A DNA stretch of 64,000 nt, from positions 1-64,000 of IMG/VR virus record IMGVR_UViG_3300022907_000005; one strand, given 5' to 3'. The notes under the pieces were generated by a model that saw only the letters and a list, made by a program, of their open reading frames with translations, made no database searches and was not told where the DNA came from. Numbering within the stretch: position 1 is the stretch's first letter; every line of letters starts with the position of its first letter. The stretch comes from a virus. Positions 1 through 64,000 of the stretch are shown here, piece by piece. A program made the translations under genes and the position numbers.

Positions 1-23
1 CTATGCGGGCAAAAGGCCCAGTG

Positions 24-194
24 TTACCACCAGACCTCTTTTACTTTCTTATCGCTTTTGACAACAAGAACTGGCTTGTCTTGAGCGATGTTATTTATAC
101 GCCGATAGTAGATTTTATCCATATCAGAGAATTTTACGCCGTCAAAATCAGACTTTAGATTTAAGACGGCGAAGTCACCCTTAGCTTGGTTCAT
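24..194 (-). CDS. small hypothetical protein (56 aa, not in ORF track)
   Basis: Manual translation MNQAKGDFAVLNLKSDFDG...KKVKEVWW*; ATG overlaps the 3' end of 181..516. Confidence 0.5.
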   Translation of the reverse strand: MNQAKGDFAVLNLKSDFDGVKFSDMDKIYYRRINNIAQDKPVLVVKSDKKVKEVWW

Positions 195-516
195 TGATTA
201 CTGGAGCCTCTTCAGTTTGAGTAGGGATAGCAGACACAACCGTGACTGCTGGTTTACGAGGACGCGCACTAGTGACACCACGATACGCAACACGGGCAAC
301 CGCCTCACGCTCTTCAGGAGTCTTGGGGAGTCCTTGTTCTAACATCCACGCAGCAGCTTCAATGCGCGTCATGGGTGATGGGAGTGCAACAAAGTTGACA
401 CCTGTGTTGCTCTTTAGCTTTTTGATACGACCTATAAGATCGTTGCCGAAACGTGCCTTAGTGACACCTTTTTCAGTTACTGACAAGCCTGCGACTGTGA
501 ATGTTTGATTTGACAT
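181..516 (-). CDS. hypothetical protein (probably early)
   Basis: 111 aa ORF directly downstream of a sigma70-like promoter. Confidence 0.75.
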   Translation of the reverse strand: MSNQTFTVAGLSVTEKGVTKARFGNDLIGRIKKLKSNTGVNFVALPSPMTRIEAAAWMLEQGLPKTPEEREAVARVAYRGVTSARPRKPAVTVVSAIPTQTEEAPVINEPS

Positions 517-548
517 AATGTTTTACTCTCAATTGTTTAATATAGTAT

Positions 549-612
549 ATTATAAGCGATTTTGGTGATTAAAGCAACCTTTTTTTCACCCGTTTTTAGA
601 ACCTTTTGTTAT
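549..612 (-). promoter_or_regulatory. sigma70-like early promoter, repeat copy 1
   Basis: TTGCTT-17-TATAAT, upstream A-tract and TATAACAAAAGGTTCTAAAAA box shared with copy at 1006-1080. Confidence 0.7.
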
Positions 613-793
613 AAGAATCTGACCCGTTATACTCAATATAATCGATAAATCCTCTCCCAAATAACGACAGGGTGTACTCGGAATGAATACCTGTAACGAT
701 AGAAGTGCCTTCTTCATCACCGAAGAAGTCCAGGATCTCTTGTATAGCTACAAATTCGACGATAAACCCCTTGCTATTACTGACTTCCATCAT
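596..793 (-). CDS. hypothetical protein
   Basis: 65 aa ORF, ATGA overlap with upstream ORF. Confidence 0.5.
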   Translation of the reverse strand: MMEVSNSKGFIVEFVAIQEILDFFGDEEGTSIVTGIHSEYTLSLFGRGFIDYIEYNGSDSYNKRF

Positions 794-975
794 GCATACT
801 CTCCTAGATACTGACGGGTGATCTCTTCCAAGGTCTTTTCAAACCCAACCAATTCAAGCCTTGATAGACTCGGCGGTCCTGCAGCAACCTCAAAGTTGCC
901 TATTTTCGACATTAGTGCCTGGCGCACAAATCTTAGCTGACTTTCAGACAGGGATAACTCTATTTGCTCTTCCAA
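790..975 (-). CDS. hypothetical protein
   Basis: 61 aa, TTG start with AAGGA SD, downstream of promoter. Confidence 0.6.
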   Translation of the reverse strand: MEEQIELSLSESQLRFVRQALMSKIGNFEVAAGPPSLSRLELVGFEKTLEEITRQYLGEYA

Positions 976-1005
976 AACGATTCCTTTTTCTCAATTTCAG
1001 AGTAC

Positions 1006-1110
1006 ATTATAAGCGGTATTGGAGCTTAACGCAACCTTTTTTTGCGTTATTTTCGATGTTTTTTAGAACCTTTTGTTATATGCTTATAACCTAATAGAAT
1101 CAATAACTTA
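1006..1110 (-). promoter_or_regulatory. sigma70-like early promoter, repeat copy 2, with IHF-consensus site
   Basis: TTGCGT-17-TATAAT; same 21-bp upstream box; AATCAATAACTTA (WATCAAN4TTR) at 1098-1110. Confidence 0.7.
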
Positions 1111-1115
1111 GGTGT

Positions 1116-1880
1116 TTAGTACCCGCTAGACCACTCAGAAAACTCATTTTCCTTGACCAAAACAAGGTTAAATGTGCCAGTGATAACCGCCGCACCAGTA
1201 CCAGCAGTAACTCTTAGGTCAACATCAGTCTTCTCCGCGAGTGTGACTGGGATACCAAAGATATATTCATACTGACCGCCATATGTTGCGCCCTTGTGCA
1301 TTGTTCTGAATACACCATTTGGTTCTCGCATGAGCAATCTAGATTTGATAGGAGAGTTAGCACTACCAGCGAATTCATAATGCATCACTAGCCCTAGGTA
1401 TCCTGCTGGAACAGTATAGACACCCATAAGTGTCTGCCCCTCACCCGCATTGATCTGAGCGACTTTGATCCCTACAGCAGAGCCGTAATGTGCTGAAACA
1501 TCCCCTACTTCTTGTTGTGAAGAAGTGTTGTACATTCTAAACAATCTAATATAAGTGTTTTGAGATGCTACAGCGGTTATTGTTGGGTCAGTAGCGTCAA
1601 GGGTGACTGTCTCTGATTGTATATTGAAGTCTGCATCAAGACCCTCAATAAAGAGTGTAATGCCCGCATCATCTGCATCATCTGATTTGAGATATACATT
1701 TGCGGCACCGAGATCCCATGTAGTAGCCCACGGATATAAAGAAGAACCGTCCCAAACAGTTTCTTCTACGCCATTTGCCGGAGCAGTGTTTCCGGCAAAT
1801 TTGTGAATGTGGATGGCATTGCGGAGTTTACCTCTCGCAAGGTGTACTCTCCAATCGTCACCAAATAGAAACGTAGACAT
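1116..1880 (-). CDS. hypothetical protein, possibly virion-associated (beta-rich)
   Basis: 254 aa, Gly/Thr-rich, in an operon downstream of late promoters. Confidence 0.7.
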   Translation of the reverse strand: MSTFLFGDDWRVHLARGKLRNAIHIHKFAGNTAPANGVEETVWDGSSLYPWATTWDLGAANVYLKSDDADDAGITLFIEGLDADFNIQSETVTLDATDPTITAVASQNTYIRLFRMYNTSSQQEVGDVSAHYGSAVGIKVAQINAGEGQTLMGVYTVPAGYLGLVMHYEFAGSANSPIKSRLLMREPNGVFRTMHKGATYGGQYEYIFGIPVTLAEKTDVDLRVTAGTGAAVITGTFNLVLVKENEFSEWSSGY

Positions 1881-2221
1881 TAGTTTTTACCGTTTTGATA
1901 TGCATTCGCACCGAAGAATGCGGAGACTAATGCTGCAATAGCAACAAAGTAGGTAGGTGCTATGTCACCTATGATCTTAGCCGCAGAATCTAGGCCGAAC
2001 AGTGAGGTGCAGAAGATGCCGAATGGGTAGAGTAGCATGCCAAATAGAGCGAACCAAGTCATCTTACGCATCGCATCCCGTTGTGCGTCTTCGTCTTCTA
2101 GCCGCTTTTTCTTGGCGTCTAAATCTAGCGCATACTCTTCAGCAGAAATATGTCCGTCGCCATTAATATCAATCTTATCGGCGACTGCTTTATCTACTGT
2201 GACTTGTGTTTCTTCTGACAT
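1880..2221 (-). CDS. EF-hand membrane protein, putative holin-like
   Basis: DINGDGHISAEE EF-hand loop, two predicted TM helices, near spanins, own late promoter. Confidence 0.55.
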   Translation of the reverse strand: MSEETQVTVDKAVADKIDINGDGHISAEEYALDLDAKKKRLEDEDAQRDAMRKMTWFALFGMLLYPFGIFCTSLFGLDSAAKIIGDIAPTYFVAIAALVSAFFGANAYQNGKN

Positions 2222-2245
2222 GCTACTCTCCTAAAATAGTTTAAC

Positions 2246-2253
2246 TATTTATA
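2246..2253 (-). promoter_or_regulatory. T4-type late promoter
   Basis: TATAAATA upstream of 1880..2221. Confidence 0.75.
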
Positions 2254-2833
2254 AAATTTGAGAGTTTACCTTTCGATGTCCGTTCCATGCAGCGAAGCCG
2301 CCGATTCGCAGTGCCCAATATGCAAGATTGTTCAGGAAGTGAAATCCATTCTGTTCAATACCGATGTCACGGAACAGCGCGTCAGCCTCTTTCTGTGTCA
2401 TTGGCGCAGAAGTTTCTTTCTTACCTTTCTTCAGAAGCACGGTGTATTTGTAAACATAGTCATGCACTAAGCCGCCTATGAGCAACACGCCTGTGGGTGA
2501 CAACCAAGATGCTAGAAACTTGGGAACAGAGGCACCGTCGAATACGAAGCCCTTAGGCACTACATAGTTTTCACCGTTGACTGAGAAGTTCCAGTCTTTA
2601 GCAATTTCCCACTTGCGAGTACCAAGAAGCCATAGCTTAATCGCACCCCAGAATCCTTTACCTGCTGTCTCAATTGTGACAGGTTTCATACTAGGCATTT
2701 CTTTAAATGATAACCCTACAATATCTTCTTCTTGGTCAACACCAAATAAGTTGATAACCCAGCCCGTTAAAATCAGGACTCCTGCGATGGTGAATTGCCA
2801 CCATGTTACTAATTGATCGACGATGAATTCCAT
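2249..2833 (-). CDS. DUF1353-family protein with N-terminal TM
   Basis: VPKGFVFDGASVP ... GLVHDYVY ... ADALF motifs. Confidence 0.75.
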   Translation of the reverse strand: MEFIVDQLVTWWQFTIAGVLILTGWVINLFGVDQEEDIVGLSFKEMPSMKPVTIETAGKGFWGAIKLWLLGTRKWEIAKDWNFSVNGENYVVPKGFVFDGASVPKFLASWLSPTGVLLIGGLVHDYVYKYTVLLKKGKKETSAPMTQKEADALFRDIGIEQNGFHFLNNLAYWALRIGGFAAWNGHRKVNSQIL

Positions 2834-3234
2834 TATTGCTTCTCCTCTATTGTTTCAGTTTCTTTTGGTTTGCGTTCAATTGCACCTTCGTAGTATGCTA
2901 TGATCGATTTTTGCTGTTCCATATATCGTCGGATCTCGGCAATATTCAGAGCCAGAGTTTCATACGATCTTACACTGAAGGCGTAGAACACCCACTCTTG
3001 TCCGTTATCTTTCTTATATGTTTTTAGGAATTCGTCCCAGTTTTCTTCAGTCACCACATAGATTTGTGGGTGATTAAGATCTACTGGCTTAGGAGAAACT
3101 TGTAGAGGAATCTTGTTCTCGACAAACTTAGTCTGGATGACAACCTCTGGTTCAGGTGGTTGTCTATTTAGAAGTGAGCAGCCGCTAATTACTGGTAGTA
3201 GTAGAAACAGCGCCGCTGATAGTTTCAATGTCAT
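2833..3234 (-). CDS. putative o-spanin (Rz1-like lipoprotein)
   Basis: Signal peptide with lipobox LLPVISGC, Pro-rich; start overlaps 3' end of upstream TM/coiled-coil gene. Confidence 0.65.
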   Translation of the reverse strand: MTLKLSAALFLLLPVISGCSLLNRQPPEPEVVIQTKFVENKIPLQVSPKPVDLNHPQIYVVTEENWDEFLKTYKKDNGQEWVFYAFSVRSYETLALNIAEIRRYMEQQKSIIAYYEGAIERKPKETETIEEKQ

Positions 3235-3583
3235 CCCATACCTTCTTTGTAGCGTTGTTGACTCGCTTTTCAATCATCCCAGGCTTCTTCAGACTGAGTA
3301 GTGAGAGATCATGCCGTTGTAGTTTGCCTCGAAGTTTATCAGTATATACTTCAGCTTCTTGTAAATTCACTTGCAATTCAGAATTACGCTCACCCATTTC
3401 AACAGCGAATTCCTGCGCTTGCTCTAATGCTTTTTGATTTTCTTCGGCAACAATCTTCAGCTTCACATTGTTCTCGCGTAGAGTTTCAATGCGTTGTTTC
3501 ATATCATTGTACTCCCGATACACGCCGAAGCCGACGGTACCGAGTAAGCCGAATATTAAAATGAATGCATAAAGTTTAATCAT
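3185..3583 (-). CDS. putative i-spanin (Rz-like)
   Basis: Single N-terminal TM followed by a long coiled coil. Confidence 0.65.
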   Translation of the reverse strand: MIKLYAFILIFGLLGTVGFGVYREYNDMKQRIETLRENNVKLKIVAEENQKALEQAQEFAVEMGERNSELQVNLQEAEVYTDKLRGKLQRHDLSLLSLKKPGMIEKRVNNATKKVWDDIETISGAVSTTTSN

Positions 3584-3588
3584 GACTG

Positions 3589-3596
3589 TATTTATA
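3589..3596 (-). promoter_or_regulatory. T4-type late promoter
   Basis: TATAAATA 5 nt upstream of the spanin ATG. Confidence 0.7.
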
Positions 3597-3600
3597 ACTG

Positions 3601-4989
3601 CTAAACTTTGATACTCGAAAAATCGCCTAACCGACTTCCGAATGCGCCTTTGTCAAAAGCAGGACCTGGATCAGGCTGACCAGAGTCATGTATTGTCTGT
3701 TGAACCGATTCATCTAAGTCATACAGTCGCATTTTTCCTCTATCAATGCCTAGCATGAACCGCTTGTTTGTCGTAGGATCGCTGTATCGATTCTTCAATT
3801 GCTTGACCATTAACTGATTCATCTGCTCCAATTCTTCAGTGCTTATCAGAGCGAACATCAAGTCAGCAGTAGCAGGCAATCCGAATGATTCAGATGTATC
3901 TGTCAGTTCCACGTCACTATTAGCGTAACCGCTGCGTGTAGTCTGTGTAGCAGTCACTATAGGCACATTCGCCTCTACAGCAAGCCCTCTAAGCTCTTCA
4001 GCAATCGATTTGATGATAGTATAGCTGTTCGCAGCAGTACCCGCTCTGAACCTACTACTCGCGCAGATATTCAGATAGTCAATAAAGATTATATCAGGCG
4101 TGAAATTTCGCTTGATCTTTAACTCATTAAGTAAAGCCTTGAAGTGCCCTGCGTGTGCTGATGCAGTAGGGTATTCTTTGATCACTAAACGCCCATCGAT
4201 CTTACCGCTAATCTTACTGATTCGATCATCGAACATTTTCTTCGGCATATCTTTGAGATCCTGAATCGGGATGTTCATCATGTTCGCATCGATACGTTCA
4301 GCGATTCTTTCTTCTGCCATTTCTAATGTAATGTAAAGTACGTTCTTGCTTGCCGAGATTGCAGCCGCTGCCATATGACACATGAACAATGACTTACCCA
4401 CACCAGTGCCTGCAAGTGCTACGTTTAACGTCTTATTAGATAACCCACCCTCAGTGATCTTGTTGAAGTACTCTAAGTCAAAAGGAACTTTCTCCTCCAG
4501 CCTATGATAGAAATCATATCGATCATCAGCATTTTCAATGTAGTCATGACCTACGTTTGTGTCAAAGCCTACTTGCAATGCCTTTTGAAGCAAGCTAGGT
4601 AATGCATCAGGACCCATCTCTTTGTTTGTGCCATCGATAATTTGAATGCTGTCCATGATAGCATTGTAGATCGCTTTGTCTTTACAGAAGTTTTCAGTCT
4701 GATCCAAGAGCCAAGCCATGTCAGCTTCACGATCAACTTGAAGTCCATTGATTGTAGACTCACATTTCAAATAGATATCTTCAGACACCGATTTGTTATC
4801 TTGCAGGGCAATTAGCAGCGCACCTTTTGTCGGTGTGCCATTGTATTTCTCTACATACTCTGCGATAGTCTGGAATATCTTTCGATGCTCCATATCACTA
4901 AAGTATTCGTCGCGCATGAAAGGAATGACTTTCCTAACATACTCTTCATTGTCAATCAGATTCGCTAAAATCTGTGTCTCTATTCTCAT
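3601..4989 (-). CDS. 41: replicative DnaB-like helicase gp41
   Basis: AGTGVGKS Walker A, YITLEMAEERI, DYLNIC, TATQTTR, SESFGLPATAD. Confidence 0.97.
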   Translation of the reverse strand: MRIETQILANLIDNEEYVRKVIPFMRDEYFSDMEHRKIFQTIAEYVEKYNGTPTKGALLIALQDNKSVSEDIYLKCESTINGLQVDREADMAWLLDQTENFCKDKAIYNAIMDSIQIIDGTNKEMGPDALPSLLQKALQVGFDTNVGHDYIENADDRYDFYHRLEEKVPFDLEYFNKITEGGLSNKTLNVALAGTGVGKSLFMCHMAAAAISASKNVLYITLEMAEERIAERIDANMMNIPIQDLKDMPKKMFDDRISKISGKIDGRLVIKEYPTASAHAGHFKALLNELKIKRNFTPDIIFIDYLNICASSRFRAGTAANSYTIIKSIAEELRGLAVEANVPIVTATQTTRSGYANSDVELTDTSESFGLPATADLMFALISTEELEQMNQLMVKQLKNRYSDPTTNKRFMLGIDRGKMRLYDLDESVQQTIHDSGQPDPGPAFDKGAFGSRLGDFSSIKV

Positions 4990-5119
4990 ATGCCCACTGC
5001 TCTTTTATCTGTTCAATGCAAGGTTCGCACAAATATGTGCGAGCGTCTTCAATGTCATTATTAAAACACATTGCAGGATCATCTGCAAGTATTTCATTAC
5101 CGCAACGGTCACAGTGCAT
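4952..5119 (-). CDS. small zinc-finger protein (55 aa, not in ORF track)
   Basis: MHCDRCGNEI...YLCEPCIEQIK: CxxC..CxxC; fills the gap and overlaps both neighbours. Confidence 0.7.
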   Translation of the reverse strand: MHCDRCGNEILADDPAMCFNNDIEDARTYLCEPCIEQIKEQWAYENRDTDFSESD

Positions 5120-5447
5120 TATCTGCCTCCATCAGTGGAACATCGTCTCCCTCATCGTAATACAGTTTCGACCGTGAAACTAAAGTATCGTGTGCATCCA
5201 TCACAGAGTCCGTTGCAGGACTAAACTCTGTTGTGATGCAATCTTCAAATGTAGACCACAGTCTCTCAAATCGCATTTCATACAGCTCCTTCATTCCCAA
5301 CAGCATGTTGGCAATACGATCTGAATACTCTGCGGGCATATCAGAAAATCTAGGACTATCTAGAATAGCCTCTAACAACATATCAACATCAGAGGTGACG
5401 TTCCAACACTCCATGATGTGCTGTTCTAAATCAAACCTGTCCTTCAT
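5109..5447 (-). CDS. hypothetical protein
   Basis: MKDRFDLEQHIMECW...; overlaps end of uvsX. Confidence 0.75.
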   Translation of the reverse strand: MKDRFDLEQHIMECWNVTSDVDMLLEAILDSPRFSDMPAEYSDRIANMLLGMKELYEMRFERLWSTFEDCITTEFSPATDSVMDAHDTLVSRSKLYYDEGDDVPLMEADNAL

Positions 5448-6519
5448 TTTCCATCTCCACATTTATGTTGTATGCATTATTGATATCGTCCGCACTTACT
5501 TCATCCGTCATTATATCACTACCTGAGATTAAGTATCGCCTCTCAATCCAAGCACTAAACGAAGAATCAGTCAATACAGGAAGCCAGAAGTCTTTGCTAT
5601 AAGTTTCCTTAGTTCTATACTTCTTGCTTTCAGCGCCGTCTCTTGCAATCTGATACCATCCATTGCTAGGCTTGACAACGTGACCTGACTCTAACGCCAT
5701 GTCCAACAAACCTGACCACTTGCTGATACCACCATCAAATTTCACCTCGACAGGGATCTTTGATTTCTCTCTGACAAACCTAGACTTTTCAACATTGATG
5801 ATGAAGTTGTAGCCTACTACATCAGCGCCTTGCTTCTCCTGCTGTCTACCTATGATGAAGATGTTATCCGCAGAGTAGTAGATACCTGTGCCACCTGATA
5901 CAATATCTTTAGGATACAAACCAATCTCTTTGTATGTGTGATTGATAACAACAGCAGGGATGTCCTTGATAGTCAAGTGAGGCGTGATCATTCTAAACAA
6001 AGATTTCATTTGCTTTGCGCGTGTCATATCTGCAACAGACTTACCTTCTAGCGCATCATCAACCTCTTTCTTAGATGCTAAGTTACCAACAGAGTCAATA
6101 ATTATAATCACACGGTCACCGCGCTCCAAGCCATTCAACTGCGACATTACATCGTGCTTTAGCTGTTCGATATCGGTAATAGGAGTATGTACAACACGAT
6201 CGGTGTCGATGCCAAAACTATTGAAGTAAGCCTGAGGTGCACCGAACTCAGAATCGTAAAAGAGAACGACTGAATCTTCATATTTCTCCATATAAGATTT
6301 TGCAAGCAGCATGGCAAATGCTGTCTTGAAGTGTTTAGAAGGACCTGCGAAAACCGTCAGACCTGGTACTAACCCGCCATCTAGTTTGCCACTCAATGCA
6401 ACATTAAGTGCAGGCACCGCAGTTTGAATCAAATCTTTCGTGCCGAAAAATTTAGATTGTGTTAGAATGCTCGACTCTTTGATTGTCGAATTGCTTTTTA
6501 ATTTATCTAATATACCCAT
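5431..6519 (-). CDS. uvsX: UvsX RecA-like recombinase
   Basis: AGPSKHFKT P-loop, YDSEFG, DSVGNLASKKE, DMTRAK. Confidence 0.97.
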   Translation of the reverse strand: MGILDKLKSNSTIKESSILTQSKFFGTKDLIQTAVPALNVALSGKLDGGLVPGLTVFAGPSKHFKTAFAMLLAKSYMEKYEDSVVLFYDSEFGAPQAYFNSFGIDTDRVVHTPITDIEQLKHDVMSQLNGLERGDRVIIIIDSVGNLASKKEVDDALEGKSVADMTRAKQMKSLFRMITPHLTIKDIPAVVINHTYKEIGLYPKDIVSGGTGIYYSADNIFIIGRQQEKQGADVVGYNFIINVEKSRFVREKSKIPVEVKFDGGISKWSGLLDMALESGHVVKPSNGWYQIARDGAESKKYRTKETYSKDFWLPVLTDSSFSAWIERRYLISGSDIMTDEVSADDINNAYNINVEMENEGQV

Positions 6520-6896
6520 TAAGAATCTCCTTCTTTTACGAAAACACCATCGACCATCTTACCTCTACGGTCTTTGATGTCATTATACGCTACACTTAGA
6601 CAGTCTGTCAATGACACATTGTTCCGTTCGGCAATGTTAATCAGCACGACCATACAGTCACCGATGTCATCTCTAACATCATTACCTTTACATACATTGT
6701 CACTAAGTTCACCTACCTCTTGGATCAATTTACAGACTTGATCTTTGTCTGTAGCTCCGTCGATGAGATTTCTATCTCGGTGCCATTGTTTTGTTGCGCT
6801 CACTAGCGCGATTAATCTTTCACTTTCATTCATTTGAGCAAGTCCTTTTAAGTTGCCGCGAATCATCATCAAAATTCTACGTTCATCATTTGTCAT
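6519..6896 (-). CDS. MazG-like NTP pyrophosphohydrolase
   Basis: KLIQEVGEL ... DDIGDCMVVL ... AYNDIKDRRG; ATGA overlap with polymerase stop. Confidence 0.85.
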   Translation of the reverse strand: MTNDERRILMMIRGNLKGLAQMNESERLIALVSATKQWHRDRNLIDGATDKDQVCKLIQEVGELSDNVCKGNDVRDDIGDCMVVLINIAERNNVSLTDCLSVAYNDIKDRRGKMVDGVFVKEGDS

Positions 6897-9382
6897 GAGA
6901 ACAAATCCTCCAGTGATGCCACGGGTCGTGGGGTCCAATTGATTGCCGTTGCAATAGTATTCATAGGGTCGATAAATGCCTTCTGAAACATTAGTTCATA
7001 GTCCACATATCTATGTAAATCAAACTCCGGCGGTAGTTTAGCGTTGAATGCAATACAGTTCTCGCCAAGGTGATTAGGTTCCTTGAGATACAGAAACTTA
7101 ATCTTCTCGCCATCCTGAATGCGCTCATGCTTCATTGTCAGATTATCACGCTTCAATACATGATTGTACATCAAAGCGCCTCGTACCTGCATCGGAGTGC
7201 CTTTAGAATAGATAGAAGCAGCATCAGAATATTTCTCTAAGTTGTTGCATCCTCTAGGGAAAGCAATCTGCTCGGGAGACATTTTCTGAAAGTCTCGCCA
7301 TGTATTCTCTACGAAATCCTGCAACACACCTTCTTCAGATGTGAGACAAAGTTTCACCGCCTCGCGTAGACTGTCTCTAACAGGAGCAGGTGTAGATGAC
7401 CGAACGACCTCTAAGCCCATCACCTTCAATTTAGGTTCAGCATAACGCACACCTTCATTATCGTACACGTTCAGAGCATATCTTTTCTTCGCTACCCAGA
7501 TGCCTTTGTCAGCAATAACCTCGCGCTTGAAGTCCATCTTTTGTGCAAATGCATTTGTATAGTCAGCAATACTATCCATTGCCTTAGCAATCGTAGGCTC
7601 AATTTGATCTGAGCCAATCTTGTCAAGGGCAGTGATAATGTTTGACTTGCTTTTATTCTTGAGAAACTTCTGTACAACGCCATCCATTGTGATGTAGCAA
7701 GAGTCAGTGTCCGAATAAAACGAGTACATCTTATCCTCAGTGCCACAGACGTTGTTCAAGAAATCATCAAGTGCCTTCGCAGACTCTCGGATGACAAACT
7801 GACCTGTCATCGTGATCCCTTCAGCAATTCTGTCATCATAATACCTGAAGTACTGATTGCCCATTGCACCATAGAGTGAGTTCAATTGAATCTTTCTAGC
7901 CATCTGAAAGTTATTGTATTTAGCAATGTCCTTCTGATATTTAGGATCCTTTGTCTCCTCGTATTTGTTCTGTGCCTGAATCATCAGCTTCTTGTATTTC
8001 TGCCGATCATCAAAAAACTTTGAAACAATCTCAGGAAATAGACCTTGTTTGTCGCGTGTGAATCTAGCACCGTTAGCAGCAATAGCATAATCGCCATCAA
8101 GGTTGTACTTGCGTTCAAGCATACCCTCAACGTTTACATCAACCATACCTTGTACGAGTGTCTCAGGAGACATGTTGTATTGCATGATGATAGAAGGATA
8201 CAGAGATGTCGCGTCGAATGCCATCACCCACTTGTATTCACCTGGCTTAGGCTCTTGCACAAACGCGCCTTCAATAGAACGACCCTGCGTATCTTTACGA
8301 GCAGGAATCATAATATTTTTAGCCAGCAAGTGATTGTACAGCAAGCAGTCCCAGGTTCTTACAGGTGAAAATGTATCACGGAAGTTCGACTTCGCGTCAT
8401 ATGTCATTGTAGCAATAAGCTCAATCAATTTCATCTTTTCTTCCAAGTCATCAATCAACTTGGTGTCGATGATGTTATAGTCGATGAAACGATTCCAGTC
8501 CTTATCGTAAAACTCCTTGAAAGTATCGAAGCCGCTTTCAAGTTTACCATGACCAAGTTCTACAGATGCAATGTGATCTAGCTTGTAGGATTCTTGCGCA
8601 CTGTAGGTAAACTTTTTGTACAGATCCAGATAGTCAAGGACTGAGATGCCTTTGATATCGTAAGTTGTATCTTCACGATTGTTTCGCTTGACACCCTTGC
8701 GTCTTGTTAGGTTGTAAGGAGATAGAGAGTTCTTTGCGTCATTGCCAAACACCCTGTCCATACGAGAAACAAGATATGGTATGTCAAAAAACTCAACGTT
8801 CCAACCAGTAACGATATCAGGATACTCATTCGCCCACCATGTCCCAAATTTAGTAAGCAGTTCAGTTTCATCCTCACAAGGAACATAGTTGACACCTAGA
8901 TCTTTTGTTTCAGGACCTGGACTCCACTCACCTTCTCCCCATGTTATGATCTCCTTTGTGTCATTATTCATCAACGTGATTAGAAGAATCTTGTCAGTAG
9001 GATTGTCTACGCTAGGAAAGCCTGTCTCAGCAGTAGTCTCAATGTCCATCGACCAGATAGATAACTGAGACAAATCAAACTCGATATCGCCCTGATATTC
9101 AGTAGATAGAAATTGATATGTCAGGTCAGTCTGTCCATAGATAGGATAGTTCTGAACCTGAGAATAGCTATCTAAGAATTCTTTAGCATCTCGGTTATTG
9201 CCGAATTGAATCGGCTTGATGTTCTCCCCATACAGTCCTCTGTACGGAGAGTCGCCATCAGCACGAACATATAGCGTAGGCTTGAAGGTTCGCTTTTCAG
9301 TAAAGCGTTTGCCATCGCGCACACCACGCAAGAATACTTGGTTACCATACTGCCAAGCCCAGCTGTAAAATTCGTTTTTCAT
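6893..9382 (-). CDS. 43: family B DNA polymerase gp43
   Basis: DIET exo, FDATSLYPSII, KIQLNSLYG, YSDTDS, KKRY; C-terminal SLEDLFS. Confidence 0.98.
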   Translation of the reverse strand: MKNEFYSWAWQYGNQVFLRGVRDGKRFTEKRTFKPTLYVRADGDSPYRGLYGENIKPIQFGNNRDAKEFLDSYSQVQNYPIYGQTDLTYQFLSTEYQGDIEFDLSQLSIWSMDIETTAETGFPSVDNPTDKILLITLMNNDTKEIITWGEGEWSPGPETKDLGVNYVPCEDETELLTKFGTWWANEYPDIVTGWNVEFFDIPYLVSRMDRVFGNDAKNSLSPYNLTRRKGVKRNNREDTTYDIKGISVLDYLDLYKKFTYSAQESYKLDHIASVELGHGKLESGFDTFKEFYDKDWNRFIDYNIIDTKLIDDLEEKMKLIELIATMTYDAKSNFRDTFSPVRTWDCLLYNHLLAKNIMIPARKDTQGRSIEGAFVQEPKPGEYKWVMAFDATSLYPSIIMQYNMSPETLVQGMVDVNVEGMLERKYNLDGDYAIAANGARFTRDKQGLFPEIVSKFFDDRQKYKKLMIQAQNKYEETKDPKYQKDIAKYNNFQMARKIQLNSLYGAMGNQYFRYYDDRIAEGITMTGQFVIRESAKALDDFLNNVCGTEDKMYSFYSDTDSCYITMDGVVQKFLKNKSKSNIITALDKIGSDQIEPTIAKAMDSIADYTNAFAQKMDFKREVIADKGIWVAKKRYALNVYDNEGVRYAEPKLKVMGLEVVRSSTPAPVRDSLREAVKLCLTSEEGVLQDFVENTWRDFQKMSPEQIAFPRGCNNLEKYSDAASIYSKGTPMQVRGALMYNHVLKRDNLTMKHERIQDGEKIKFLYLKEPNHLGENCIAFNAKLPPEFDLHRYVDYELMFQKAFIDPMNTIATAINWTPRPVASLEDLFS

Positions 9383-9389
9383 AGCACAC

Positions 9390-9418
9390 ATTATATATCA
9401 TAATAAGGGGGGTGTCAA
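9390..9418 (-). promoter_or_regulatory. consensus sigma70 promoter for gene 43
   Basis: TTGACA-17-TATAAT, 7 nt before ATG. Confidence 0.85.
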
Positions 9419-9751
9419 CTACTTTGTAGCCAAAGGAGTCACAATTTCTTTATTCGGTGTGATGATAGGTGAATTGGTGCCGTAGAGTTTCTCATATTCT
9501 ACAATGAGTTCCTTCTTAGGATTTACTACAGCAGTTACCGCTGCGGGCATGATATGAGCAGTTGCGTTTTCAGCGTACGGTACCCAAGGAGCAAGCCCAA
9601 TTTGCGCTTGATTCGGGTTGTCATCATTCGGCATCAATATGATAATCGCTGGCTGATTGACTTGAATTAAGTCTCTACCTTCAATTTGAATATCAGTTAC
9701 CTTTGCGATAATTTCTTCGCCAGTGATCAGTTTTATTACTTGTATTGACAT
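9419..9751 (-). CDS. conserved T4-like hypothetical protein (Sm-like fold)
   Basis: IKLITGEEIIAKV ... GLAPWVPY pattern. Confidence 0.7.
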   Translation of the reverse strand: MSIQVIKLITGEEIIAKVTDIQIEGRDLIQVNQPAIIILMPNDDNPNQAQIGLAPWVPYAENATAHIMPAAVTAVVNPKKELIVEYEKLYGTNSPIITPNKEIVTPLATK

Positions 9752-9768
9752 AATATATTCCTAAAGTT

Positions 9769-9786
9769 GGGGGCGTTACCGCCCCC
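9769..9786 (-). terminator. GC hairpin after hsp20 (terminator or processing stem)
   Basis: GGGGGCG-GTAA-CGCCCCC followed by AACTTT (weak U-tract). Confidence 0.55.
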
Positions 9787-9792
9787 GTTGTG

Positions 9793-10269
9793 TTAGTCTT
9801 GAATGAATTCGGGTTCACTCTTTTTACTGCCTACTTTAATTTCGACAGGTCTTTTTTCTTCTGGTACTACATGCTCCAGTGAAATGTAAAGAATACCATC
9901 CCTAAAGTCTGCGCCAGTTACCTTTACATCATCCGTCAAAGCGAATGTGCGTGTAAAGTTTCTAGCACCGATACCTTTATATAGATAGCTTCTATCATCC
10001 TCACCGCGTTCTTGTACACCCTGGACAACAAGTTTGTTGACATCGGGCACAACATGAATATTGAATTCATCGTCAGTGAATCCTGCACAAGCCATTTCAA
10101 TGGTGTACAAGCCTTCGCCTGACTCGACAATATTATACGGGGGATAATTATTTGATGTGTCTGGGATTGTATTTAAACTTTCAAACATTTTTTCAAAACC
10201 AATCGTGAATGGTTTCATGTCGTTTGCGAGTTCGTTTAAATTAGCCGCAGTGAATCTTCGGGTTACCAT
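9793..10269 (-). CDS. hsp20: small heat shock protein Hsp20 (IbpA-like)
   Basis: NYPPYNI, YLYKGIGARNFTRTF, DGILYISL; GGAG SD favours ATG 10269. Confidence 0.95.
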   Translation of the reverse strand: MVTRRFTAANLNELANDMKPFTIGFEKMFESLNTIPDTSNNYPPYNIVESGEGLYTIEMACAGFTDDEFNIHVVPDVNKLVVQGVQERGEDDRSYLYKGIGARNFTRTFALTDDVKVTGADFRDGILYISLEHVVPEEKRPVEIKVGSKKSEPEFIQD

Positions 10270-10333
10270 GTGTTTCTCCAATTAAGCGAGTTTATGTTAT
10301 TGAAGCCCTTTCGGCACTTCAAACGTATTTATA
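10270..10333 (-). promoter_or_regulatory. late promoter plus ROSE-like 5'UTR of hsp20
   Basis: TATAAATA at 10326-10333; hairpin TTGAAGTGCC-GAAA-GGGCTTCAA; CTCGCT-TAAT-TGGAG over the SD. Confidence 0.55.
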
Positions 10334-10334
10334 A

Positions 10335-10958
10335 TCAAATAGCCGATAATTTAGATTTTATTTTGTTATATGGTTCAGTGAAATATAGTTGAAAATTTAT
10401 TCTGTCCTCAGTAGATACACTGACGTTATGTGGTTGTTGAACATTTAATAAATGAGGAGTAGTGTAGCAGTAGGAAAACTTAGGCTTCTCAGAGTTGACG
10501 CTTTCATAAAAATTTATTGGTGTCACATGTCCTTGTAACGGAATAGATAGAACACAGTTTCGATACATAAGAGTATCAACATGTACTGGGACTTTTTCAT
10601 TAGCACGAATGAATGTTAGACCTGCAGTAAGACACGCGGTGTCACCTTCGCAATAACGCCACATCAAATCCATAGCCAGCTTTCGGTGTTCAAGTTTCCA
10701 AAAATTGTATACCGACAATCTTACTAGATAATCGCCGTCAGTTCTATCACCAAGTTCAGATTTATTTTGATCATAGAAATCAGATGCTGCCTGTTTTAAT
10801 TCAGGATCATCAACGTAGTCTTCGATATGTGCAACATCAGAAGAACCACCTCTAACGTAATTCTCTGATTGTTTTACTTCATGAAATATATTTAGAAGTT
10901 CAATTTTTTCTTCTGTGTGTAGAAGATCTGCAACAGGCCACAAGTAATTGAATTTCAC
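10335..10958 (-). CDS. putative 2OG-Fe(II)/cupin-fold oxygenase
   Basis: HxD (VHVD) ... HNV ... RINFQL jelly-roll pattern. Confidence 0.55.
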   Translation of the reverse strand: MKFNYLWPVADLLHTEEKIELLNIFHEVKQSENYVRGGSSDVAHIEDYVDDPELKQAASDFYDQNKSELGDRTDGDYLVRLSVYNFWKLEHRKLAMDLMWRYCEGDTACLTAGLTFIRANEKVPVHVDTLMYRNCVLSIPLQGHVTPINFYESVNSEKPKFSYCYTTPHLLNVQQPHNVSVSTEDRINFQLYFTEPYNKIKSKLSAI

Positions 10959-10968
10959 GTTTACCTCA

Positions 10969-11382
10969 CTATGGTTTTTTACCTATGTTATATTTAGTAA
11001 CAAGGTCCCATTCATCTTTATCTTTATATGAGATGATTTTAATTTGACTCATCTCTGCCACATTTTCATGTAACGCTGGCTGTAAAATTTCTAACAGCCC
11101 CCAATCTGAAAGTAACTTAGCAATTATATTTCTTCGCATCAAATCCTCATCATCAATATTCGCTAACTTACCATCTAAAGCAAAAAGTTCTTTGAAGTGT
11201 GTGATGAAGTATTGCCCTCGCTTGTGCAAGATATGACAAGATTGATACAAAATTTTCTCTTTACGAGAGACAACACCGATACGAGATAAAGTTTCTCTGA
11301 TCTTTAAAAAGTCATCGGGTTCAGCGAGTTTGATTTCCAATGGAGCATAGCCAGGATAATCAATGTTAAAAAATTCACTCAT
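10969..11382 (-). CDS. regA: RegA translational repressor
   Basis: PDDFLKIRETLSRIG, LYQSCHILHKRGQYFITHFKELFALDG. Confidence 0.97.
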   Translation of the reverse strand: MSEFFNIDYPGYAPLEIKLAEPDDFLKIRETLSRIGVVSRKEKILYQSCHILHKRGQYFITHFKELFALDGKLANIDDEDLMRRNIIAKLLSDWGLLEILQPALHENVAEMSQIKIISYKDKDEWDLVTKYNIGKKP

Positions 11383-11438
11383 TATTTTATTCCTATTGAT
11401 ACATAATGTTTCGTACCAATATTTATAAAAAAGAGTAT

Positions 11439-11891
11439 TTAACGCCCCCCTTTGTTCAACCTCTGCTTGATAACCTCGATATTTTTGTCAGTCAATATGC
11501 GTAATGCATCAGCCGCTTTAGTATTGCTGTAGCCATAATACTCTTTTAAGATATCAATCAACTCTTCCTTTTCAGGCTTCATCCATTTGTTATATCTTTT
11601 CTTAGGGCGAACAACATTCAAAAGAAAATCATATTGTAGTTTTTTGTCAAGATGCGGACGAGAGTTCATTTCATTCGCAGCAATCACCGTGTCAGGGCCA
11701 TAGCTCATAGCCTTATTGACGATGAAAGGATTGTATTGCCTTTCACTCCAATCATCGACGATAAGATTTTCTTTGCTATGATTAATCGTGTTCGCAAAAT
11801 CGAAAGGACTAATTGCCTTTTTCTTTTCCTTGAAAGACTCCTCGTCGTACTGCTCGGTAGGCTTACCTAACTCTTCAAGATAGCTCGACAT
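11439..11891 (-). CDS. 62: clamp loader small subunit gp62
   Basis: YNPFIVNKAMS, EMN, LQYDFL, YYGYSNTKA; synteny. Confidence 0.93.
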   Translation of the reverse strand: MSSYLEELGKPTEQYDEESFKEKKKAISPFDFANTINHSKENLIVDDWSERQYNPFIVNKAMSYGPDTVIAANEMNSRPHLDKKLQYDFLLNVVRPKKRYNKWMKPEKEELIDILKEYYGYSNTKAADALRILTDKNIEVIKQRLNKGGR

Positions 11892-12807
11892 TCGCCATGA
11901 TCTCCGTTAGACAAGCAGTAAGATTGATCTCTTGGTCAGCACAAAACGCAGCCTTATACTGATAGTCAGCAATGATTAGCACTAACTGCGGGACTTGCTT
12001 GACCTTAGGAATCAGAGTATCATATACCTTACGATACACTGACTGCGGGTCAGAGTCTACACTATTAGCGACCCACTGTCGCATCTTCTTGAAGTCCTTG
12101 TCTCTAAGGGCGTCTACGAGAGCCTTAGTGCTAAGTTCTGCTAGATTACTCAGTACACCCTCGTCAATCACACCACCAGCACCATAGCGTTGTAGCTCGT
12201 TCAGAACCCTACGATAGTCAGGGAAATGCTTCATCAGCAGTTCAGCAAGAACCTTATCATTGTAATCTACCTTCTCTTTCTTGAGAATATCCATCATTCG
12301 TTTGTGAAACAGCCCAGCCATCTTTTTCTTCTGACCGTTCACAAGTTTGAATTCAACCACAGTAGTTCTACTGTGAAGAGGAGCAATGATTCGATTCTTG
12401 AAGTTACAAGTAAAGATAAACCTACAGTTCTTAGAAAACTCCTCGATGAATGCACGAAGAGCAGGCTGTGTAGAGTTCGGATTCAGATAATCAGCCTCGT
12501 CTAAGATGACAACCTTAGGCTTACCTTCAAATGAAACTGTACTAGCAAAGCCTTTGATCTTTGTCCTGAGAACATCGATGCCTGATTCTTCAGACCCGTT
12601 GATTACAATGTAATCGCAGCCGAGTTCATTGCAGAGAGCGCGGGCAACAGTAGTCTTACCTGTACCCGCTGTCCCGCAGAGAAGCATGTTAGGAATTTCT
12701 CCAGCCTCGATAAACTGTTGAAATACTTGTTTCTGCGCGTCAGGCAAAATACATTCTTCCAACGTCCGTGGTCGATATTTTTCAACCCACAAGAATTCAT
12801 CTGACAT
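11875..12807 (-). CDS. 44: clamp loader ATPase gp44
   Basis: LWVEKYRP, GTAGTGKTT, DEADYL, HFPDYRR. Confidence 0.97.
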   Translation of the reverse strand: MSDEFLWVEKYRPRTLEECILPDAQKQVFQQFIEAGEIPNMLLCGTAGTGKTTVARALCNELGCDYIVINGSEESGIDVLRTKIKGFASTVSFEGKPKVVILDEADYLNPNSTQPALRAFIEEFSKNCRFIFTCNFKNRIIAPLHSRTTVVEFKLVNGQKKKMAGLFHKRMMDILKKEKVDYNDKVLAELLMKHFPDYRRVLNELQRYGAGGVIDEGVLSNLAELSTKALVDALRDKDFKKMRQWVANSVDSDPQSVYRKVYDTLIPKVKQVPQLVLIIADYQYKAAFCADQEINLTACLTEIMANVELS

Positions 12808-12835
12808 AAAAACCTCTCATAATAAAAAACACAGT

Positions 12836-13480
12836 TTAACTCATTGTTGCTTTGGAGTCAATACCGTCAGACAAGTTTAGGGTCAATTGCCTACCACCTT
12901 CTTTCGATTGCTCCTTTAGCCAAGCCAGGATGTTTTGCGGTGTCGTTTCTCCATAAGGATCATCGTCTACATTATCACCGTAACCTGGTTCAACAAAAGC
13001 CTTCTCAACACGCATATCGTCTACGATCATTGCATACCGCCAAGAGCGAACACCAAAACCGAAGTTGTCTTTTTTCACATCCATATGCTGGAATGTAGTG
13101 AACAAAGCAGAGCCATCAGGAATAACCTTGACGTTCTTTAGCCCTGAAGCCTTAGCCCAAGCATTCATTACGAATGCGTCATTTACTGATAGACAAAAGA
13201 TTTCATCGATTCCTTCTGCTTTGAATTCATCGTACATCCTTTCAAAATCAGGTAGTTGATGAATTGAGCAAGTAGGTGTGAATGCACCAGGCAACGAGAA
13301 TATGATTACTCGTTTACCTGCTACTAGATCAGCGGTTGTGACATTTTCCCATCGAAAGGGATTGCCCTCAGTGATAGTGTCATCTCGCACTCGCATGCGA
13401 AAAATTACATTCGCAATAAGCATATTATCTGGAGTGTTTCCCGATAGATCCGACTTAAACATATCTGCATTACCTGGCAT
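12836..13480 (-). CDS. peroxiredoxin (Prx5/type II)
   Basis: FSLPGAFTPTCS, SVNDAFVMNAW, GVRSWRYAM. Confidence 0.93.
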   Translation of the reverse strand: MPGNADMFKSDLSGNTPDNMLIANVIFRMRVRDDTITEGNPFRWENVTTADLVAGKRVIIFSLPGAFTPTCSIHQLPDFERMYDEFKAEGIDEIFCLSVNDAFVMNAWAKASGLKNVKVIPDGSALFTTFQHMDVKKDNFGFGVRSWRYAMIVDDMRVEKAFVEPGYGDNVDDDPYGETTPQNILAWLKEQSKEGGRQLTLNLSDGIDSKATMS

Positions 13481-13490
13481 AATTTTTCTC

Positions 13491-14147
13491 CTAAATAACT
13501 GAGCTAGGTTCAAGTGCTAACCAATACTTCATATCAGATGAAGTGCTAGATAAGTACATGAATTTTTTCTTTGAAAGCGTAACATCATATTCGCCCGTGA
13601 TCACCTTGAAGTTCTCCACTGCGAGGCGGCAATCAAAGTCAAGATCGCTTTCACCTATGACATGCCTGAAAGTGTTGCTCTTAGGAGTTGAGGGGTCGCC
13701 GACTGATAACGTCACCGTGCCGCCCTTAGCAACTACACTCAGCATTGGCGCAGATACAATTGCAGCAGCCTTCATTATCATATTCACTTCTTCAGAAGTC
13801 AAAGTAAACTTATAATGCTCATCAACCTCAATCGTTTTGTCTGGTGCTGCGACAACAATGCTAGGATCAGCATAGTAGTATTCAAATTGACTTTGATCCT
13901 TGCCTACTGTCATACTACTCTCACCGAATGCAACATCAGTATCATCCATCAGAGTGAGAAGTGCCAACAGACTATTGAGATCATAAATCGCAAACTCACG
14001 ATCAAATGTCTCAGAGATTGTAGTGCGAGAAAAAATGTTTTTCCCCGTGCTAATCGTCGCTAGAGTGTTACCCTCACGAACAAGGATGTTCGTGTTGATA
14101 CTAGCATAGTTTTTTAGAATGTCCAGGGTGGACTTCGATATTTTCAT
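13491..14147 (-). CDS. 45: sliding clamp gp45
   Basis: MKISKSTLDILKNYASIN, FAIYDLN, YWLALE. Confidence 0.95.
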   Translation of the reverse strand: MKISKSTLDILKNYASINTNILVREGNTLATISTGKNIFSRTTISETFDREFAIYDLNSLLALLTLMDDTDVAFGESSMTVGKDQSQFEYYYADPSIVVAAPDKTIEVDEHYKFTLTSEEVNMIMKAAAIVSAPMLSVVAKGGTVTLSVGDPSTPKSNTFRHVIGESDLDFDCRLAVENFKVITGEYDVTLSKKKFMYLSSTSSDMKYWLALEPSSVI

Positions 14148-14178
14148 AAGATAGCTCCATACTATAATTTGTCGTCAC

Positions 14179-14207
14179 ATTGTACATAATATTCAAGTAG
14201 AAGTCAA
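14179..14207 (-). promoter_or_regulatory. sigma70-like promoter for gene 45
   Basis: TTGACT-17-TACAAT. Confidence 0.7.
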
Positions 14208-14213
14208 TCTACT

Positions 14214-14528
14214 TTATTCAGAAAAGGTCAACTGAATCTTTCCACTACTTTTAGACGCATCGATTATTTCACGATCTGTTGTAGTCTCATTCAAAGCAGC
14301 AGTAAATGCTGCGGATACAGTTTCAAGGTCAACATCATCAGGGAATCTAATTTGAATTGTAGATGTCAACCCGTCATCAGAAGTTATCTGAGAAAAGATG
14401 CCGTTGTAATCATCACATATGGTAGTGATCGCAGCACTGTAGTTGTCAGTTACTGATGTTGAAATGCCTTCCCAAAAAACATCGGTTAATGAATCTCGGG
14501 TAGAAGTTAGTTCGTAAATGTTTGCCAT
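14214..14528 (-). CDS. hypothetical protein (late-expressed)
   Basis: 104 aa, GAGG SD, TATAAATA at 14555-14562. Confidence 0.7.
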   Translation of the reverse strand: MANIYELTSTRDSLTDVFWEGISTSVTDNYSAAITTICDDYNGIFSQITSDDGLTSTIQIRFPDDVDLETVSAAFTAALNETTTDREIIDASKSSGKIQLTFSE

Positions 14529-14634
14529 TTGTCAATCCTCAAAGTTACTTCTCTTATTTATAAGAGAAGAGACGCAGCGGCCGTCTGAGGAGAGAAGTTT
14601 CAATAGGAAAATCGCCGCTGCGCCTCTAATTCTG

Positions 14635-14910
14635 TTACTCGGTATGTACCCTGTCGTGCTCGTAAAGAGCTAAAAATCCATAGTGGATAATCTTCACAAT
14701 GTCCTTACGCCATACATCAGGGGTCTCGCCCTTCTTGCCGTATCGCCCATTATACTTGTCAATGTTTCCATGAAAGAAGCCTGGGCCATGTCCTCGGTCT
14801 ATAATAATCTCAGCAGACTGTAGACCTCCTTGTCCATAATGACCCTCGTAAGTAGAGTCAATGTAGTTTTTGAATTCTTGAATCAATTCGTCTTCGCGGA
14901 ACTTGTACAT
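14635..14910 (-). CDS. DUF3310/SaV-like protein
   Basis: HY ... GNIDKYNGRYGKKG ... DIVKIIHY pattern. Confidence 0.7.
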   Translation of the reverse strand: MYKFREDELIQEFKNYIDSTYEGHYGQGGLQSAEIIIDRGHGPGFFHGNIDKYNGRYGKKGETPDVWRKDIVKIIHYGFLALYEHDRVHTE

Positions 14911-15068
14911 CAACAACCCTCCGTTGGCGGAAACTCTGAGAACACTGGCGGTACCTTCCGCAGTGCAATCAACAGGTCAACGACCTCTACCAATCGAGCA
15001 GTATCTGCATCGATACTCTCAGTCAACTGTCTGGCTTCTTTAATTAGTGATTGTATCTGAGTAGTCAT
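14910..15068 (-). CDS. small hypothetical protein (52 aa, not in ORF track)
   Basis: MTTQIQSLIKEARQL...PPTEGC*; TAATG and TGATG coupling at both ends. Confidence 0.65.
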   Translation of the reverse strand: MTTQIQSLIKEARQLTESIDADTARLVEVVDLLIALRKVPPVFSEFPPTEGC

Positions 15069-16258
15069 TATGAGAAATCCTCATCCATAACAACATCGAG
15101 GGTTACTTCATCTGACTCAGCAGTCATAGACTCTAGAGTAGCACCAGCATCTACCTTAGTGTAGAGATCGCTGAATGCCTGTCGCGTGTCCTCGTCAAAG
15201 CGATTGACGCAGAGTTCGATAGACTTCATACGGTCATCAAACATAGCGTATGCATTGACAATGTGCTCCAAGCGGCGTGTTGATACCAACTCATCGATAG
15301 CACCCTCGCGGAATGTTTTACGAATGATGTCAGCCCAAGTGACTAGCTTGTCAGCAAAGTCCTCGTCAACCTTGTTGACCTTGCCCATCTTACCGAGAAT
15401 GATTTTCTTCTCAGTAGCTGGAGAGGGATACTCCTGATCAACGGTTATTGCAAAACGCTCAAGGAAAGCCTCGTCTAGGATCTGAGCCGACATAAACTTG
15501 CCGTCATCCGAGCCGCGTCCTTTAGTGTTTGCGGTTGCAATGATGTTGAAACCAGAAGCAGGAGTAATCACCTCTCCAGTCTTTTTGTTGAAGTAGGGCT
15601 TGCCCTCCAAGATAGCTTGAAGACACATAAGTTTGTTGGATCCTCGGTCCAACTCGTCCAAGATGCAGACTGCACCTCGCTTCATCGCCGTCAGCACAGG
15701 GCCCTCACGGTAGACTACGTTGCCATCGACTAGTGTATTCCCACCAATCAAATCGTCCTCATCAGTCTCAATAGAGATATTGATTCGGATAGCCTCGCGA
15801 CCTAGCTTTGCGCAGGTCTGCTCAACCATTGTAGTCTTGCCGTTTCCTGACAGACCAGAGATAAATGTCGGATAGAAAATCCGAGACTTAAGGATCTTGG
15901 TTAGATCGCGGCTGAATCCAAACGCAACATACGTTGGGTCAGTAGCGGGAACCAAGTCATCCACTTCAACCGTCAACTTAGCCTGAGTAACAACCTTCGC
16001 CTCGGGAACGGGTGTCGGTGCTACTGTCATAATAGGCTTTCGTTTAACTATGACGGGAGCGGGGGTAGATGCTGCAAGAGCAACACCTTCCATGTTGAGC
16101 GCGTATTGATTACGACCAATTTTGCGCTCAGTAAAGAACCACTTAGGAGCTGGGAGACCAGCACCTTTAGCAGCATCGAGGACTTGAATGCGGGAGAAAA
16201 CTCCTGATCCATTGTCCAATGTTGATAAAACTTCAATTAACTTTGTTCGATTTTCCAT
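15068..16258 (-). CDS. MoxR/CobS-like AAA+ ATPase
   Basis: GLSGNGKT, LDELDRG, ATANTKGRG, LDEAFLERF, STRRL. Confidence 0.93.
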   Translation of the reverse strand: MENRTKLIEVLSTLDNGSGVFSRIQVLDAAKGAGLPAPKWFFTERKIGRNQYALNMEGVALAASTPAPVIVKRKPIMTVAPTPVPEAKVVTQAKLTVEVDDLVPATDPTYVAFGFSRDLTKILKSRIFYPTFISGLSGNGKTTMVEQTCAKLGREAIRINISIETDEDDLIGGNTLVDGNVVYREGPVLTAMKRGAVCILDELDRGSNKLMCLQAILEGKPYFNKKTGEVITPASGFNIIATANTKGRGSDDGKFMSAQILDEAFLERFAITVDQEYPSPATEKKIILGKMGKVNKVDEDFADKLVTWADIIRKTFREGAIDELVSTRRLEHIVNAYAMFDDRMKSIELCVNRFDEDTRQAFSDLYTKVDAGATLESMTAESDEVTLDVVMDEDFS

Positions 16259-16296
16259 AGTATATCTCTCCACAAGACTAATTTTTCTAAACTATG

Positions 16297-16382
16297 CGAC
16301 TATTATAGTCGGTTTTACTGCCTAAGTCAACCTTTAATTGACCAAAAAGCAACTTTTTTTCTTGTTATTAATCAGCAACTTA
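16297..16382 (-). promoter_or_regulatory. sigma70 promoter with palindrome over -10 and IHF-consensus site
   Basis: TTGACT-17-TATAAT; CGACTATAATAGTCG; AATCAGCAACTTA at 16370-16382. Confidence 0.75.
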
Positions 16383-18623
16383 CGCTACCAGATCAATAAA
16401 TTTACCAAGAAACAGTGAATTTCCTGACTTTTTAGACTGAAATTTCTTGAATCCTCGCAAAATATCACCCTTTTTATCAGATTTCACTTCCATCTCCAGA
16501 TCTTCCTGCGAGAGGTTGTCACCGTTCTTAATCAAGTAAGACAGATCAAATCCGTCAGTATCCCGTATTATAGCGAACTTCTGCTGACGATACGATTTTA
16601 AAGCCGCTTGAGCACCTGCATCATTCTCATATCTTCCAGCTCGACTAGTAATTGCATACGAATTGAAGTTGCCTATGTGAAAGTTCACAAGCGTGGTGTC
16701 AACACTAGCCTTAAAGTGCTTCAGCAATGCATTGTACATTATAGTGCGAGAAGAATCCCGTCGGTTCACTTTGTACTGCGTGGTCACACCGTTATCGGTG
16801 ATATAAACATTTTCAGTATCACGCTGCCATGCCCAGCCCTGAAACTGAGAACCTAAATGCAACTCACCAGTAGGATCGCCGTCAGTCAAAAAGAGTGTAT
16901 TCATCTTTTCGATTTTGTGATTACGTTTGAAACGTTTCACAAGTTCACGGGCAACCAACATAGCTTCTAGCAAGGGAGTGCCACCGAGCTGCAAACACCC
17001 AGGTAATGAGTGAATGCTAGTCCAGTATTCAGAATCTTTACTAGGGTTTCTATTGTAAACCTCAGCCAGCAGCAACATGTTGGTGAAAGTTTTCTTGTAC
17101 ATGTTATGTGACAAGTCGGAACTCATCAACTGAACAACATAGAAACTATCATCCTTGATGCAAGTGGTGCCATCTTTCCAATTGTTGCTTATGCTAGTCA
17201 TTTGATCCCAACTACGGCTGGGCATGTTATCATCAACAGCGTTGGTGAATGAGTAGATCTCAAACGGGATATCAACTTTTTTGCAAAACTCAGCCATGAC
17301 CAACGTTTGCAGAATTGTTGCAGTAATGTCATTGCACATTGAGCCAGAGAAATCAATAAACATCATCATACCGTGATTGGTGCCGTTGGGTACAACCGTG
17401 TTAGACAGGAATACATCCTCAGTCAACTTGGTAGCCCACAGCTTTTTCATATTCAACTCACCAGTCTTATTAGTCCTAGCGCGAGAAAGAGTAGATGCTT
17501 TACGCTTCATTTCAAAACGCTGCACTAACTGGTTGATGACTGCCTTGTTTTTAGAGTCAAAGTTTTTGCGCATTTTTTGCGCGACTGCCGTTTGTGATAC
17601 ATCAAAACTGTTTTCTCTTGAGCGAAAACAATATTCCCACTTGACGTTTGCCCAAGTTTTATGGATAGGAAACACCCAGTTCTCAATCTTAGGAGATACC
17701 CATTCAACATACGCATTTTCTTTTGCAGTATCAGAAACTAGCGAGCCTTCATTTTCACGGAACGCAGTGTCAGTCTCAGATATTGGATCTTGAGAACCAT
17801 TGTCTTCCGTAGCATCAGTGTTTGCAACGCCGCCTGATGTAGATTCTTGCTCAGGAGATTCTTGCTCAGGAGACTCAGAATTATCCTCGCCTTTACCGCC
17901 TGATTCAGAATCTGATTCAGACTCCTCGTCACCAGCAGCATCGCCAGACTCTTCAGACTGAGACTCTTCGGAATTTTCTTCACCAGCGTCAGCCGATTCT
18001 CCTTGCTCACCCTCATCTGAATCACCGAAGTTTGGATCAGTTTGAGTTTGTGCCTTCTCAGGTTCTTGCTGAGAAGTCTTGGCTTCAGCAAATATTTCCT
18101 CAGCAAGAACCACAACATCTTCCCAAGATTCAGCAGCCTCGATACGAGGAATATACTGTTGCTCAGTGTCACTAAACGGAACGCCTAACAACCCACCGAT
18201 TTTAAAATGCAAGTTGATGCGGTCGATCAAACCCAGTGTGCCAATGTCACGTTGAGCGACACCGAAGAAATCCTTCTCAAACAATTCACGATAGCCAGCG
18301 TAGAAACTTCTAACTAGCCCAGGAAATTTTGATTTGATCTTGCGCTCAATACGAGCATCCTCAATTACATTGAGAAATGATTTGAAAGCAGGGCCGTAAT
18401 CCATTATATTATCATGCCAGCCCATCATTGGGGTGAATAGAGCATGCCCGACTTCGTGACCGATGAATAGATCGTAAAGCTCAACACTCATTTCTTCCCA
18501 TATAGGCAGAGTAAGAGTGCGAGACTTTAGATCAAACGATGCAGTAGCTACATTGCGATGCTCCAGAGTAACGTTCTCCGCAGCAAGCAACTTAGCTAGA
18601 ATTGATTTGTTTTGTATATTCAA
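16380..18623 (-). CDS. metallopeptidase-like / vWA (CobT-like) partner of the MoxR ATPase
   Basis: HEVGH and NVIEDARIE, acidic linker, MIDAS DFSGSM ... GGTPL ... LTDGD; TTG start with GAGGAG SD. Confidence 0.88.
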   Translation of the reverse strand: MNIQNKSILAKLLAAENVTLEHRNVATASFDLKSRTLTLPIWEEMSVELYDLFIGHEVGHALFTPMMGWHDNIMDYGPAFKSFLNVIEDARIERKIKSKFPGLVRSFYAGYRELFEKDFFGVAQRDIGTLGLIDRINLHFKIGGLLGVPFSDTEQQYIPRIEAAESWEDVVVLAEEIFAEAKTSQQEPEKAQTQTDPNFGDSDEGEQGESADAGEENSEESQSEESGDAAGDEESESDSESGGKGEDNSESPEQESPEQESTSGGVANTDATEDNGSQDPISETDTAFRENEGSLVSDTAKENAYVEWVSPKIENWVFPIHKTWANVKWEYCFRSRENSFDVSQTAVAQKMRKNFDSKNKAVINQLVQRFEMKRKASTLSRARTNKTGELNMKKLWATKLTEDVFLSNTVVPNGTNHGMMMFIDFSGSMCNDITATILQTLVMAEFCKKVDIPFEIYSFTNAVDDNMPSRSWDQMTSISNNWKDGTTCIKDDSFYVVQLMSSDLSHNMYKKTFTNMLLLAEVYNRNPSKDSEYWTSIHSLPGCLQLGGTPLLEAMLVARELVKRFKRNHKIEKMNTLFLTDGDPTGELHLGSQFQGWAWQRDTENVYITDNGVTTQYKVNRRDSSRTIMYNALLKHFKASVDTTLVNFHIGNFNSYAITSRAGRYENDAGAQAALKSYRQQKFAIIRDTDGFDLSYLIKNGDNLSQEDLEMEVKSDKKGDILRGFKKFQSKKSGNSLFLGKFIDLVA

Positions 18624-18648
18624 CAGAATCTCCTCGATTTGAAGTACT

Positions 18649-18706
18649 ATTATAGTGCCTTAGCGCCTCTATGTCAAGAACTATTTCACAACCTAAGTCA
18701 TTGATT
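18649..18706 (-). promoter_or_regulatory. consensus sigma70 promoter with IHF-consensus site
   Basis: TTGACA-17-TATAAT; AATCAATGACTTA (minus strand) at 18694-18706. Confidence 0.8.
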
Positions 18707-18729
18707 TTGTTGGATATTCAAAAATAATG

Positions 18730-19320
18730 CTATTTTTTTGTCCTTTTGGTACTCTTTTTAGGAGGATTTTCGTACAAATCCTTCCTTTTTTGCAGTCTTT
18801 CGATCACTTCAGGTGACTCCATCCAGTAGTCCTTACCGTCTAGCAATGATGTGAGTTCATCATCTTCCATGAATCCTTCATAAGTCTGCCGTACCAGCTT
18901 CTCACCCCACGATCTTTCCATTGTGACTTGGGCAAACATTTCGCTGCTCTTGCCATATGAGAAAGAGGAAAAGGTGTGAAACATAAACACTGTATGATCT
19001 GAGACTTCACATTGGTCGCCACACAAAAATAGCATGGTCGCTGCCGATGCAACAAAGCCTTCAGCCGAAGTGATCACTGTCGCTTCAGTCTCAGATAACA
19101 CCCGCATAAATTGTATTGCAGTGAATGCATCACCACCAGGCGAGTTCAAATGTATATACAATATGTCATTGGGACCTGCTGATCGAATGATATTAAACCA
19201 CTCGATGTACTTTGCTGGTTCTTCAATTTCACCAGATACATAAAAATGATGCACCTTGGTCATGATCTGATCTATGTAACCTGCAGGTCTTTGTACTAGC
19301 CCATCAATTAACTCGTTCAT
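18730..19320 (-). CDS. ClpP-like serine protease
   Basis: HLNSPGGD, VASAA (Ser), FMFH (His), KDYWM (Asp). Confidence 0.88.
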   Translation of the reverse strand: MNELIDGLVQRPAGYIDQIMTKVHHFYVSGEIEEPAKYIEWFNIIRSAGPNDILYIHLNSPGGDAFTAIQFMRVLSETEATVITSAEGFVASAATMLFLCGDQCEVSDHTVFMFHTFSSFSYGKSSEMFAQVTMERSWGEKLVRQTYEGFMEDDELTSLLDGKDYWMESPEVIERLQKRKDLYENPPKKSTKRTKK

Positions 19321-19672
19321 AATATCTTGTTACCGCCTTAATTTTTTCAATTTGTTTGTCAATGATAGCCGTTCGATTAGGCCAATGAATGTAATCCTTT
19401 TCAGGATTCTTTTTCAAATTAGTAAGTAGCGGCATGATTAGATCTTCGAGGTCACGCAACTTAGTCGCAACATCTTGTTCTACCAAAGCACGATGCTCAT
19501 TAATCATTCCTGAGTTATCAGCAGAGAGAACCCTGCTTTCAATTTCATATAGTTTAGATAGGACTTCATCTTTAAAATCTTCCGAGACTGCTGCTGTTGC
19601 AGGAGCTGCGGTAGTGGGGGTCATGTCCTCACTGTCAACAATAGTAAAGCCGAAATCGAAATCGTCTGCCAT
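19304..19672 (-). CDS. conserved hypothetical protein
   Basis: DFDFGF N-terminus, LKKNPEKDYIHWPNR motif. Confidence 0.8.
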   Translation of the reverse strand: MADDFDFGFTIVDSEDMTPTTAAPATAAVSEDFKDEVLSKLYEIESRVLSADNSGMINEHRALVEQDVATKLRDLEDLIMPLLTNLKKNPEKDYIHWPNRTAIIDKQIEKIKAVTRYYERVN

Positions 19673-19673
19673 A

Positions 19674-19883
19674 TTAGTCTTCTTCTGTAAAGTACTTATC
19701 GAGTACTGCTAGTTTTTCTTCGTACTCAGCAACCTTAGCAAGCTGAATTTCAAGCTCTGCCATGATGTCACTGTGTTCTCCGATACCAACAGGGTTAGTG
19801 AGCATGTTGTCCGCATTCAAAAGATGCTTGCCAATTTGCCCAGAGAAGTAGCCACGCGCTACTTTAATCATCTTATCTTTCAT
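19674..19883 (-). CDS. conserved hypothetical protein
   Basis: NPVGIGEHSDI motif, tightly packed in operon. Confidence 0.8.
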   Translation of the reverse strand: MKDKMIKVARGYFSGQIGKHLLNADNMLTNPVGIGEHSDIMAELEIQLAKVAEYEEKLAVLDKYFTEED

Positions 19884-19885
19884 AT

Positions 19886-20317
19886 TTATGTCTCCTCTTT
19901 AACACGATTTCTTAGGGTTGTACTACTGAAAGAATGCTTTCTAGAATTGTACACAATTTCTATTGGCAATTCTTTACCAGTAAATTCTTTGTCTCGGTAT
20001 TCTTCACCGATGACTCGCACATCTATAGGCAATGCGAGTAAGATATCAACTAAATCTGCCTCAGTATTGTAAACGATGATTTCATCTACATATTTTACCG
20101 CAGCTAACTGCAACTGCCTTTCTACAATACTCTGCACTGGCTTATTCTTATCACACCTATCTATAGTAGGATCATTTTGCAAACCTACAATAAGATGTTC
20201 ACAATGTCGCTTTGCTTCTTCTAACATCACGATATGTCCTGCATGTAACAGGTCAAAGGTAGAACAAGTGAAACCTATTCTAGAGAAGCCGATTTGCTTT
20301 TTGTAATCTAAGACCAT
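19886..20317 (-). CDS. cytidylyltransferase (TagD-like)
   Basis: TFDLLHAGH (HxGH), YVDEI, FSSTTLR. Confidence 0.9.
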   Translation of the reverse strand: MVLDYKKQIGFSRIGFTCSTFDLLHAGHIVMLEEAKRHCEHLIVGLQNDPTIDRCDKNKPVQSIVERQLQLAAVKYVDEIIVYNTEADLVDILLALPIDVRVIGEEYRDKEFTGKELPIEIVYNSRKHSFSSTTLRNRVKEET

Positions 20318-20816
20318 TATTTTTCACCTTTGTCTTAATGCGCTTTAACGCCATGTCCAATTTCAACTTCGACGCCCGCTGCGTAAAGTTTTGCCCTAGC
20401 ATATGATCATACTCATGCAAGAAAACTCTCGCAGCCAATTCAGTAAATGTTTCTGTAGCCCAACTACCGTCTGTTCGTTGATACCTTGCAGTGACAGAAG
20501 TTGGTCTTTTCAAGTTTAGCCACACTCCAGGCAAACTCAAGCAACCTTCTCTCATTGTAACAGTTTCATCTGATAAGTCAACTACTTCAGGGTTTATGAT
20601 GTACCGAACTAAGTCTTTTCCATCACCGAATGTGAATACTTGCATGTCTAGCCCAACCTGATTGGCAGATAAGCCAGCGCCATTCAATTCCAATTGCTTC
20701 TTCATAAGCGCCTTACCGACTTCTTCTGCATTGTACTTTTCAAAGTCAAATGGAGCGGGCTGCCTTTTCAGCATATCATTGCCAAATTCTACTAGTTGTA
20801 AATTCTTTAGATCCAT
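20280..20816 (-). CDS. def: peptide deformylase
   Basis: GLSANQVG, EGCLS, HEYDH. Confidence 0.95.
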   Translation of the reverse strand: MDLKNLQLVEFGNDMLKRQPAPFDFEKYNAEEVGKALMKKQLELNGAGLSANQVGLDMQVFTFGDGKDLVRYIINPEVVDLSDETVTMREGCLSLPGVWLNLKRPTSVTARYQRTDGSWATETFTELAARVFLHEYDHMLGQNFTQRASKLKLDMALKRIKTKVKNNGLRLQKANRLL

Positions 20817-22486
20817 TATGTCATTACCGAATAGTTTTGTTTCTTTTGAAATTTGATCACGCTTCTGAATTTATCAAATAGTACATCACCTTTATGTGAT
20901 ATGACAAATACATGTGTTTCATCACCAATAGTATTTAACAGGTTCATAACGTAGTCCGTTCCATTATTATCTAAGCTACTGTCAAACACCTCGTCAAGTA
21001 TCAGCAAGTTTGTTGCTGCCGAGTTTTTCATCTTTGCTATTGTTCTCCAGGTGAATAGCAAGGCTAAATCAATTCGCTGCTTCTCTCCTTCACTGAAACT
21101 AGCATACGAAAACTTGTCTCGATGTCTAGACTTAATCGTCTCGTTAAATTTCTCATCCAGATTAAACTGAACAAAGAAGTCCATAGACGCTAAGTATTTA
21201 TTGACAAGTTTATTTATCGCAGGAAGAAATTGCTTTATCACGCGAGTTTTGATGCCTGTATCTTTCAACAACGAGCCACATGCTGATAGATAGTGTTGCT
21301 CTTCATTTTTCTCTGACCTAGTTTTGTTACTCGCTACGACATCTTTAGCCAGAGTTTTTAACTTTGCAGTTTCTTCATCGATGTCTGCAACGTTACTTTT
21401 AGCGTCGTGGAGCTCCAGATTTAACCTCTGTAGCTGTCTTTGATTAAGTATGATGTCATTGTTAGCATCGGATATCTGAGTCATCAGTCTAGCCCACTCT
21501 TTAAGAGTAACCTCTACTTCATCCATCTGCGCATCTAATTCTAAGGTAGCTGCCTCTAACTCCTCTAGCTTAGAAGTTCGCGCTTCCTGCATCCCCGTTT
21601 TGAATTCATGAGGAATGCCCTGCTTACATGTAGGGCAATCATCATGATCCTGATAGAAGTCTAACTCGGTTTTAATTTTTCGGAGTTGTTGTGTGAATCG
21701 ATCTCGGTATCGAGCAAGGTCGGTTCTTTTTCCTTCTGGATCTCCAAGATTCGTCTTCTGCTCTGTGAGCGCAACTGCTGTTGTTTCCGCATCATTAATC
21801 GTCTTGTCGATTTCAAGTATTTGCTCCTTTATCTCTGTTATTTTATTGGCTTTGCTTTGCTCTAACGTTTCAATAAATTTCTTTTGCAATTCAGCCTTCT
21901 GTTTTGCAACTTCCATTTTGGTTTCTACGTCACGAATTGTGTCTTTGAGAATGTTTTGTTTTTCTTTAAGTACAGTATTCATCACAGTGAAGATTTTGAT
22001 ATCTAGGATGTCTTCGATAATTTCTCTGCGCTGACCCAGTGGTAGCTGCATAAAAGGAGTGAAGGACGCGGAGCCTAGTATCACAATCTGTGTGAACGAT
22101 TTGTAATTTAACTTTAGAACTACCTCCTCTAGGTACTTCTGAGAGTCTCTCGCCGCAGCGTCCTGGTCTACTAGAACATCATCGCAATATATTTCAAAGA
22201 TATTAGGCTTAGTGCCTCGTCGCACAAGATAATTATGTGTGCCGATCCTGAATTCGATTTCAACTACTAGTGACTTGTTATTTATAGTATTGAGTAGTTG
22301 AGGTTTAGTTATGTTTCTGAATGGCTTGTTGAATAGCACATAGCATAGTGCATCAAGCATTGTAGATTTGCCGCTGCCGTTCTCACCTACAATAAGAGTA
22401 GACGGGCTGCGAGTGAATTGCATTTCAGTAAATGCGTTTCCTGTTGACAGGAAGTTTTTCCATCGAAGTTTCTCAAAATATATCAT
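20816..22486 (-). CDS. 46: recombination nuclease ATPase subunit gp46 (Rad50/SbcC-like)
   Basis: GENGSGKS, CPTC hook, FSEGEKQRIDL, LDEVFD. Confidence 0.97.
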   Translation of the reverse strand: MIYFEKLRWKNFLSTGNAFTEMQFTRSPSTLIVGENGSGKSTMLDALCYVLFNKPFRNITKPQLLNTINNKSLVVEIEFRIGTHNYLVRRGTKPNIFEIYCDDVLVDQDAAARDSQKYLEEVVLKLNYKSFTQIVILGSASFTPFMQLPLGQRREIIEDILDIKIFTVMNTVLKEKQNILKDTIRDVETKMEVAKQKAELQKKFIETLEQSKANKITEIKEQILEIDKTINDAETTAVALTEQKTNLGDPEGKRTDLARYRDRFTQQLRKIKTELDFYQDHDDCPTCKQGIPHEFKTGMQEARTSKLEELEAATLELDAQMDEVEVTLKEWARLMTQISDANNDIILNQRQLQRLNLELHDAKSNVADIDEETAKLKTLAKDVVASNKTRSEKNEEQHYLSACGSLLKDTGIKTRVIKQFLPAINKLVNKYLASMDFFVQFNLDEKFNETIKSRHRDKFSYASFSEGEKQRIDLALLFTWRTIAKMKNSAATNLLILDEVFDSSLDNNGTDYVMNLLNTIGDETHVFVISHKGDVLFDKFRSVIKFQKKQNYSVMT

Positions 22487-23135
22487 AAGTTCTCTTCAAC
22501 CAAGGCATGATAACTTGCCGTGTAAATGTTTTATGTTGCACATCGTCGGGATGACAGTGATAGCCCTCAGACTCTCTCTTTGTAAACACTGTGTCAGAAT
22601 ACGCTTCTAACCAATCAAATTCACCTTCGACAGGCAGCCAGTTTTTTCTACTCGCTTTCAATAATTTATACTCGGCATTATCAGTACCCTCTAGACTCAG
22701 TTCGCTAGGATATGCTGACATACGAGTCATAAAATATTTCACACCTTTGTTTTGCAGATACTGTTCAGTTAGAAACTGCCAGTATGCGGTAGTCAGGGCA
22801 GCACCTGTTAAGTCATGTAAGTTATTATAGTACACTGTTGACAATGGATCATCCCAATGAGCATTGAGAGTTTGCCAGTCATCGCCTTGATAAACTTCGT
22901 GACGATCAATGCCTGTCCACATTACACCTACAAGCAGATCTTCGGCTGACAGTTCTTCTAACAATCGCTCAACGCCTTGAACAACAGTTCGCGCAATGTA
23001 CTGATTACCTACAGATGATTTAGCATAATTTACTAGTGGCACATTTAAAATTTCAGACAGAGGTAAAGGCCAACAACGGGTGTGACCTTCTTCTGTTTCA
23101 GTAAAGCTACACCCTGAAGTTAGTAATACCTTCAT
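22473..23135 (-). CDS. SGNH-like hydrolase/acyltransferase
   Basis: GCSFT block I, GN block, C-terminal HP..H. Confidence 0.6.
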   Translation of the reverse strand: MKVLLTSGCSFTETEEGHTRCWPLPLSEILNVPLVNYAKSSVGNQYIARTVVQGVERLLEELSAEDLLVGVMWTGIDRHEVYQGDDWQTLNAHWDDPLSTVYYNNLHDLTGAALTTAYWQFLTEQYLQNKGVKYFMTRMSAYPSELSLEGTDNAEYKLLKASRKNWLPVEGEFDWLEAYSDTVFTKRESEGYHCHPDDVQHKTFTRQVIMPWLKRTYDIF

Positions 23136-24196
23136 TTAATATCTTGTGCTTCCACATATAGAGTTCGCAATTGTGTTTTCAACCTATCACGGTCAAGATC
23201 AGTATTGATATTATCCACATAATCTACAAGCAATGTCATCGTATCCTCTAGATCAATATTCTCTTCACCTACTGCCTCGTCTTCAAACTCAGAAAAGTCT
23301 TCGATGATTTTCAACTCATTGAGGTTACAAGTATACAACGTATCAACTAGCTTGTCAAATGCCGTGAAGTCCGTTTTGTTCACAACAATCAATTTGACAG
23401 ATCGGTTCTGTAACGTAGAGTAATCAAATTCCTCAATCTGTTTCATAACCTGTACATTAGTATCATCATAGTATACTTTATGAAACATTTTGTAGGGATT
23501 CTCATAAAATGTAAAGTCTACAGTTTCTGTCTCCATGATATGAAACCCTCTCGGATCATCGTAATCTGACCAAGTAATTTCGTATGGATTTCCGAGATAA
23601 AATATATTACCACTACGGTCACGATGATGAAAGTGCCCACTACAAACAAGGTCAAACTGATTAAAAATCTTAGAATCCATACCATGCTCATTTCTAACGC
23701 CTTTATACATCTGGAAACCAGCAAGTTCAAAATGACCAAAACAAATGGTAGCATCTGCATTCTCCAAAGCATCTTTTGATGCTGCATAATTCTCTGAACA
23801 GATCCAAGGCATCAGTAGAATATTAGTATTGCCGAACTTAACTTCAGTCGGATCTTGATACAAAATTATGTTGTCATACTCTGCGAGTAATAGGTTAGGT
23901 GAGTTTACTTCATTTGTATTTTTGAAATAGGTGTCGTGATTGCCTGGTATAAGATGTATGTCTATACCTCTGCGGCGTGCCGCATCAAAAAAATATTTCT
24001 TGCAACTCGCTAAGGTGTTGAAATTGATGTACTTCCGTCGATCAAAAATATCACCCAAGTGAATGATTGTCTTTACACCCTGTTTCTCTATCTCAGGGAA
24101 AAACGAATCATTGTAGAAACTCTCAAAGAAATTGTCAAACGGAATAGAATCCGATCTAGCACCGAAGTGCGTGTCCGTGATGATTGCTACCTTCAT
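23132..24196 (-). CDS. 47: recombination nuclease gp47 (Mre11/SbcD-like)
   Basis: TDTHFG, LGDIFD, GNHD, GHFE, SGHFH. Confidence 0.97.
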   Translation of the reverse strand: MKVAIITDTHFGARSDSIPFDNFFESFYNDSFFPEIEKQGVKTIIHLGDIFDRRKYINFNTLASCKKYFFDAARRRGIDIHLIPGNHDTYFKNTNEVNSPNLLLAEYDNIILYQDPTEVKFGNTNILLMPWICSENYAASKDALENADATICFGHFELAGFQMYKGVRNEHGMDSKIFNQFDLVCSGHFHHRDRSGNIFYLGNPYEITWSDYDDPRGFHIMETETVDFTFYENPYKMFHKVYYDDTNVQVMKQIEEFDYSTLQNRSVKLIVVNKTDFTAFDKLVDTLYTCNLNELKIIEDFSEFEDEAVGEENIDLEDTMTLLVDYVDNINTDLDRDRLKTQLRTLYVEAQDIK

Positions 24197-24639
24197 GCGT
24201 AAAAGACACCGGAGTTTGCGCCGTGTTCCATACACTCAACTTCGGTCACCCAACAGCGATTGTCTGTCATGTTTCTAACCATTTCATCAGTATATATGAA
24301 TGCGTGTTCAGCAAACTTTTCACACCCCACGCCATCAAGTACAGTAAGTGATGCGAGTCCAGATTCTTCTAACTCTTCAAACATATCCATTGCGGGGTCG
24401 TTAACATCGACAACAAGTTTGTGGTCAAAGTGATCTTCAAGCCAATATTTAAGGTCCTTCAGACCGCCGAAATCTACAACCCAGTTCTTATCATCTAAAC
24501 TTTCACAAGCAAAAGTAAACTTGAATCCTAGAGAATACCCATGCAACAAAGAGCAATGACTATGCGTTGCGTTAGGCTGTCTGAAAGTACACGAAAGTCC
24601 TCTCTCATGTCCATATGTTTTTGTAGATAAATGCATCAC
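24193..24639 (-). CDS. queD: 6-carboxytetrahydropterin synthase
   Basis: HCSLLHGY, WVVDFG, FDH, GCEKFAE, EHGANS. Confidence 0.92.
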   Translation of the reverse strand: MMHLSTKTYGHERGLSCTFRQPNATHSHCSLLHGYSLGFKFTFACESLDDKNWVVDFGGLKDLKYWLEDHFDHKLVVDVNDPAMDMFEELEESGLASLTVLDGVGCEKFAEHAFIYTDEMVRNMTDNRCWVTEVECMEHGANSGVFYA

Positions 24640-25682
24640 TCTTCACCCTTTAGTACGTTGATTAAACCGTCAGCAGAAAAATATTCTTCTGTTAGAAACT
24701 TATAATTCTTATCTATACTATGTAACATCAAACCATCATCATAGAATGTCATCATCTGTCGAATACGGGCAAGCAACTCTTCTCGGTGCTTTTCATATTG
24801 AGCAAAAGATGCTGTCCAATCAGATGGATATTTGAATTCGTGACTGTACATTTCGCTGTACGATAGAGCATCCGGCACTAACGGCATGCCGCCTGCACAT
24901 AGAATTTCATAGCAACCTATACCTAGAGTCTCCTGTAAGTTTGCAGAGAACACCATCTTAGCTGAACCAAGCAACTTATGATACTCTGCTTTAGTGAGAG
25001 ATTCATCTTGTGCTACAACCAGTGTGTACTCAGGTAAATGTTTCTGCATATCTCTGAATATTTCAGGCTGTTTCTCGACAGCTAATCGATGTGGGAATAG
25101 TATCACATCCTCTTTATCGATACCACGTGTGTCATGCGCAATCTCATGGATCAAATAATCCATAGGCCAGCCTGTTCGATACGTTCTATCAGTGCCAAAG
25201 CAGACATTGAACATACCCTTGTGATCATGCGATGCAAACCAATTGTAGTCGTATGCATGATAAAAACTTTTCTCGGCATGTTGCAACCATCGCTGATCAC
25301 CATGCGCGCCGAGAAAATCATTAGGGTCATACGAACCGGCATGCCAAAGACCGTGAGTTTCTACAGGTACACCTAGCAACTGTGACATGTATTTTAAGTT
25401 GATGATACCTGGATGCCACGCATCAGCGAACACGAACTTGTCGCCTGGTTGGACTTTGTTTGCATGAAACAACTCAGCAATTTTCCTAACTTGCTCAGAC
25501 TTGTAGATGTTCGTACCAGAGAAATTTAGAAATGCACCAGGTGTTGCGCACTCAGCAATGTTATTAGGACCGTCAATGACAGTCACAGCCGCACCCGCAT
25601 TTCTAATAGCCTCAGGGAAATGTACTTTCCACTGTGCTGTGTAGCGAGTCTCTACATATTCTAGATCAACTAAATAGATCAT
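24636..25682 (-). CDS. GT-B fold glycosyltransferase
   Basis: FPHRLAVEKQPE and ETLGIGCYE (EX7E-like) GT4-type motifs. Confidence 0.8.
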   Translation of the reverse strand: MIYLVDLEYVETRYTAQWKVHFPEAIRNAGAAVTVIDGPNNIAECATPGAFLNFSGTNIYKSEQVRKIAELFHANKVQPGDKFVFADAWHPGIINLKYMSQLLGVPVETHGLWHAGSYDPNDFLGAHGDQRWLQHAEKSFYHAYDYNWFASHDHKGMFNVCFGTDRTYRTGWPMDYLIHEIAHDTRGIDKEDVILFPHRLAVEKQPEIFRDMQKHLPEYTLVVAQDESLTKAEYHKLLGSAKMVFSANLQETLGIGCYEILCAGGMPLVPDALSYSEMYSHEFKYPSDWTASFAQYEKHREELLARIRQMMTFYDDGLMLHSIDKNYKFLTEEYFSADGLINVLKGEE

Positions 25683-26022
25683 TCTGTACAATACCCCCAT
25701 TCTCATCGTCTTCGTAAACTTCAACCTTGCAAGCTCTGTCAGGGTAATATGCTTCCATGTAATCAAGCAGACTATCTGCAAGCATTTCACATGATTGATT
25801 GTTTAACTGCAAAGTCCCGCCATCATATAACGCTTCAAGTTCACGCTTCAATAGTATGAATTCAACATCTCTGTCATCATGAAACACTCCAAGAGTCACA
25901 TAGAAGTGAAACATATGCCGATGTGGGTATTGCAAAAATTCTACACCAGGTAGATTTGCAGCGGCAGGGTATTTGTGAATGCCTTCTTTCTGAAAACTAA
26001 CCTGAATAAAACTTTTTCTCAT
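25666..26022 (-). CDS. dpdL: QueD-paralog T-fold protein, DpdL-like (putative CDG decarboxylase)
   Basis: LQYPHRHMF matches the LxxxHRHxF signature as I recall it for DpdL; SCE and terminal EDDENG; adjacent to dpdA. Confidence 0.7.
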   Translation of the reverse strand: MRKSFIQVSFQKEGIHKYPAAANLPGVEFLQYPHRHMFHFYVTLGVFHDDRDVEFILLKRELEALYDGGTLQLNNQSCEMLADSLLDYMEAYYPDRACKVEVYEDDENGGIVQNDLFS

Positions 26023-27284
26023 AAAAACAAATCCTCTAATGACGGCGGTGCGTCTGTTCGTACAGGGGTAGATTTCATACTACCTCCCAGATACTGGTCA
26101 GATTCCCATCTACGGAAATCGTCAACAGATTTGATATTATACAAGTTTCTGAATTGATGTTCAAGCCGCATCTTGACCGAATACTTCAATAAAGCATCTT
26201 TGTCAGTCAGCATGGTTTGCATAGTTCGCATGAAGTTTCGAGTACTACCTGCAACAACCATAGTCCTAACACGCATCCACATATACAGATCGCCGCCTAG
26301 TTTCTTATAGTCACCTACGCCGTTGTTTAGCACATTGTAGAAGTCTTCAATAGTAGTACCTACATCCATAACTGTATTGAGATCGTTGTAAATTAATTCA
26401 TAGTTAGGACCCCATGCTCTACCTATGGACATAGTTCTGCCATTGATAAAGTACAATCCATTCTCTGCTGCTCTTGCATGCGAGGTACTATCATATGAAA
26501 TTTCAACGTGATCATACAGCCCATTCTGACAAAAGATTAGATAAGGAATCATGCGTCGAACACTGCCGACTCCTAGAACGTGAAGATGTAATTTGCCTTC
26601 TGCATTTCTAAAAGGAAGCTGACTAGCAATAAATGCACGTTTCACATCTTCAAGTGGTCCTGTTCCGAGTGCAGCCGCACCCATAGCAACGCCTCCAATG
26701 TAGCCGTGTCCGCTCTGTGGGACCTCAGATAGCATCCTATCAAACCAAGTCATGTATGTGTCATAGCAATTTCCTTGTAAAATTGCAAATGATTTACAGG
26801 AGCTTGATTTCTCATCAAATATCTCTACTTGCTTTCTGATATTATTGCCTGTTTTTCTAGCAAGTGCCTCGTAGTTTTCAAAGTCAAAGTATCTACCTGA
26901 AACATCGTTTCTATCTGACTTGCCACTTGGCATGATGATAGGTATCTCATCAAAGCACATACCAACATCAGCAAATTCCGCTTGATTGTGATATACCTTT
27001 TCTTTCAACTCTTCAGTGATAGTCTTACCTTGTGTGACTATCTGCAATCCACCAGAGTCTGCGTGAATGTTTTTGATATGATCTCTGTAAGGTTCAAATC
27101 GTCCTCCATAGTCTGCTTCTTGATATGCATTATACAAGATAGAATAATTGTGACTATAATGATTGTTGACAAAATTATCAAAGATTTGATTTATCACGCC
27201 AGCAGTATCAGGATCATTAGCCGCAAGAGGGTTTGCGATCCGCATATAGCTTGTCCCTGATACTACATACTCTAGCTTATGCAT
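26019..27284 (-). CDS. dpdA: TGT-fold 7-deazaguanine transglycosylase (DpdA family)
   Basis: ADSGGLQ (TGT DSGGFQ), FDEIP, ILQG, GGVAMG, HVLGVG, SYDSTS; context with folE/queD/queE. Confidence 0.85.
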   Translation of the reverse strand: MHKLEYVVSGTSYMRIANPLAANDPDTAGVINQIFDNFVNNHYSHNYSILYNAYQEADYGGRFEPYRDHIKNIHADSGGLQIVTQGKTITEELKEKVYHNQAEFADVGMCFDEIPIIMPSGKSDRNDVSGRYFDFENYEALARKTGNNIRKQVEIFDEKSSSCKSFAILQGNCYDTYMTWFDRMLSEVPQSGHGYIGGVAMGAAALGTGPLEDVKRAFIASQLPFRNAEGKLHLHVLGVGSVRRMIPYLIFCQNGLYDHVEISYDSTSHARAAENGLYFINGRTMSIGRAWGPNYELIYNDLNTVMDVGTTIEDFYNVLNNGVGDYKKLGGDLYMWMRVRTMVVAGSTRNFMRTMQTMLTDKDALLKYSVKMRLEHQFRNLYNIKSVDDFRRWESDQYLGGSMKSTPVRTDAPPSLEDLFL

Positions 27285-27816
27285 TCATGAAGTCCGGGGT
27301 AGCTCTGTTAGTCCACTTAGAGAAATGTGCCTTGTATTGTCGATAATATTTTTGATATGCCAACACAGCATCATCACCCTTGACATCATCAGGCATTGCT
27401 TGCGGCAATACAGTAAGATTGCCTTCAGGGATATTCTTAGGTGAGTCAACAACAAGTGCGTGTAGTTTTGTATAGGAACCATGCTCTTTGCCATAGCGAA
27501 AGGTATACTCGTTGCATGTTTCAATCCAGAGTGTGTGCAACCATCGATAGTTCGCAGACGTTTCGCGTGTCCATATGTTAGAAGGATGGTTGATATGACT
27601 AGCTTTGTACAGCGTAGACTCCATTACATCATCAGACATGCGCCAACGCTTGATGCGTCGATTGTTTGCAGTTTTATCGATATACATTTCACCGTCAAGT
27701 ACACGGTGAGCAGTAGAAAGTAACTGAGCATATTCTGTAGCCATCTTCACAACATGCTTGTCGTTTTGTAGCATTGCGGCAACAGCAGGATCTTCGTTTA
27801 GTTTGAATACATTCAT
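27277..27816 (-). CDS. pyrimidine-dimer glycosylase (EndoV)-like protein
   Basis: MNVF ... DKHVVKMATEYAQLLSTAH, HINHPSNIW, EYTFRYGKEH. Confidence 0.7.
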   Translation of the reverse strand: MNVFKLNEDPAVAAMLQNDKHVVKMATEYAQLLSTAHRVLDGEMYIDKTANNRRIKRWRMSDDVMESTLYKASHINHPSNIWTRETSANYRWLHTLWIETCNEYTFRYGKEHGSYTKLHALVVDSPKNIPEGNLTVLPQAMPDDVKGDDAVLAYQKYYRQYKAHFSKWTNRATPDFMNA

Positions 27817-28025
27817 AGACCTAACACCTTTTTGATTTCATTACTCTGCTCAATCTTACCTAGATAGTAAGCATCAATAATAATATTATAGATGGTTTCT
27901 CTGTCCATGTCAAGCAATTTATGATCTTCTTTTTGACCAAGTCCGTCACGAAGACTCACAACCAAATCGCCTTGGTAGGTCATCTTGATGTCTGTTACAT
28001 CACGAAGGATTTTAGGCTTCTTCAT
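27813..28025 (-). CDS. hypothetical protein
   Basis: 70 aa, translationally coupled. Confidence 0.7.
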   Translation of the reverse strand: MKKPKILRDVTDIKMTYQGDLVVSLRDGLGQKEDHKLLDMDRETIYNIIIDAYYLGKIEQSNEIKKVLGL

Positions 28026-28026
28026 A

Positions 28027-28551
28027 CTAACTCCTGAGTATAGTCAATAAGGTTCGCGTTTGACTCATTGCATCGTCAAGTGCATTATGATGAGTGTCAG
28101 CCTCTGCCTTTCGTATCTTAACATTACTAACGCCTACTAGATTCAACACTGTCCTGTAGCACTGCACTTTCCATGCTGACCATGGGATAGTCCTATCAGT
28201 GTTCCAGTATGCTGATTCTAATATCGATATGTCAAACGCGGCACCGTTGCCCCAGATGACAGTATTCTTTCGGTCAGTCCCATACCATTCAGCAAACATA
28301 TCCAATGCATCACCAATTGGTTTAGGATCAACAGTCAATGCTTTCCTAGCATCCGGTGACTGCCTTGACCACCACTCAACCGTTTCTTTGGATACATGCA
28401 ACCCAACATCTTTACATGATTGACCATCAACATTAACATAGAATGTATCAAGTACCCCATCTTCGACATTAAAAGCCACTGCACCGATAGAAAGAATTGC
28501 CGCATAAGGTCTGACGCTAAGAGTTTCGATGTCTACCATTATATGTTTCAT
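28027..28551 (-). CDS. DEDDh 3'-5' exonuclease (DexA/Rv2179c-like)
   Basis: MVDIETL, WGNGAAFD, HNALDDA. Confidence 0.88.
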   Translation of the reverse strand: MKHIMVDIETLSVRPYAAILSIGAVAFNVEDGVLDTFYVNVDGQSCKDVGLHVSKETVEWWSRQSPDARKALTVDPKPIGDALDMFAEWYGTDRKNTVIWGNGAAFDISILESAYWNTDRTIPWSAWKVQCYRTVLNLVGVSNVKIRKAEADTHHNALDDAMSQTRTLLTILRS

Positions 28552-29234
28552 GATCTAGGTGCAAACTCCTGTTGTAATTTGATGTTGTCGAAAAATTCTT
28601 TCTTTAGGTCTGGCTTTTTAAAGCCCCCTCTTAATACAGTTGTCTGTGTTAAGGAACTGTGTGCTTTAATACCTCTGTTCTCGCAACAACCATGCGTTGC
28701 TTGCACATACACCCCTACATGCTCTGCGCCTGAGTGTTCTTGTATCTCATTAGCGATCATAACATTGAGTTCTTCTTGTAATGTACCACGCATAGCACAC
28801 CACTGTGCGATCCGCGTGTACTTACTTAGACCTAAGAGCTTGTCACCCGCAATGATTCCTATGTATGCAACGCCTGAGACTGGCTGATGATGATGCGAAC
28901 AAATACTTTTCAATTCACTTCTGACAACCAGCATACCCTCATAACCGTCTTCTACATAATTGGGAAAACTGTTGGGGTCTGGCATTGGATAATATCTGCC
29001 ACTCATGATTTCATGCACATACATTTTAGCCATTCGCCTTGCTGTACCAATGCTATTAGGATCTTCTTCCGTGTCAATTATCAGAGATTGCAACACGCTT
29101 TCAAATTTATCTGAGACTTCATCGACTAGCAAGTCAAGTTCATCATCTTCAATAAATCCTGAGATGTTATCTGCCGCATAGTATCGAGAACCAGAACGTT
29201 CAATTCGATCTCTAATTGTTTGGCTTATGCTCAT
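28548..29234 (-). CDS. folE: GTP cyclohydrolase I
   Basis: SICSHHH, GLSKYTRI, LQEEL, HGCCENRG. Confidence 0.96.
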   Translation of the reverse strand: MSISQTIRDRIERSGSRYYAADNISGFIEDDELDLLVDEVSDKFESVLQSLIIDTEEDPNSIGTARRMAKMYVHEIMSGRYYPMPDPNSFPNYVEDGYEGMLVVRSELKSICSHHHQPVSGVAYIGIIAGDKLLGLSKYTRIAQWCAMRGTLQEELNVMIANEIQEHSGAEHVGVYVQATHGCCENRGIKAHSSLTQTTVLRGGFKKPDLKKEFFDNIKLQQEFAPRS

Positions 29235-29793
29235 TTGTTCTTTCCTTCACATCATCTAGTATTGAATATGCAATTTTTCTATGTCCTTCTGCATTAGGAT
29301 GCTGACATAGTTCCATATCATCTTCACATAATTCTTTCAAAGTGCCTGGTATAAAATTATCCCACTGTTCCATCTGAATTAACATGTGTTCAACAAATCC
29401 TGCATACATTATAGATGGAACTGAATTCTTTGTCAAGTAGTTTTCTGCCGATCTGATAGAAATTTCTGACATGTAATAGCAGATATCTAGTTCTCTTGGT
29501 TTGCGTACCCTAAGATTCGCTTTCTTGAATCTCAAACGTTCTGGGTCCCAGTCCCAATCTCTAGTATGTCCACTCCATGTTACAAGTGCAAATTGATCTT
29601 CTGTGAAATCGTGTGCTAATATCTGACTAGCGATTGCAGGATTTGAGTTTCCATCTATACCGTAATTTATTAGATCAAATCCCAACTCATTGGCGACATG
29701 CTCGACGAACGGTGTGACATAGTAACGATTGTTCGGGTCTGGTTTATTTAGACCTGAAGTGTAGCTGTCACCAAATGCTACTATTGTTCCCAT
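29212..29793 (-). CDS. SGNH/GDSL hydrolase-like protein
   Basis: FGDSYT, GIDGNSN, HPNAEGH. Confidence 0.75.
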   Translation of the reverse strand: MGTIVAFGDSYTSGLNKPDPNNRYYVTPFVEHVANELGFDLINYGIDGNSNPAIASQILAHDFTEDQFALVTWSGHTRDWDWDPERLRFKKANLRVRKPRELDICYYMSEISIRSAENYLTKNSVPSIMYAGFVEHMLIQMEQWDNFIPGTLKELCEDDMELCQHPNAEGHRKIAYSILDDVKERTNEHKPNN

Positions 29794-30173
29794 GGGAAAA
29801 CTACCCAGTCATCAGCCTCAAAATACTCTGCTCTATATTTTGCCATACTATCGCCTGTCTTGTCTATTAGAACGGCAAAATCGGTGTTCTTAAATACTTC
29901 AGATAATCCTCTTATTGTATCACCTGTGTCACAGATGTCATCTACAATCAAAGCCTTTTGGTAACTTTGCTGTGAGATGATGTGCATTGAGCCGTTACCA
30001 TCTCTTAATTGGTATTGAACAGTAGCCATTGGTACGCCTAGCAAGTGCGACAGTTGAACAGCAGGAACTAAACCGCCTCTTGTGACACCTATGATGATGT
30101 CGTAATTTTGATCTTGTACGCGGCGATATAGTTTATTGATCATCGCATCATACTGTTCCCATGTTATATGCAT
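29781..30173 (-). CDS. type I purine phosphoribosyltransferase (Gpt-like)
   Basis: GVTRGGLVPA, LIVDDICDTGDT PRPP loop, WVVFPWE. Confidence 0.9.
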   Translation of the reverse strand: MHITWEQYDAMINKLYRRVQDQNYDIIIGVTRGGLVPAVQLSHLLGVPMATVQYQLRDGNGSMHIISQQSYQKALIVDDICDTGDTIRGLSEVFKNTDFAVLIDKTGDSMAKYRAEYFEADDWVVFPWEQ

Positions 30174-31060
30174 TATGTACCTATCGCGTTGCCGAAAACG
30201 TAGCTATGATTTCTCGTAGCTACTTTATAACCACGACACATCGCTTCCATGCAGATGTCAGCAACTTCTTCTTGCTCTTCTTTTGTCGCACCTGCAGGCA
30301 TTATCCAAACTTCTGGGTGCGGAATCTCGTTTGAATCAGCCAGAGCATTTGTTTCTCTACACCAGTAATCAATCTCGTTCCAAGAATTCTCTGTGCCGTT
30401 ACACACAAATTTTATGATGCCTGTGCTTCGTGTTGCCTGTAAGTAATCGACGTAGATATCTGGCATAATTTTGTCTTTCTCGCCAGCAGTGAACAGCGTC
30501 TTAGGACTAATAGCCCAATGCCAACGTATTCCCATATCAGCAAGATATACGTTGATGAAATCTCGCAGTTCAGGATTCAATGGTTTTGTACCGTTTGTTT
30601 CTACGGTGATTATTTTAGGTGGGTTGCCGCGAATCAGAAACTCATTGACAATTGCCTTCATTTGTTTCTGTCGCAACATGGGTTCGCCACCTGTAAAAGC
30701 AAGCATATTTTCTTGACCAGTTACAGGATGCGTAAATTTGTTGAAAGGTAAACTTAATTCTATTCTGTCACAAACTTCTTCAACATCACAGTCTTGCGCC
30801 AAATGCTTATACTTCTTTGACCATGAGTAGGAGCTGTCACATCCATACTGCCATACAGGAAGATCTTCAACCTTTTTCACATTGATCAGGTCATAGTCTT
30901 TGTATGGCAATATCCATGTGCTTTCATCTTCAGGATTCTTTTGACCGAAGCCATTGCATTCTAAGTTGCAACCAAAGAATCGAAGCCATGCAGTAGGTGT
31001 GCCAGCTAGTTCTGCTTCACCTTGGAAGCTATAAAAAATCTCGGAGTATCTAATATTCAT
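30173..31060 (-). CDS. queE: 7-carboxy-7-deazaguanine synthase (radical SAM)
   Basis: EIFYSFQGE, RFFGCNLEC ... CDS, TGGEP, VETNGT, ISPK. Confidence 0.92.
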   Translation of the reverse strand: MNIRYSEIFYSFQGEAELAGTPTAWLRFFGCNLECNGFGQKNPEDESTWILPYKDYDLINVKKVEDLPVWQYGCDSSYSWSKKYKHLAQDCDVEEVCDRIELSLPFNKFTHPVTGQENMLAFTGGEPMLRQKQMKAIVNEFLIRGNPPKIITVETNGTKPLNPELRDFINVYLADMGIRWHWAISPKTLFTAGEKDKIMPDIYVDYLQATRSTGIIKFVCNGTENSWNEIDYWCRETNALADSNEIPHPEVWIMPAGATKEEQEEVADICMEAMCRGYKVATRNHSYVFGNAIGT

Positions 31061-31066
31061 ACGCGC

Positions 31067-31095
31067 ATTATACAAGTATTCAAATGTTATGTCAA
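31067..31095 (-). promoter_or_regulatory. consensus sigma70 promoter for the deazaguanine operon
   Basis: TTGACA-17-TATAAT, 6 nt before queE ATG. Confidence 0.85.
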
Positions 31096-31098
31096 GAA

Positions 31099-31686
31099 CT
31101 AATCAGCCAAATCTTTAAGTTGTTCGACCTTTTCTTTCGCTAACTTGAGTGCTTCAGCATCATCAAAGTATTTCGGTCTACGCTTAGCCAGCTTCTGATC
31201 CTTGTGTTTTTCATTTAGCATTGCAGCATCATCAGCTTGCTTGCGAATGAAATCCAGATATTCGGTGTTGCCCGATCCTTCTTCATCTGCAATCAGCCCT
31301 TCTATGTCAACACTCTTGATATATTTTTGCTTGATGTCTAGCTGTTTCTTTTCTTTCTGAATTCTACGCAGAAAAGCATAGTAGGTAATTTGCGTGAAAT
31401 ATGCAAACGGGTTCTTAGATTTTTCAGGATTGAAGTTGTCAATATAGGTGATGCAGTTTTCAATGCCATCCAGAATCATTTCATCTCGAAAGGTATAATT
31501 GACAAAATTGGATTTGTATGCCAAATGGTTTGCAATCTTGACCATGCATTCACCAAGATAATGGGTGACGCGAGGCTTCGGTTCGTCTGCTTCTTTTGCT
31601 GCCAACACCTTTTCTCGATACTCAGAAATTTGTTTTAGAAATTCCTTGTTATCGATATAGTGAGCAGTCTTTGTTTTTGTCTTCAC
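31099..31686 (-). CDS. 55: late-transcription sigma factor gp55
   Basis: HYIDNKEF, NFVNYTFRDEMILDGIEN, NPFAYFTQI, RRIQKEKKQ; GTG start. Confidence 0.96.
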   Translation of the reverse strand: MKTKTKTAHYIDNKEFLKQISEYREKVLAAKEADEPKPRVTHYLGECMVKIANHLAYKSNFVNYTFRDEMILDGIENCITYIDNFNPEKSKNPFAYFTQITYYAFLRRIQKEKKQLDIKQKYIKSVDIEGLIADEEGSGNTEYLDFIRKQADDAAMLNEKHKDQKLAKRRPKYFDDAEALKLAKEKVEQLKDLAD

Positions 31687-31720
31687 TTTAGGTCTCCATA
31701 ATAAAAATAAAAAATAACGC

Positions 31721-31749
31721 TTGACAACGTATTTAGTTTGCTGTATACT
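31721..31749 (+). promoter_or_regulatory. antisense-oriented sigma70 promoter
   Basis: TTGACA-17-TATACT with upstream A-tracts, pointing against the minus-strand operon. Confidence 0.7.
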
Positions 31750-31778
31750 TCGCTATGTTGCGATTGAAAGGAATAATA

Positions 31779-32153
31779 TCAATGTATCTTTGTTACACTA
31801 TCAGATGGGATAAGATTTGGTAGCTCATCTTCTAGCTCTCCCTCGTCATCTCCTCCCAAGTAAAAATGTTCAACTGTTGCCATATATTCTGACGCATACT
31901 CTGTTTTTAGTTCAGTAATATAAAGTATTACACTACTATTTATAGTGATTGAATCCGCGCTTGAGAGAGTTTGCCAAGGCTTCAAGTTAAATCTCTCACG
32001 CATGTCCTTCCCTGCTTCTTTGTATAATGTGATAACTTCAACAGGAAAAGTGAGATTGATAGTATCATTCAAATTTTGTGTATACGCATTATCAATCATA
32101 GCAATAACTATATCACCTGTTTTCAGTTTAAAAATTCTTATTGTATCACTCAT
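31779..32153 (-). CDS. conserved hypothetical protein (Sm-like) upstream of gene 55
   Basis: IFKLKTGDIVIA ... LKPW pattern. Confidence 0.75.
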   Translation of the reverse strand: MSDTIRIFKLKTGDIVIAMIDNAYTQNLNDTINLTFPVEVITLYKEAGKDMRERFNLKPWQTLSSADSITINSSVILYITELKTEYASEYMATVEHFYLGGDDEGELEDELPNLIPSDSVTKIH

Positions 32154-33046
32154 GCAAAAAGAGACTCCAATGTGTTAACTACATAATCTTTTGTGTATGG
32201 TCTTGTTATTCTCTTATCAAGATATATACCATATCGTCTTCCTACATATTTATACCACTGCCCGCGACTAGCAGGTAAGCCATAGATTCTACTAAAGATC
32301 TTATCACCTTTATCCATCTCTGCTTTACGAGTGTTTTGTGCTCCAGCGTGTGTACTAGGAGAGGTAAACTCTTTCAACATAATGTTTCTTAGAATGTAAG
32401 TGCCATAACCATTCATCGCACATTCAAGTGCAAAGAAATCATCTTCACCTACTACTAATTGTCCATCTACATAATCAAACTCTTCGTTGAACATAACCTT
32501 GGCATCATTTTTTCTTAGAAAGAACATCGTACCTTTCATAGAGCCAAACTTTCTATCAAAGCACAACTCATCGTCCCATTTAACATTGAGATAATTTTTA
32601 TCAAGATTGCTGTACTTGTCTTTGAATGCGCCGTCTCCCGGTCTACCGTCCCAGTGAGGGAAGAACAGATCAACACCCTCAAAATTCTCTGGGTATTCTG
32701 TGAGTACGTCACATATGTTGATACCTGTGTGTGAGAATTCTGCGTGTTCTTTTAGTATAGCATCGTTGTCCATAAACAACGCCCACTCATGTGTGCTATC
32801 TGCATAGAAAGCCTCAAGCAATACGTTTCTCGCTTTCCCAGGCGGTACCAAAGCATGCGGTAAATACTGAACGCCAGGTATATACTCATCTGCGTAATAG
32901 TCTTGTGCTAAAACTTTAATTTCCATATTAGGACAAGTCTTTCGCCAGAATTCAATTTGCTGTTTGTGATTTTCTACCCGGATGCTTCTCGCTTCTGGTT
33001 CATCCTTACTGCCAAAGTAAGATATGATGTATGCTTTCACGTTCAT
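32150..33046 (-). CDS. GT-A fold glycosyltransferase, possibly DNA-acting
   Basis: GKARN, FMDNDA (DxD), GEDDFFAL; C-terminal TLESLFA. Confidence 0.65.
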   Translation of the reverse strand: MNVKAYIISYFGSKDEPEARSIRVENHKQQIEFWRKTCPNMEIKVLAQDYYADEYIPGVQYLPHALVPPGKARNVLLEAFYADSTHEWALFMDNDAILKEHAEFSHTGINICDVLTEYPENFEGVDLFFPHWDGRPGDGAFKDKYSNLDKNYLNVKWDDELCFDRKFGSMKGTMFFLRKNDAKVMFNEEFDYVDGQLVVGEDDFFALECAMNGYGTYILRNIMLKEFTSPSTHAGAQNTRKAEMDKGDKIFSRIYGLPASRGQWYKYVGRRYGIYLDKRITRPYTKDYVVNTLESLFA

Positions 33047-34533
33047 TTCTTTTCCCCATAAACATCAAGATTTACTATCTTGTAGTCAAAACTTTCTTCG
33101 TTGTACAGCTTGATTCGTTCAATCATGTGGTTCAGTGTGTAGTTCTTCTTAGACTTCCAAGACAGATCATCGCCAACATCATATAGGTTGCATGTAGTTT
33201 TGTCGTCACCTTTCCTAAGCCCTCTACCAATAGACTGTAAGTTTCTTATTCGGGACTTGCTAGGTGATGCGAAGATAACATTGTGCAGGTTTCTTATGTT
33301 GATACCTGTAGAGAATGTACCATATGATGCAACAATTATAGCATCATTTGCTTTCTCTGTCAATGCTCTAATCTGCTCACGCTGATCAGTATCAGTGCCG
33401 CCGTATACGAAATACACGGGGCGACCATCAGATACTTTGCGTCTAATCATATCGTACAATATTGCGCCATGCTTTTCAACATACTGAAATAGTACGAGAG
33501 AGTTCCCTTTTTGTGTAGTTGCTAGATTTCTGAGAATCACATTTCTCTTGTCATTAGATACGAGATAATCCATCTCTTCTTGATATGACATTCCCTTGAC
33601 TTTTTTCCTTTCTTCGTCAGGGTATTGTAGGACGATGCAGTTCACTTTTAATTTAGCGATGCTACCTTCGTCCATGAGTTTTTTTGTGGTAGTGACATTT
33701 ATCACTGGTCCGAAGCAGCCTTCTAATACCAGTTTATGTGTCTTTGTTCCGTCAAGCGTACCAGTAGCACCGAAGCGATAAGGCGCATTCTCACATTTAT
33801 TCATAATGCTAGTTAGTGATTTTGCTTTAAATAAATGCGCCTCGTCTCCATATACAACATCAAATTTCTCAAACCATTTCTTTGGAAACTTGTATACAGA
33901 TTGCCACGTTGTTACTGTGATTGGAAATTCATTTGATTTTTCTTTACCACCGTATATACGATGGACATTTTCAGATGCTTGCCAATCTGTTTCTGATGCA
34001 TAGTCTTGAAAGTCCCCGTACATTTGCTCCACTAATGAAGTGGTCGGGACAACCAAGAGTTGCTTTTTTCCTAGGCGCTGATAATAACGAACCAGGGTAA
34101 AAAGAATGAGAGACTTACCACTGCTAGTGGGGCTAAGTAAGAGTTGGCGTCCTGAGCGAATTGCAGTAGACGCGGCTTCAATTTGATAATCACGGGCTTC
34201 AATTGGTTTGCCATTAGTGTGTAGATTTAACTCCTTTGTAAAGTTTTCGATATATGAATTTGATACCGGGTCGCCGATAACGTCGATATTTATACTTATG
34301 GTGTATTCTAGCTGCTTTGCGAATCCTTCTAGATATGATAGCAAGCCTACTGGTAATTCTTTCGCATAGATGTTAAACAGTCTAGCTTTGCCGTCCCACA
34401 TGCGTGACTTGTACGCTGGCATAAATCGTGCGCCTGGTACTTCAAAAGTAAAGAAGTCATTGATCTCTTGTAGAGTGCTAACATCGCAGTCTACAATCAA
34501 ATATACTTCATTCTTTTTAGTCACTGTTATCAT
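33043..34533 (-). CDS. uvsW: UvsW SF2 helicase
   Basis: SPTSSGKS, GDEAHLF, TGT, STGINI, LQSIGRGLR. Confidence 0.97.
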   Translation of the reverse strand: MITVTKKNEVYLIVDCDVSTLQEINDFFTFEVPGARFMPAYKSRMWDGKARLFNIYAKELPVGLLSYLEGFAKQLEYTISINIDVIGDPVSNSYIENFTKELNLHTNGKPIEARDYQIEAASTAIRSGRQLLLSPTSSGKSLILFTLVRYYQRLGKKQLLVVPTTSLVEQMYGDFQDYASETDWQASENVHRIYGGKEKSNEFPITVTTWQSVYKFPKKWFEKFDVVYGDEAHLFKAKSLTSIMNKCENAPYRFGATGTLDGTKTHKLVLEGCFGPVINVTTTKKLMDEGSIAKLKVNCIVLQYPDEERKKVKGMSYQEEMDYLVSNDKRNVILRNLATTQKGNSLVLFQYVEKHGAILYDMIRRKVSDGRPVYFVYGGTDTDQREQIRALTEKANDAIIVASYGTFSTGINIRNLHNVIFASPSKSRIRNLQSIGRGLRKGDDKTTCNLYDVGDDLSWKSKKNYTLNHMIERIKLYNEESFDYKIVNLDVYGEKK

Positions 34534-34976
34534 TACAAAAGTCCGTTAGTGAATTTAGTCCACTCTATACTGTTTTTGATGTCCCACGTTCTACTATTTA
34601 GATTGCGTAAAACTCGCTCTAAAAAATCACCGACAGTTGCAATGTACTCAACCTTGTTTGTTTGTTCAATCACATCATCATCTGAATCGAGCATTTCATT
34701 CATATCAGATTTTAGCGGCTTGGGTCCTAGCCATTGGTCCCATCCTAGTGCAACGAGTTCTTCTCTAGACAGTTCACCGCGAAAGTACGATGTCTTTACC
34801 TTGCGCAATTTGTATAGAGCAGCCTGTGATCTGCGCAAATGCAAACGCACATCTGACATGTGATTTAGGTATTTTGAGTGTAGCTCAGGCGTGCGTGTAG
34901 ACTCTTTGCCAAGTGATAGTTCATCAATCTTACAGTCTACAGCCCAAGAGTCTTGGAGTTCTTTCAATGTTATCAT
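34533..34976 (-). CDS. uvsY: UvsY recombination mediator
   Basis: LHSKYL, RTWDIKNSIEWTKF; synteny. Confidence 0.92.
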   Translation of the reverse strand: MITLKELQDSWAVDCKIDELSLGKESTRTPELHSKYLNHMSDVRLHLRRSQAALYKLRKVKTSYFRGELSREELVALGWDQWLGPKPLKSDMNEMLDSDDDVIEQTNKVEYIATVGDFLERVLRNLNSRTWDIKNSIEWTKFTNGLL

Positions 34977-34992
34977 AATAATCTCGAGGTCT

Positions 34993-35032
34993 TATTTATA
35001 CATATTATACCGCATTACGGTATAGAAGTCAA
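34993..35032 (-). promoter_or_regulatory. tandem sigma70 and late promoters for uvsY, with palindrome
   Basis: TTGACT-17-TATAAT (35004-35032), TATACCG-N5-CGGTATA (35006-35024), TATAAATA (34993-35000). Confidence 0.8.
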
Positions 35033-35035
35033 GTA

Positions 35036-35623
35036 CTATTTGACCGATTCTACTGTAAACAGTCGATATCTGAATGCTGCGACACCAACAAAGTAGTTTT
35101 GATCACCAGAGCTAATGTCGAAATCTAGACCTTCCAAGCTAATCGGGAAGCAGTCTACAAAAGAAATACGATTTGAAGGATTATTATTACTATCAAGAAC
35201 GAAAAGATCAGCATCACTGAACTGACCAAGGTCTTTAGCTCTTTGATTTTGATTCGGAAATCGGTATCGTTGTCCATCTATATACTTTGTAAATTGTTTA
35301 TGGTCTTCAGGAGAACCCAAGCCTATCATCCAGTCGTACAATTCTTTGTAATTAGCCATATCTTCTTGTACGAGGAATCTAATAACTAGCTCACCGAATC
35401 TCAGCTTGTCACCGGGAAACGCAAGAGTTGATAGTGGAGTCTCTACTTCAGGAGAACCAATAGACATCTGTGGCAAGTTAGCTGCCTGACAAAAGAAGGA
35501 TACATTTGGAATGTTGTGTATCTGAAACTTGAACCCAGTAGGTCTAAGAAAATCTAATTCATCTGGATTCGATGCGCCGGTATATCCTGCTTCTGCTACA
35601 TTTGTTATTGGATTGTATGCCAT
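35036..35623 (-). CDS. 3: tail tube terminator gp3-like
   Basis: FFCQAANLP, FLVQEDMANY, SDADL, DCFPISL; late promoter at 35645-35652. Confidence 0.85.
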   Translation of the reverse strand: MAYNPITNVAEAGYTGASNPDELDFLRPTGFKFQIHNIPNVSFFCQAANLPQMSIGSPEVETPLSTLAFPGDKLRFGELVIRFLVQEDMANYKELYDWMIGLGSPEDHKQFTKYIDGQRYRFPNQNQRAKDLGQFSDADLFVLDSNNNPSNRISFVDCFPISLEGLDFDISSGDQNYFVGVAAFRYRLFTVESVK

Positions 35624-35656
35624 GATAGCTCCTAGTTACTGTATTATTTATAAGGC

Positions 35657-35681
35657 AAAAAAAAGCGCACCGAAGTGCGCT
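35657..35681 (-). terminator. Rho-independent terminator after gene 23
   Basis: AGCGCAC-TTCG-GTGCGCT followed by a long T run. Confidence 0.92.
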
Positions 35682-35730
35682 CTTAAAATTGTCCTAAGGA
35701 AAATTAATTGTCCTTTACGGATTCTTTTTC

Positions 35731-37002
35731 TTACATCAAATTGGTTACCTTAACGGCTCGGTAATATTGATTACGATCAGCAGTGAACGTATCAGCATCA
35801 GTTGTGCCATTGGCTTGTGTTACGAACGGGTTAGCGATCATACCGTAGCGAGTCTTGAAGCCGATCTTTGGCTGGAATGTCGCTGGGTCGATTGCACGAA
35901 CCATCTGTAAAGGAACATATGGGCAGTAGAAAATACCTGCGTCATAAGCACTAGAACCTTTGTATCCTGCAACGTAGAACTGACTAGCAGCGCCTGTGTT
36001 AGCTGAATAAGGATCGATGAATACTTTGTAACGACCGTTCAATGTACCAGCAAATGTGTTGCCAGTGTCATCAACGTTTAAGTCTGTAGACAAAGCAGGA
36101 GTATAGTCAAGAACGCCTGACATAGCTAAAGCACTTGCAACGTCTGCTGAACAGATGATGAAGTTACCTTTTCCACGCCTTGTGTCTTGTGCGATTACGT
36201 TTGCATCACGCTCGATGTTGAACAACAAGCCTTTGAAACGCTCTACAGACCAACGACCGTTAGAGTCAACGTCCAAGTCGAAAGTACCAGGAGTTGCAGT
36301 AGATGCAGCACCAGGCTTAGCGACTTTGTAGATTGTGCGAATTACTTCGCGGTTAATTTCAGCAAGAATTTCTTGAGACAAGATGTTGCTCAACTCGCCT
36401 TCTGCGTCAAGACCGTGTACTGCTTTCAAGTCTTGTGCAAGTTCTACTGTGTACTCAGCTTTCAACGCGCGGGTCTTAGCAGTAACAGTTGTCTTTTCGA
36501 TGCTGAATGCCATCTCATTAAGAGTAACACTGTCACCGAAGTCCTCGCCAGTTGCTGTTGCAACGCCAGTACCTGTTGTGTAAGCACCATCTACTGGGTT
36601 AGAACCGTCATGAGCACCAGCGCCAGAGAAGTCAGTATCGGCTTCGTTGAACAGTGCTTCAGCGCCGGCCTGTGTGCCGTAGTGTGACTTCATAGCAAAG
36701 ATAAGACCAGTAGGTCCAGTCATTGGCTGAACGCCAGCGACATCATATGCCATAAGGTTAGGAAGTGCGCGTCTTACCAATGAGATAAGAATCGGATCGT
36801 AGTTGTCGATTCCGCCACCAGTTACGCTGTTGCTAGGTGCTGCTTCTGAAAACAGAGCTTGCTTTTCTTCACGAAGAGCTTTCTCTTGGTTTTCCAGAAT
36901 AACAGTAGTAACGGCGCGCTTGTGCGGGTCTTTAATGGCAGGCAAGTCAGCGTGTTCGAGGACAGGACTCCATTTCTGTTGTAATTGCTCTGAAAGATAC
37001 AT
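35731..37002 (-). CDS. 23: major capsid protein gp23
   Basis: GVQPMTGPTGLIFAM, ELAQDLKAVHGLDAE, FYCPYVPL, FQPKIGFKTRYG; TATAAATA at 37044-37051. Confidence 0.98.
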   Translation of the reverse strand: MYLSEQLQQKWSPVLEHADLPAIKDPHKRAVTTVILENQEKALREEKQALFSEAAPSNSVTGGGIDNYDPILISLVRRALPNLMAYDVAGVQPMTGPTGLIFAMKSHYGTQAGAEALFNEADTDFSGAGAHDGSNPVDGAYTTGTGVATATGEDFGDSVTLNEMAFSIEKTTVTAKTRALKAEYTVELAQDLKAVHGLDAEGELSNILSQEILAEINREVIRTIYKVAKPGAASTATPGTFDLDVDSNGRWSVERFKGLLFNIERDANVIAQDTRRGKGNFIICSADVASALAMSGVLDYTPALSTDLNVDDTGNTFAGTLNGRYKVFIDPYSANTGAASQFYVAGYKGSSAYDAGIFYCPYVPLQMVRAIDPATFQPKIGFKTRYGMIANPFVTQANGTTDADTFTADRNQYYRAVKVTNLM

Positions 37003-37056
37003 TTAAGTTTCTCCTTACTTGGTTGTGTATATAATATTATTACTATTTATAAAAAA

Positions 37057-38211
37057 TTACTTTTTGACTGCTTTGCTAATAGACTGCGTGTATATAGCCA
37101 TTGCATTGTTTTCGGTAATGAATTCTTCTTCTACCGTATCTTGCATTTTGTCTTCGGTTGTAGCCTTAACCTTAGGGAAATAATTCTCTTTGATTACAGA
37201 TACTTTCTCAGCAAACATGTCTTCAGTATCAAACTCAACGTTCTCAACCAATTTAGCAAGTTTTTCGGCTTCTGTTACGGTCAGATCAGTAGACGCTTCA
37301 GTTAGTGCCTGTTGACGTTGAAGTGCTACTTTTTCAGAAACCATTGCAATTTTCTCTGCAACGTTCTCGTCCAACTTAGTCTTCAGTTCATCAATTTGAG
37401 TCTGCATTTCACCTAGTACGTCATACTTCTCAGCAGGTACTTCGATGTAATGATCTTCAAACAAGCCCTTCATGCCTTTGATAAAGTCTTCAGTAATTTC
37501 TGTCCTGAGTCCTCGCTCAATTGCAAGTTCGTTTTCCTTCATCCAATTTTCAGCAACATATGAAAGATACGCATCGATCTTCTCGACCATATCAGTACGG
37601 AACTCTTCTTCCGCTAATTTTGCTTCTTCTCGAATGTCAGATTCAATAGCGTCAATTTCTGATGCTACTCTAGCAGTTAGTACTGCTTCAAAGATAGATG
37701 CAGCTTTTACTTTGAAGTCTTCGCTTAGATGTTCTTCGTCAGCAAATAGTGAAGCGATATCATGCTCTACTAGTTCACTTTCGTCTTCAGCGGAAATTTC
37801 TTCTACTTCATCTTCAGCGATAACTTCCTGATCTTCTTCAACTTCTACTTCTTCCTCTTCGCGGACGCCAGCAGATGTTGGGTTGTTTACAACAGACGCA
37901 GAGTCTGTGCCACTGTCATAGTTTGGAGCTTGTCCAGCGCCGTTACCTTTAGGCAGTGTTGTGTCTTTGGATGCTTTTGCAGATGCAGCTTTTCCAACAG
38001 GTGAAGTTAATCCACCTTTGTCATCTGATCCTGATAAGTCTTCCTGTTCTGGATTAGCATTTGAGTCACCCTGTGTAGGGATAGTCTTGTCACCAACATC
38101 TTTCGAGTTTGGTAAACCAGCCTTTTCCTCAATGCTTTGAGCTTCTTCAACAAGGGTGTCTACTTCACCGACCTTGCCAAGGAGCTCTCTGATTTTGGAT
38201 TCAACAGCCAT
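37057..38211 (-). CDS. 22: prohead core scaffold gp22
   Basis: LSEDFKVKAASIFEA, YLSYVAENWMKEN, KENYF; TATAAATA at 38243-38250. Confidence 0.93.
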   Translation of the reverse strand: MAVESKIRELLGKVGEVDTLVEEAQSIEEKAGLPNSKDVGDKTIPTQGDSNANPEQEDLSGSDDKGGLTSPVGKAASAKASKDTTLPKGNGAGQAPNYDSGTDSASVVNNPTSAGVREEEEVEVEEDQEVIAEDEVEEISAEDESELVEHDIASLFADEEHLSEDFKVKAASIFEAVLTARVASEIDAIESDIREEAKLAEEEFRTDMVEKIDAYLSYVAENWMKENELAIERGLRTEITEDFIKGMKGLFEDHYIEVPAEKYDVLGEMQTQIDELKTKLDENVAEKIAMVSEKVALQRQQALTEASTDLTVTEAEKLAKLVENVEFDTEDMFAEKVSVIKENYFPKVKATTEDKMQDTVEEEFITENNAMAIYTQSISKAVKK

Positions 38212-38255
38212 TTAATGTCTCCTTAAAGTTTGTTAACTTGTTTATTTATATAAAT

Positions 38256-38912
38256 TTAAATTTTGGATAACTTGTTCAAGAATGAGCTAAACACCTGAAT
38301 CTTCGCTTCTTCTAGTTCACGGCTAGATGCTTTGCGAATTGTTTGTTGTGCCTGTTCCATATCCCTTGCAGTCCAGATACCGTCAACCATTACCCATTCT
38401 CTATTTTCCATAATACCTTCAACATATGCATCTGGTGCAGAAGGATCTGCTACGATGTCAGCGGCTGTTGCCAGCATAAAATCGTTTTGGACTTCATTGA
38501 TTCCATTCTTTTCTTTAATGGATCCAAGCCCTCTTGAACTGACGCCTAACTGAGCGCCTGCTTCAATTAAATTAGCTGCGATTTTTCCCATTGGAGTGTC
38601 TAAAATCTTAGCTTTACCTATCCAGTTATCGCCGTCTTCTTTCAATGATACGATCATGTGTGACACGCGATCAAGATTAAGTGACGGTCCTTCTGGGTGA
38701 CCAAGTTCGCCTAATGCTCTCTTCTTGTCAATACTTTCGGCGGTGTATCGTGCGACTTCATTTCGCATAACTTCTTTAGGGTATACTCTGCCGTTACGAT
38801 TTTTTAAATTTGATTGTAGGAAAACGCCCTCGATGAAAAGATTCTTCTTTCCATCTTTGCTTTCTTCTAAAAAGTATTGAACGTCTTCATTTAATTCTTT
38901 GATTAATCTCAT
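38256..38912 (-). CDS. 21: prohead protease gp21
   Basis: NRNGRVYP, ALGELGHP, GVSSRGLGS, DIVADPSAPDA. Confidence 0.97.
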   Translation of the reverse strand: MRLIKELNEDVQYFLEESKDGKKNLFIEGVFLQSNLKNRNGRVYPKEVMRNEVARYTAESIDKKRALGELGHPEGPSLNLDRVSHMIVSLKEDGDNWIGKAKILDTPMGKIAANLIEAGAQLGVSSRGLGSIKEKNGINEVQNDFMLATAADIVADPSAPDAYVEGIMENREWVMVDGIWTARDMEQAQQTIRKASSRELEEAKIQVFSSFLNKLSKI

Positions 38913-39307
38913 TAGCCTAGATCTCCATCAGCGCCTTGGTGTTGTTGTGAGCCGTAACCTGCAATCTTTGCTGCCTGTACAATTACTGTACCACCAGCGC
39001 CAGTGACACTAACGACAATATCAGACTCGTTCTCTCTGTTATCAGAGAAGCCGAAAAATTCTAATTTTCCTGACATGTGTAAAGTATGCAGCAAGACACT
39101 GTTTCTTGTGATAGTAGCAGTCGCACCATCACCGAGTGTCCAATAAATGGCACTAATATCTACAACCGGGGTACCTACAGTTTCTGTTGATTTTTTAAGT
39201 TCATTATTCAAACGAATTGTCTGAGCAGCAGGTGTACTGCCATCTTCAGAGACAACAGTAACACCTTGAACCTGTGTTAATTTAAGATTTGCTTGAGTAG
39301 ATGCCAT
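38912..39307 (-). CDS. hypothetical head-region protein
   Basis: 131 aa between portal-region ORFs and gene 21. Confidence 0.75.
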   Translation of the reverse strand: MASTQANLKLTQVQGVTVVSEDGSTPAAQTIRLNNELKKSTETVGTPVVDISAIYWTLGDGATATITRNSVLLHTLHMSGKLEFFGFSDNRENESDIVVSVTGAGGTVIVQAAKIAGYGSQQHQGADGDLG

Positions 39308-39320
39308 TTAGTTTTATCCC

Positions 39321-39758
39321 CTACTTCTTTTTCTTGTGATTCATATGGGAACCTTCTTCTAGCACTTCCATGCTATAAGTCTCACACGTTTCGATTCCAT
39401 GTTCAAACATAACTTTATACCACCAGACGGTGCCATTTGCATCTGGTTCAGCATGCTCACCCATGATCGGCTTACCTTCACCAAACTTAGGATGCACTAC
39501 TTTAGTTGCGCAATTGTGTGTCAACTTAGGATCTTCAGAGTCACCCTGCTTTGGAGGTGTAGTATCACCTTCAGTGCTAGGCGCTTGGGGGTGCGCGGCA
39601 GTTGGCTTTTCTTTAGAAGTTTTAGCAACTGGCATCGCTTCTTCTGCTGCCATCTTTGCTAGTTGCTTTTGCTTTCTAGCGGCTCGACGTTCTGCTTTTG
39701 CGCGAATATCTCCCGCATCGTCTGCGGCAGATTCTCTAAACTCGTTAAATTTTTTCAT
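39321..39758 (-). CDS. hypothetical prohead-region protein
   Basis: MKKFNEFRE N-terminus; C-terminal HNCATKVVH ... VMFEHGIE domain. Confidence 0.75.
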   Translation of the reverse strand: MKKFNEFRESAADDAGDIRAKAERRAARKQKQLAKMAAEEAMPVAKTSKEKPTAAHPQAPSTEGDTTPPKQGDSEDPKLTHNCATKVVHPKFGEGKPIMGEHAEPDANGTVWWYKVMFEHGIETCETYSMEVLEEGSHMNHKKKK

Positions 39759-40077
39759 CTGATCCTTGACCCTGTTGGGGTTCCTCCGATTCTGTTTCCG
39801 GTAGTTCATCGTCCTCCACCTCTACTTGAGTTTCATCGTTATCCATCTCTGCATATTCAACGTCGGTTTCAATCGCATCGTTGTATATAGCAGCGGCTAT
39901 ATCTGCTTTTTTATCAGCAACTAAATCGTCAGCGCGTACATTCATGATCCCATTAAAAGAATCTTGTGCGTCTGTCAGTTCTCCGTTAGCCCACTTGTCC
40001 ATCATATCTCTGATGGCATCCTGTCTAGCATCTTCTGGGCTAACTTCTAATTCGATTTCTGTTTCAACTTCACTCAT
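39745..40077 (-). CDS. acidic prohead core protein (gp67-like position)
   Basis: Very acidic, directly after portal. Confidence 0.65.
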   Translation of the reverse strand: MSEVETEIELEVSPEDARQDAIRDMMDKWANGELTDAQDSFNGIMNVRADDLVADKKADIAAAIYNDAIETDVEYAEMDNDETQVEVEDDELPETESEEPQQGQGSDEKI

Positions 40078-41575
40078 TATTATCACCTTCTGGTTTTGGT
40101 TCGCTTGCAATCTGAGAATTAATCTCTGTTATTTCTTCATCACTGAGCATAAGAATTTTCTTCTGAACATACTCTCGACTGAAGAATTGTCCTACGAATG
40201 GCGCAACACCATTCAATACTTCTGTTCTACTTCTAAGAATTTCCTGATCTTTCGATTCAGTGTAGTAGGCATCTGAGGCAAACTTATATATGATTGTCTC
40301 TCTAATATCAGCCCATTCATCTTCTTTGATGACCCCTTTTAATACTAACTGAGTCTTTAACAAGTCATCAAAAAGTACACTGAACCTACGTCTTAGCTTA
40401 GAAATAAATTTAACAAACTTCAATTCATCTCTATTTATCTCGGCGCTACGACCGAAATTTAAACCTGCTTGCTGTTCTAAACGAGAGACAGGCACGTTCA
40501 AAGATTGGTATAACTTTCTTTGGAAGTACTCTATGTCGCCTGTCTCACCTAGATTTGAACCTCCAGGTAATGTCTGAATCTCTGTGCCTCTGCCACCCTC
40601 TCTTCGTGGTAACCAGAAGTCTTCAAGCATAGACATGAATTTCTTATCATCGCGGATCTCGCCAGTAGAGGCATCGTATACTAATTTGTTACGATAGCGA
40701 TCCATAATATCTTTTAAGTATTGCTCTGCTTTCATTCTAGGCAGATTGCCTGTATCTACATAAAAGATTCTTCGTTCTGGTGCGCGAGTGATACGATAGA
40801 TCACCGCAGCGTTTTCCATCATTCTTAACTGATTCGCTGGACGAATCGCTTTATGTAAGAATGACAAAGGAATATTTTTATCTTGATCTACTAGTCCTGA
40901 TGGGCAGTATGCAATTGCATCTTTAGTAATACGCAACGCTTTGCTATCATGCAATGCATTATTTGACTGTATTTGCCCAGGCTTACTAGCAATTCCTTTA
41001 TCATCGTATACAAAATATTCTTTAATTTCTTTAATGAAATTGACGCCTGTATTCGGATCCTTTTCCTTTTTAACATCTCGTATTAAACGTATTTTTCTAG
41101 GGTCGATATATCTAATATCAGTAATGCCCTGCTTTGGCTTTTGCATGTCAATCACTTTGTGAAAGTAGATTAGACCGTCAATATACCAACGTCTAAAATA
41201 ATCTTGCGCTCTATTGTTAAAGTCAAACAATTTCAGCACTTCATTGAATTCATCGTGTATTGCTTTTTTTACAGCGGCAGAAACATTCACCGAATCAGTA
41301 TCAACTGAGACGGGTCTCTCATCATCTAGATTTGAAATAGTGTCGTTGACGATATCTTCAATAGCAGTATCTACATCTGCCATCATAGAGATGTCACGAT
41401 ATCTTTTTATCAATTGCTCTTGAGTGTTTGCAACACCGTCGATGTCCAAGTAAGTGCCATAGTGTCCGCCAGCATTGCGAACGGTATCTATAGCACCGTC
41501 TTCAGAAGGAGGCACAAACGACTTTTCAGACGCGAGTGCCTTTTTCCTGTTTATTTCAAACCCAAATATTTCCAT
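40070..41575 (-). CDS. 20: portal protein gp20
   Basis: FRRWYIDG, YRITRAPERRIFYVDTGNLP, EDFWLPRREGGRGTEI. Confidence 0.98.
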   Translation of the reverse strand: MEIFGFEINRKKALASEKSFVPPSEDGAIDTVRNAGGHYGTYLDIDGVANTQEQLIKRYRDISMMADVDTAIEDIVNDTISNLDDERPVSVDTDSVNVSAAVKKAIHDEFNEVLKLFDFNNRAQDYFRRWYIDGLIYFHKVIDMQKPKQGITDIRYIDPRKIRLIRDVKKEKDPNTGVNFIKEIKEYFVYDDKGIASKPGQIQSNNALHDSKALRITKDAIAYCPSGLVDQDKNIPLSFLHKAIRPANQLRMMENAAVIYRITRAPERRIFYVDTGNLPRMKAEQYLKDIMDRYRNKLVYDASTGEIRDDKKFMSMLEDFWLPRREGGRGTEIQTLPGGSNLGETGDIEYFQRKLYQSLNVPVSRLEQQAGLNFGRSAEINRDELKFVKFISKLRRRFSVLFDDLLKTQLVLKGVIKEDEWADIRETIIYKFASDAYYTESKDQEILRSRTEVLNGVAPFVGQFFSREYVQKKILMLSDEEITEINSQIASEPKPEGDNNE

Positions 41576-41602
41576 TATAATCTCCTAATCCACACTATGT
41601 AT

Positions 41603-42118
41603 TTATCTTACATCGTAGTGGGTGTATTGGAATGTCACTGTAAATTCTTCAAGGACGTCGTTCTGTGCATATTGCAATGCGATTTCAGACATGTTGATAG
41701 GGAAAGCATTGTTTAATGTGTAAGTGCCACCTGGCAATACGTCATTGTTTCTATCCAAATGCTTCACTACTATGTCTGCTTGATATTCACTTGGTGTAAG
41801 AACACCTGTGTTATCTTCACGACCGTTCATGCCGTTCATCCATTCTTCAAAGGGTTGACGTAAAGAAAATCCTGAATCGTTAACAATCGTAATTGTCCAC
41901 GGATCAAAAATTCTTTCGCCAGCTAGTTTGATCTCACGACCTCTGTACTGAATGATAGCTGGGTTTACGTTAGAAGCGGGCAATGCAGCACCCGTAACCA
42001 GAAGACTGTAAGACGGATCAACACCGCCTACATATCCTGGGAACGTTAAGTCCACTTCAAATTGATTGGGTCTCGCTCCACCAGCGCCCAATCTTGCTTT
42101 AAAATCTTCAATATTCAT
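41603..42118 (-). CDS. 19: tail tube protein gp19
   Basis: GGARPNQF, AGERIFDPWTITI, EEFTVTF. Confidence 0.95.
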   Translation of the reverse strand: MNIEDFKARLGAGGARPNQFEVDLTFPGYVGGVDPSYSLLVTGAALPASNVNPAIIQYRGREIKLAGERIFDPWTITIVNDSGFSLRQPFEEWMNGMNGREDNTGVLTPSEYQADIVVKHLDRNNDVLPGGTYTLNNAFPINMSEIALQYAQNDVLEEFTVTFQYTHYDVR

Positions 42119-42146
42119 TGAATTGTTCTCCTGTTGATTCTATTTA

Positions 42147-44054
42147 TTAGGCGCCTAACTCTTCAAAACTGATGCCTGTGCGTGTTGCAACAAACGTCAG
42201 AGTGATGAAGTTGATAGATTTAGCAGGCTTCAAGAAGATGTCTGCTCTGAATTGGTTTTGATCAATAACTTCAGCAGTGTTATTAGTTTCATCACACACT
42301 ACTCGGAAGTCATAGACACCTCTTCGACCTTGCACATCGCGCAAGAAAGGGCTAACCAATGAACGGAACTGGGCTCTTGTGAAACCATCGTTAAATTCAA
42401 ATAGTTGGAATTTAGCTGCTGTTGCAATTGCCTTTTCAACTGTAATAAACAATCTACGAACATTGATTCTGTTGAATGCGCTGTTCTTGTTAAGCAGCGT
42501 CTTGTCACCGAATAAGATGATACCTTGTCCTTGTGAACCAACTACTGGGTTGATGCCTGCTTTATAAAGCGTATCTCGGTCTGCTTTGCTTGGGCTATAC
42601 GCGAGTTTAACCGCATTCTTGATAGAACCACGTGATGCGCCTGCAGGAGAGAACCAAGGATCAGCCGTTGCGTCAGCCGTAACACATGCACCAGCAATAT
42701 CACCACTGCAAGGTACCCAACGATACTTGTCGTTATACTTGTCGTACATGTACTTCCAACCGCTGTCCATTGAAGCGTAAGAAGATCTTGTGTAGTTAGA
42801 CAATTCAGCAACAAGTGCTGTAGTTTCACTGCCTGCGTTGTTCACTACAGATGCTGACTGCGGTGATACAAACACCATGCAGTCTTTGCGTACTTCAGCA
42901 ACGTTATCAATGATAGCGTCTTGTACTATTGCACTGTGCCGACCGCCGATAAGAAGGTTTACGTCAACCAATTCATCGTTAGCAAAAAGATCGTATCCAG
43001 ATGTCAACTGACCGTCACTTGGTGCAGCATCTGCGCCTGCGCTTAGAGAATTATCTAAGTCGCTGTCACTTGAAAGCAAAGTAACAAATGCTGCGTTACC
43101 TACTGTAGATGTGTCCCAATCCGTGCCATTGCTTGGTTTCGTAACAGCCCAAATCCACTTAGAACGATTGTTGATTACATCTTTGTAGAAATTAGACTGA
43201 TTAGAATCATCTTTAGCGTCTGATGCTTTAGAGACGCCTGCGAATTTTTCTAGTACTGTTCCTGCACGACCTGTGATTGCGCCGTCTTCGTCGATAACAA
43301 TAACGTGTATCTCATCTAGTGATGTGCTGTTATTAGCAGCGTATGCAGATGTTCCTGGAGCACTATCAAACTGATTTGCGTAAGTCCAAGCTGTAACCAT
43401 TGTTGCTGTAGCCGCTGCACCGGTGCCGCCGCCGCCAGTAAATGTTATAGCAGGAGCACTTGTGTATCCTAAGCCAGCAAACGAAACGATTATCGAACCT
43501 ACTGTATCGCCGGCAAGTACCGCTGTAGCTGTAGCAGTAACACCGCCAGCTGGCGCGGCGTCCACTACCACATCAGGAACAGTTGTGTAGCCTGAACCAG
43601 CAGTATCAACTGCAATAGAAGCAATAGATCCACTACTGAATGTAGTAGAGTCTGCCATTGCTACTTTGAGACTGTTACCCAAAGAACCTGGGTACTTAGC
43701 TGCAAAGACACCTACAGTCTGGGCACCGAGTGCTTCAAAAGCATCTTCGTTTTTGACTAGCAACGCGCCGCCGTTTGCAGTTGCGTTAGCAGCAGCACCC
43801 ACTGTTCGTACTACTTTAAGAGCCGATCCATATGCAAGAAAACTTGCGGCTGTTAAAAAGTCTACATTTGCTGTTGTGTTTGGTTTACCGAATCTCTCTA
43901 CCAGTTGATTTTCACTTGCAACTGTGATGATCTCATCTGCAGGACCCCAATTGAAGTCGCCTACAAAACCACCGATAGTGGTTGCGACTGCGGGAACTAC
44001 GTTTGAGGCATCTTGTTCCTGTACGAGAACGCCAGGGGAAAGCTGAAAAGCCAT
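42147..44054 (-). CDS. 18: tail sheath protein gp18
   Basis: LSPGVLVQE, WGP, PWFSPAG, RINVRRLF, FEFND; TATAAATA at 44101-44108. Confidence 0.97.
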   Translation of the reverse strand: MAFQLSPGVLVQEQDASNVVPAVATTIGGFVGDFNWGPADEIITVASENQLVERFGKPNTTANVDFLTAASFLAYGSALKVVRTVGAAANATANGGALLVKNEDAFEALGAQTVGVFAAKYPGSLGNSLKVAMADSTTFSSGSIASIAVDTAGSGYTTVPDVVVDAAPAGGVTATATAVLAGDTVGSIIVSFAGLGYTSAPAITFTGGGGTGAAATATMVTAWTYANQFDSAPGTSAYAANNSTSLDEIHVIVIDEDGAITGRAGTVLEKFAGVSKASDAKDDSNQSNFYKDVINNRSKWIWAVTKPSNGTDWDTSTVGNAAFVTLLSSDSDLDNSLSAGADAAPSDGQLTSGYDLFANDELVDVNLLIGGRHSAIVQDAIIDNVAEVRKDCMVFVSPQSASVVNNAGSETTALVAELSNYTRSSYASMDSGWKYMYDKYNDKYRWVPCSGDIAGACVTADATADPWFSPAGASRGSIKNAVKLAYSPSKADRDTLYKAGINPVVGSQGQGIILFGDKTLLNKNSAFNRINVRRLFITVEKAIATAAKFQLFEFNDGFTRAQFRSLVSPFLRDVQGRRGVYDFRVVCDETNNTAEVIDQNQFRADIFLKPAKSINFITLTFVATRTGISFEELGA

Positions 44055-44103
44055 ATTATTCTCCTCGAATTAAGTTAGCGTTATATTATATTACTTTGTT
44101 TAT

Positions 44104-45753
44104 TTATAAATCTAGTAATTTAGGTTCTTCAAATAACCACAAATCTCCACCCATCACTTCCATTTCCTGCTGTTGTCCATCATCAATAATTCCAAAAGGT
44201 GTCAAATCGTTTTCAATTGCCCGCATTTCTGAATTATACAGACCTTCTCTAACATTAACATTTGTCAAGTCCGAGAAAAATGTGTTGGTTGTAACCCAGC
44301 CAAACAAGACCAAGCACATTGCTAAATCATCGTTGTAACCTTCGTCAGCCTGATAAGAACCACTTCGTTCAATAAACGTTGATAGCTCTGATATAATTTC
44401 TGGGTCAAATAAAAGAAGTTTTCGTTCTTCCATCAAACTTTTGAAACTAAAACACCCCTGTCTCTTCACTGCTTTAGATGTAGTTACACCTAATCGCGCT
44501 GCTTTACCGAAGCCAGGAGTTATGTATTGTCTGTTGTTCTCTGTGACTGTTGTGAATATATTCTCATATTCATTTTCCTGATGCAGAATAGTGAGAACCT
44601 GTTGCCCAATATCATTTGCTTCTACTAGAATAAATGCATCATTATAGTCTTTACCTACTTTCTCTATAATATTTGGATATAATAACGGAGAAATCTTGTT
44701 GTGTCGATATTTACCTACGACGGTGTATGGCATCTGTGTCACATCGACAACAACAAACGCAGAGTAGTCACCACCAACGCCTCTAGCAACGTCAGCGACT
44801 AGTATGTAATAGTTATTTGCTTTCGGCTCTTCGTAAATATCTAAGCCATCTTTAGAGTATATTGGCACTTTAGCACTAAGAGATCCTAGTGTTTTGCCGT
44901 TGATAAGTGTATTAGAGGATCCTAAAAATTCACACAATACCTCTTGGTTGAATTTCAATTCACCTAATAGCTGTAACTGTTGTTCTGCCCATGCATCATC
45001 TCTGCCAGGAATCTCACTGTAATGAATGAACATGTGCTCAAACCCGTTACGCTTCTCTACAGAATCGTTCCAAAACTTCCAGAAGTGATTATAACCTAAC
45101 GGCGTAGATGTCAAAAGAATCTTTGTCGTTTTACCAGCAGAAATCGTAGGATATACAGAAGTAAAAAATTGTTCTGCTACATTGTTAGGAATGATTGCAG
45201 CCTCGTCAATGTATAGCCAGTTTACAGATTTGCCTCGAATACCAGAAGCAGTTGTTGCCGCAGTGAATACTCTAGATCCGTTTTCTAAATCAACATCACC
45301 CTTGTTCCAAGTCTTTACGCCTTGTTGCATCCATATAGGCAAATTTTCATACATGATTTGATAACGAGCAAGTACTTCCATCGCCGCCTTACTTTTATTC
45401 GCCATGATAGCAACAGTCTTGCTGTCTTGAAATATAGTGTAATGAAGAATACACGCAGCCGCAGTTACTGTTTTACCTTGCTGCCTTCCTTCCATAAGAA
45501 TGCAGCGTCGATTGTCCATAATAAATTTGACTTTTTCTTTCTGACAATCGTACAATTTGAATGGCTGCAACCCTGTATCTAGCGTGACAATCATACAATA
45601 GGTTTCAATAAAATATATAGGGTCTCCCATACATTTTTGATATTCTATAATCTGCTCAGGCGTCCACTCATGATTATGCCCGATTGATTTTAGATTTGGA
45701 TTACCGTGGTAAGAAGTTGCTTCTTGATTAGTCAGTTGCGGAATCATGCTCAA
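44104..45753 (-). CDS. 17: terminase large subunit gp17
   Basis: RQQGKT, YIDEAA, STPLGYNHF, DVARGVGGDYS, NDDLAM. Confidence 0.97.
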   Translation of the reverse strand: MSMIPQLTNQEATSYHGNPNLKSIGHNHEWTPEQIIEYQKCMGDPIYFIETYCMIVTLDTGLQPFKLYDCQKEKVKFIMDNRRCILMEGRQQGKTVTAAACILHYTIFQDSKTVAIMANKSKAAMEVLARYQIMYENLPIWMQQGVKTWNKGDVDLENGSRVFTAATTASGIRGKSVNWLYIDEAAIIPNNVAEQFFTSVYPTISAGKTTKILLTSTPLGYNHFWKFWNDSVEKRNGFEHMFIHYSEIPGRDDAWAEQQLQLLGELKFNQEVLCEFLGSSNTLINGKTLGSLSAKVPIYSKDGLDIYEEPKANNYYILVADVARGVGGDYSAFVVVDVTQMPYTVVGKYRHNKISPLLYPNIIEKVGKDYNDAFILVEANDIGQQVLTILHQENEYENIFTTVTENNRQYITPGFGKAARLGVTTSKAVKRQGCFSFKSLMEERKLLLFDPEIISELSTFIERSGSYQADEGYNDDLAMCLVLFGWVTTNTFFSDLTNVNVREGLYNSEMRAIENDLTPFGIIDDGQQQEMEVMGGDLWLFEEPKLLDL

Positions 45754-46174
45754 TCACTTCTTTTTTTGCACTCAATGCTTTTAACAAGTCAGAGGTGCTA
45801 CCATTAAATAAAATGTTTGTTTGATTTTCTATTTTCGATGCTTGCTTAGGATCTGTGAGATCGATCTTCTGTTTCTTTTCTTGTATTTCCATAGCATCTT
45901 TTGCTTGATCAGACATCAACTTGATAGCTTGCACTGCAACCTCAAATGCTCTTGGGTTGTCGCTATTTTGCGCGACTTCTAATATACTTTGTACAGCAGA
46001 TTCACTGTAAGCCATTGCGCGTTTTAAACTACTCCTAGCTTCCTGAAAATCATGTTCTAGTTGTTCGTCTTTTTTACCAACAGGAACAATAGGCCTAGAA
46101 ATTTCTTCAGCCTCAGTCATTGTGCCAAAAGTTTTATCTAACGCATCAAATACTTTATTAGACATAGGTTTCAT
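45728..46174 (-). CDS. 16: terminase small subunit gp16
   Basis: SDNPRAFEV, FNGSTSDL; synteny; exact start uncertain. Confidence 0.9.
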   Translation of the reverse strand: MKPMSNKVFDALDKTFGTMTEAEEISRPIVPVGKKDEQLEHDFQEARSSLKRAMAYSESAVQSILEVAQNSDNPRAFEVAVQAIKLMSDQAKDAMEIQEKKQKIDLTDPKQASKIENQTNILFNGSTSDLLKALSAKKEVIEHDSATD

Positions 46175-47147
46175 CAAACTCCTCCAAGAATCGATATGCA
46201 TCATCTATTGTTTGTGACCCTGCATCTGGTCCCTCTATAGTAACTGTTGGCGCACTAACATATCCAGATCCAGCATCGTCAATAACAATGCTGCCTATCT
46301 TATCACCATCCATAACTGCGTGTGCCCTTGCGTTTCCTGTAAGAGTAACGTTAGGTTCTGTTGTATATTTTGTACCTGCATAAGTAAGCGTAATTGCGTT
46401 TACCGCATCACCTGAAATTGTAGCAGTAGCGGTTGCTCTTGCATCTTCTACACTATACGTCTGTCTGACAAATGCCCCCTGAAAGTCTGGGTTCTGATAT
46501 ATTGTAGAAATAGCCTCTCGTATAACACTTTGATTTGATACATAACCGTAAAAATTTAATTTCATGTTAAAATTCAAAGTCCAGATTATACTCTGTCGAT
46601 CTGCAAATGTTCCAGCAGTGTTATCTTCATACGAGATACCATCTAAGACAATCTTTATGTCTCGTTTTATATCCATTTCAGGCAAATCATTCAATGTGAT
46701 ATTAAAATCAGGATTGAAGTATGGTAAAATTTGTTCTAATATTTGAAGCCCGTCTTCTTGGTTCTTAGCAAAGATATACAATGCAAGATTCATATCATAT
46801 GGTGTTGATACGAATTGACGAGTGACATTCAATGCATCCGAGCTTATCGTCTTTCGATGTTTTTGTATCTGTGATATTTTTCTACTAGGATCATATTGCA
46901 GCCCTAGAATTTCAAATCCCATTCTAGGTAGAATAATTGCAACATCGCCTCTTGATTCTACTGTCGGTGTCTGCTCAATGCGAGTTAAGAATTTTTGTTT
47001 TGTAGAGTATGCTAAAGGCACTCTAAGATTCTGTACCGCTACATCCGATGTATTCTTTCTTTCAATATTAATACCATTGAAAATTGTGCCAAAAGCAATT
47101 ATTGCTTTGCGTACATGCTCATGGTAAAACTGCTTGCCTTTAAACAT
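46158..47147 (-). CDS. 15: tail sheath stabilizer gp15 with C-terminal extension
   Basis: FGTIFN, VPLAY, LPRMGFE, QILEQILPYFNP. Confidence 0.93.
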   Translation of the reverse strand: MFKGKQFYHEHVRKAIIAFGTIFNGINIERKNTSDVAVQNLRVPLAYSTKQKFLTRIEQTPTVESRGDVAIILPRMGFEILGLQYDPSRKISQIQKHRKTISSDALNVTRQFVSTPYDMNLALYIFAKNQEDGLQILEQILPYFNPDFNITLNDLPEMDIKRDIKIVLDGISYEDNTAGTFADRQSIIWTLNFNMKLNFYGYVSNQSVIREAISTIYQNPDFQGAFVRQTYSVEDARATATATISGDAVNAITLTYAGTKYTTEPNVTLTGNARAHAVMDGDKIGSIVIDDAGSGYVSAPTVTIEGPDAGSQTIDDAYRFLEEFDETYV

Positions 47148-47895
47148 CTAATTCACCAAATGGGTTTAATTCTGAGAAGTCTAAAATGTCACCTGCAGTT
47201 TCTTCATTGGTGAAATCTTGATTATCGCCTGCAACACCTGGTTTGACTGAGAAGTCTTCTTTGATTATAGCACCACCAGATTCAAGCAACAGTCTGTCAC
47301 CATCTTCTTTCTGCAATTCAAACAACCGCTGATCCAATGAATTGTCATCTTCAATCTGATCAATCGCGCCAATACCTGTAGTAATCTCCTCTGAACTATA
47401 TTCAAACAATTCAGCGGTTATTCTAAACGTGTAAATTTTACCTAGCTGATAGAAAGGATTCTGAAACTCTACAAACTTAATTTCAAACAGTGAACGAGTT
47501 TTGCCAAAGTAAAGTAGATCGCCTTCCATTGGTCTAGCGCCATCTTGCACAAAATCGCCACCAGTACTATTACTAACAACCAATTCATCCCATCTACGTC
47601 TCGCAAGAATGAAAGTTGCTTGGTCGCGAGTCTCCAATCCAAAGCGACTGAATAACTCACCATCGCCTTCGTAGCCAGCAACGTTTTCCATATACATTTC
47701 TAGTGGATATGCTTGTGTAAATTTAGATAGAGAATCTTCATCAAAGATTGTATCTCTATTTACAAAAGTTCTAGGCAAGTAATAGACATCGTGTCCGTAA
47801 ATCTTTAAGGATTCGATTACTAGGTCTTCTACAAGTAACTGCTCACTTGTGGTACCCGATGTGTCTCCACTTTGAAAATAGAAATTTGTTGGCAC
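47140..47895 (-). CDS. 14: neck protein gp14
   Basis: ESLKIYGHDVYYLPR, PMEGDLLYF, FYQLGK, FSELNPFG. Confidence 0.95.
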   Translation of the reverse strand: MPTNFYFQSGDTSGTTSEQLLVEDLVIESLKIYGHDVYYLPRTFVNRDTIFDEDSLSKFTQAYPLEMYMENVAGYEGDGELFSRFGLETRDQATFILARRRWDELVVSNSTGGDFVQDGARPMEGDLLYFGKTRSLFEIKFVEFQNPFYQLGKIYTFRITAELFEYSSEEITTGIGAIDQIEDDNSLDQRLFELQKEDGDRLLLESGGAIIKEDFSVKPGVAGDNQDFTNEETAGDILDFSELNPFGELDV

Positions 47896-47896
47896 G

Positions 47897-48871
47897 TTAG
47901 CCTACCATAAATGCGGGAGGAAGTTCGTACTTAGATTGCATTTCTTCTTCAGTCTGTTGAATTTCTGCAACCGCTTCTTGAAATATCTGATCTCCGTTGA
48001 GTATCACACCACCTGGCAATTGAATGCCGCCAAACTTTTTCATGTTCTCTCCCCACTGTCTTTTAATAAGTGCAGTAGTGTATTTCTTTAAAAACATGTC
48101 GTTATACACTTCAGCGTAATCGGTGCCTGCAATCATAGCCTGACCTTCAGCAATCACATAGTCGCCAACATCGAATGTCTTATCAAAGTCTGTGTCAATG
48201 TAAAGTCTATTAGTTTTTCGATTGAATCGTATTTGTCTTTCAGTAACGAAAATGCTTTCTAGTGTAGATAAGTGAGTTTTCACCATAGAGTAATATGTCA
48301 AGTCTGCACTGAGTAAATTGTACAAGTCATTCAATGCAAATTGATAATCAACATCAAACAAGCCGTCTGACTTGCCGCCAGTTGTCGCGCCAAACTTAAA
48401 CATTCTAGTAACGCCAAGAATATTGTCACCTATAGGAATGTAGCCGTTTTCTAAGTCGCCTTTAGAGTATGCGGTAGACGAAGATGTGGTTGTAGCATAT
48501 CCAGACTGATTGCCTGTAATGGTTTCAGATAAAGAAAAAGTTGCGCCACCAGGCTTTACATTATCTACGGTGATTTCTGCACCATCTGTACTGACAACAA
48601 TCGCGGTTGTTCCCGAAGTACCACCAGTAACAGTTTCACCAACAGTAAAGTTGTTAGCCAAGGATGCTTGTAATGTGATCTTTGACCCTGTAAGTTTGTG
48701 TTTGATGTAGGCTCTTTCGGTACCATCAAAGTGATACTCTTGCCAAAATTGGATTGCGTCATCTACGCGATCACTTACCTGATCGTCATCCACATTGATT
48801 TCAATAACAGGAAAGCCCAGTCTGCGTAAGCTATAATCAATCAACTCTTGTCTTGATGCTAGTACAGCCAT
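47897..48871 (-). CDS. 13: neck protein gp13 with internal insertion
   Basis: LRRLGFPVIEINV, KRQWGENMKKF, LPGGVILNG. Confidence 0.93.
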   Translation of the reverse strand: MAVLASRQELIDYSLRRLGFPVIEINVDDDQVSDRVDDAIQFWQEYHFDGTERAYIKHKLTGSKITLQASLANNFTVGETVTGGTSGTTAIVVSTDGAEITVDNVKPGGATFSLSETITGNQSGYATTTSSSTAYSKGDLENGYIPIGDNILGVTRMFKFGATTGGKSDGLFDVDYQFALNDLYNLLSADLTYYSMVKTHLSTLESIFVTERQIRFNRKTNRLYIDTDFDKTFDVGDYVIAEGQAMIAGTDYAEVYNDMFLKKYTTALIKRQWGENMKKFGGIQLPGGVILNGDQIFQEAVAEIQQTEEEMQSKYELPPAFMVG

Positions 48872-48887
48872 CAGTATCTCCTAGTTA

Positions 48888-49490
48888 TTATGGATCGTAA
48901 GCGTATAGTTCTGCTCTGAGTGCAGTCAATTCCGCTTGTACATAAGCCGTAGTAGCAATCTGCGTGGTGTTTGTACCTGCAGATGCTGTTGGTGCAGCAG
49001 GAGTTCCAGTCAACGTGGGGCTTGCTAATGGAGCCTTTGCTGCCAATGCGTTTGTTGTCGTTGTCGCATAGTTCGCGTCATCACCAAGTGCTGCTGCTAA
49101 TTCGTTCAGCGTATCTAATGCACCAGGAGCAGAGTCAACTAAATTCCCTACCGCAGTATCAACATAACTTCTTGTCGCAATTGTGCTAGTATCAACCGTA
49201 AGTGTACCCGACGAAATGCCTATGCCAGTACCTGCTGTCAAATATGAATCGATTTCACTGTCTACCCTAGCGTTAGTAAAGTACAGATTGGTGCTACCTT
49301 CACCAATATCATCAGTATCTCCAGTGACATTAGTTAAATCGGCAAGCAATAAAGATTTACCGCCCTGTGTTGAGCCATCATGCACTCGCAAATGGTAATC
49401 TGTGGTGCTGACGGATAGTTCTCCCTGAGCACCGGTAAACACATTATTCTGAGTAGTTGTCCCTCTTCTAAATTGTACTTGTTTAGGCAT
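48888..49490 (-). CDS. fibre/whisker-like protein with Mtd_N-type N-terminus
   Basis: QFRRGTT ... VHDGSTQGG; APGALDTLNELAAALGDD; SPTLTGTPAAPT; TATAAATA at 49516-49523. Confidence 0.8.
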   Translation of the reverse strand: MPKQVQFRRGTTTQNNVFTGAQGELSVSTTDYHLRVHDGSTQGGKSLLLADLTNVTGDTDDIGEGSTNLYFTNARVDSEIDSYLTAGTGIGISSGTLTVDTSTIATRSYVDTAVGNLVDSAPGALDTLNELAAALGDDANYATTTTNALAAKAPLASPTLTGTPAAPTASAGTNTTQIATTAYVQAELTALRAELYAYDP

Positions 49491-49541
49491 GTATCCTACT
49501 CCTATATATTACATCTATTTATAATAAATTTTAAGACCAGT

Positions 49542-52376
49542 TTATTGGTAGAAAATATAAAATCTACCAGTGGTGTGATTGGTGTTCAGAACAACATTTT
49601 CTGATGAAAATTTTGTTGGCCCATACTCATAAAGCGATAAATTGTTGGTATCCCTATAAGCCATAAAACTATAATCGCTTCCAGTTAGAGTGGCACCTGA
49701 TGTTTCACTCCACCAATGTACTCTAAAGCTAGTAAAAAACCCAAAGTTATTTGGATTGATTGTTGTTGTAGGTGCAGGCTTAACGTTAGCACCCTCAATT
49801 GTCGAGCGAGCAACCATCGCATAATTCTCAAGATTATCTCCCCACACATACCAAACACGATTAGCTGTTGTGGCTGCTCGTACAGCTTGGAAAGCTGAGT
49901 CACTTAATATAACGTTAGTGGAATCTGAAGGAAGTGGATTACCTTCTGTAACACTGACTCCGCCAACTGGTTGCCAATCTGGTGAGTTAAACGTAGCAAC
50001 CAACGTTCCGTAGGTTGGATGAGTATAATTACCTACAGAAATCGCATCTGTACCTAATGACGTAACACTGCCAGACGTACCTCCGCCTTCTGTATAGTTA
50101 GCAGTGACGGTGATAACAGCGTCCAGATCTGCTTCTACTAGTGTATATGTAGTAGCGGTGGCACCTGTAATAGCTACCCCGTCTCGATTCCACTGATAAC
50201 TGATGGCACTGATGCCATCACCATCAGCCAGATTATTAGAAGCAGTTAGCGTTGAGCCTAGTATTGATTCACCATTAATAATCGCAGTGCCTGTTGTTAA
50301 GTAGTACGCCTCAGTTGGTCCTGGGCTATCATACATAAAATTCCCAACACTACTGCGTACTATCAATGTAAGCGCATCGCCAGATAAGTATACGCTGCTA
50401 AATTTAGTATACGATGAAACATCTGGTAATATTGGCACAGGATCTTGTGCCCAGGTTTCTCCTGTTTTAGTAAAGGATCGTACTATACCTGTGTTGTCAT
50501 CACCGACCGCGATATTGCTACCTGATACAATTCTGTCACCTGAGTTACTCATACTGTTGTATGTAAATATATTACCGTCAGGCGAAGTTATATCAGCTTG
50601 CTGCGTCCAGGTTGCGTCTGATCGAGTGAATAAGTTAAGCGCAGTAGAAGTAAAGTCCCGTGAGATTAAGGTATTTCCATCACCCGATAACTGGAGCCCG
50701 CCACCGAAATAAACATACGGGTCCGTGCCGTCGCTTATCTTGGCCTGGAAGTTGTATGTGTGAGGCCAGGAGAAACTGCCATCTACAGCTCTGTTTCGTG
50801 TATAGATATATATGGCACCAGCGGTGGAGTCGTCGGCAGTGGCACCGATGGCGAGGGTACTTGCATCATTAGAGATCTTAACATCAGATCCATACCGGGC
50901 TCCGGCTTCTTGTTGGCCTATAGTAGAAGCCAGCAGTTTGATCTGATTGCTAAATCCCTGGCCATGGGCGGCACGTTGATAAACATAAACAGCACCAGCA
51001 TCAGCGCCAGCTGCATCTTCCCACTGGGCACCGGCTATTAGAGTGTTACCATCACCAGATATACTGACTGTGCTGCCAAACTGATCACCATCCTGTTTAT
51101 CACTGGCTTGTAGATACTGCGTCAGTGACCAGGATGTACCATTTCTGCTATAAACATAAGCGGCGCCCGCGTTGGCAGGAGTCTCTCTTTGCCTTCTACT
51201 GCCTACAACAATGGTATTGCCATCATCAGAGATTGCGCAACTATATCCGTAGATATCACGGTCGCCTGACAGGTTGCCACTACCCTGATATGTAGCCTGT
51301 ATTGCCCAGCTTGAGCCTGTCCTAGCAAGGAACCATGCCTTTCCTGCATAATCTGCCGTGGTAGTCTGATATGCGTTAGTATAGACAGCAGTGTTGCCGT
51401 CGCCTGAAATAGCAAATGTTTCTTTAAGTGGGCCCACTGTGGTAGGCTGAATTAAAGTGCCTTCTTGTATGTAAATAGGATCCGGTAGAGGTTCTGGAGC
51501 TACCGTCGACCACATAGACTCACCCCAACTGTATGTACCTGAATGTACGCCATGAGTATTATTGTTAGCAGACAATTCATAAGTAGTAGCATCCATAGTC
51601 TGCGCTGTTACTGCATTAGTTAGCGTTGCACCGGTGGTGCCAGGAGCATATCTAAATGCATTATTATTCAGAATTAGACCTGACCCGCCAGCATAGTCGT
51701 TTGTACCATTTTCAGTAGTGTAAAAACTACAGTTGTTTAACACAGACGTGTTAACTTGACTATTGTCATACTGTAAAGCCCAGTTACCATTCGCATTGGT
51801 TTCTTGAAACACACAGTTGTAAAAGTCACCTTGGCTGTATGCCGTCGAACCGTTAAACATGCCTACAGAATAAGAGTTTGATTTTCCATTGTTGTTTCTT
51901 TTTAGAATTGCGCCATACACTGCGCTATTAGTGTTTTGTAAGTTTACCATAGCGGCATCACGTTGAGCAGTGGTAGCCGTCCACTGAAATACCACCTGTC
52001 CAGCTGCACAAAAGAAAGTTCTAGGTAAATTGCCATCGCTGAACCCAGCAGTAGTAAATTGTGGTACCTGTGGGCCTACTGTAACTGGTGTAAGATCATA
52101 AACGCCTGGCTTGATCACATACATTACAGCAGTGCCGATGGCAGCAGTCTGAGATTGAGCATAACTTAATGTCTGATAAGCAGTAGCATCAGTGTCTCCA
52201 TTATTACTGTCGGACCCATTGGTGATATCAATATACTTTTTATCACCTGAAAATGAATTGATAAAGCTAGTAGCCACCGAGCCAAAATTTGGGACAAACG
52301 GGATAACCGGATCTAAGAAACGTTTTAGTGTTTTACCTGCTAGAATTTTACCTGAAAATGATGTAATACGTGGCAT
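49542..52376 (-). CDS. large mosaic adhesin-like virion protein (beta-helix, FG-GAP propeller, Ig-like)
   Basis: GSDSNNG motif; repeated FGSTVSISGDGNTL / AGAVYVY; YQWNRDGVAITGATATTYTL. Confidence 0.75.
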   Translation of the reverse strand: MPRITSFSGKILAGKTLKRFLDPVIPFVPNFGSVATSFINSFSGDKKYIDITNGSDSNNGDTDATAYQTLSYAQSQTAAIGTAVMYVIKPGVYDLTPVTVGPQVPQFTTAGFSDGNLPRTFFCAAGQVVFQWTATTAQRDAAMVNLQNTNSAVYGAILKRNNNGKSNSYSVGMFNGSTAYSQGDFYNCVFQETNANGNWALQYDNSQVNTSVLNNCSFYTTENGTNDYAGGSGLILNNNAFRYAPGTTGATLTNAVTAQTMDATTYELSANNNTHGVHSGTYSWGESMWSTVAPEPLPDPIYIQEGTLIQPTTVGPLKETFAISGDGNTAVYTNAYQTTTADYAGKAWFLARTGSSWAIQATYQGSGNLSGDRDIYGYSCAISDDGNTIVVGSRRQRETPANAGAAYVYSRNGTSWSLTQYLQASDKQDGDQFGSTVSISGDGNTLIAGAQWEDAAGADAGAVYVYQRAAHGQGFSNQIKLLASTIGQQEAGARYGSDVKISNDASTLAIGATADDSTAGAIYIYTRNRAVDGSFSWPHTYNFQAKISDGTDPYVYFGGGLQLSGDGNTLISRDFTSTALNLFTRSDATWTQQADITSPDGNIFTYNSMSNSGDRIVSGSNIAVGDDNTGIVRSFTKTGETWAQDPVPILPDVSSYTKFSSVYLSGDALTLIVRSSVGNFMYDSPGPTEAYYLTTGTAIINGESILGSTLTASNNLADGDGISAISYQWNRDGVAITGATATTYTLVEADLDAVITVTANYTEGGGTSGSVTSLGTDAISVGNYTHPTYGTLVATFNSPDWQPVGGVSVTEGNPLPSDSTNVILSDSAFQAVRAATTANRVWYVWGDNLENYAMVARSTIEGANVKPAPTTTINPNNFGFFTSFRVHWWSETSGATLTGSDYSFMAYRDTNNLSLYEYGPTKFSSENVVLNTNHTTGRFYIFYQ

Positions 52377-52386
52377 ATATTTCGCC

Positions 52387-53832
52387 TTACACCGAACCGA
52401 ATGCTGTTACAGTTCCGAGAACCGTCCAAGCACCAGCAAACCTAATAAGGGTAAAACTAGCAATATCAGTAGCACTCGGAGTTGACGTAGGAGCTGATGC
52501 GCCTTGCCATAAAATTGTCTGAGCCGCACCATCAATCTGAACGGCAGTGGGTAAATACCCCGTGGCTCCTTGACTAATAATTAGTGCCGCAGAGAGAGTT
52601 CTATCATCAGTAGTCGGCACATTAGTAAAGTTAGCAGTGAAATCAGCAGCTACCGAACTATGTATAAACAACGATCTAGAAGTGATGTCATGAGTAACTA
52701 CACCGGTTGCACCAGTTAATGTTGTTGCTATTTCCGTAGTTGAACCAAAAGTTGTTAAAGCAGTAAATGATGTAGTAGCAGCAGGAGGTGTATATGTAAA
52801 CACACCAGTTGAGTTATCATAAGCAACAGCACCGTCACCTGATGCAGGTGCAGCGGCGCCTACTGAGATATCAGTTAGTGCTATTCCTCCGCCACTGCCG
52901 ATCTCAGTATAATTAGTACCGTCGTTTGTAAATGCCCAATAACCTTCGCTTTCGTCCCAAATTAACGCAACATCAGCAGCTGAGCCTCTGTTAACGCTTA
53001 TACCAGCATCTTCAGTTGGAGTGCCGGATGCATCTCTGTTCAATTCGATAATGTTGTCTGCTAAACTTGTAATCTGCGAGTTAACAATAGTTTGTGTGCC
53101 ACTGATTGTGACGTTGCCGTTAAACACTGCGTCATCGCTGTATGTTTTAGCACCTGCGATAGTTTGTGGACCACTGGTTCGGACCACTGTGCTGTCTGCT
53201 GTCAGGACGCCTGCACTGACGGACACACCATCGCTGCCGGTGAGATATGATGTACCATCAACATATGCTTTTACTGACTGTTGAGATGGCAATCTAGTAG
53301 CACTATTGGAAGAAAAGTTATCTTCGTCAATGAGTGCCGCGGTAATTCTTGCATCTGCTCTAGCATTTGTAAAGTATAGATTGCTTGACCCTTCACTCAA
53401 TTCATCAGTGTCTGCTGCTCCAGCAGTAATACTAGCAGTAGTAACAGCGGTCACTCTACCTTTCGCATCTACTGTGACAACAGGAATAGCCGTAGAGCTA
53501 CCATAACTAGCAGCGGTGACACCTGAATCAGGAGTTGATATTGTAACCGAGTCTGTGCCTACTGCAACATCAATTTGATTCGATGTGCCGTTGACTGTAA
53601 GAGGAGTATCAGTTCCTACAACAATGGTAAAAGTATTAGTACCGTCACTAACAGTCCAACCCGCTGTTGAGTTACTTAGGTCAGCCCTAGCAAATTCTAT
53701 TCCACCACTAGTAGATCCGTCATGCAAATGCAATGACTTATTAGTAGTGTTTACTGTCAGTTCACCTTCTGCTCCAGTGAACGAAGACATATCTGAATTG
53801 GAACCACGTCTTAACTGTAGTTGCGTAGGCAT
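52387..53832 (-). CDS. tail fibre-like protein with Mtd_N-type N-terminus
   Basis: QLRRGS ... LHDGSTSGG; EGSSNLYFTNARA; Ser/Thr/Gly-rich. Confidence 0.8.
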   Translation of the reverse strand: MPTQLQLRRGSNSDMSSFTGAEGELTVNTTNKSLHLHDGSTSGGIEFARADLSNSTAGWTVSDGTNTFTIVVGTDTPLTVNGTSNQIDVAVGTDSVTISTPDSGVTAASYGSSTAIPVVTVDAKGRVTAVTTASITAGAADTDELSEGSSNLYFTNARADARITAALIDEDNFSSNSATRLPSQQSVKAYVDGTSYLTGSDGVSVSAGVLTADSTVVRTSGPQTIAGAKTYSDDAVFNGNVTISGTQTIVNSQITSLADNIIELNRDASGTPTEDAGISVNRGSAADVALIWDESEGYWAFTNDGTNYTEIGSGGGIALTDISVGAAAPASGDGAVAYDNSTGVFTYTPPAATTSFTALTTFGSTTEIATTLTGATGVVTHDITSRSLFIHSSVAADFTANFTNVPTTDDRTLSAALIISQGATGYLPTAVQIDGAAQTILWQGASAPTSTPSATDIASFTLIRFAGAWTVLGTVTAFGSV

Positions 53833-53833
53833 T

Positions 53834-54145
53834 CTAGGTCAACCCTCCGAGATCTTCAATTTGAATAGAACCACTTGGAGTATCTAGCGCGTCAAAACTT
53901 TGACTTGTTGCTTGACCAAAAGCATCAACCGATAACGCACTGAGATCTCCATAATCTCCTATAGGGAAAACTAGATTGGGATCACTCGCAGAAAAGTTAG
54001 CAATAGTCTGGATTGCTCCAGACGAATCTCGCATGTACACTGTTTTGTCAGGTATATTTACCGCAATTTCGCCTATCGCAAGATCTGATGTACTAGGCGC
54101 TGAGTTTGCAGTGTTACTTCTTTTTGGCTTTATTATGTTCGACAT
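53834..54145 (-). CDS. small fibre-associated protein
   Basis: IKPKRSNTANSAP ... LAIGEIAVN resembles fibre N-termini. Confidence 0.7.
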   Translation of the reverse strand: MSNIIKPKRSNTANSAPSTSDLAIGEIAVNIPDKTVYMRDSSGAIQTIANFSASDPNLVFPIGDYGDLSALSVDAFGQATSQSFDALDTPSGSIQIEDLGGLT

Positions 54146-54314
54146 CTGCTTCTACAAACTCGCTTTGTTGTGGTTCTACTTGCGCGTTGTCATACTCTGC
54201 CAATTTCTCATTTGCAATTGCAAGTTTAGATTTAAGCAGAATATTCTCTAAGTTTAAATCATTCATTTGAGATGCGAGTGCATTCACATAAGTATTTATT
54301 AATTTCTCATCCAT
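54114..54314 (-). CDS. small coiled-coil protein
   Basis: 66 aa heptad pattern; TATAAATA at 54364-54371. Confidence 0.7.
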   Translation of the reverse strand: MDEKLINTYVNALASQMNDLNLENILLKSKLAIANEKLAEYDNAQVEPQQSEFVEADVEHNKAKKK

Positions 54315-54380
54315 TTCATTATCTCAAAATTGAGAGGACTGTATTGTCCTCTCTTCATAATTTTATTTATACTAATTATA

Positions 54381-55757
54381 TTAGTAGGTTCCGCCATCAA
54401 TCGTAGCCGCATTAATTGTTTTAGCAGTGTTGCTAGTCAAGAATGTGCCTACTCTCGTATCTGTGTAATACAGATTAGTAGAACCTTCGCTAATGTCATC
54501 AGTATCATGATTTGATACATCGGAAACTGTGCCTGTAACGTTACCTGTAACGTTACCTGTAACATTGCCTGTTAAGTTGCCTTCAAATGCAGCGACAAGT
54601 GTAGCGACAGTGTACCCTGTTCCTGATTTATTTACTGTTGTGCCTGGAACTGCTTGCAGTGATTTAAATAAATGCCACTTATCATCAGATGCATCTCTGA
54701 ATAAACCAGAGTACAAATCTAGTGATCCAGATGTGTCGTAAAGTCCATAGAAACCTATGTCAACAGCATCAGATGAATCGTTGCCAGTTGCTAATGAAAA
54801 CAGCGGATCATTTACTGCTAAGTTTGTAGTATCAACAGTAGTTGTTGATCCACTTACTGTAAGATTTCCTGATACTGTCAAGTTACCTGATACAGTTGGG
54901 TTAGTTGCAAGACCTACTGTCATTGTATCAGTAGCACTTACAACAACATCGATTTCATTTGTTGTGCCACTTACTGTTAGCGTATCACCGCCTGCAACAG
55001 ACTGTGTGTTGGAACCGTCTGACAAAGTAAATGCAGTGCTGATAGCCGCAGTAGAAACCGCAGTTACAAGACCTTTAGCATTTACAGTAACAACAGGAAT
55101 AGCAGTTGTGCTACCGAAGTTACCTACGTTTGAGTTTACAGTAGCCAGTGTACCAGTACCCGTTACGCCGGCAGTACCATCAAAAGATGCTGATGTATAT
55201 GCTAGGTCGCCCGTAATGGCAATAGTTCTACCAGTTGCCAATGCAGTTGCAGTGTCGGCATTACCTGTAAGGTCACCAGTTACATCGCCAGTTACGTTAC
55301 CTGTTACATTACCTGTAAGGTCGCCAGTTACGTCACCAGTTACATTACCTGTAATGTTACCAGTGATATCGCCGATTAAATCGCCAGTTACGTTACCTGT
55401 GATATTACCCGTTACGTTACCAGTAAGGTCACCTGTAAGGTCACCAGTTACATCGCCAGTTACGTTACCTGTAAGATCAGCTGTAATTGTTCCTGCAGAG
55501 AAATCTCCACTTGCGTCTCTCTTAACAAGCTGTAAAGCTGTGTTAGAGGAAGAGGCACCGTCTACAATATCGGTGTAATACTTACCACCAATAGCATGAA
55601 TAGCAGCACCGCCGCTGTTTGTCGATTCGATGTAGAGTTTAGAGCCTACACCATCATTTGCGGTATCCATTGCATATGCAAGTTCACCTACTGCTAAGTC
55701 TGACGTAGTAGGGGCTGTTGCAGCAGACCCACGTTTAATTTGAATGGTCGAAGCCAT
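54381..55757 (-). CDS. tail fibre-like protein with G(N/D)(V/L/I)T repeats
   Basis: IQIKRG ... LAVGELAY N-terminus, tetrapeptide repeats, IDGGTY C-terminus. Confidence 0.85.
   Translation of the reverse strand: MASTIQIKRGSAATAPTTSDLAVGELAYAMDTANDGVGSKLYIESTNSGGAAIHAIGGKYYTDIVDGASSSNTALQLVKRDASGDFSAGTITADLTGNVTGDVTGDLTGDLTGNVTGNITGNVTGDLIGDITGNITGNVTGDVTGDLTGNVTGNVTGDVTGDLTGNADTATALATGRTIAITGDLAYTSASFDGTAGVTGTGTLATVNSNVGNFGSTTAIPVVTVNAKGLVTAVSTAAISTAFTLSDGSNTQSVAGGDTLTVSGTTNEIDVVVSATDTMTVGLATNPTVSGNLTVSGNLTVSGSTTTVDTTNLAVNDPLFSLATGNDSSDAVDIGFYGLYDTSGSLDLYSGLFRDASDDKWHLFKSLQAVPGTTVNKSGTGYTVATLVAAFEGNLTGNVTGNVTGNVTGTVSDVSNHDTDDISEGSTNLYYTDTRVGTFLTSNTAKTINAATIDGGTY
55255..55480 (-). repeat. 12-bp coding tandem repeat (TGNV/TGDL)
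   Basis: About 18 degenerate copies of a gttacctgtaac-like unit; shorter array at 54529-54580. Confidence 0.9.
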
Positions 55758-55784
55758 TGTTCTCTCCTAAGTTTATTGAATTTA

Positions 55785-56117
55785 TTATGACCCGAATGTT
55801 CCACCGTCTAACGTTGCGCCTGCATCCAATGTAGCTTGAATTGCAGTAGCTACTGCGGAACTAGTTCCGACTGATTCATCGACCTTAGTTTGCAGTGATA
55901 CGGATTCCCATTTCTCAGTCTCAGCATTATAAACTAGAGTTTCCCCTGTAGCAATTACGCCATCTTCACCCTTATCTAAATTTCCTATATTGTCTTCTAA
56001 CTTCGCAATTTTAATCTTGGAAGCGGCTGTTGTAGTAGCGATGATTGTACTGCCGCCGACAGAAACTCTCGCTGAATTGCTACCACCTGTAACTCGTACT
56101 TGTACTTCATTAGCCAT
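55785..56117 (-). CDS. hypothetical structural protein
   Basis: LVYNAETEKW, LDGGTF C-terminus. Confidence 0.7.
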   Translation of the reverse strand: MANEVQVRVTGGSNSARVSVGGSTIIATTTAASKIKIAKLEDNIGNLDKGEDGVIATGETLVYNAETEKWESVSLQTKVDESVGTSSAVATAIQATLDAGATLDGGTFGS

Positions 56118-56144
56118 GTTATTTCGCTACCTCTTGCTTCTGAA

Positions 56145-56480
56145 TTACTTTGTTGCTTCTGGGGTAACTGTTACGATACCTTCAATTACTCTAAGCGTTT
56201 CAGAGTCTGCAATTGAGACTACTTCTAAATCATACACATACCTACCTGCCTTCAATGTACTGGTCTGTGTTGCAGTTAAAGATAGCGTTATTACGCCTCC
56301 AGTAACATCAGTTTTTACTGCTGTAAATGCAGTATAAGTATTAGTGTAATAACTTTTACGAATGTGTGCAGTGGGTGTGTAGTTGGTCAGGTCTTTAGCT
56401 GTTCCATCTGGATTTGTCATGTTTACCACAATAGAAAACGTGGTACCCTGATCGATTAGCAAATTGTTGATAGTAGCCAT
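56145..56480 (-). CDS. conserved phage structural protein (BppU-N-like)
   Basis: NLLIDQGTTF, GRYVYDLE, RVIEGIVTVTP. Confidence 0.75.
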   Translation of the reverse strand: MATINNLLIDQGTTFSIVVNMTNPDGTAKDLTNYTPTAHIRKSYYTNTYTAFTAVKTDVTGGVITLSLTATQTSTLKAGRYVYDLEVVSIADSETLRVIEGIVTVTPEATK

Positions 56481-56502
56481 ACCGCACCCTTAAAGTTTAT
56501 AT

Positions 56503-56512
56503 TATTTATAAT
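56503..56512. promoter_or_regulatory. overlapping divergent promoter elements
   Basis: TATAAATA on minus strand (56503-56510) overlaps TATAAT on plus strand (56507-56512). Confidence 0.5.
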
Positions 56513-56524
56513 AACACGAAACTT

Positions 56525-57211
56525 ATGAAAACTATACTCACCCTGAAATATGGGAACAAGTACAGCGCGTCTGATGTAAACACTATTTATGACGCTACTG
56601 AGGGCGCATATAACTATGTTTGCTTGACTGACGATCCTATAGGACTTTACAGTGACATAAAAACAGTGCCCGTCGATGCTGAGTATGGTCATTGGAACAA
56701 GGTTCTAATGCTAGGTCTAAAGGATCTAGGTGACGTACTGTACTTAGATTTAGATGTCCATTTACAGCAATCAATTGTTGACATCTGGAAGCATTGTCAG
56801 TATACTGCGTCTGTCGCTTTCACATACTGGAAATCAGATACTTTTCCGACTAAGCGTTTAGAGTCTAATCCAGACCCTATGATGAGCTATCTCGGAAACT
56901 ACAATTCAAGCGTTATGCTATGGCGAAGTGGTCACTGCAATCACATAGTAGATAAATTTGTAGCAGATGAAGATTACTACATGGTTAAGTATTGCGGTGG
57001 CGATGATCGATTTCTTTGGCATGAATGCGAGTTGAATGCATTGCCTAAAGGATTGATATACTCATACGTCTATGGCGCAGACTATATATATGATAACAAA
57101 TCATTTGAATACCGACCTGACTATATGATCGCCTTGTTGAATGGGATTGATCGACACAAAAATGTGAGACAACGATACTATGATGCACTTTCTGTGCATG
57201 AAATGGGGTGA
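56525..57211 (+). CDS. GT-A glycosyltransferase (paralog 1)
   Basis: LKYGNKYS, CLTDD, WNKV, YLDLDV, NSSVMLW, GDD. Confidence 0.8.
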   Translation: MKTILTLKYGNKYSASDVNTIYDATEGAYNYVCLTDDPIGLYSDIKTVPVDAEYGHWNKVLMLGLKDLGDVLYLDLDVHLQQSIVDIWKHCQYTASVAFTYWKSDTFPTKRLESNPDPMMSYLGNYNSSVMLWRSGHCNHIVDKFVADEDYYMVKYCGGDDRFLWHECELNALPKGLIYSYVYGADYIYDNKSFEYRPDYMIALLNGIDRHKNVRQRYYDALSVHEMG

Positions 57212-59387
57212 TAAGTATTCCCCTGATTATGTAAACAATCTTTACCACATGGTCAATAGAAATTATAGTAAGAGATTTAAATTCTTTTGCTATACTGACG
57301 ATGCCTCTGGATTAGAGAAAGGAATACAAGTCAGAGCGATTCCTGACATAAAGCCATTGCATCCCAAGCACTGGTTTGGCAGAGAAAATTACTGCTGGGA
57401 CAGAGCAAAGTTTCTACTGTTCAATTCTCACTACTGGCTAAAAACGAAAGGACCCTTTTGCTACTTTGATTTAGACGTTGTTATTCAAAATAACATCGAT
57501 GACTTTTTCGAGTTAGCAACCGCTGGTCCGCATATGGTTTACAGTAACTGGGATGACCCAGCAAATCTGAATCATAGAGCATTTAAAAATATCAAAGGCA
57601 CTCCTTATAATTCTAGCGTCATGCTATGGAATAGTGATCAGTGTGAAAAAATATACAATGATGTAATTAAGAATACAGATGTTGTATTTAAAACATTCTT
57701 CAAAGGATCTGATAATTATCACTACTGGCGTGAAGAACACGTTGTGGGTAAAAACTTTTGGAAGTTTCTATCTGATGATTCTGTCTACTCTTACAATAGG
57801 GGTAGAAAATTCCCTGAAGATATTGAAGAACATCTGTACAGAGAAGATGCGCAAATATGTCTGTTCAACACAGACTTAGTTCCAGGTGATCGCGTACAAT
57901 ACAAGCCGCACGAATTGCAGAAAGACTATGACTTGCTGATTCACTGGCATGGTAAAGATGACTTTGAAAGATTGTGGTTACCTAAGCTGCCTGAAAACTT
58001 CTTTGACTATACTACAAAAGACCTAAAAATAATTCAAGACATGGTTGATAGAGAAGACCATGTACAAATAGCAGATAAGTTTTTATCTGAGTTCCCTAGA
58101 TTCACGCGAGAATGGGGTAGATATCACAAAGACTACGACAAGATGAAAAACTGGTTGCAGTTTGAATGGTTGAAAGAACGAGCGATCACAGACCGGTATT
58201 TGAATTATGAAGCACATCAACTCATAAAAGAAAACTATGATTCTGGTGATCTTGTTTCTATGCATAAAACATTTGTCGATGCGTTTCCAGAAGATACTAC
58301 TATCAAAGAAGCTGATCAGAGTATGCTATGGAACATGTCATACGAAGAGATCTGTGAGACCTTCGATACACTGTATGCATATCAACGACAAGATTGGCTA
58401 ATGCAACAGTACAAAGAGAACGGACCGTCTGTTTTCTTTTGGCATGCGACTTATAATGAGCTTGCTGAGTTGTACAAAAAATACTACTTCCACAATCTGA
58501 CTGAGTTGTTTTACGATGAAAGATACGAAGAAGTATTTGAGAGACTCTACAACATCATGCCTAGAGAAGAGTTGCTGCGTGTTCTGAATCAACAGGGCGA
58601 TGATAATACGCTGTTTAAATATTTTCAGAGTTACGGCGAAGAGTTTAGCGACTTGTACAAAGGGCTGTATGATGAGAAGCCTGACGGTGCAATCATACAA
58701 ATGTCTACTGCTAGAAATGATACGGGCAACGAATTCAACGATATCTTTATTGATGGGCAAGAAATGTCTGCAAAGAAACTCGGTGAGATATTTGATGGGT
58801 ACGATGTAAATTGGATTACACTCTCATGCGAAATAGCAGAGCCTGTATTGTGCGACAATTTTACAGAGGTGTGTGAGTTCTTTAATAAGCGAAACATCCC
58901 TATAACTCTGCAAACTAGATTAAAAAATCTAGTATTAGATGTTGATGTCGCTGAAATAGTTTACCTCCCACCTGAAGAAATATCTGAAGAAGAACAGTCT
59001 GTGCAGGACACGATTGATAACAACAAGCCCGTCGATTTAGAAACTCTGCGTAAGTTCTATCACACTATAGAGACTCGCAATAGAAGAACAAAAGCAAAAG
59101 ACAAAGATCCTGTTTGGTGCGATGCAAGAAAGAGTTCATACTTCTACATAAACTCTGCGGGCAATACTTTCCCATGTGCATTCATTGCAAGAGATGTCAC
59201 CGAAAACAAATTATTTCCGTATCATCCTATTGACTACCCTTTCAATATGCAGTATAATGATAGTACAAAGTTTCCTATTGAAGAGATAATATATAATAGC
59301 GATATGCAAAACATAAGTGAACATTTAAAGAGAAATCCTTTGCCTATATGCAAGAAGAAGTGTGGAGATTGTAATGCGTCGTGTTAA
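57180..59387 (+). CDS. GT-A glycosyltransferase fused to helical region and SPASM-like Cys domain
   Basis: KWGDKYS ... FDLDVV ... NSSVMLW; C-terminal WCDA ... YINSAGNTFPCAF ... CKKKC. Confidence 0.75.
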   Translation: MMHFLCMKWGDKYSPDYVNNLYHMVNRNYSKRFKFFCYTDDASGLEKGIQVRAIPDIKPLHPKHWFGRENYCWDRAKFLLFNSHYWLKTKGPFCYFDLDVVIQNNIDDFFELATAGPHMVYSNWDDPANLNHRAFKNIKGTPYNSSVMLWNSDQCEKIYNDVIKNTDVVFKTFFKGSDNYHYWREEHVVGKNFWKFLSDDSVYSYNRGRKFPEDIEEHLYREDAQICLFNTDLVPGDRVQYKPHELQKDYDLLIHWHGKDDFERLWLPKLPENFFDYTTKDLKIIQDMVDREDHVQIADKFLSEFPRFTREWGRYHKDYDKMKNWLQFEWLKERAITDRYLNYEAHQLIKENYDSGDLVSMHKTFVDAFPEDTTIKEADQSMLWNMSYEEICETFDTLYAYQRQDWLMQQYKENGPSVFFWHATYNELAELYKKYYFHNLTELFYDERYEEVFERLYNIMPREELLRVLNQQGDDNTLFKYFQSYGEEFSDLYKGLYDEKPDGAIIQMSTARNDTGNEFNDIFIDGQEMSAKKLGEIFDGYDVNWITLSCEIAEPVLCDNFTEVCEFFNKRNIPITLQTRLKNLVLDVDVAEIVYLPPEEISEEEQSVQDTIDNNKPVDLETLRKFYHTIETRNRRTKAKDKDPVWCDARKSSYFYINSAGNTFPCAFIARDVTENKLFPYHPIDYPFNMQYNDSTKFPIEEIIYNSDMQNISEHLKRNPLPICKKKCGDCNASC

Positions 59388-60189
59388 TTATGTTTGCTCT
59401 AAGTGGGGTACGAAATACGGTCCGCATTTTGTGAACCGACTTAAAAATATGGCATTCAGAAATACTTCATCTGAGTTTGAAGCGCATTTCTATTGCTATA
59501 CCGATAATGCAGAGGGTTTAGATGCCGACATCAATGTTATCGATTTTCCTGATATTCCTAATATCCATCCTAAGTATTGGTTTGGTGCTGAAGATTTTAA
59601 GTATGGTATGGCTCGTTGTTGGGACAGGCCTAAGACTTTTGTTTTCAACACTCACAATTTTGCTCATGACAAGCCTACTGGTCGTTTTGTTTTTTTCGAT
59701 CTCGATGTTATCATCCAACGCGACCTTACTCCTATTATAACATATAACTTGGAGCGACCTACTAAGATGAAGTCTTGGTGGCAAGATCCTAGACCAATGA
59801 ATACGAGACGATTTAAACTTTCCCATGGTGCGTATACTAATGGTAGTTGCCAAGTCTGGAGTGACGATCAATGCGAACCTATTTGGAATGATGTATTAGA
59901 AAATCAAGAAAAGATATGGTTCACATTTACTGATGGTACCGACAATTATCATAGTTGGCGTTGGGGTAGATATGGCGCAGATCTCTGGGATCACTTTCCC
60001 AGCTGGATGGCATACTCTTACAATCGAGGCAGGTCGTGGGACGAAGATGATTTGAATGTAGGTATCTACAGGGACAATTGCATCGTATGTGTGTTCAATG
60101 TTGACTTACTTCCGTTTGAAGATGAAAGCAGAGGTAGCACGAAACAAGATGAATTGGTAGATCCAAATTTACTGGCACATTGGAAATGA
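59374..60189 (+). CDS. GT-A glycosyltransferase (paralog 3)
   Basis: KWGTKYG, CYTDN, FFDLDVII, NGSCQVW, GTDNY. Confidence 0.8.
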   Translation: MRRVNYVCSKWGTKYGPHFVNRLKNMAFRNTSSEFEAHFYCYTDNAEGLDADINVIDFPDIPNIHPKYWFGAEDFKYGMARCWDRPKTFVFNTHNFAHDKPTGRFVFFDLDVIIQRDLTPIITYNLERPTKMKSWWQDPRPMNTRRFKLSHGAYTNGSCQVWSDDQCEPIWNDVLENQEKIWFTFTDGTDNYHSWRWGRYGADLWDHFPSWMAYSYNRGRSWDEDDLNVGIYRDNCIVCVFNVDLLPFEDESRGSTKQDELVDPNLLAHWK

Positions 60190-60767
60190 ACGAAATACGA
60201 GTTTGGAATAATCGAAACTGGCTTTGGCCTGTAGAAGATTATTTCTGCTGGAGAGACAACACACATTTCCATGCTACAATGCCGTATGATATTATTGATA
60301 CGATAGGCAATGTTTCAACAGTAGTCCACGCAGGAGGTAACTGCGGCATCTATACGTCAATGTATGCATCGCTTGCAAATGAAGTTATAACATTTGAGCC
60401 AGAGCTAAACAATTTTAAATGCCTGTTGCATAATGTGTATGAAGAGAATGTGATAATGCATAACGCAGCATTGGGTGATAAGACTACTGGTGTTAGTATT
60501 TCAATAGATCCAATAAACGCTGGCGCATCTTATGTAATAGGAGAGGGGCTTATACCTCAAGTTAGACTAGATGATTATAACTATGCTCCCGACTTGTTGC
60601 ATTTAGATGTAGAAGGGTACGAAGAGTATGCATTGTTAGGCGCACTTGAAACTATAGAAGAACATCGACCTGCCATTGTGCTTGAAAGAGGCAATGGTGA
60701 AGATATAATTTACGATTTAGGATATAAGAGCGTGAAAAAATTCGGTCTAGACTGGCTTTACATATGA
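60186..60767 (+). CDS. FkbM-family SAM methyltransferase
   Basis: HAGGNCG, FEPE, NAALG, HLDVEGYE. Confidence 0.88.
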   Translation: MNEIRVWNNRNWLWPVEDYFCWRDNTHFHATMPYDIIDTIGNVSTVVHAGGNCGIYTSMYASLANEVITFEPELNNFKCLLHNVYEENVIMHNAALGDKTTGVSISIDPINAGASYVIGEGLIPQVRLDDYNYAPDLLHLDVEGYEEYALLGALETIEEHRPAIVLERGNGEDIIYDLGYKSVKKFGLDWLYI

Positions 60768-61438
60768 ACATTTATACTGTGAAATGGGGCAGCAAATATG
60801 TTGCTTCTCATGTAAATCAGTTACTGGATAGCTGTAAGCAGCATCTGAGTTGCCCTTTTCAATTTCATTGCATCACTGAAGATGGTGAAGGATTGTCAGA
60901 AGAAATAAATGTTATTCCCATTCCAGAGAACAATCGTATGGAAAAGTGGTGGAATAAAATGTATCTGTTTGATGATTTGATTGTCACTCAGAAAGGTGAA
61001 AAAATGTTCTTTGACTTGGATGTAATCATACAGAAAAATATTGATGTGATTGCAGAATGGGAAACGGGTGACTGCTTGACATTCGTTAAGACATGGTGGC
61101 ATGACTTGGATGATTCGTATGAAAACACTCGCCACATCCCGCATAAATATACAGACTTAAACTCTAGTGTTCTACGTTGGAATGATTCACTTGATACTAG
61201 GGCAATCAAAGAATACTTTTTAAAGTATAAGAAGCAAATTTTATGGTATTATCGTGGGCTTGACAATTTCTTTTATAATAGAAGAGTAGTAAAGCAGAAA
61301 CTGTTTCCAATAGGTTGGGTGTATAGTTTCAATCAGGGCTTCTTGTTTCCGCAAGATACCGAAAAACATGTCTATAGGGAATTGCCCTATATTTGTATTT
61401 TTGACTCAATGGGAAAAAGTGAAGATGTCAAATTCTAA
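60764..61438 (+). CDS. GT-A glycosyltransferase (paralog 4)
   Basis: KWGSKY, CITED, WWNKMYLF, FFDLDVII, NSSVLRW, GLDNF. Confidence 0.8.
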   Translation: MNIYTVKWGSKYVASHVNQLLDSCKQHLSCPFQFHCITEDGEGLSEEINVIPIPENNRMEKWWNKMYLFDDLIVTQKGEKMFFDLDVIIQKNIDVIAEWETGDCLTFVKTWWHDLDDSYENTRHIPHKYTDLNSSVLRWNDSLDTRAIKEYFLKYKKQILWYYRGLDNFFYNRRVVKQKLFPIGWVYSFNQGFLFPQDTEKHVYRELPYICIFDSMGKSEDVKF

Positions 61439-62120
61439 GTTGAACAGTAACTTTCTGAATAACTATAAAAACTGGGGTGAAGCGATGCATGTGATCGAAA
61501 GACGCATGCCGCACAAGCTGACAGATTTTCGTGAATCATTGTCTAATAATAACGTCGAAGCGAGTATATGGCTCGTTGAAGAACTGAAAGAATATCTTGA
61601 GGAGCATTATCTAAAGACAGGTAACTTGCGTGTACTGATATTGAATTCTTGGCTCGGCATTCCAATGGTACCATTGTTGTGTGAGAATCTAGATATTTCA
61701 CAGTTGCATTTGGTTGATATAGACGAAGAGGCAATTGAACTATCTAAGATTTTTCACAAGTACTACGCGCAAGAAAAGTTCATCAAGACTAGGCATCACA
61801 ACCTAGACATCCCGTTTGAATTTGACAATCTAAACAAGATTGAAGTTGATGTTGTAGTGTGCGTTCAGACTGAACAGATGTATCCTCTCAAAGATCTACG
61901 AACAAAGAATCCGCATGCTGTGTTCGCATTGCAAAATAGCAATGTCGTAGAAGAGATGTATGGCATAAATTGTGTTGATTCAATCGATGCACTTAAAGAT
62001 CAGATTGGATTGGATGAGGTGAACTACGAAGGCTCTAGACCGCAAAACTATTATGCTTGGGACGGTAAGAAAGAGTTTGAAAGGTATATGATTATCGGTC
62101 AACGAGACGGGCTGCTTTAA
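61425..62120 (+). CDS. class I SAM methyltransferase-like protein (degenerate motif I)
   Basis: VLILNSWLG ... LVDIDE ... RYMIIG Rossmann pattern. Confidence 0.55.
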   Translation: MSNSKLNSNFLNNYKNWGEAMHVIERRMPHKLTDFRESLSNNNVEASIWLVEELKEYLEEHYLKTGNLRVLILNSWLGIPMVPLLCENLDISQLHLVDIDEEAIELSKIFHKYYAQEKFIKTRHHNLDIPFEFDNLNKIEVDVVVCVQTEQMYPLKDLRTKNPHAVFALQNSNVVEEMYGINCVDSIDALKDQIGLDEVNYEGSRPQNYYAWDGKKEFERYMIIGQRDGLL

Positions 62121-62749
62121 CAACCCCCTATATCTTCCACCATCATTTCCCACATATCTTTGTCAGGAATGACCATACCAAAAGTGTGTCTAGGTGAATC
62201 AGATCCTGCGCAGTGCCAATAATGCAAATCTTCTGATTCATGCTTGCCGCCATAGTAGCCTACTTTAGCTGACCATCCAGGTGTATCATGTAATGTGATA
62301 ATTTCATCTTCTCGTTTGTCATAATATTTAAACCAACCTTTGCCTCGTGGATTATAGTTGATTAGAATATTGTAACCTGGGCAATCCCAGTTGTTATGCC
62401 ATCCCATGTAATCGCTTGGCATGTAGAATACATGTACAGCACTAAACTTAGCACCTAGAAACTTTACGAGTGCGTCATTAATTTCACTTGACTTTTTTCT
62501 GTGTTCGGCAGGTATATCTGGTCCCGCTTGCAAGTCTCGTATTTTAGATAACTCAGGGGGACCTTTATGTGATGCATCACTCATAACTTCTTGCAAGTAT
62601 TTTCTTGCTGATGCAGTCTCTGAGTTGTGTGCTATCCAGTCTCCGTTCTTATGTACTGGTAGATTCTCATAGTCCGTATCAAAGAACCATTGCATATATG
62701 GTTCTAAGATCTCAATTAATTCTGGATTAATTTTTTCTAATATCTTCAT
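62117..62749 (-). CDS. putative 2OG-Fe(II)/cupin oxygenase-like protein
   Basis: YMGWHNN ... YWHCAG ... RHTFG. Confidence 0.55.
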   Translation of the reverse strand: MKILEKINPELIEILEPYMQWFFDTDYENLPVHKNGDWIAHNSETASARKYLQEVMSDASHKGPPELSKIRDLQAGPDIPAEHRKKSSEINDALVKFLGAKFSAVHVFYMPSDYMGWHNNWDCPGYNILINYNPRGKGWFKYYDKREDEIITLHDTPGWSAKVGYYGGKHESEDLHYWHCAGSDSPRHTFGMVIPDKDMWEMMVEDIGGC

Positions 62750-63458
62750 TACGTTCTAAATCACTTTTAGGTATCGTGTAATGAAAAATCACACGTTCAG
62801 TATCTTCTAACTCTTTGTCAAAATACCCTATAACAAAATTCCATCTTGCATCAGGCTTAGGAAACTCACCTACATTTATAATGTCTTTATACTCTGTCTT
62901 GTTCAACAGATACCACATTGAGAATGTATCCCAGCGTCTAACTTCCCACGGATAAGGATCAGAGTTCCAATCAGGTTCGAGTTGTTTCATATACTGCTCG
63001 TACCAAGCATCCATTAATTTAAAAGTATGTTCATTACTCTTATAAACAAAAAGACCACAGTGCCAAATCATTTCTTCGGTATCAGAAAGTTTAGTAATCT
63101 TAGCGTTGTATGGGCGATTGCGCGTGAAGACTATATCGTGGTCATCACAGAAATCAAACACGTCCGCAATATCTTCTGATTCAATTATTGTGTCCGCGTC
63201 TATGTATAAGGTTCTATCGTATGGAGTTTTTGATAGTGCCCATAGTTTTGCTCTGATATTTTTCGGCACATCTTCTGTAATGATTGTGTCGAATATCTCA
63301 TAGTCTTCTTCTTCAACCCACCATTCGTGCGTTGCTAAAGTTATCTTTGCTTCAGGATAAAAGTCTAACAGAGACTCGGCAGACTTCTTTGCTGCGTAGT
63401 AGTAAGATTTGTTTACTGAAGCGACATAGATGTAGCCGTTATTCAACATCTGCGGCAT
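62727..63458 (-). CDS. GT8-like nucleotide-diphospho-sugar transferase
   Basis: RAKLWALSKTPYDRTLYIDADT, HCGLFVY, RWN, HYT. Confidence 0.8.
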   Translation of the reverse strand: MPQMLNNGYIYVASVNKSYYYAAKKSAESLLDFYPEAKITLATHEWWVEEEDYEIFDTIITEDVPKNIRAKLWALSKTPYDRTLYIDADTIIESEDIADVFDFCDDHDIVFTRNRPYNAKITKLSDTEEMIWHCGLFVYKSNEHTFKLMDAWYEQYMKQLEPDWNSDPYPWEVRRWDTFSMWYLLNKTEYKDIINVGEFPKPDARWNFVIGYFDKELEDTERVIFHYTIPKSDLERNEDIRKN

Positions 63459-63873
63459 ACTCTGATTGCATCAGAATAGTAGCATATGCTTGTGCCTCAA
63501 TAGGAGACTTGGCTTTTCGGATAAGTTTTTTGAGTTCTTTGTTCTTGGACTTCTTGACTAAATCAATTTCAAAGATCTCTAGCTTCATGTTGAAAAGAAT
63601 CTCTTGCTTTTGACGTTGGAACTTTTGTTCTTCTTGTTCTCTTCGCCTGGCTTGCTGCTTCTTTTGACCATCTTTATGGATCTGAGTTCTTTGATCTAAG
63701 CCCTCGATACCAAATTGTTCAACGATAGCATCATAGTCTTGATTGACTCCGCCTTCACTTTCAGGTCCAGCAATAACATGCGCTACTGAATACTCGCCAT
63801 TGCCTTGCAGCATTTCACATACAAGATGTCTTCTCTTTTTATCCTGCCAGATAGGATTTCTATATTTTTCCAT
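63439..63873 (-). CDS. hypothetical protein
   Basis: 144 aa, GGAG SD, charged coiled coil. Confidence 0.75.
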   Translation of the reverse strand: MEKYRNPIWQDKKRRHLVCEMLQGNGEYSVAHVIAGPESEGGVNQDYDAIVEQFGIEGLDQRTQIHKDGQKKQQARRREQEEQKFQRQKQEILFNMKLEIFEIDLVKKSKNKELKKLIRKAKSPIEAQAYATILMQSEYAADVE

Positions 63874-63909
63874 AATATAACTCCACTTGTTTTATAATTA
63901 TACAATTAT

Positions 63910-64000
63910 TTATGCGATTCGTAGGAACAGTTTCTTAGACTCTTGTGTTGAGGATGTCGCCTGAACAGTGGCACCTACATAAGTGCCAGTGAAACTTTGC
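63910..64000 (-). CDS. C-terminal fragment of an upstream gene (fibre-like)
   Basis: ...QSFTGTYVGATVQATSSTQESKKLFLRIA* runs off the window edge. Confidence 0.55.
   Translation of the reverse strand, partial: QSFTGTYVGATVQATSSTQESKKLFLRIA

Follow-up and report, generated by a model that had tools for sequence, protein, structure and literature searches.

A 7-deazaguanine gene array of an uncultured T4-like phage with a predicted glycosylation step

Introduction

FolE, QueD and QueE convert GTP to 7-carboxy-7-deazaguanine (CDG), as is established for these protein families. The DpdL-type system of phage phiST consists of FolE, QueD, QueE, DpdL and DpdA3 (Cui, Hutinet et al., NAR 2023, PMC10516641). 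DpdL is proposed to turn CDG into 7-deazaguanine (PMC10516641), and phiST DNA carries 2'-deoxy-7-deazaguanosine (dDG), the sole base shown for a DpdL phage. In E. coli, DpdA and DpdL of Acidovorax phage ACP17 by themselves yielded no dDG, and the authors suggested that further enzymes are required. DpdL and DpdA of phiST failed there too, in spite of the lack of a glycosyltransferase (GT) in phiST, so this failure is not evidence specific to a GT. The DpdA2 systems of the Vibrio phages nt-1, VH7D and KVP40 give preQ0, G+ and preQ1 derivatives with a small fraction of G modified, and 7-deazaguanine insertion was shown experimentally for DpdA2 of nt-1 and VH7D. In the literature this insertion is treated as post-replicative. 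Complete guanine replacement is reported for the phiST, CP220 and immuto_2-6A groups, and the DNA of Pseudomonas phage PA5oct is resistant at G-containing restriction sites.

Results and discussion

Layout of the gene array

The window analysed here is a stretch of 64,000 nucleotides from IMG/VR record IMGVR_UViG_3300022907_000005, a 96-kb contig (58% complete) of an uncultured T4-like phage. A fourteen-gene array runs on the minus strand from 31075 to 22473 (Table 1), in the order queE, phosphoribosyltransferase (PRTase), SGNH, folE, exonuclease, orf70, 179-aa protein, dpdA, dpdL, GT-B, queD, gp47, second SGNH-like gene and gp46. All fourteen genes of the original prediction were thus present in the order described. 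The slot is bordered upstream by the backbone gene gp55 and on the other side by gp47 (start corrected to about 24196); gp46 is also a backbone gene.

Table 1. Coordinates of the array genes, the bordering gene and the leading promoter in the window.
Feature	Position	Strand	Evidence
gp55, late sigma factor	31099..31686	-	phrog_234, E 7e-58
Perfect sigma-70-type promoter, TTGACA-17-TATAAT	31067..31095	-	12/12 matches
QueE, 7-carboxy-7-deazaguanine synthase (radical SAM)	30173..31060	-	phrog_2076, E 4e-47; NCBIfam QueE N-terminal matches
Type I purine PRTase, XGPRT-like, 130 aa	29781..30173	-	PF00156, E 1e-14
SGNH193, SGNH/GDSL hydrolase, 193 aa	29212..29793	-	PF00657, 26.2 bits (cut-off 23.6)
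FolE, GTP cyclohydrolase I	28548..29234	-	PF01227, E 3e-35
DEDD 3'-5' exonuclease, Rv2179c-like, 174 aa	28027..28551	-	PF16473, E 3e-46; phrog_255
orf70, no assigned family	27813..28025	-	holds promoter 27913-27885
179-aa protein, phrog_624	27277..27816	-	phrog_624, E 3e-49
DpdA, DNA guanine transglycosylase, DpdA2-like, 421 aa	26019..27284	-	tblastn to nt-1, KVP40, VH7D, BUCT-ZZ01, ACP17
DpdL, QueD-paralogous T-fold protein, proposed CDG decarboxylase, 118 aa	25666..26022	-	signature motif and homology
GT4-type retaining GT-B glycosyltransferase, 348 aa	24636..25682	-	fold model, motifs, co-occurrence
QueD, 6-carboxytetrahydropterin synthase	24193..24639	-	PF01242, E 6e-13; phrog_2389, E 1e-40
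gp47, Mre11/SbcD-like nuclease subunit	23132..24196	-	PF00149, E 2e-13; T4 gene order
DUF6071, SGNH-like fold, 220 aa	22473..23135	-	PF19547, 32.5 bits; AF2 pLDDT 78
gp46, Rad50/SbcC-like ATPase	20816..22486	-	AAA_23 and SMC_N matches

The tight coupling described earlier was seen at the junctions, where neighbouring genes either overlap by 1-23 nt or stand 1 nt apart. With three perfect TTGACA-17-TATAAT promoters within it or ahead of it, however, the array is no single, simple operon. One of them lies between gene 55 and queE, which are 23 nt apart, with the probable queE start (ATG 31060; the ORF list has TTG 31075) just 6 nt past its -10 box, and a second perfect sigma-70-type promoter was found inside orf70. 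With these early-type promoters within and ahead of the array, we read it as an early-expressed module for DNA hypermodification in a T4-like phage.

Comparison with described systems

As in phiST, FolE, QueD and QueE are present without QueC, and the alignment showed the CxxLHGY form of QueD in both. The array DpdL motif LQYPHRHMF matches the LxxxHRHxF signature published in PMC10516641, which phiST DpdL also has, and the protein is 39% identical to phiST gp040 and 49% identical to ACP17 DpdL. The DpdL-like assignment made earlier is borne out by this signature and by the alignment with phiST DpdL. A homologous PRTase is found elsewhere in the phiST genome, and a DEDD exonuclease lies beside the cluster. 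The two systems differ in that the array DpdA is DpdA2-like and 421 aa long whereas phiST DpdA3 has 259 aa, in the GT4-type GT that is coupled to DpdL in the array and lacking in phiST, and in the absence of MazG from the array.

A search for queC and queF, proposed along with the original prediction, found neither on the 96-kb contig (58% complete), and QueC was likewise not found in the complete genomes of ACP17, BUCT-ZZ01, PA5oct and Phosso, cultured relatives that have this module. These results support a base route ending at CDG or 7-deazaguanine, as had been proposed.

The array DpdA had no Pfam match and a weak TGT match (TIGR00430, E 8e-7). It is 34% identical (E 4e-39) to VPFG_00171 of nt-1, encoded between FolE and QueC and presumably the DpdA2 described in Cui 2023. 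Over the TGT core the homologous DpdA proteins of nt-1, VH7D and KVP40 are 34-37% identical to it, and these phages also have a T4-like backbone and FolE and QueD-like neighbours. However, they have QueC plus ArcS2 or QueF and DpdM, whereas the array has DpdL and the GT without QueC. The C-terminal tail of the array DpdA (SLEDLFL) has SLEDLF in common with the tail of the phage DNA polymerase (SLEDLFS), and a tail of this type is kept in DpdA homologues. Because the two tails match, the sliding clamp probably tethers DpdA to the replication fork.

A module of DpdA, GT, DpdL, FolE and QueE without QueC is also found in ACP17 and PA5oct, which belong to other phage lineages and have another gene order. 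In PA5oct the DpdA is of a divergent type with 540 aa, ACP17 showed no detectable PRTase, and neither phage has SGNH genes near the cluster. The T4 alpha- and beta-glucosyltransferases, which act on 5-hydroxymethylcytosine, resemble the array GT in their GT-B fold and in tailoring on top of base replacement, as predicted for the array GT, and T4 a-gt likewise occupies the stretch from gene 55 to gene 47. The partner base would however be a purine analogue in the array, and the sequences are not similar. Among nucleoside antibiotics, actinomycete tubercidin is likewise made by a CDG route without QueC, with a PRTase and a decarboxylation step, and in the huimycin pathway the GT-B enzyme HuiG attaches a sugar to a 7-deazaguanine scaffold (a preQ0-derived base). 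These pathways have free nucleosides as products, no DpdA, and a UbiD-type decarboxylase in contrast to the T-fold DpdL of the array.

The glycosyltransferase

The start of the GT was corrected from GTG 25790 to ATG 25682, which leaves a 17-nt overlap with the end of dpdL. The AF2 model (pLDDT 86) has a GT-B fold by Foldseek and VIA-align, the latter with Z 24 to MshA, BshA and sucrose-phosphate synthase. The closest structures (these three and OtsA) are GT4 and GT20 enzymes with small-molecule acceptors, not AGT or BGT, and no sequence similarity was detected to T4 alpha-glucosyltransferase (hhalign probability 0.09%) or to the QTMAN N-domain. In the GT family, which is acidic (pI 5.0-6.3), R199 and the EX7E motif (E251-x7-E259) are invariant and K204 is near-invariant.

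The GT adjoins DpdL in 74 of 80 loci on viral contigs and has a DpdA-family gene close by in about 76 of 86. Seven groups of cultured phages also carry it, as do mobile elements of alphaproteobacteria, and all cultured-phage homologues of at least 26% identity lie within CDG clusters (ACP17, BUDD, X1, the PA5oct group, Phosso and BCSR5). In BUCT-ZZ01 two GT-B genes flank DpdA-DpdL. The alphaproteobacterial elements have DpdA, a YhhQ-like transporter and the GT, plus DpdL in some; DpdL was undetectable in four such loci with GT and DpdA. DpdL is found without the GT in phiST and RHph_I1_18, and the GT is rarely found without DpdA or DpdL; this one-way dependence fits an add-on tailoring step. 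The GT is supported as a catalytically intact-looking, conserved member of the module and not a passenger, and for this reason a sugar-bearing derivative, the first half of the sugar and acyl tailoring originally proposed, is a reasonable prediction.

Proposed pathway and alternatives

The best reading, in which we have moderate confidence, is CDG-to-7-deazaguanine DNA modification plus a further predicted glycosylation step. The G-site resistance of PA5oct DNA and the lack of dDG from ACP17 DpdA and DpdL by themselves are literature hints in its favour. FolE, QueD and QueE would make CDG from GTP, DpdL would in the absence of QueC turn it into 7-deazaguanine, and the DpdA2-like transglycosylase would swap guanine in phage DNA for the deazapurine. 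The GT, whose translation is coupled to that of DpdL and which is conserved next to DpdA, may transfer a sugar from an NDP-sugar, giving a sugar-bearing 7-deazaguanine. The acceptor would be either 7-deazaguanine that is part of the DNA or the base while still free, ahead of insertion. Candidate acceptor atoms are C7/C8, which would give a C-glycoside, N2 (the huimycin case) and the carboxylate of CDG. As position C7 of 7-deazaguanine offers no obvious hydroxyl or amine for glycosylation, the chemistry would be unusual. The XGPRT-like PRTase (best NCBIfam match the xanthine PRTase NF006613, E 2e-17, under the cut-off) may support a high level of replacement, by recycling freed guanine to GMP/GTP or by making the deazapurine nucleotide. 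The DNA of this phage may therefore carry a sugar-bearing purine, and our literature search found no paper describing such a derivative.

The DNA could instead contain plain dDG as in phiST, with the GT acting on a protein, cell-envelope component or metabolite or serving only as a structural partner of DpdA. We consider this unlikely, even though dDG is the one base demonstrated for a DpdL phage, 7-deazaguanine lacks an obvious acceptor group, the nearest structures use small-molecule acceptors and the GT family is acidic. The conserved EX7E and phosphate-binding residues speak against a purely structural GT, and the gene stands beside DpdL or DpdA, often overlapping, in T4-like phages, jumbo phages, Busanvirus, Kyanoviridae and bacterial mobile elements. 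Some jumbo-phage loci moreover add GFO/IDH/MocA, ADH-like and HIT genes, whose products often belong to sugar or nucleotide metabolism. A pre-replicative route like that of tubercidin appears rather improbable. In it, the PRTase would make a CDG or 7-deazaguanine ribonucleotide, the free base or the nucleotide would be the substrate of both DpdL and the GT, and the modified dNTP would enter DNA through the polymerase, leaving DpdA with a minor or proofreading role. Such a route would suit the small-molecule relatives of the GT, the tubercidin combination of CDG, PRTase and decarboxylase without QueC, and the glycosylation of a free preQ0-derived base by HuiG. Cultured PRTase homologues are also concentrated in the phiST, CP220 and immuto (immuto_2-6A) groups reported with complete guanine replacement, and an ADG nucleoside is reported from CP220-infected cells. 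However, DpdA with its polymerase-like tail is present in almost every locus, and the PRTase in about half (41-44 of about 85 GT loci), with no tblastn homologue for ACP17, BUDD, X1 and Phosso. The alphaproteobacterial modules have a base transporter and no PRTase, and the literature regards insertion as post-replicative.

The full scheme of the original prediction, a glycosylated and acylated base whose sugar has its acyl groups added or trimmed by the two SGNH enzymes, is very improbable. Both SGNH-type genes are real, hydrolase-like and inside the array, and the top Foldseek matches listed for the DUF6071 model were all SGNH/GDSL, though weak (E 1.5e-3 to 2e-2). Yet SGNH193 was found in 0 of 80 related loci and DUF6071 in 1 of 80, and of 20 GT-bearing records searched with a GDSL HMM, 17 had no match and three had only matches distant from the cluster. 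The SGNH genes are thus not conserved as members of the module, and the acyl half of the tailoring has no comparative support. The DUF6071 family has only 8 homologues. Its gene sits in a slot of variable content between genes 47 and 46, and small variable ORFs are found in this slot in T4 as well.

Accessory genes

In the preferred reading, glycosylation following the CDG-to-7-deazaguanine route, the two SGNH genes, the exonuclease, orf70 and the 179-aa protein would be lineage-specific passengers or helpers outside the core. No match was obtained for orf70 in family searches. The 179-aa protein, earlier labelled EndoV-like, had an Atlas score of 0.96 to Pyr_excise-containing clusters, but neither the PF03013 HMM nor hhalign against T4 DenV gave a match, and a Pyr_excise/DenV-like identity is only a lead. 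The DEDD exonuclease is kept only in the T4-like kin and in BUCT-ZZ01.

Linkage of the glycosyltransferase to DpdL and DpdA

Relatives of the GT-B glycosyltransferase (GT) of the window array were found in at least 7991 protein clusters at an E-value of 1e-5 or better and in at least 597 IMG/VR loci, and the best 80 of these at least 597 loci were used for neighborhood counts. The gene for DpdL, a QueD paralogue proposed as decarboxylase of 7-carboxy-7-deazaguanine (CDG), directly adjoined the GT gene in 74 of the 80 loci. Within 10 kb of the GT, FolE was present in 52 loci, QueE in 46 and a phosphoribosyltransferase (PRTase) in 41. Clustering of the neighboring ORFs gave a 540-aa family in 67 loci, which we assign as a divergent form of the DNA guanine transglycosylase DpdA because its HMM matched the window DpdA (E 6e-8). 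The original prediction, which placed the GT-B in one module with dpdA and dpdL, agrees with these counts.

Among cultured phages, all GT homologues with at least 26% identity were located within CDG clusters (ACP17, BUDD, X1, eleven PA5oct-like phages, Phosso and BCSR5). The complete Kyanoviridae genome of BUCT-ZZ01 has two GT-B genes flanking DpdA-DpdL, a gene order that hints at a two-sugar decoration. DpdL without GT was found in the phiST group, RHph_I1_18, Bakedbeans and others, while GT without DpdL or DpdA was rare, and this asymmetry would be expected of tailoring that is optional and follows DpdL and DpdA. In Bakedbeans, where no GT was detectable, DpdL is fused to an N-terminal domain of about 260 aa without a Pfam match. 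RHph_I1_18, whose backbone is likewise T4-like and includes genes 55, 47, 46 and the deformylase, has a macro-domain (Appr-1-p processing) protein after DpdL in the place of the GT, and its cluster is located after the deformylase.

Six alphaproteobacterial chromosomes (L095-L100; Pelagibacterium, Ochrobactrum, Methylobacterium, Aurantimonas and Rhizobiales) encode a divergent DpdA, a Vut_1/YhhQ-type transporter and the GT. Two of the six also have DpdL, and neither FolE nor QueE is encoded close by. In the two loci inspected the modules adjoin VapE-like or OLD-family genes. They look like mobile elements that modify DNA with a deazapurine either taken up or supplied by the host.

Jumbo-phage loci (L025, L050, L056, L093 and about 20 others) have additional genes inside the module, encoding GFO/IDH/MocA oxidoreductases in 21 loci, ADH-like oxidoreductases also in 21 and a HIT-family protein in 22. 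The jumbo-phage loci also share two conserved families, F03 (175 aa) and F06 (156 aa). F06 follows the GT in 56 loci, and one of its members had a weak 2OG-Fe(II) oxygenase match. No counterpart of the GFO/IDH/MocA, ADH-like, HIT, F03 or F06 proteins was detected in the contig of the window.

Fold and conserved residues of the glycosyltransferase

The AF2 model of GT (pLDDT 86) showed a GT-B fold of two Rossmann domains. The closest structures were retaining GT4/GT20 enzymes with Z-scores of 23-24, namely sucrose-phosphate synthase (VIA-align Z 24.2, rmsd 3.5, 318 residues aligned), MshA (VIA-align Z 23.9), BshA and OtsA. Among 36 homologous sequences R199, E251 and E259 were invariant (E251-x7-E259) and K204 nearly so, and the N-terminal domain contained many invariant aromatic residues. 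In our reading the EX7E motif and the basic residues R199 and K204 would form the donor-phosphate-binding and catalytic set, and judged by its model and conserved residues GT looks like an active NDP-sugar transferase. PF00534 (Glycos_transf_1) was listed for several homologues in a precomputed table. GT had no sequence similarity to T4 AGT by hhalign (probability 0.09%), neither AGT nor BGT was among the 50 best structures listed for the GT model, and no match to the QTMAN_N domain of queuosine mannosyltransferase was obtained. The pI of the GT family is 5.0-6.3, which is uninformative because DpdA is acidic as well.

DpdL, DpdA and the search for QueC

The window DpdL (118 aa) contains LQYPHRHMF, which corresponds to the LxxxHRHxF signature that replaces the CxxxHGH of QueD and sets DpdL apart from QueD (PMC10516641). 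Aligned with phiST gp040 it showed 39% identity, and with its ACP17 counterpart 49%, and the signature together with the homology to the phiST and ACP17 DpdL confirms the predicted DpdL-like assignment. The deazapurine precursor genes FolE, QueD and QueE are all present in the window. The lack of queC, noted originally for the array, extended to the rest of the contig, as neither QueC nor QueF was matched in the source contig (96.5 kb; CheckV completeness 58%). No QueC was found in the complete genomes of ACP17, BUCT-ZZ01, PA5oct and Phosso, and BUDD had only a sub-threshold match distant from the cluster. In phiST DNA dDG was present and no dG peak was seen, and ACP17 DpdA and DpdL expressed in E. 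coli gave no dDG (PMC10516641).

The window DpdA (421 aa) was 34-40% identical to proteins of the Vibrio phages nt-1, KVP40 and VH7D and of BUCT-ZZ01 and ACP17, with E-values down to 6e-96. The match in nt-1 was VPFG_00171, encoded between FolE and QueC, which we take to be the nt-1 DpdA2. In E. coli, nt-1 DpdA2 was reported to insert preQ0 into DNA (PMC10516641). Residues 68-290 gave a weak TGT match (NCBIfam TIGR00430, E 8e-7), a sequence search of the PDB returned chance matches only, and among 71 records there was no match from Cellulophaga or Campylobacter. By these similarities the window DpdA is DpdA2-like and its relatives are of the DpdA2 type, whereas the partner in phiST, a Cellulophaga phage, is DpdA3.

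The C-terminus of DpdA, SLEDLFL, closely resembles that of the family-B DNA polymerase of the same contig, SLEDLFS. An SL[ED]xLF tail was common to the DpdA homologues of close kin (L007-L009, L080 and L081) and of ACP17, BUCT-ZZ01 and BUDD. By analogy with the tails of the T4 and RB69 polymerases, the DpdA tail is probably a sliding-clamp-binding peptide. Such a tether would suit base exchange on freshly replicated DNA. A tail resembling those of DpdA and the polymerase, LESLFA, is also found on a 298-aa ORF located between uvsW and gene 55. It had no Pfam or PHROG match and a weak Atlas lead to GT-A (Glycos_transf_2; 5 of 30 matches), and could encode another transferase that acts on DNA.

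Interpretation of the predicted modified base

Taken together, the gene content indicates a phage 7-deazaguanine DNA modification system with a conserved GT. Somewhat short of an even chance is given to the fuller reading that the GT adds a sugar to 7-deazaguanine in DNA, or to the base before its insertion, by an unusual C- or N-glycosylation, and that the PRTase may allow full replacement of G. If so, a glycosylated 7-deazaguanine would be a purine-type sugar-bearing base in natural DNA, made by glycosylation of a scaffold without an obvious acceptor group. To our knowledge, the known sugar-bearing DNA bases are all pyrimidines (glucosyl-hmC, arabinosyl-hmC and base J). Full-text literature searches found no description of a GT in a DpdA/DpdL cluster or of glycosylated 7-deazaguanine in DNA. 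Glycosylation of the 7-deazaguanine scaffold by a GT has a precedent in huimycin. PA5oct DNA has been reported to withstand restriction enzymes with G-containing sites and to be attacked by END nucleases. Environmental phages have the module in abundance, and it also occurs in the cultured ACP17, PA5oct group, BUDD/X1, BUCT-ZZ01 and Phosso. Glycosylation would bear on the inactivity of ACP17 DpdA and DpdL alone in E. coli, on the targets recognized by END-type nucleases and Dag-type glycosylases, and on the behavior of such DNA in sequencing and restriction analysis.

Other roles for the genes of the array were also considered. A GT serving a T4-style hmC pathway was rejected, since the GT tracks DpdA and DpdL over unrelated backbones. 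In T4 the alpha-glucosyltransferase is located in the same interval between genes 55 and 47 that the whole window cluster occupies, and what the two phages have in common is, as judged from gene position and sequence, a slot for DNA modification and not a common gene. A scheme of hydroxylation followed by glycosylation was unsupported here, as F03 and F06 have no counterpart in the contig.

The original prediction also proposed that the two SGNH genes add acyl groups. Both proteins belong to the SGNH/GDSL enzymes by HMM match or fold together with a block I Ser and a block V His: SGNH193, the first SGNH gene, matched PF00657 with a score above the cut-off and contains the motifs GDS and HPN, and for DUF6071, the second SGNH-like gene, the top Foldseek matches listed for the AF2 model (pLDDT 78) were all SGNH/GDSL enzymes with weak E-values, with SGCS, GN and HP invariant in the alignment. 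However, relatives of SGNH193 were found in none of the 80 GT loci and those of DUF6071 in one. The GDSL HMM had no match in 17 of 20 GT-bearing records, and in the other three the matches were far from the cluster. DUF6071 lies between genes 47 and 46, a site of small variable ORFs in T4, and its family has eight members. Because of this near absence from related loci, the distant GDSL matches, the variable slot and the small family, acylation is unsupported. Of the overall interpretation, the conserved GT with an apparently QueC-less CDG/DpdL/DpdA module was retained, and the SGNH acylation was not.

Phosphoribosyltransferase and a possible link to complete guanine replacement

The best NCBIfam match of the PRTase, which is found in about half of the GT loci, was xanthine-guanine PRTase. 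Homologues in cultured phages comprised 29 records, of which 14 were Campylobacter phages of the CP220 type, 5 belonged to the phiST group and 4 were Flavobacterium immuto phages; BUCT-ZZ01 and a small number of other records made up the rest. They are thus concentrated in the three phage groups, CP220-type, phiST-type and immuto-type, for which complete guanine replacement was reported in a 2023 paper that does not mention a phosphoribosyltransferase (PMC10516641). It is possible that the PRTase recycles the guanine freed by base exchange. Equally, it could make a deazapurine nucleotide by analogy with tubercidin biosynthesis, in which CDG is used without QueC. The XGPRT-like PRTase may be an overlooked factor permitting complete guanine replacement, and its tie to these phages is a lead separate from the GT.

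Array organization and promoters

The contig, of which the window is the first 64 kb, is that of a T4-like phage and encodes the late sigma factor (gene 55), the Mre11/Rad50-like pair gp47 and gp46, UvsW and a DNA polymerase of family B. Cultured phages gave no megablast match to the 8.6-kb array region. The predicted gene order (queE, PRTase, SGNH193, folE, exonuclease, orf70, 179-aa protein, dpdA, dpdL, GT, queD, gp47, DUF6071, gp46) was reproduced. Family matches were clear for FolE, QueD, QueE, PRTase, the Rv2179c-like exonuclease, gp47 and gp46. DpdA, DpdL, GT, orf70 and the 179-aa protein had no Pfam match at E 0.01 or better, and NCBIfam gave none for GT, DpdL, either SGNH gene or the 179-aa protein.

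Junctions in the array were overlaps of 1-23 nt or a gap of 1 nt, in line with the tight coupling originally described. However, three perfect sigma-70 promoters (TTGACA-17-TATAAT, 12/12 matches) were found on the array strand within 3.2 kb, internal to or upstream of the array, which is therefore not one simple operon. The array appears to consist of early genes, because of these perfect promoters and because no T4-type late promoter was found between queE and gp47. The queE ATG is only 6 nt past the -10 box of the first promoter and lacks a Shine-Dalgarno sequence, so that the mRNA may be leaderless or queE may be translated from read-through transcripts.

Coordinates of the array, its regulatory elements and other features
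Feature	Record	Position	Strand	Remark
Array	window	31075 to 22473	minus	queE to DUF6071
queE start, corrected	window	ATG 31060	minus	from sequence
GT start, corrected	window	ATG 25682	minus	overlaps dpdL stop by 17 nt
Promoter 1	window	31095-31067	minus	ahead of queE
Promoter 2	window	29436-29408	minus	within SGNH gene, upstream of folE
Promoter 3	window	27913-27885	minus	within orf70
DpdA C-terminus	window	26019-26039		SLEDLFL
DNA polymerase C-terminus	window	6893-6913		SLEDLFS
298-aa ORF	window	32150-33046	minus	LESLFA C-terminus
Peptide deformylase	window	20280-20816	minus	follows gp46
Cytidylyltransferase-like gene	window	19886-20317	minus	after deformylase
GT-B genes	BUCT-ZZ01 (L002)	7656-8999; 10647-11813		flank DpdA-DpdL
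DpdL fusion	Bakedbeans (L088)	6221-7372
Locus of macro-domain protein	RHph_I1_18 (L087)	7402-8226		after DpdL

The exonuclease and the 179-aa protein were retained only in T4-like kin and BUCT-ZZ01 among the 80 loci. For the 'EndoV-like' label of the latter there was one feature-based Atlas lead (score 0.96) to clusters with PF03013 on 12-33% of their members, but the protein had no PF03013 HMM match and an hhalign probability of 0.35% against T4 DenV. It did not match the Phosso 'glycosylase', and a sequence search of the PDB gave chance matches only. Downstream of gp46 are a peptide deformylase and then a cytidylyltransferase-like protein of 143 aa, which matched phrog_7878 (heptose-1-phosphate adenylyltransferase type) with an E-value of 3e-35. 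This protein, retained in L008 and L092 and otherwise rare near GT, could activate a sugar.

Follow-up and report, generated by a model that had tools for sequence, protein, structure and literature searches.

A polymerase-type C-terminal tail on a DpdA2-type transglycosylase and a putative GT-A glycosyltransferase suggests docking on the sliding clamp in a T4-like marine phage

We found that a DpdA2-type transglycosylase and a GT-A fold glycosyltransferase of an uncultured, T4-like marine phage share the seven-residue C-terminus of the phage's own DNA polymerase, and these three C-termini are likely to be sliding-clamp-binding peptides of the T4/RB69 type, an assignment that is inferred and has no binding data behind it. 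The phage is represented by a contig of 96,483 bases (96.5 kb) that is 58% complete, and the window analyzed here is positions 1-64,000 of IMG/VR record IMGVR_UViG_3300022907_000005. All features given below lie on the minus strand. The three carriers are the gp43 family-B DNA polymerase (6893..9391; phrog_262, E = 0), the DpdA2-type DNA guanine transglycosylase (26019..27284; assigned by tblastn and its TGT fold) and the GT-A fold glycosyltransferase (32150..33046; assigned by AlphaFold/Foldseek fold and an invariant DxD). The last seven residues of gp43, SLEDLFS (codons 6896-6916), were checked in translation and taken as the reference clamp-binding tail. DpdA2 ends in SLEDLFL (codons 26022-26042), preceded by some 20 residues that are predicted to form a coil linker, and the glycosyltransferase in TLESLFA (codons 32153-32173).

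The motif is directly observed, and so is its rarity. The C-terminus [ST]LExLFx is present on only these three of about 115 ORFs in the whole contig. In the 31,276 residues of the 115 chosen ORFs, [ST]LE.LF occurs three times, always at position -7 from the C-terminus and never internally, and among all six-frame open frames of at least 30 aa in the contig, 3 of 1,406 end in the motif. Given the residue composition of this proteome, the motif is expected with a probability of 2.4e-6 per position, and that of two or more further ORFs ending in it by chance is 3.7e-8. The initial annotation, made from sequence alone, had placed the tails on these three proteins, had stated that no other gene product ends so, and had cited as known that T4 gp43, gp55 and gp33 dock on gp45 through a C-terminal peptide. 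All three claims held: the translations were checked, the second now extends to the whole contig, and the third agrees with the T4 tail sequences and with PMC2988020.

The polymerase tail provides the connection to the clamp. Window gp43 ASLEDLF aligns residue for residue with RB69 gp43 ASLFDMF (residues 895-901 of 903; HMMER), and the RB69 polymerase C-terminal peptide has been co-crystallized with gp45 (PDB 1b8h; review PMC2988020). As epitopes for gp45 binding, the hydrophobic-acidic C-termini of gp43, gp55 and gp33 can replace one another (PMC2988020); in T4, gp43 ends in SLDFLFG and gp55 in SLDFLYEAND. The same review reports that T4 clients compete for the same gp45 sites and that the T4 clamp loader and gp45 have ligand surfaces in common. 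The clamp and its loader are both present in the window. The sliding clamp gp45, on which the tails are proposed to dock (13491..14147; phrog_223 at 3.7e-61), matches PDB 1b77/1b8h (RB69 clamp) and 1czd (T4 gp45) with E = 1.6e-16, and 1,274 phage records match it. The clamp loader (11439..12807) consists of gp62 (11439-11891; phrog_225 at 1.2e-43) and gp44 (11875-12807; phrog_168 at 3e-122). As in T4 and RB69, the proposed epitope is a short hydrophobic-acidic extreme C-terminus behind what is predicted to be a variable linker, with the core S-L-x-D/x-L/M-F, and the cognate gp45 and loader are encoded. The difference from T4 and RB69 is that the carriers here, gp43 apart, are putative DNA base-altering enzymes instead of a polymerase or transcription factor. 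Moreover, the late sigma factor gp55 (31099..31686; phrog_234 at 6.5e-58) ends in QLKDLAD, which resembles the polymerase tail only in degenerate form, and the polymerase-type motif is absent from the gp55 tails of related genomes, although gp55 is a classic gp45 client in T4.

The DpdA-like protein can be assigned by homology, a TGT TIM-barrel fold and its precursor-gene context as a DpdA2 DNA 7-deazaguanine transglycosylase, and guanine exchange in DNA is inferred from that. It matches the DpdA2 proteins of nt-1, VH7D and KVP40 with E values of 1e-39 to 1e-43 (tblastn), and is 34-37% identical over residues 4-297 to those of nt-1 and VH7D, which have been experimentally validated (PMC10516641). 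Its AlphaFold model (pLDDT 92.7) has a TGT fold with Foldseek probability 1.0 and TM of 0.5-0.6 to the Z. mobilis and mouse TGT. NCBIfam TGT models match it only weakly, below cut-off, and a profile search of PDB sequences gave no match. It resembles the phage DpdA2 subfamily (Hutinet et al., PMC6884629, PMC10516641) in its homologous catalytic domain, TGT fold and FolE/QueD/QueE/DpdL neighbors, but the characterized members (nt-1, VH7D), which modify <0.1% of G (PMC10516641), differ in their C-terminal region and are tail-less there.

Conservation of the tail was observed widely among DpdA2 homologues. The pattern [STN]L[ED..]x[LFMW]F lies at the end of 100 of 117 full-length homologues, down to 41% identity, against a background rate of 0.7% of ORFs. 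L416 never varies and 36 of 41 sequences have F420, while residues 406-414 ahead of the tail are more variable, except V408 and P413. By prediction only, residues 396-415 form a coil followed by a four-residue helix, with pLDDT dropping through 88, 79 and 64. In the studied DpdA2 proteins (nt-1, VH7D/KVP40 type) the tail is found neither at the terminus nor internally, and tail-less enzymes are catalytically active in E. coli (PMC10516641), so catalysis does not require the tail. The DpdA2 of pf16 ends in TLDLMCA, a poor fit to the pf16 polymerase tail.

The transglycosylase gene lies in a 7-deazaguanine cluster in the gp47-to-gp55 interval (24193..31075). The cluster includes QueD (24193-24639; Pfam PTPS), a GT-B-like protein without tail (24636-25682; an atlas lead to glycosyl transferase family 1), a DpdL-like T-fold protein proposed as a CDG decarboxylase (25666..26022), FolE (28548-29234; Pfam GTP_cyclohydroI), a purine PRTase (29781-30173; Pfam Pribosyltran) and QueE (30173-31075; NCBIfam QueE models weak, far below cut-offs). 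The translation of DpdL contains the LxxxHRHxF signature defined in PMC10516641, and tblastn places it at 3e-28 to ACP17 and 3e-12 to phiST, in the regions where that paper puts DpdL. QueC was not found in the contig, which is only 58% complete. Since FolE, QueD, QueE and DpdL are present without QueC, the base made is probably 7-deazaguanine or its 7-carboxy form.

The glycosyltransferase, whose start overlaps the end of uvsW, is predicted to have a GT-A fold with a DxD metal/nucleotide-sugar site. Its AlphaFold model (pLDDT 90.3) matches the GT-A enzymes AvpGT 9jn3, TarP, TarS and GalNAc-T2 with Foldseek probability 1.0, D93 and D95 of the DxD are invariant in 28 homologues, and there is no Pfam, PHROG or NCBIfam match. 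Some complete genomes have this family but no DpdA2, and others have DpdA2 but not the family; as the two distributions are independent, the acceptor need not be deazaguanine. A DNA acceptor is inferred, and the link to DNA modification rests only on the tail and on the position in a DNA-metabolism operon.

The tails change together with the polymerase tail of the same phage. The similarity of each tail to its own polymerase tail was compared with permutations over 20 genomes or 11 lineages, without correction for relatedness. Over the genomes it was 21.3 against 16.8 +/- 1.0 when permuted (p ~2e-4), and over the lineages 19.3 against 13.7 +/- 1.7 (p ~4e-4). LF-type polymerase tails pair with LF-type tails on the modifying enzymes, and in BUCT-ZZ01, G033 and nt-1 both the polymerase and its partner carry an FF-type tail. 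ACP17 combines SLDDLFE with TLDELFE, and Moby SLEDLFGW with SLDDLFG. The tails of GT-A homologues track the local polymerase tail; in jumbo phages (xLF(D/E)F-type), which form one class of this co-variation, polymerase NLF[DE]F pairs with GT-A ALFSF or SLFD. In these jumbo phages gp45 was not detectable, and a gp44-like loader is present. In genome G034, both proteins have deviant tails.

Other enzymes have the tail as well. An unrelated GT-B adjoining dpdA bears it in BUCT-ZZ01 and L015, and a hydrophobic-aromatic tail is found on 58 of 92 full-length GT-B representatives, compared with 9% of background ORFs. The DUF5591 protein ORF388 of nt-1 ends in NSLANFF; we take it to be ArcS, although the paper gives no ORF number, and nt-1 ArcS was shown experimentally to make dG+ in DNA (PMC10516641). 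Altogether, the tail is found on enzymes of four families that are unrelated to one another and each linked to DNA modification, and on no non-enzymatic proteins.

We propose the following mechanism. The gp44/62 loader would load gp45 at primer ends and nicks, and several clients would dock in the hydrophobic pockets of the gp45 trimer. DpdA2 and GT-A would each insert the tail, carried on a short flexible linker, into a pocket and, once tethered, would stay on and slide along freshly copied phage DNA. There DpdA2 would swap guanine for a 7-deazaguanine base, probably 7-deazaguanine or the 7-carboxy form, and GT-A would put a sugar on a DNA acceptor that remains unidentified. That the tails bind gp45, when the enzymes act with respect to the fork, and that the sugar goes onto DNA are all inferences.

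The initial annotation had also suggested that the modifying enzymes ride the clamp in a replication-coupled manner, and had named co-conservation of the C-termini with gp43 in relatives as a check. That check was run and passed, so the suggestion has comparative support, with gp45 binding and replication coupling remaining inferences. Its further claim that the glycosyltransferase is thereby tied to DNA modification held in part, through tail and operon place alone. Its claim of novelty held for DpdA, as no paper connecting DpdA to the clamp was met in the literature searched, but a phage DNA glycosyltransferase on gp45 has already been published for T4. This nearest case, T4 alpha-glucosyltransferase working on gp45 just behind the fork (Sommer et al. 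2004, PMID 15381072), is now contested: the interaction was not reproduced in 2025 in pull-downs with C-terminally His-tagged enzymes (bioRxiv 10.64898/2025.12.06.692756). Both cases envisage a phage DNA glycosyltransferase that acts on the clamp. However, T4 alpha-GT is a GT-B enzyme that ends in KEQFDIITK without a polymerase-type tail, whereas here the motif is explicit, conserved and co-varying, which bears on the dispute over whether DNA glycosyltransferases work on the clamp.

Four rival explanations were considered. First, the tail may bind a shared partner other than gp45, such as the clamp loader, helicase loader, a gp32-like protein, a chaperone, a protease or a localization factor, so that the three proteins share a fate or address rather than the clamp. 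Co-variation and conservation imply a common partner without naming it, the T4 clamp loader and gp45 have common ligand surfaces, and jumbo phages have matching polymerase and GT-A tails with no gp45 detected. We nevertheless consider this unlikely: the polymerase tail and the gp45-bound RB69 peptide are positional homologues, the acidic and Leu/Phe chemistry suits the T4 epitopes, and gp45 and the loader are encoded in the same phage. Second, GT-A may dock on the clamp and act on something other than DNA (a replisome protein or small molecule), or may merely be concentrated in the replication zone. In favor of this, its best structural neighbors act on nucleosides, teichoic acids and proteins, with no DNA glycosyltransferase among them, the family occurs without DpdA2, and the hydroxymethyl-pyrimidine route (ThyA-type) was not found in this phage clade. 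Against it, the gene sits inside the uvsW-gp55 DNA-metabolism block and adjoins DNA ligase in jumbo phages, a second unrelated glycosyltransferase family beside dpdA evolved the same tail, and known clamp clients work on DNA; this reading too is improbable. Third, the tails may be regulators that compete with gp43 for gp45, slowing or timing replication or displacing the polymerase, with catalysis independent of the clamp. T4 clients do compete for the same sites, and DpdA2 without the tail is active in E. coli, but a pure competitor needs no attached enzyme and the carriers are four unrelated DNA-modification-linked enzyme families, never non-enzymatic proteins, which makes this very doubtful. 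Fourth, chance or compositional likeness without function can practically be ruled out: loose patterns do arise (GLETFFA on a BUCT-ZZ01 baseplate protein) and the loosest filter lets through 9% of background ORFs, but the probability in this genome is 3.7e-8, the tail persists in more than 100 homologues, down to 41% identity (100 of 117 of the full-length ones), and it co-varies with the polymerase tail.

Clamp docking, the preferred reading, has relatives in known systems. T4 DNA ligase is likewise a non-polymerase DNA-processing enzyme recruited to gp45 by a short motif (PMC6212786, PDB 6drt); its motif is internal, a loop that takes on a helical PIP-box conformation, while here the polymerase C-terminal tail is copied. 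The eukaryotic DNMT1 and UNG2 bind PCNA via PIP boxes. There too, a short clamp-binding motif links DNA-modifying or base-excising enzymes to replication, but clamp, motif and domain of life differ, and what these enzymes carry out is methylation or uracil removal instead of base exchange or glycosylation. Bacterial DpdA, partnered by the DpdB ATPase (PMC10164549), performs a TGT-like guanine exchange in double-stranded DNA and needs a helper. No DpdB was noticed among the annotated ORFs, without a systematic search, and the clamp tail may supply DNA tracking here instead.

If clamp docking is true, it would explain how an enzyme that exchanges bases locates new phage DNA and scans along it, and how DpdA2 functions without the ATPase partner of the bacterial system. 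Phage 7-deazaguanine modification has so far been described only as "post-replicative", in general terms (PMC6884629, PMC10516641), and the word "clamp" does not occur in either paper. We predict that tail-bearing DpdA2 enzymes (this clade, Menderavirus, Busanvirus) modify a much larger number of guanines than the tail-less enzymes of Vibrio phages that have been studied so far. Reconstitution of ACP17 DpdL and DpdA in E. coli was reported as failed (PMC10516641), and the phage clamp and loader might rescue it. An annotation rule also follows: in phages with a T4-type replisome, a protein ending in its own polymerase's tail is a candidate clamp client, which flags orphan enzymes (GT-A here, the GT-B family) as likely DNA-modifying.

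A bolder joint reading is possible, in which clamp tethering is general and has repeatedly evolved in T4-like and related jumbo phages. DpdA2, GT-A, GT-B, ArcS and perhaps DpdL may each have gained a tail copied from the local polymerase, and these enzymes may use the gp45 trimer as a common tool belt. The clamp might then replace the DpdB ATPase needed by bacterial DpdA, and the enzymes might jointly write a new, possibly glycosylated, 7-deazaguanine-based modification in nascent DNA, at a density far above the <0.1% of tail-less DpdA2.

Weaker look-alike tails also exist in the same phage, namely NDLFS of DpdL and QLKDLAD of gp55. The former (25669-25683) could conceivably be a degenerate fourth clamp tail; NDLF[SNDG] is missing in other lineages and recurs in many marine DpdL homologues.

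Three minus-strand genes of the window end alike: the polymerase gp43 (6893-9391) in SLEDLFS, the DpdA-like protein (26019-27284) in SLEDLFL and the GT-A glycosyltransferase (32150-33046) in TLESLFA. The initial annotation had reported this shared C-terminal peptide, and all three endings proved to be as it stated. The 31,276 residues of the full contig contain the pattern [ST]LE.LF exactly three times, each time at position -7 from the C-terminus. Chance origin of the tails can be ruled out, as the probability that at least two further ORFs share the polymerase ending is 3.7e-8 from the proteome's own composition, and merely 3 of 1,406 open frames end in [ST]LE.LF in a six-frame decoy scan. 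The observation is thus real. Moreover, in complete genomes only the polymerase and DNA-modification-type enzymes bear the strict motif, with 2 of 237 ORFs in contig G001, three ORFs in BUCT-ZZ01, and two each in nt-1 and the jumbo-phage contig G011. A T4-type baseplate protein of BUCT-ZZ01 (locus L124, 7844-8554) ends in GLETFFA; it is likely a chance look-alike and illustrates the false positives of loose patterns.

The phage encodes the machinery that such a peptide would serve. Its 96.5-kb IMG/VR viral contig, the first 64 kb of which form the window, is estimated to be 58% complete, and a T4-type replisome (gp43, gp62, gp44, gp45, gp46, gp47, uvsW and the late sigma factor gp55) is encoded in the window. 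The clamp loader (gp62 and gp44) lies at 11439-12807 and the gp45 clamp at 13491-14147; the latter matches the solved clamps of RB69 (1b77/1b8h) and T4 (1czd) with E = 1.6e-16, as well as clamp genes in 1,274 phage records. In nucleotide sequence the closest known phages are very remote, with just one stretch of 77% identity, located in gp55 of a Synechococcus phage.

HMMER aligned the gp43 end of the window, ASLEDLF, with ASLFDMF of RB69 gp43 (residues 895-901 of 903), and this region forms the end of the 11-residue peptide that was crystallised together with RB69 gp45 (PMC2988020). In the T4 record, gp43 ends in SLDFLFG and gp55 in SLDFLYEAND, and the gp43, gp55 and gp33 epitopes are interchangeable according to a review (PMC2988020). 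The gp43 tail of the window is therefore homologous, in position and chemistry, to a peptide proven to bind gp45, and the tails of DpdA2 and GT-A are near-copies of it. We consider it likely that these tails are gp45-docking peptides, on comparative evidence; binding is inferred and has not been tested biochemically. The further claim of the initial annotation, that the two enzymes ride the clamp, is supported by the comparative evidence and remains an inference. What is new here are the clients and the use to which a known clamp-binding motif is put. Within the phage, gp55 (31099-31686, minus strand) failed as a positive control, since it ends in a degenerate QLKDLAD; the gp55 tails of G001 (93767-94393), BUCT-ZZ01 and G011 are also without the polymerase-type motif, and no gp33 homologue was recognised. 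Clamp-activated late transcription could perhaps be wired differently in this clade.

The 421-aa DpdA-like protein belongs to the DpdA2 subfamily, which was defined on Vibrio phage nt-1. Its AlphaFold model (pLDDT 92.7) adopts the fold of tRNA-guanine transglycosylases with a Foldseek probability of 1.0; a DpdA2 profile had no match among PDB sequences. With tblastn it found 71 phage records, with E-values of 1e-39 to 1e-43 for those of nt-1, KVP40 and VH7D type; their hosts are Vibrio, Stenotrophomonas, Xanthomonas, Acidovorax, Pseudomonas and Synechococcus, and a T4-type polymerase is present in every record inspected. The enzymes of nt-1 and VH7D have been shown by experiment to insert preQ0, preQ1 and CDG into DNA (PMC10516641). 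The ending [STN]L[ED..]x[LFMW]F plus 0-2 residues is found in 100 of 117 full-length DpdA2 homologues (41-100% identity), against only 0.7% of 1,512 background phage ORFs, true positives counted in. Across an alignment of 41 sequences, the Leu of the motif never varies and its Phe is retained in 36, while residues 406-414 ahead of the tail are more variable, V408 and P413 excepted. In the AlphaFold model, a coil leads into a helix of four residues at the motif, and confidence declines. This combination of a conserved tail with a more variable linker, predicted to be coil, would mark a tethered short linear motif.

Some relatives lack the tail. The DpdA2 enzymes of Schizotequatrovirus are without any such motif, and an internal motif sought in those of nt-1 and KVP40 was not found. 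Bench work has been done on these Schizotequatrovirus enzymes, which modify less than 0.1% of G (PMC10516641). DpdA2 of ACP17 (locus L254, 3992-5266) ends in TLDELFE and the ACP17 polymerase in SLDDLFE. Reconstitution of ACP17 DpdL and DpdA in E. coli, aimed at dDG, failed (PMC10516641); the absent clamp is one possible reason. Bacterial DpdA needs the ATPase DpdB (PMC10164549), and it is conceivable, as an inference, that the clamp replaces a DpdB-type helper for phage DpdA2.

The 298-aa glycosyltransferase has no match in Pfam, PHROG or NCBIfam, and was identified by a confident model (pLDDT 90.3) as a GT-A enzyme with an invariant DxD. Its family is also present in jumbo phages without DpdA2 (the 342-kb contigs G011 and G005; loci L092 and L082), near DNA ligase, where its tail resembles the local polymerase tail. 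A link of GT-A to deazaguanine by co-occurrence was not met, as five near-complete DpdA2 genomes are without GT-A and two near-complete GT-A jumbo genomes are without DpdA2. Because the two enzymes are distributed independently, the GT-A acceptor cannot be assigned. A link to DNA rests on the tail, the location of the gene in the block from uvsW to gp55 and the position near ligase in jumbo phages; that GT-A acts on DNA is accordingly held with less certainty than the docking role of the tails, its acceptor being inferred. A ThyA-type enzyme, sought for the hydroxymethyl-pyrimidine route, was found in none of contigs G000, G001 and G035; the jumbo phages have one, scoring like ordinary ThyA, and this acceptor test is uninformative. 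In the jumbo phages no clamp was found by phrog_223, PF02916 or phmmer with the window gp45. Since a gp44-like clamp loader is present there, a divergent clamp is likely, although unproven.

Tails also occur on other enzymes. An unrelated GT-B directly adjoining dpdA bears one in BUCT-ZZ01 (locus L056, 6656-7999) and in locus L015 (9815-11173), the two being 36% identical to each other. This family has no PHROG match and no sequence similarity to T4 alpha-GT; 58 of its 92 full-length representatives have a hydrophobic-aromatic ending, compared with 9% of background ORFs, in the flavours LEDLF, LDDFF, LFSF, LFEF and xLF. In nt-1, whose DpdA2 has no such tail, the DUF5591 protein ORF388 (locus L057, 4498-5178) ends in NSLANFF, like the polymerase (TLESFFG). 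From its Pfam family and gene position we take it to be the published ArcS, for which PMC10516641 gives no ORF number; ArcS of nt-1 makes dG+ in DNA (PMC10516641).

For 20 genomes, we matched the polymerase tail with the enzyme tails, leaving out many metagenomic DpdA2 and GT-A proteins, including the GT-A tail classes LFSF/W and IFDWG. Polymerase and enzymes are of LF-type in eleven marine genomes, Moby and ACP17, except that the enzyme tail has MF in one genome (G037). The polymerase ending is TLDDFFS in BUCT-ZZ01 (DpdA2 SLDSFFD, GT-B SLEDFFND), SLDDFF in genome G033 (DpdA2 DLEDFF) and TLESFFG in nt-1 (ArcS SLANFF); in the jumbo clades it is DNLFDF for G005/G007 (GT-A NALFSF) and TNLFEF for G010/G011 (GT-A GSLFD). 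Enzyme tails are closer to their own polymerase tail than to others (similarity score 21.3 versus 16.8 +/- 1.0 permuted in all 20 genomes, p ~2e-4), and the same is seen with 11 lineages (19.3 versus 13.7 +/- 1.7, p ~4e-4). The exceptions are pf16 (TLDLMCA versus polymerase SLEDFFS) and genome G034, both tails of which are deviant. The permutation test does not remove relatedness among genomes, so this co-variation is supportive rather than proof.

No link between DpdA and the sliding clamp was found in the literature searched, and the word "clamp" is absent from both key DpdA2 papers (PMC6884629, PMC10516641). The novelty suspected in the initial annotation thus holds for DpdA within that literature but not for a DNA glycosyltransferase on gp45, as a 2004 study reported that T4 alpha-glucosyltransferase binds gp45 (PMID 15381072). 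In a preprint of 2025, which used enzymes His-tagged at the C-terminus, this interaction was not found (bioRxiv 10.64898/2025.12.06.692756). Unlike GT-A of the window, T4 alpha-GT has no polymerase-type tail, and T4 DNA ligase binds gp45 via an internal loop (PMC6212786).

The deazaguanine cluster (24193-31075: FolE, QueD, QueE, DpdL and DpdA2) lies between genes 47 and 55, the location of alpha-gt in T4. No QueC was found anywhere in the 96-kb, 58% complete contig; therefore the predicted base is 7-deazaguanine or its 7-carboxy form (dDG or dCDG) and not preQ0, by inference. The 118-aa DpdL-like protein (25666-26022, minus strand) has the DpdL signature LxxxHRHxF and matches the ACP17 and phiST regions placed as DpdL in PMC10516641. 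It ends in NDLFS (25669-25683), having DLFS in common with the polymerase tail, and NDLF[SNDG] recurs in many marine homologues, while other lineages, including ACP17 and BUCT-ZZ01, stop just before it. We did not accept DpdL as a full fourth clamp client, because this ending is without the invariant Leu and is missing in those lineages; it might be a weak clamp tail or a contact to DpdA2. The end of the DpdL gene is overlapped by the gene of a GT-B-like protein (24636-25682, minus strand), for which the Atlas lead is glycosyl transferase family 1. This protein lacks a tail and has a BUCT-ZZ01 homologue (E = 4e-14), and therefore the phage may have one tethered and one free glycosyltransferase. 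DpdA2 is further neighboured, besides FolE, QueD and QueE, by a small purine phosphoribosyltransferase (29781-30173, minus strand) directly after queE, which could salvage guanine released by base exchange.
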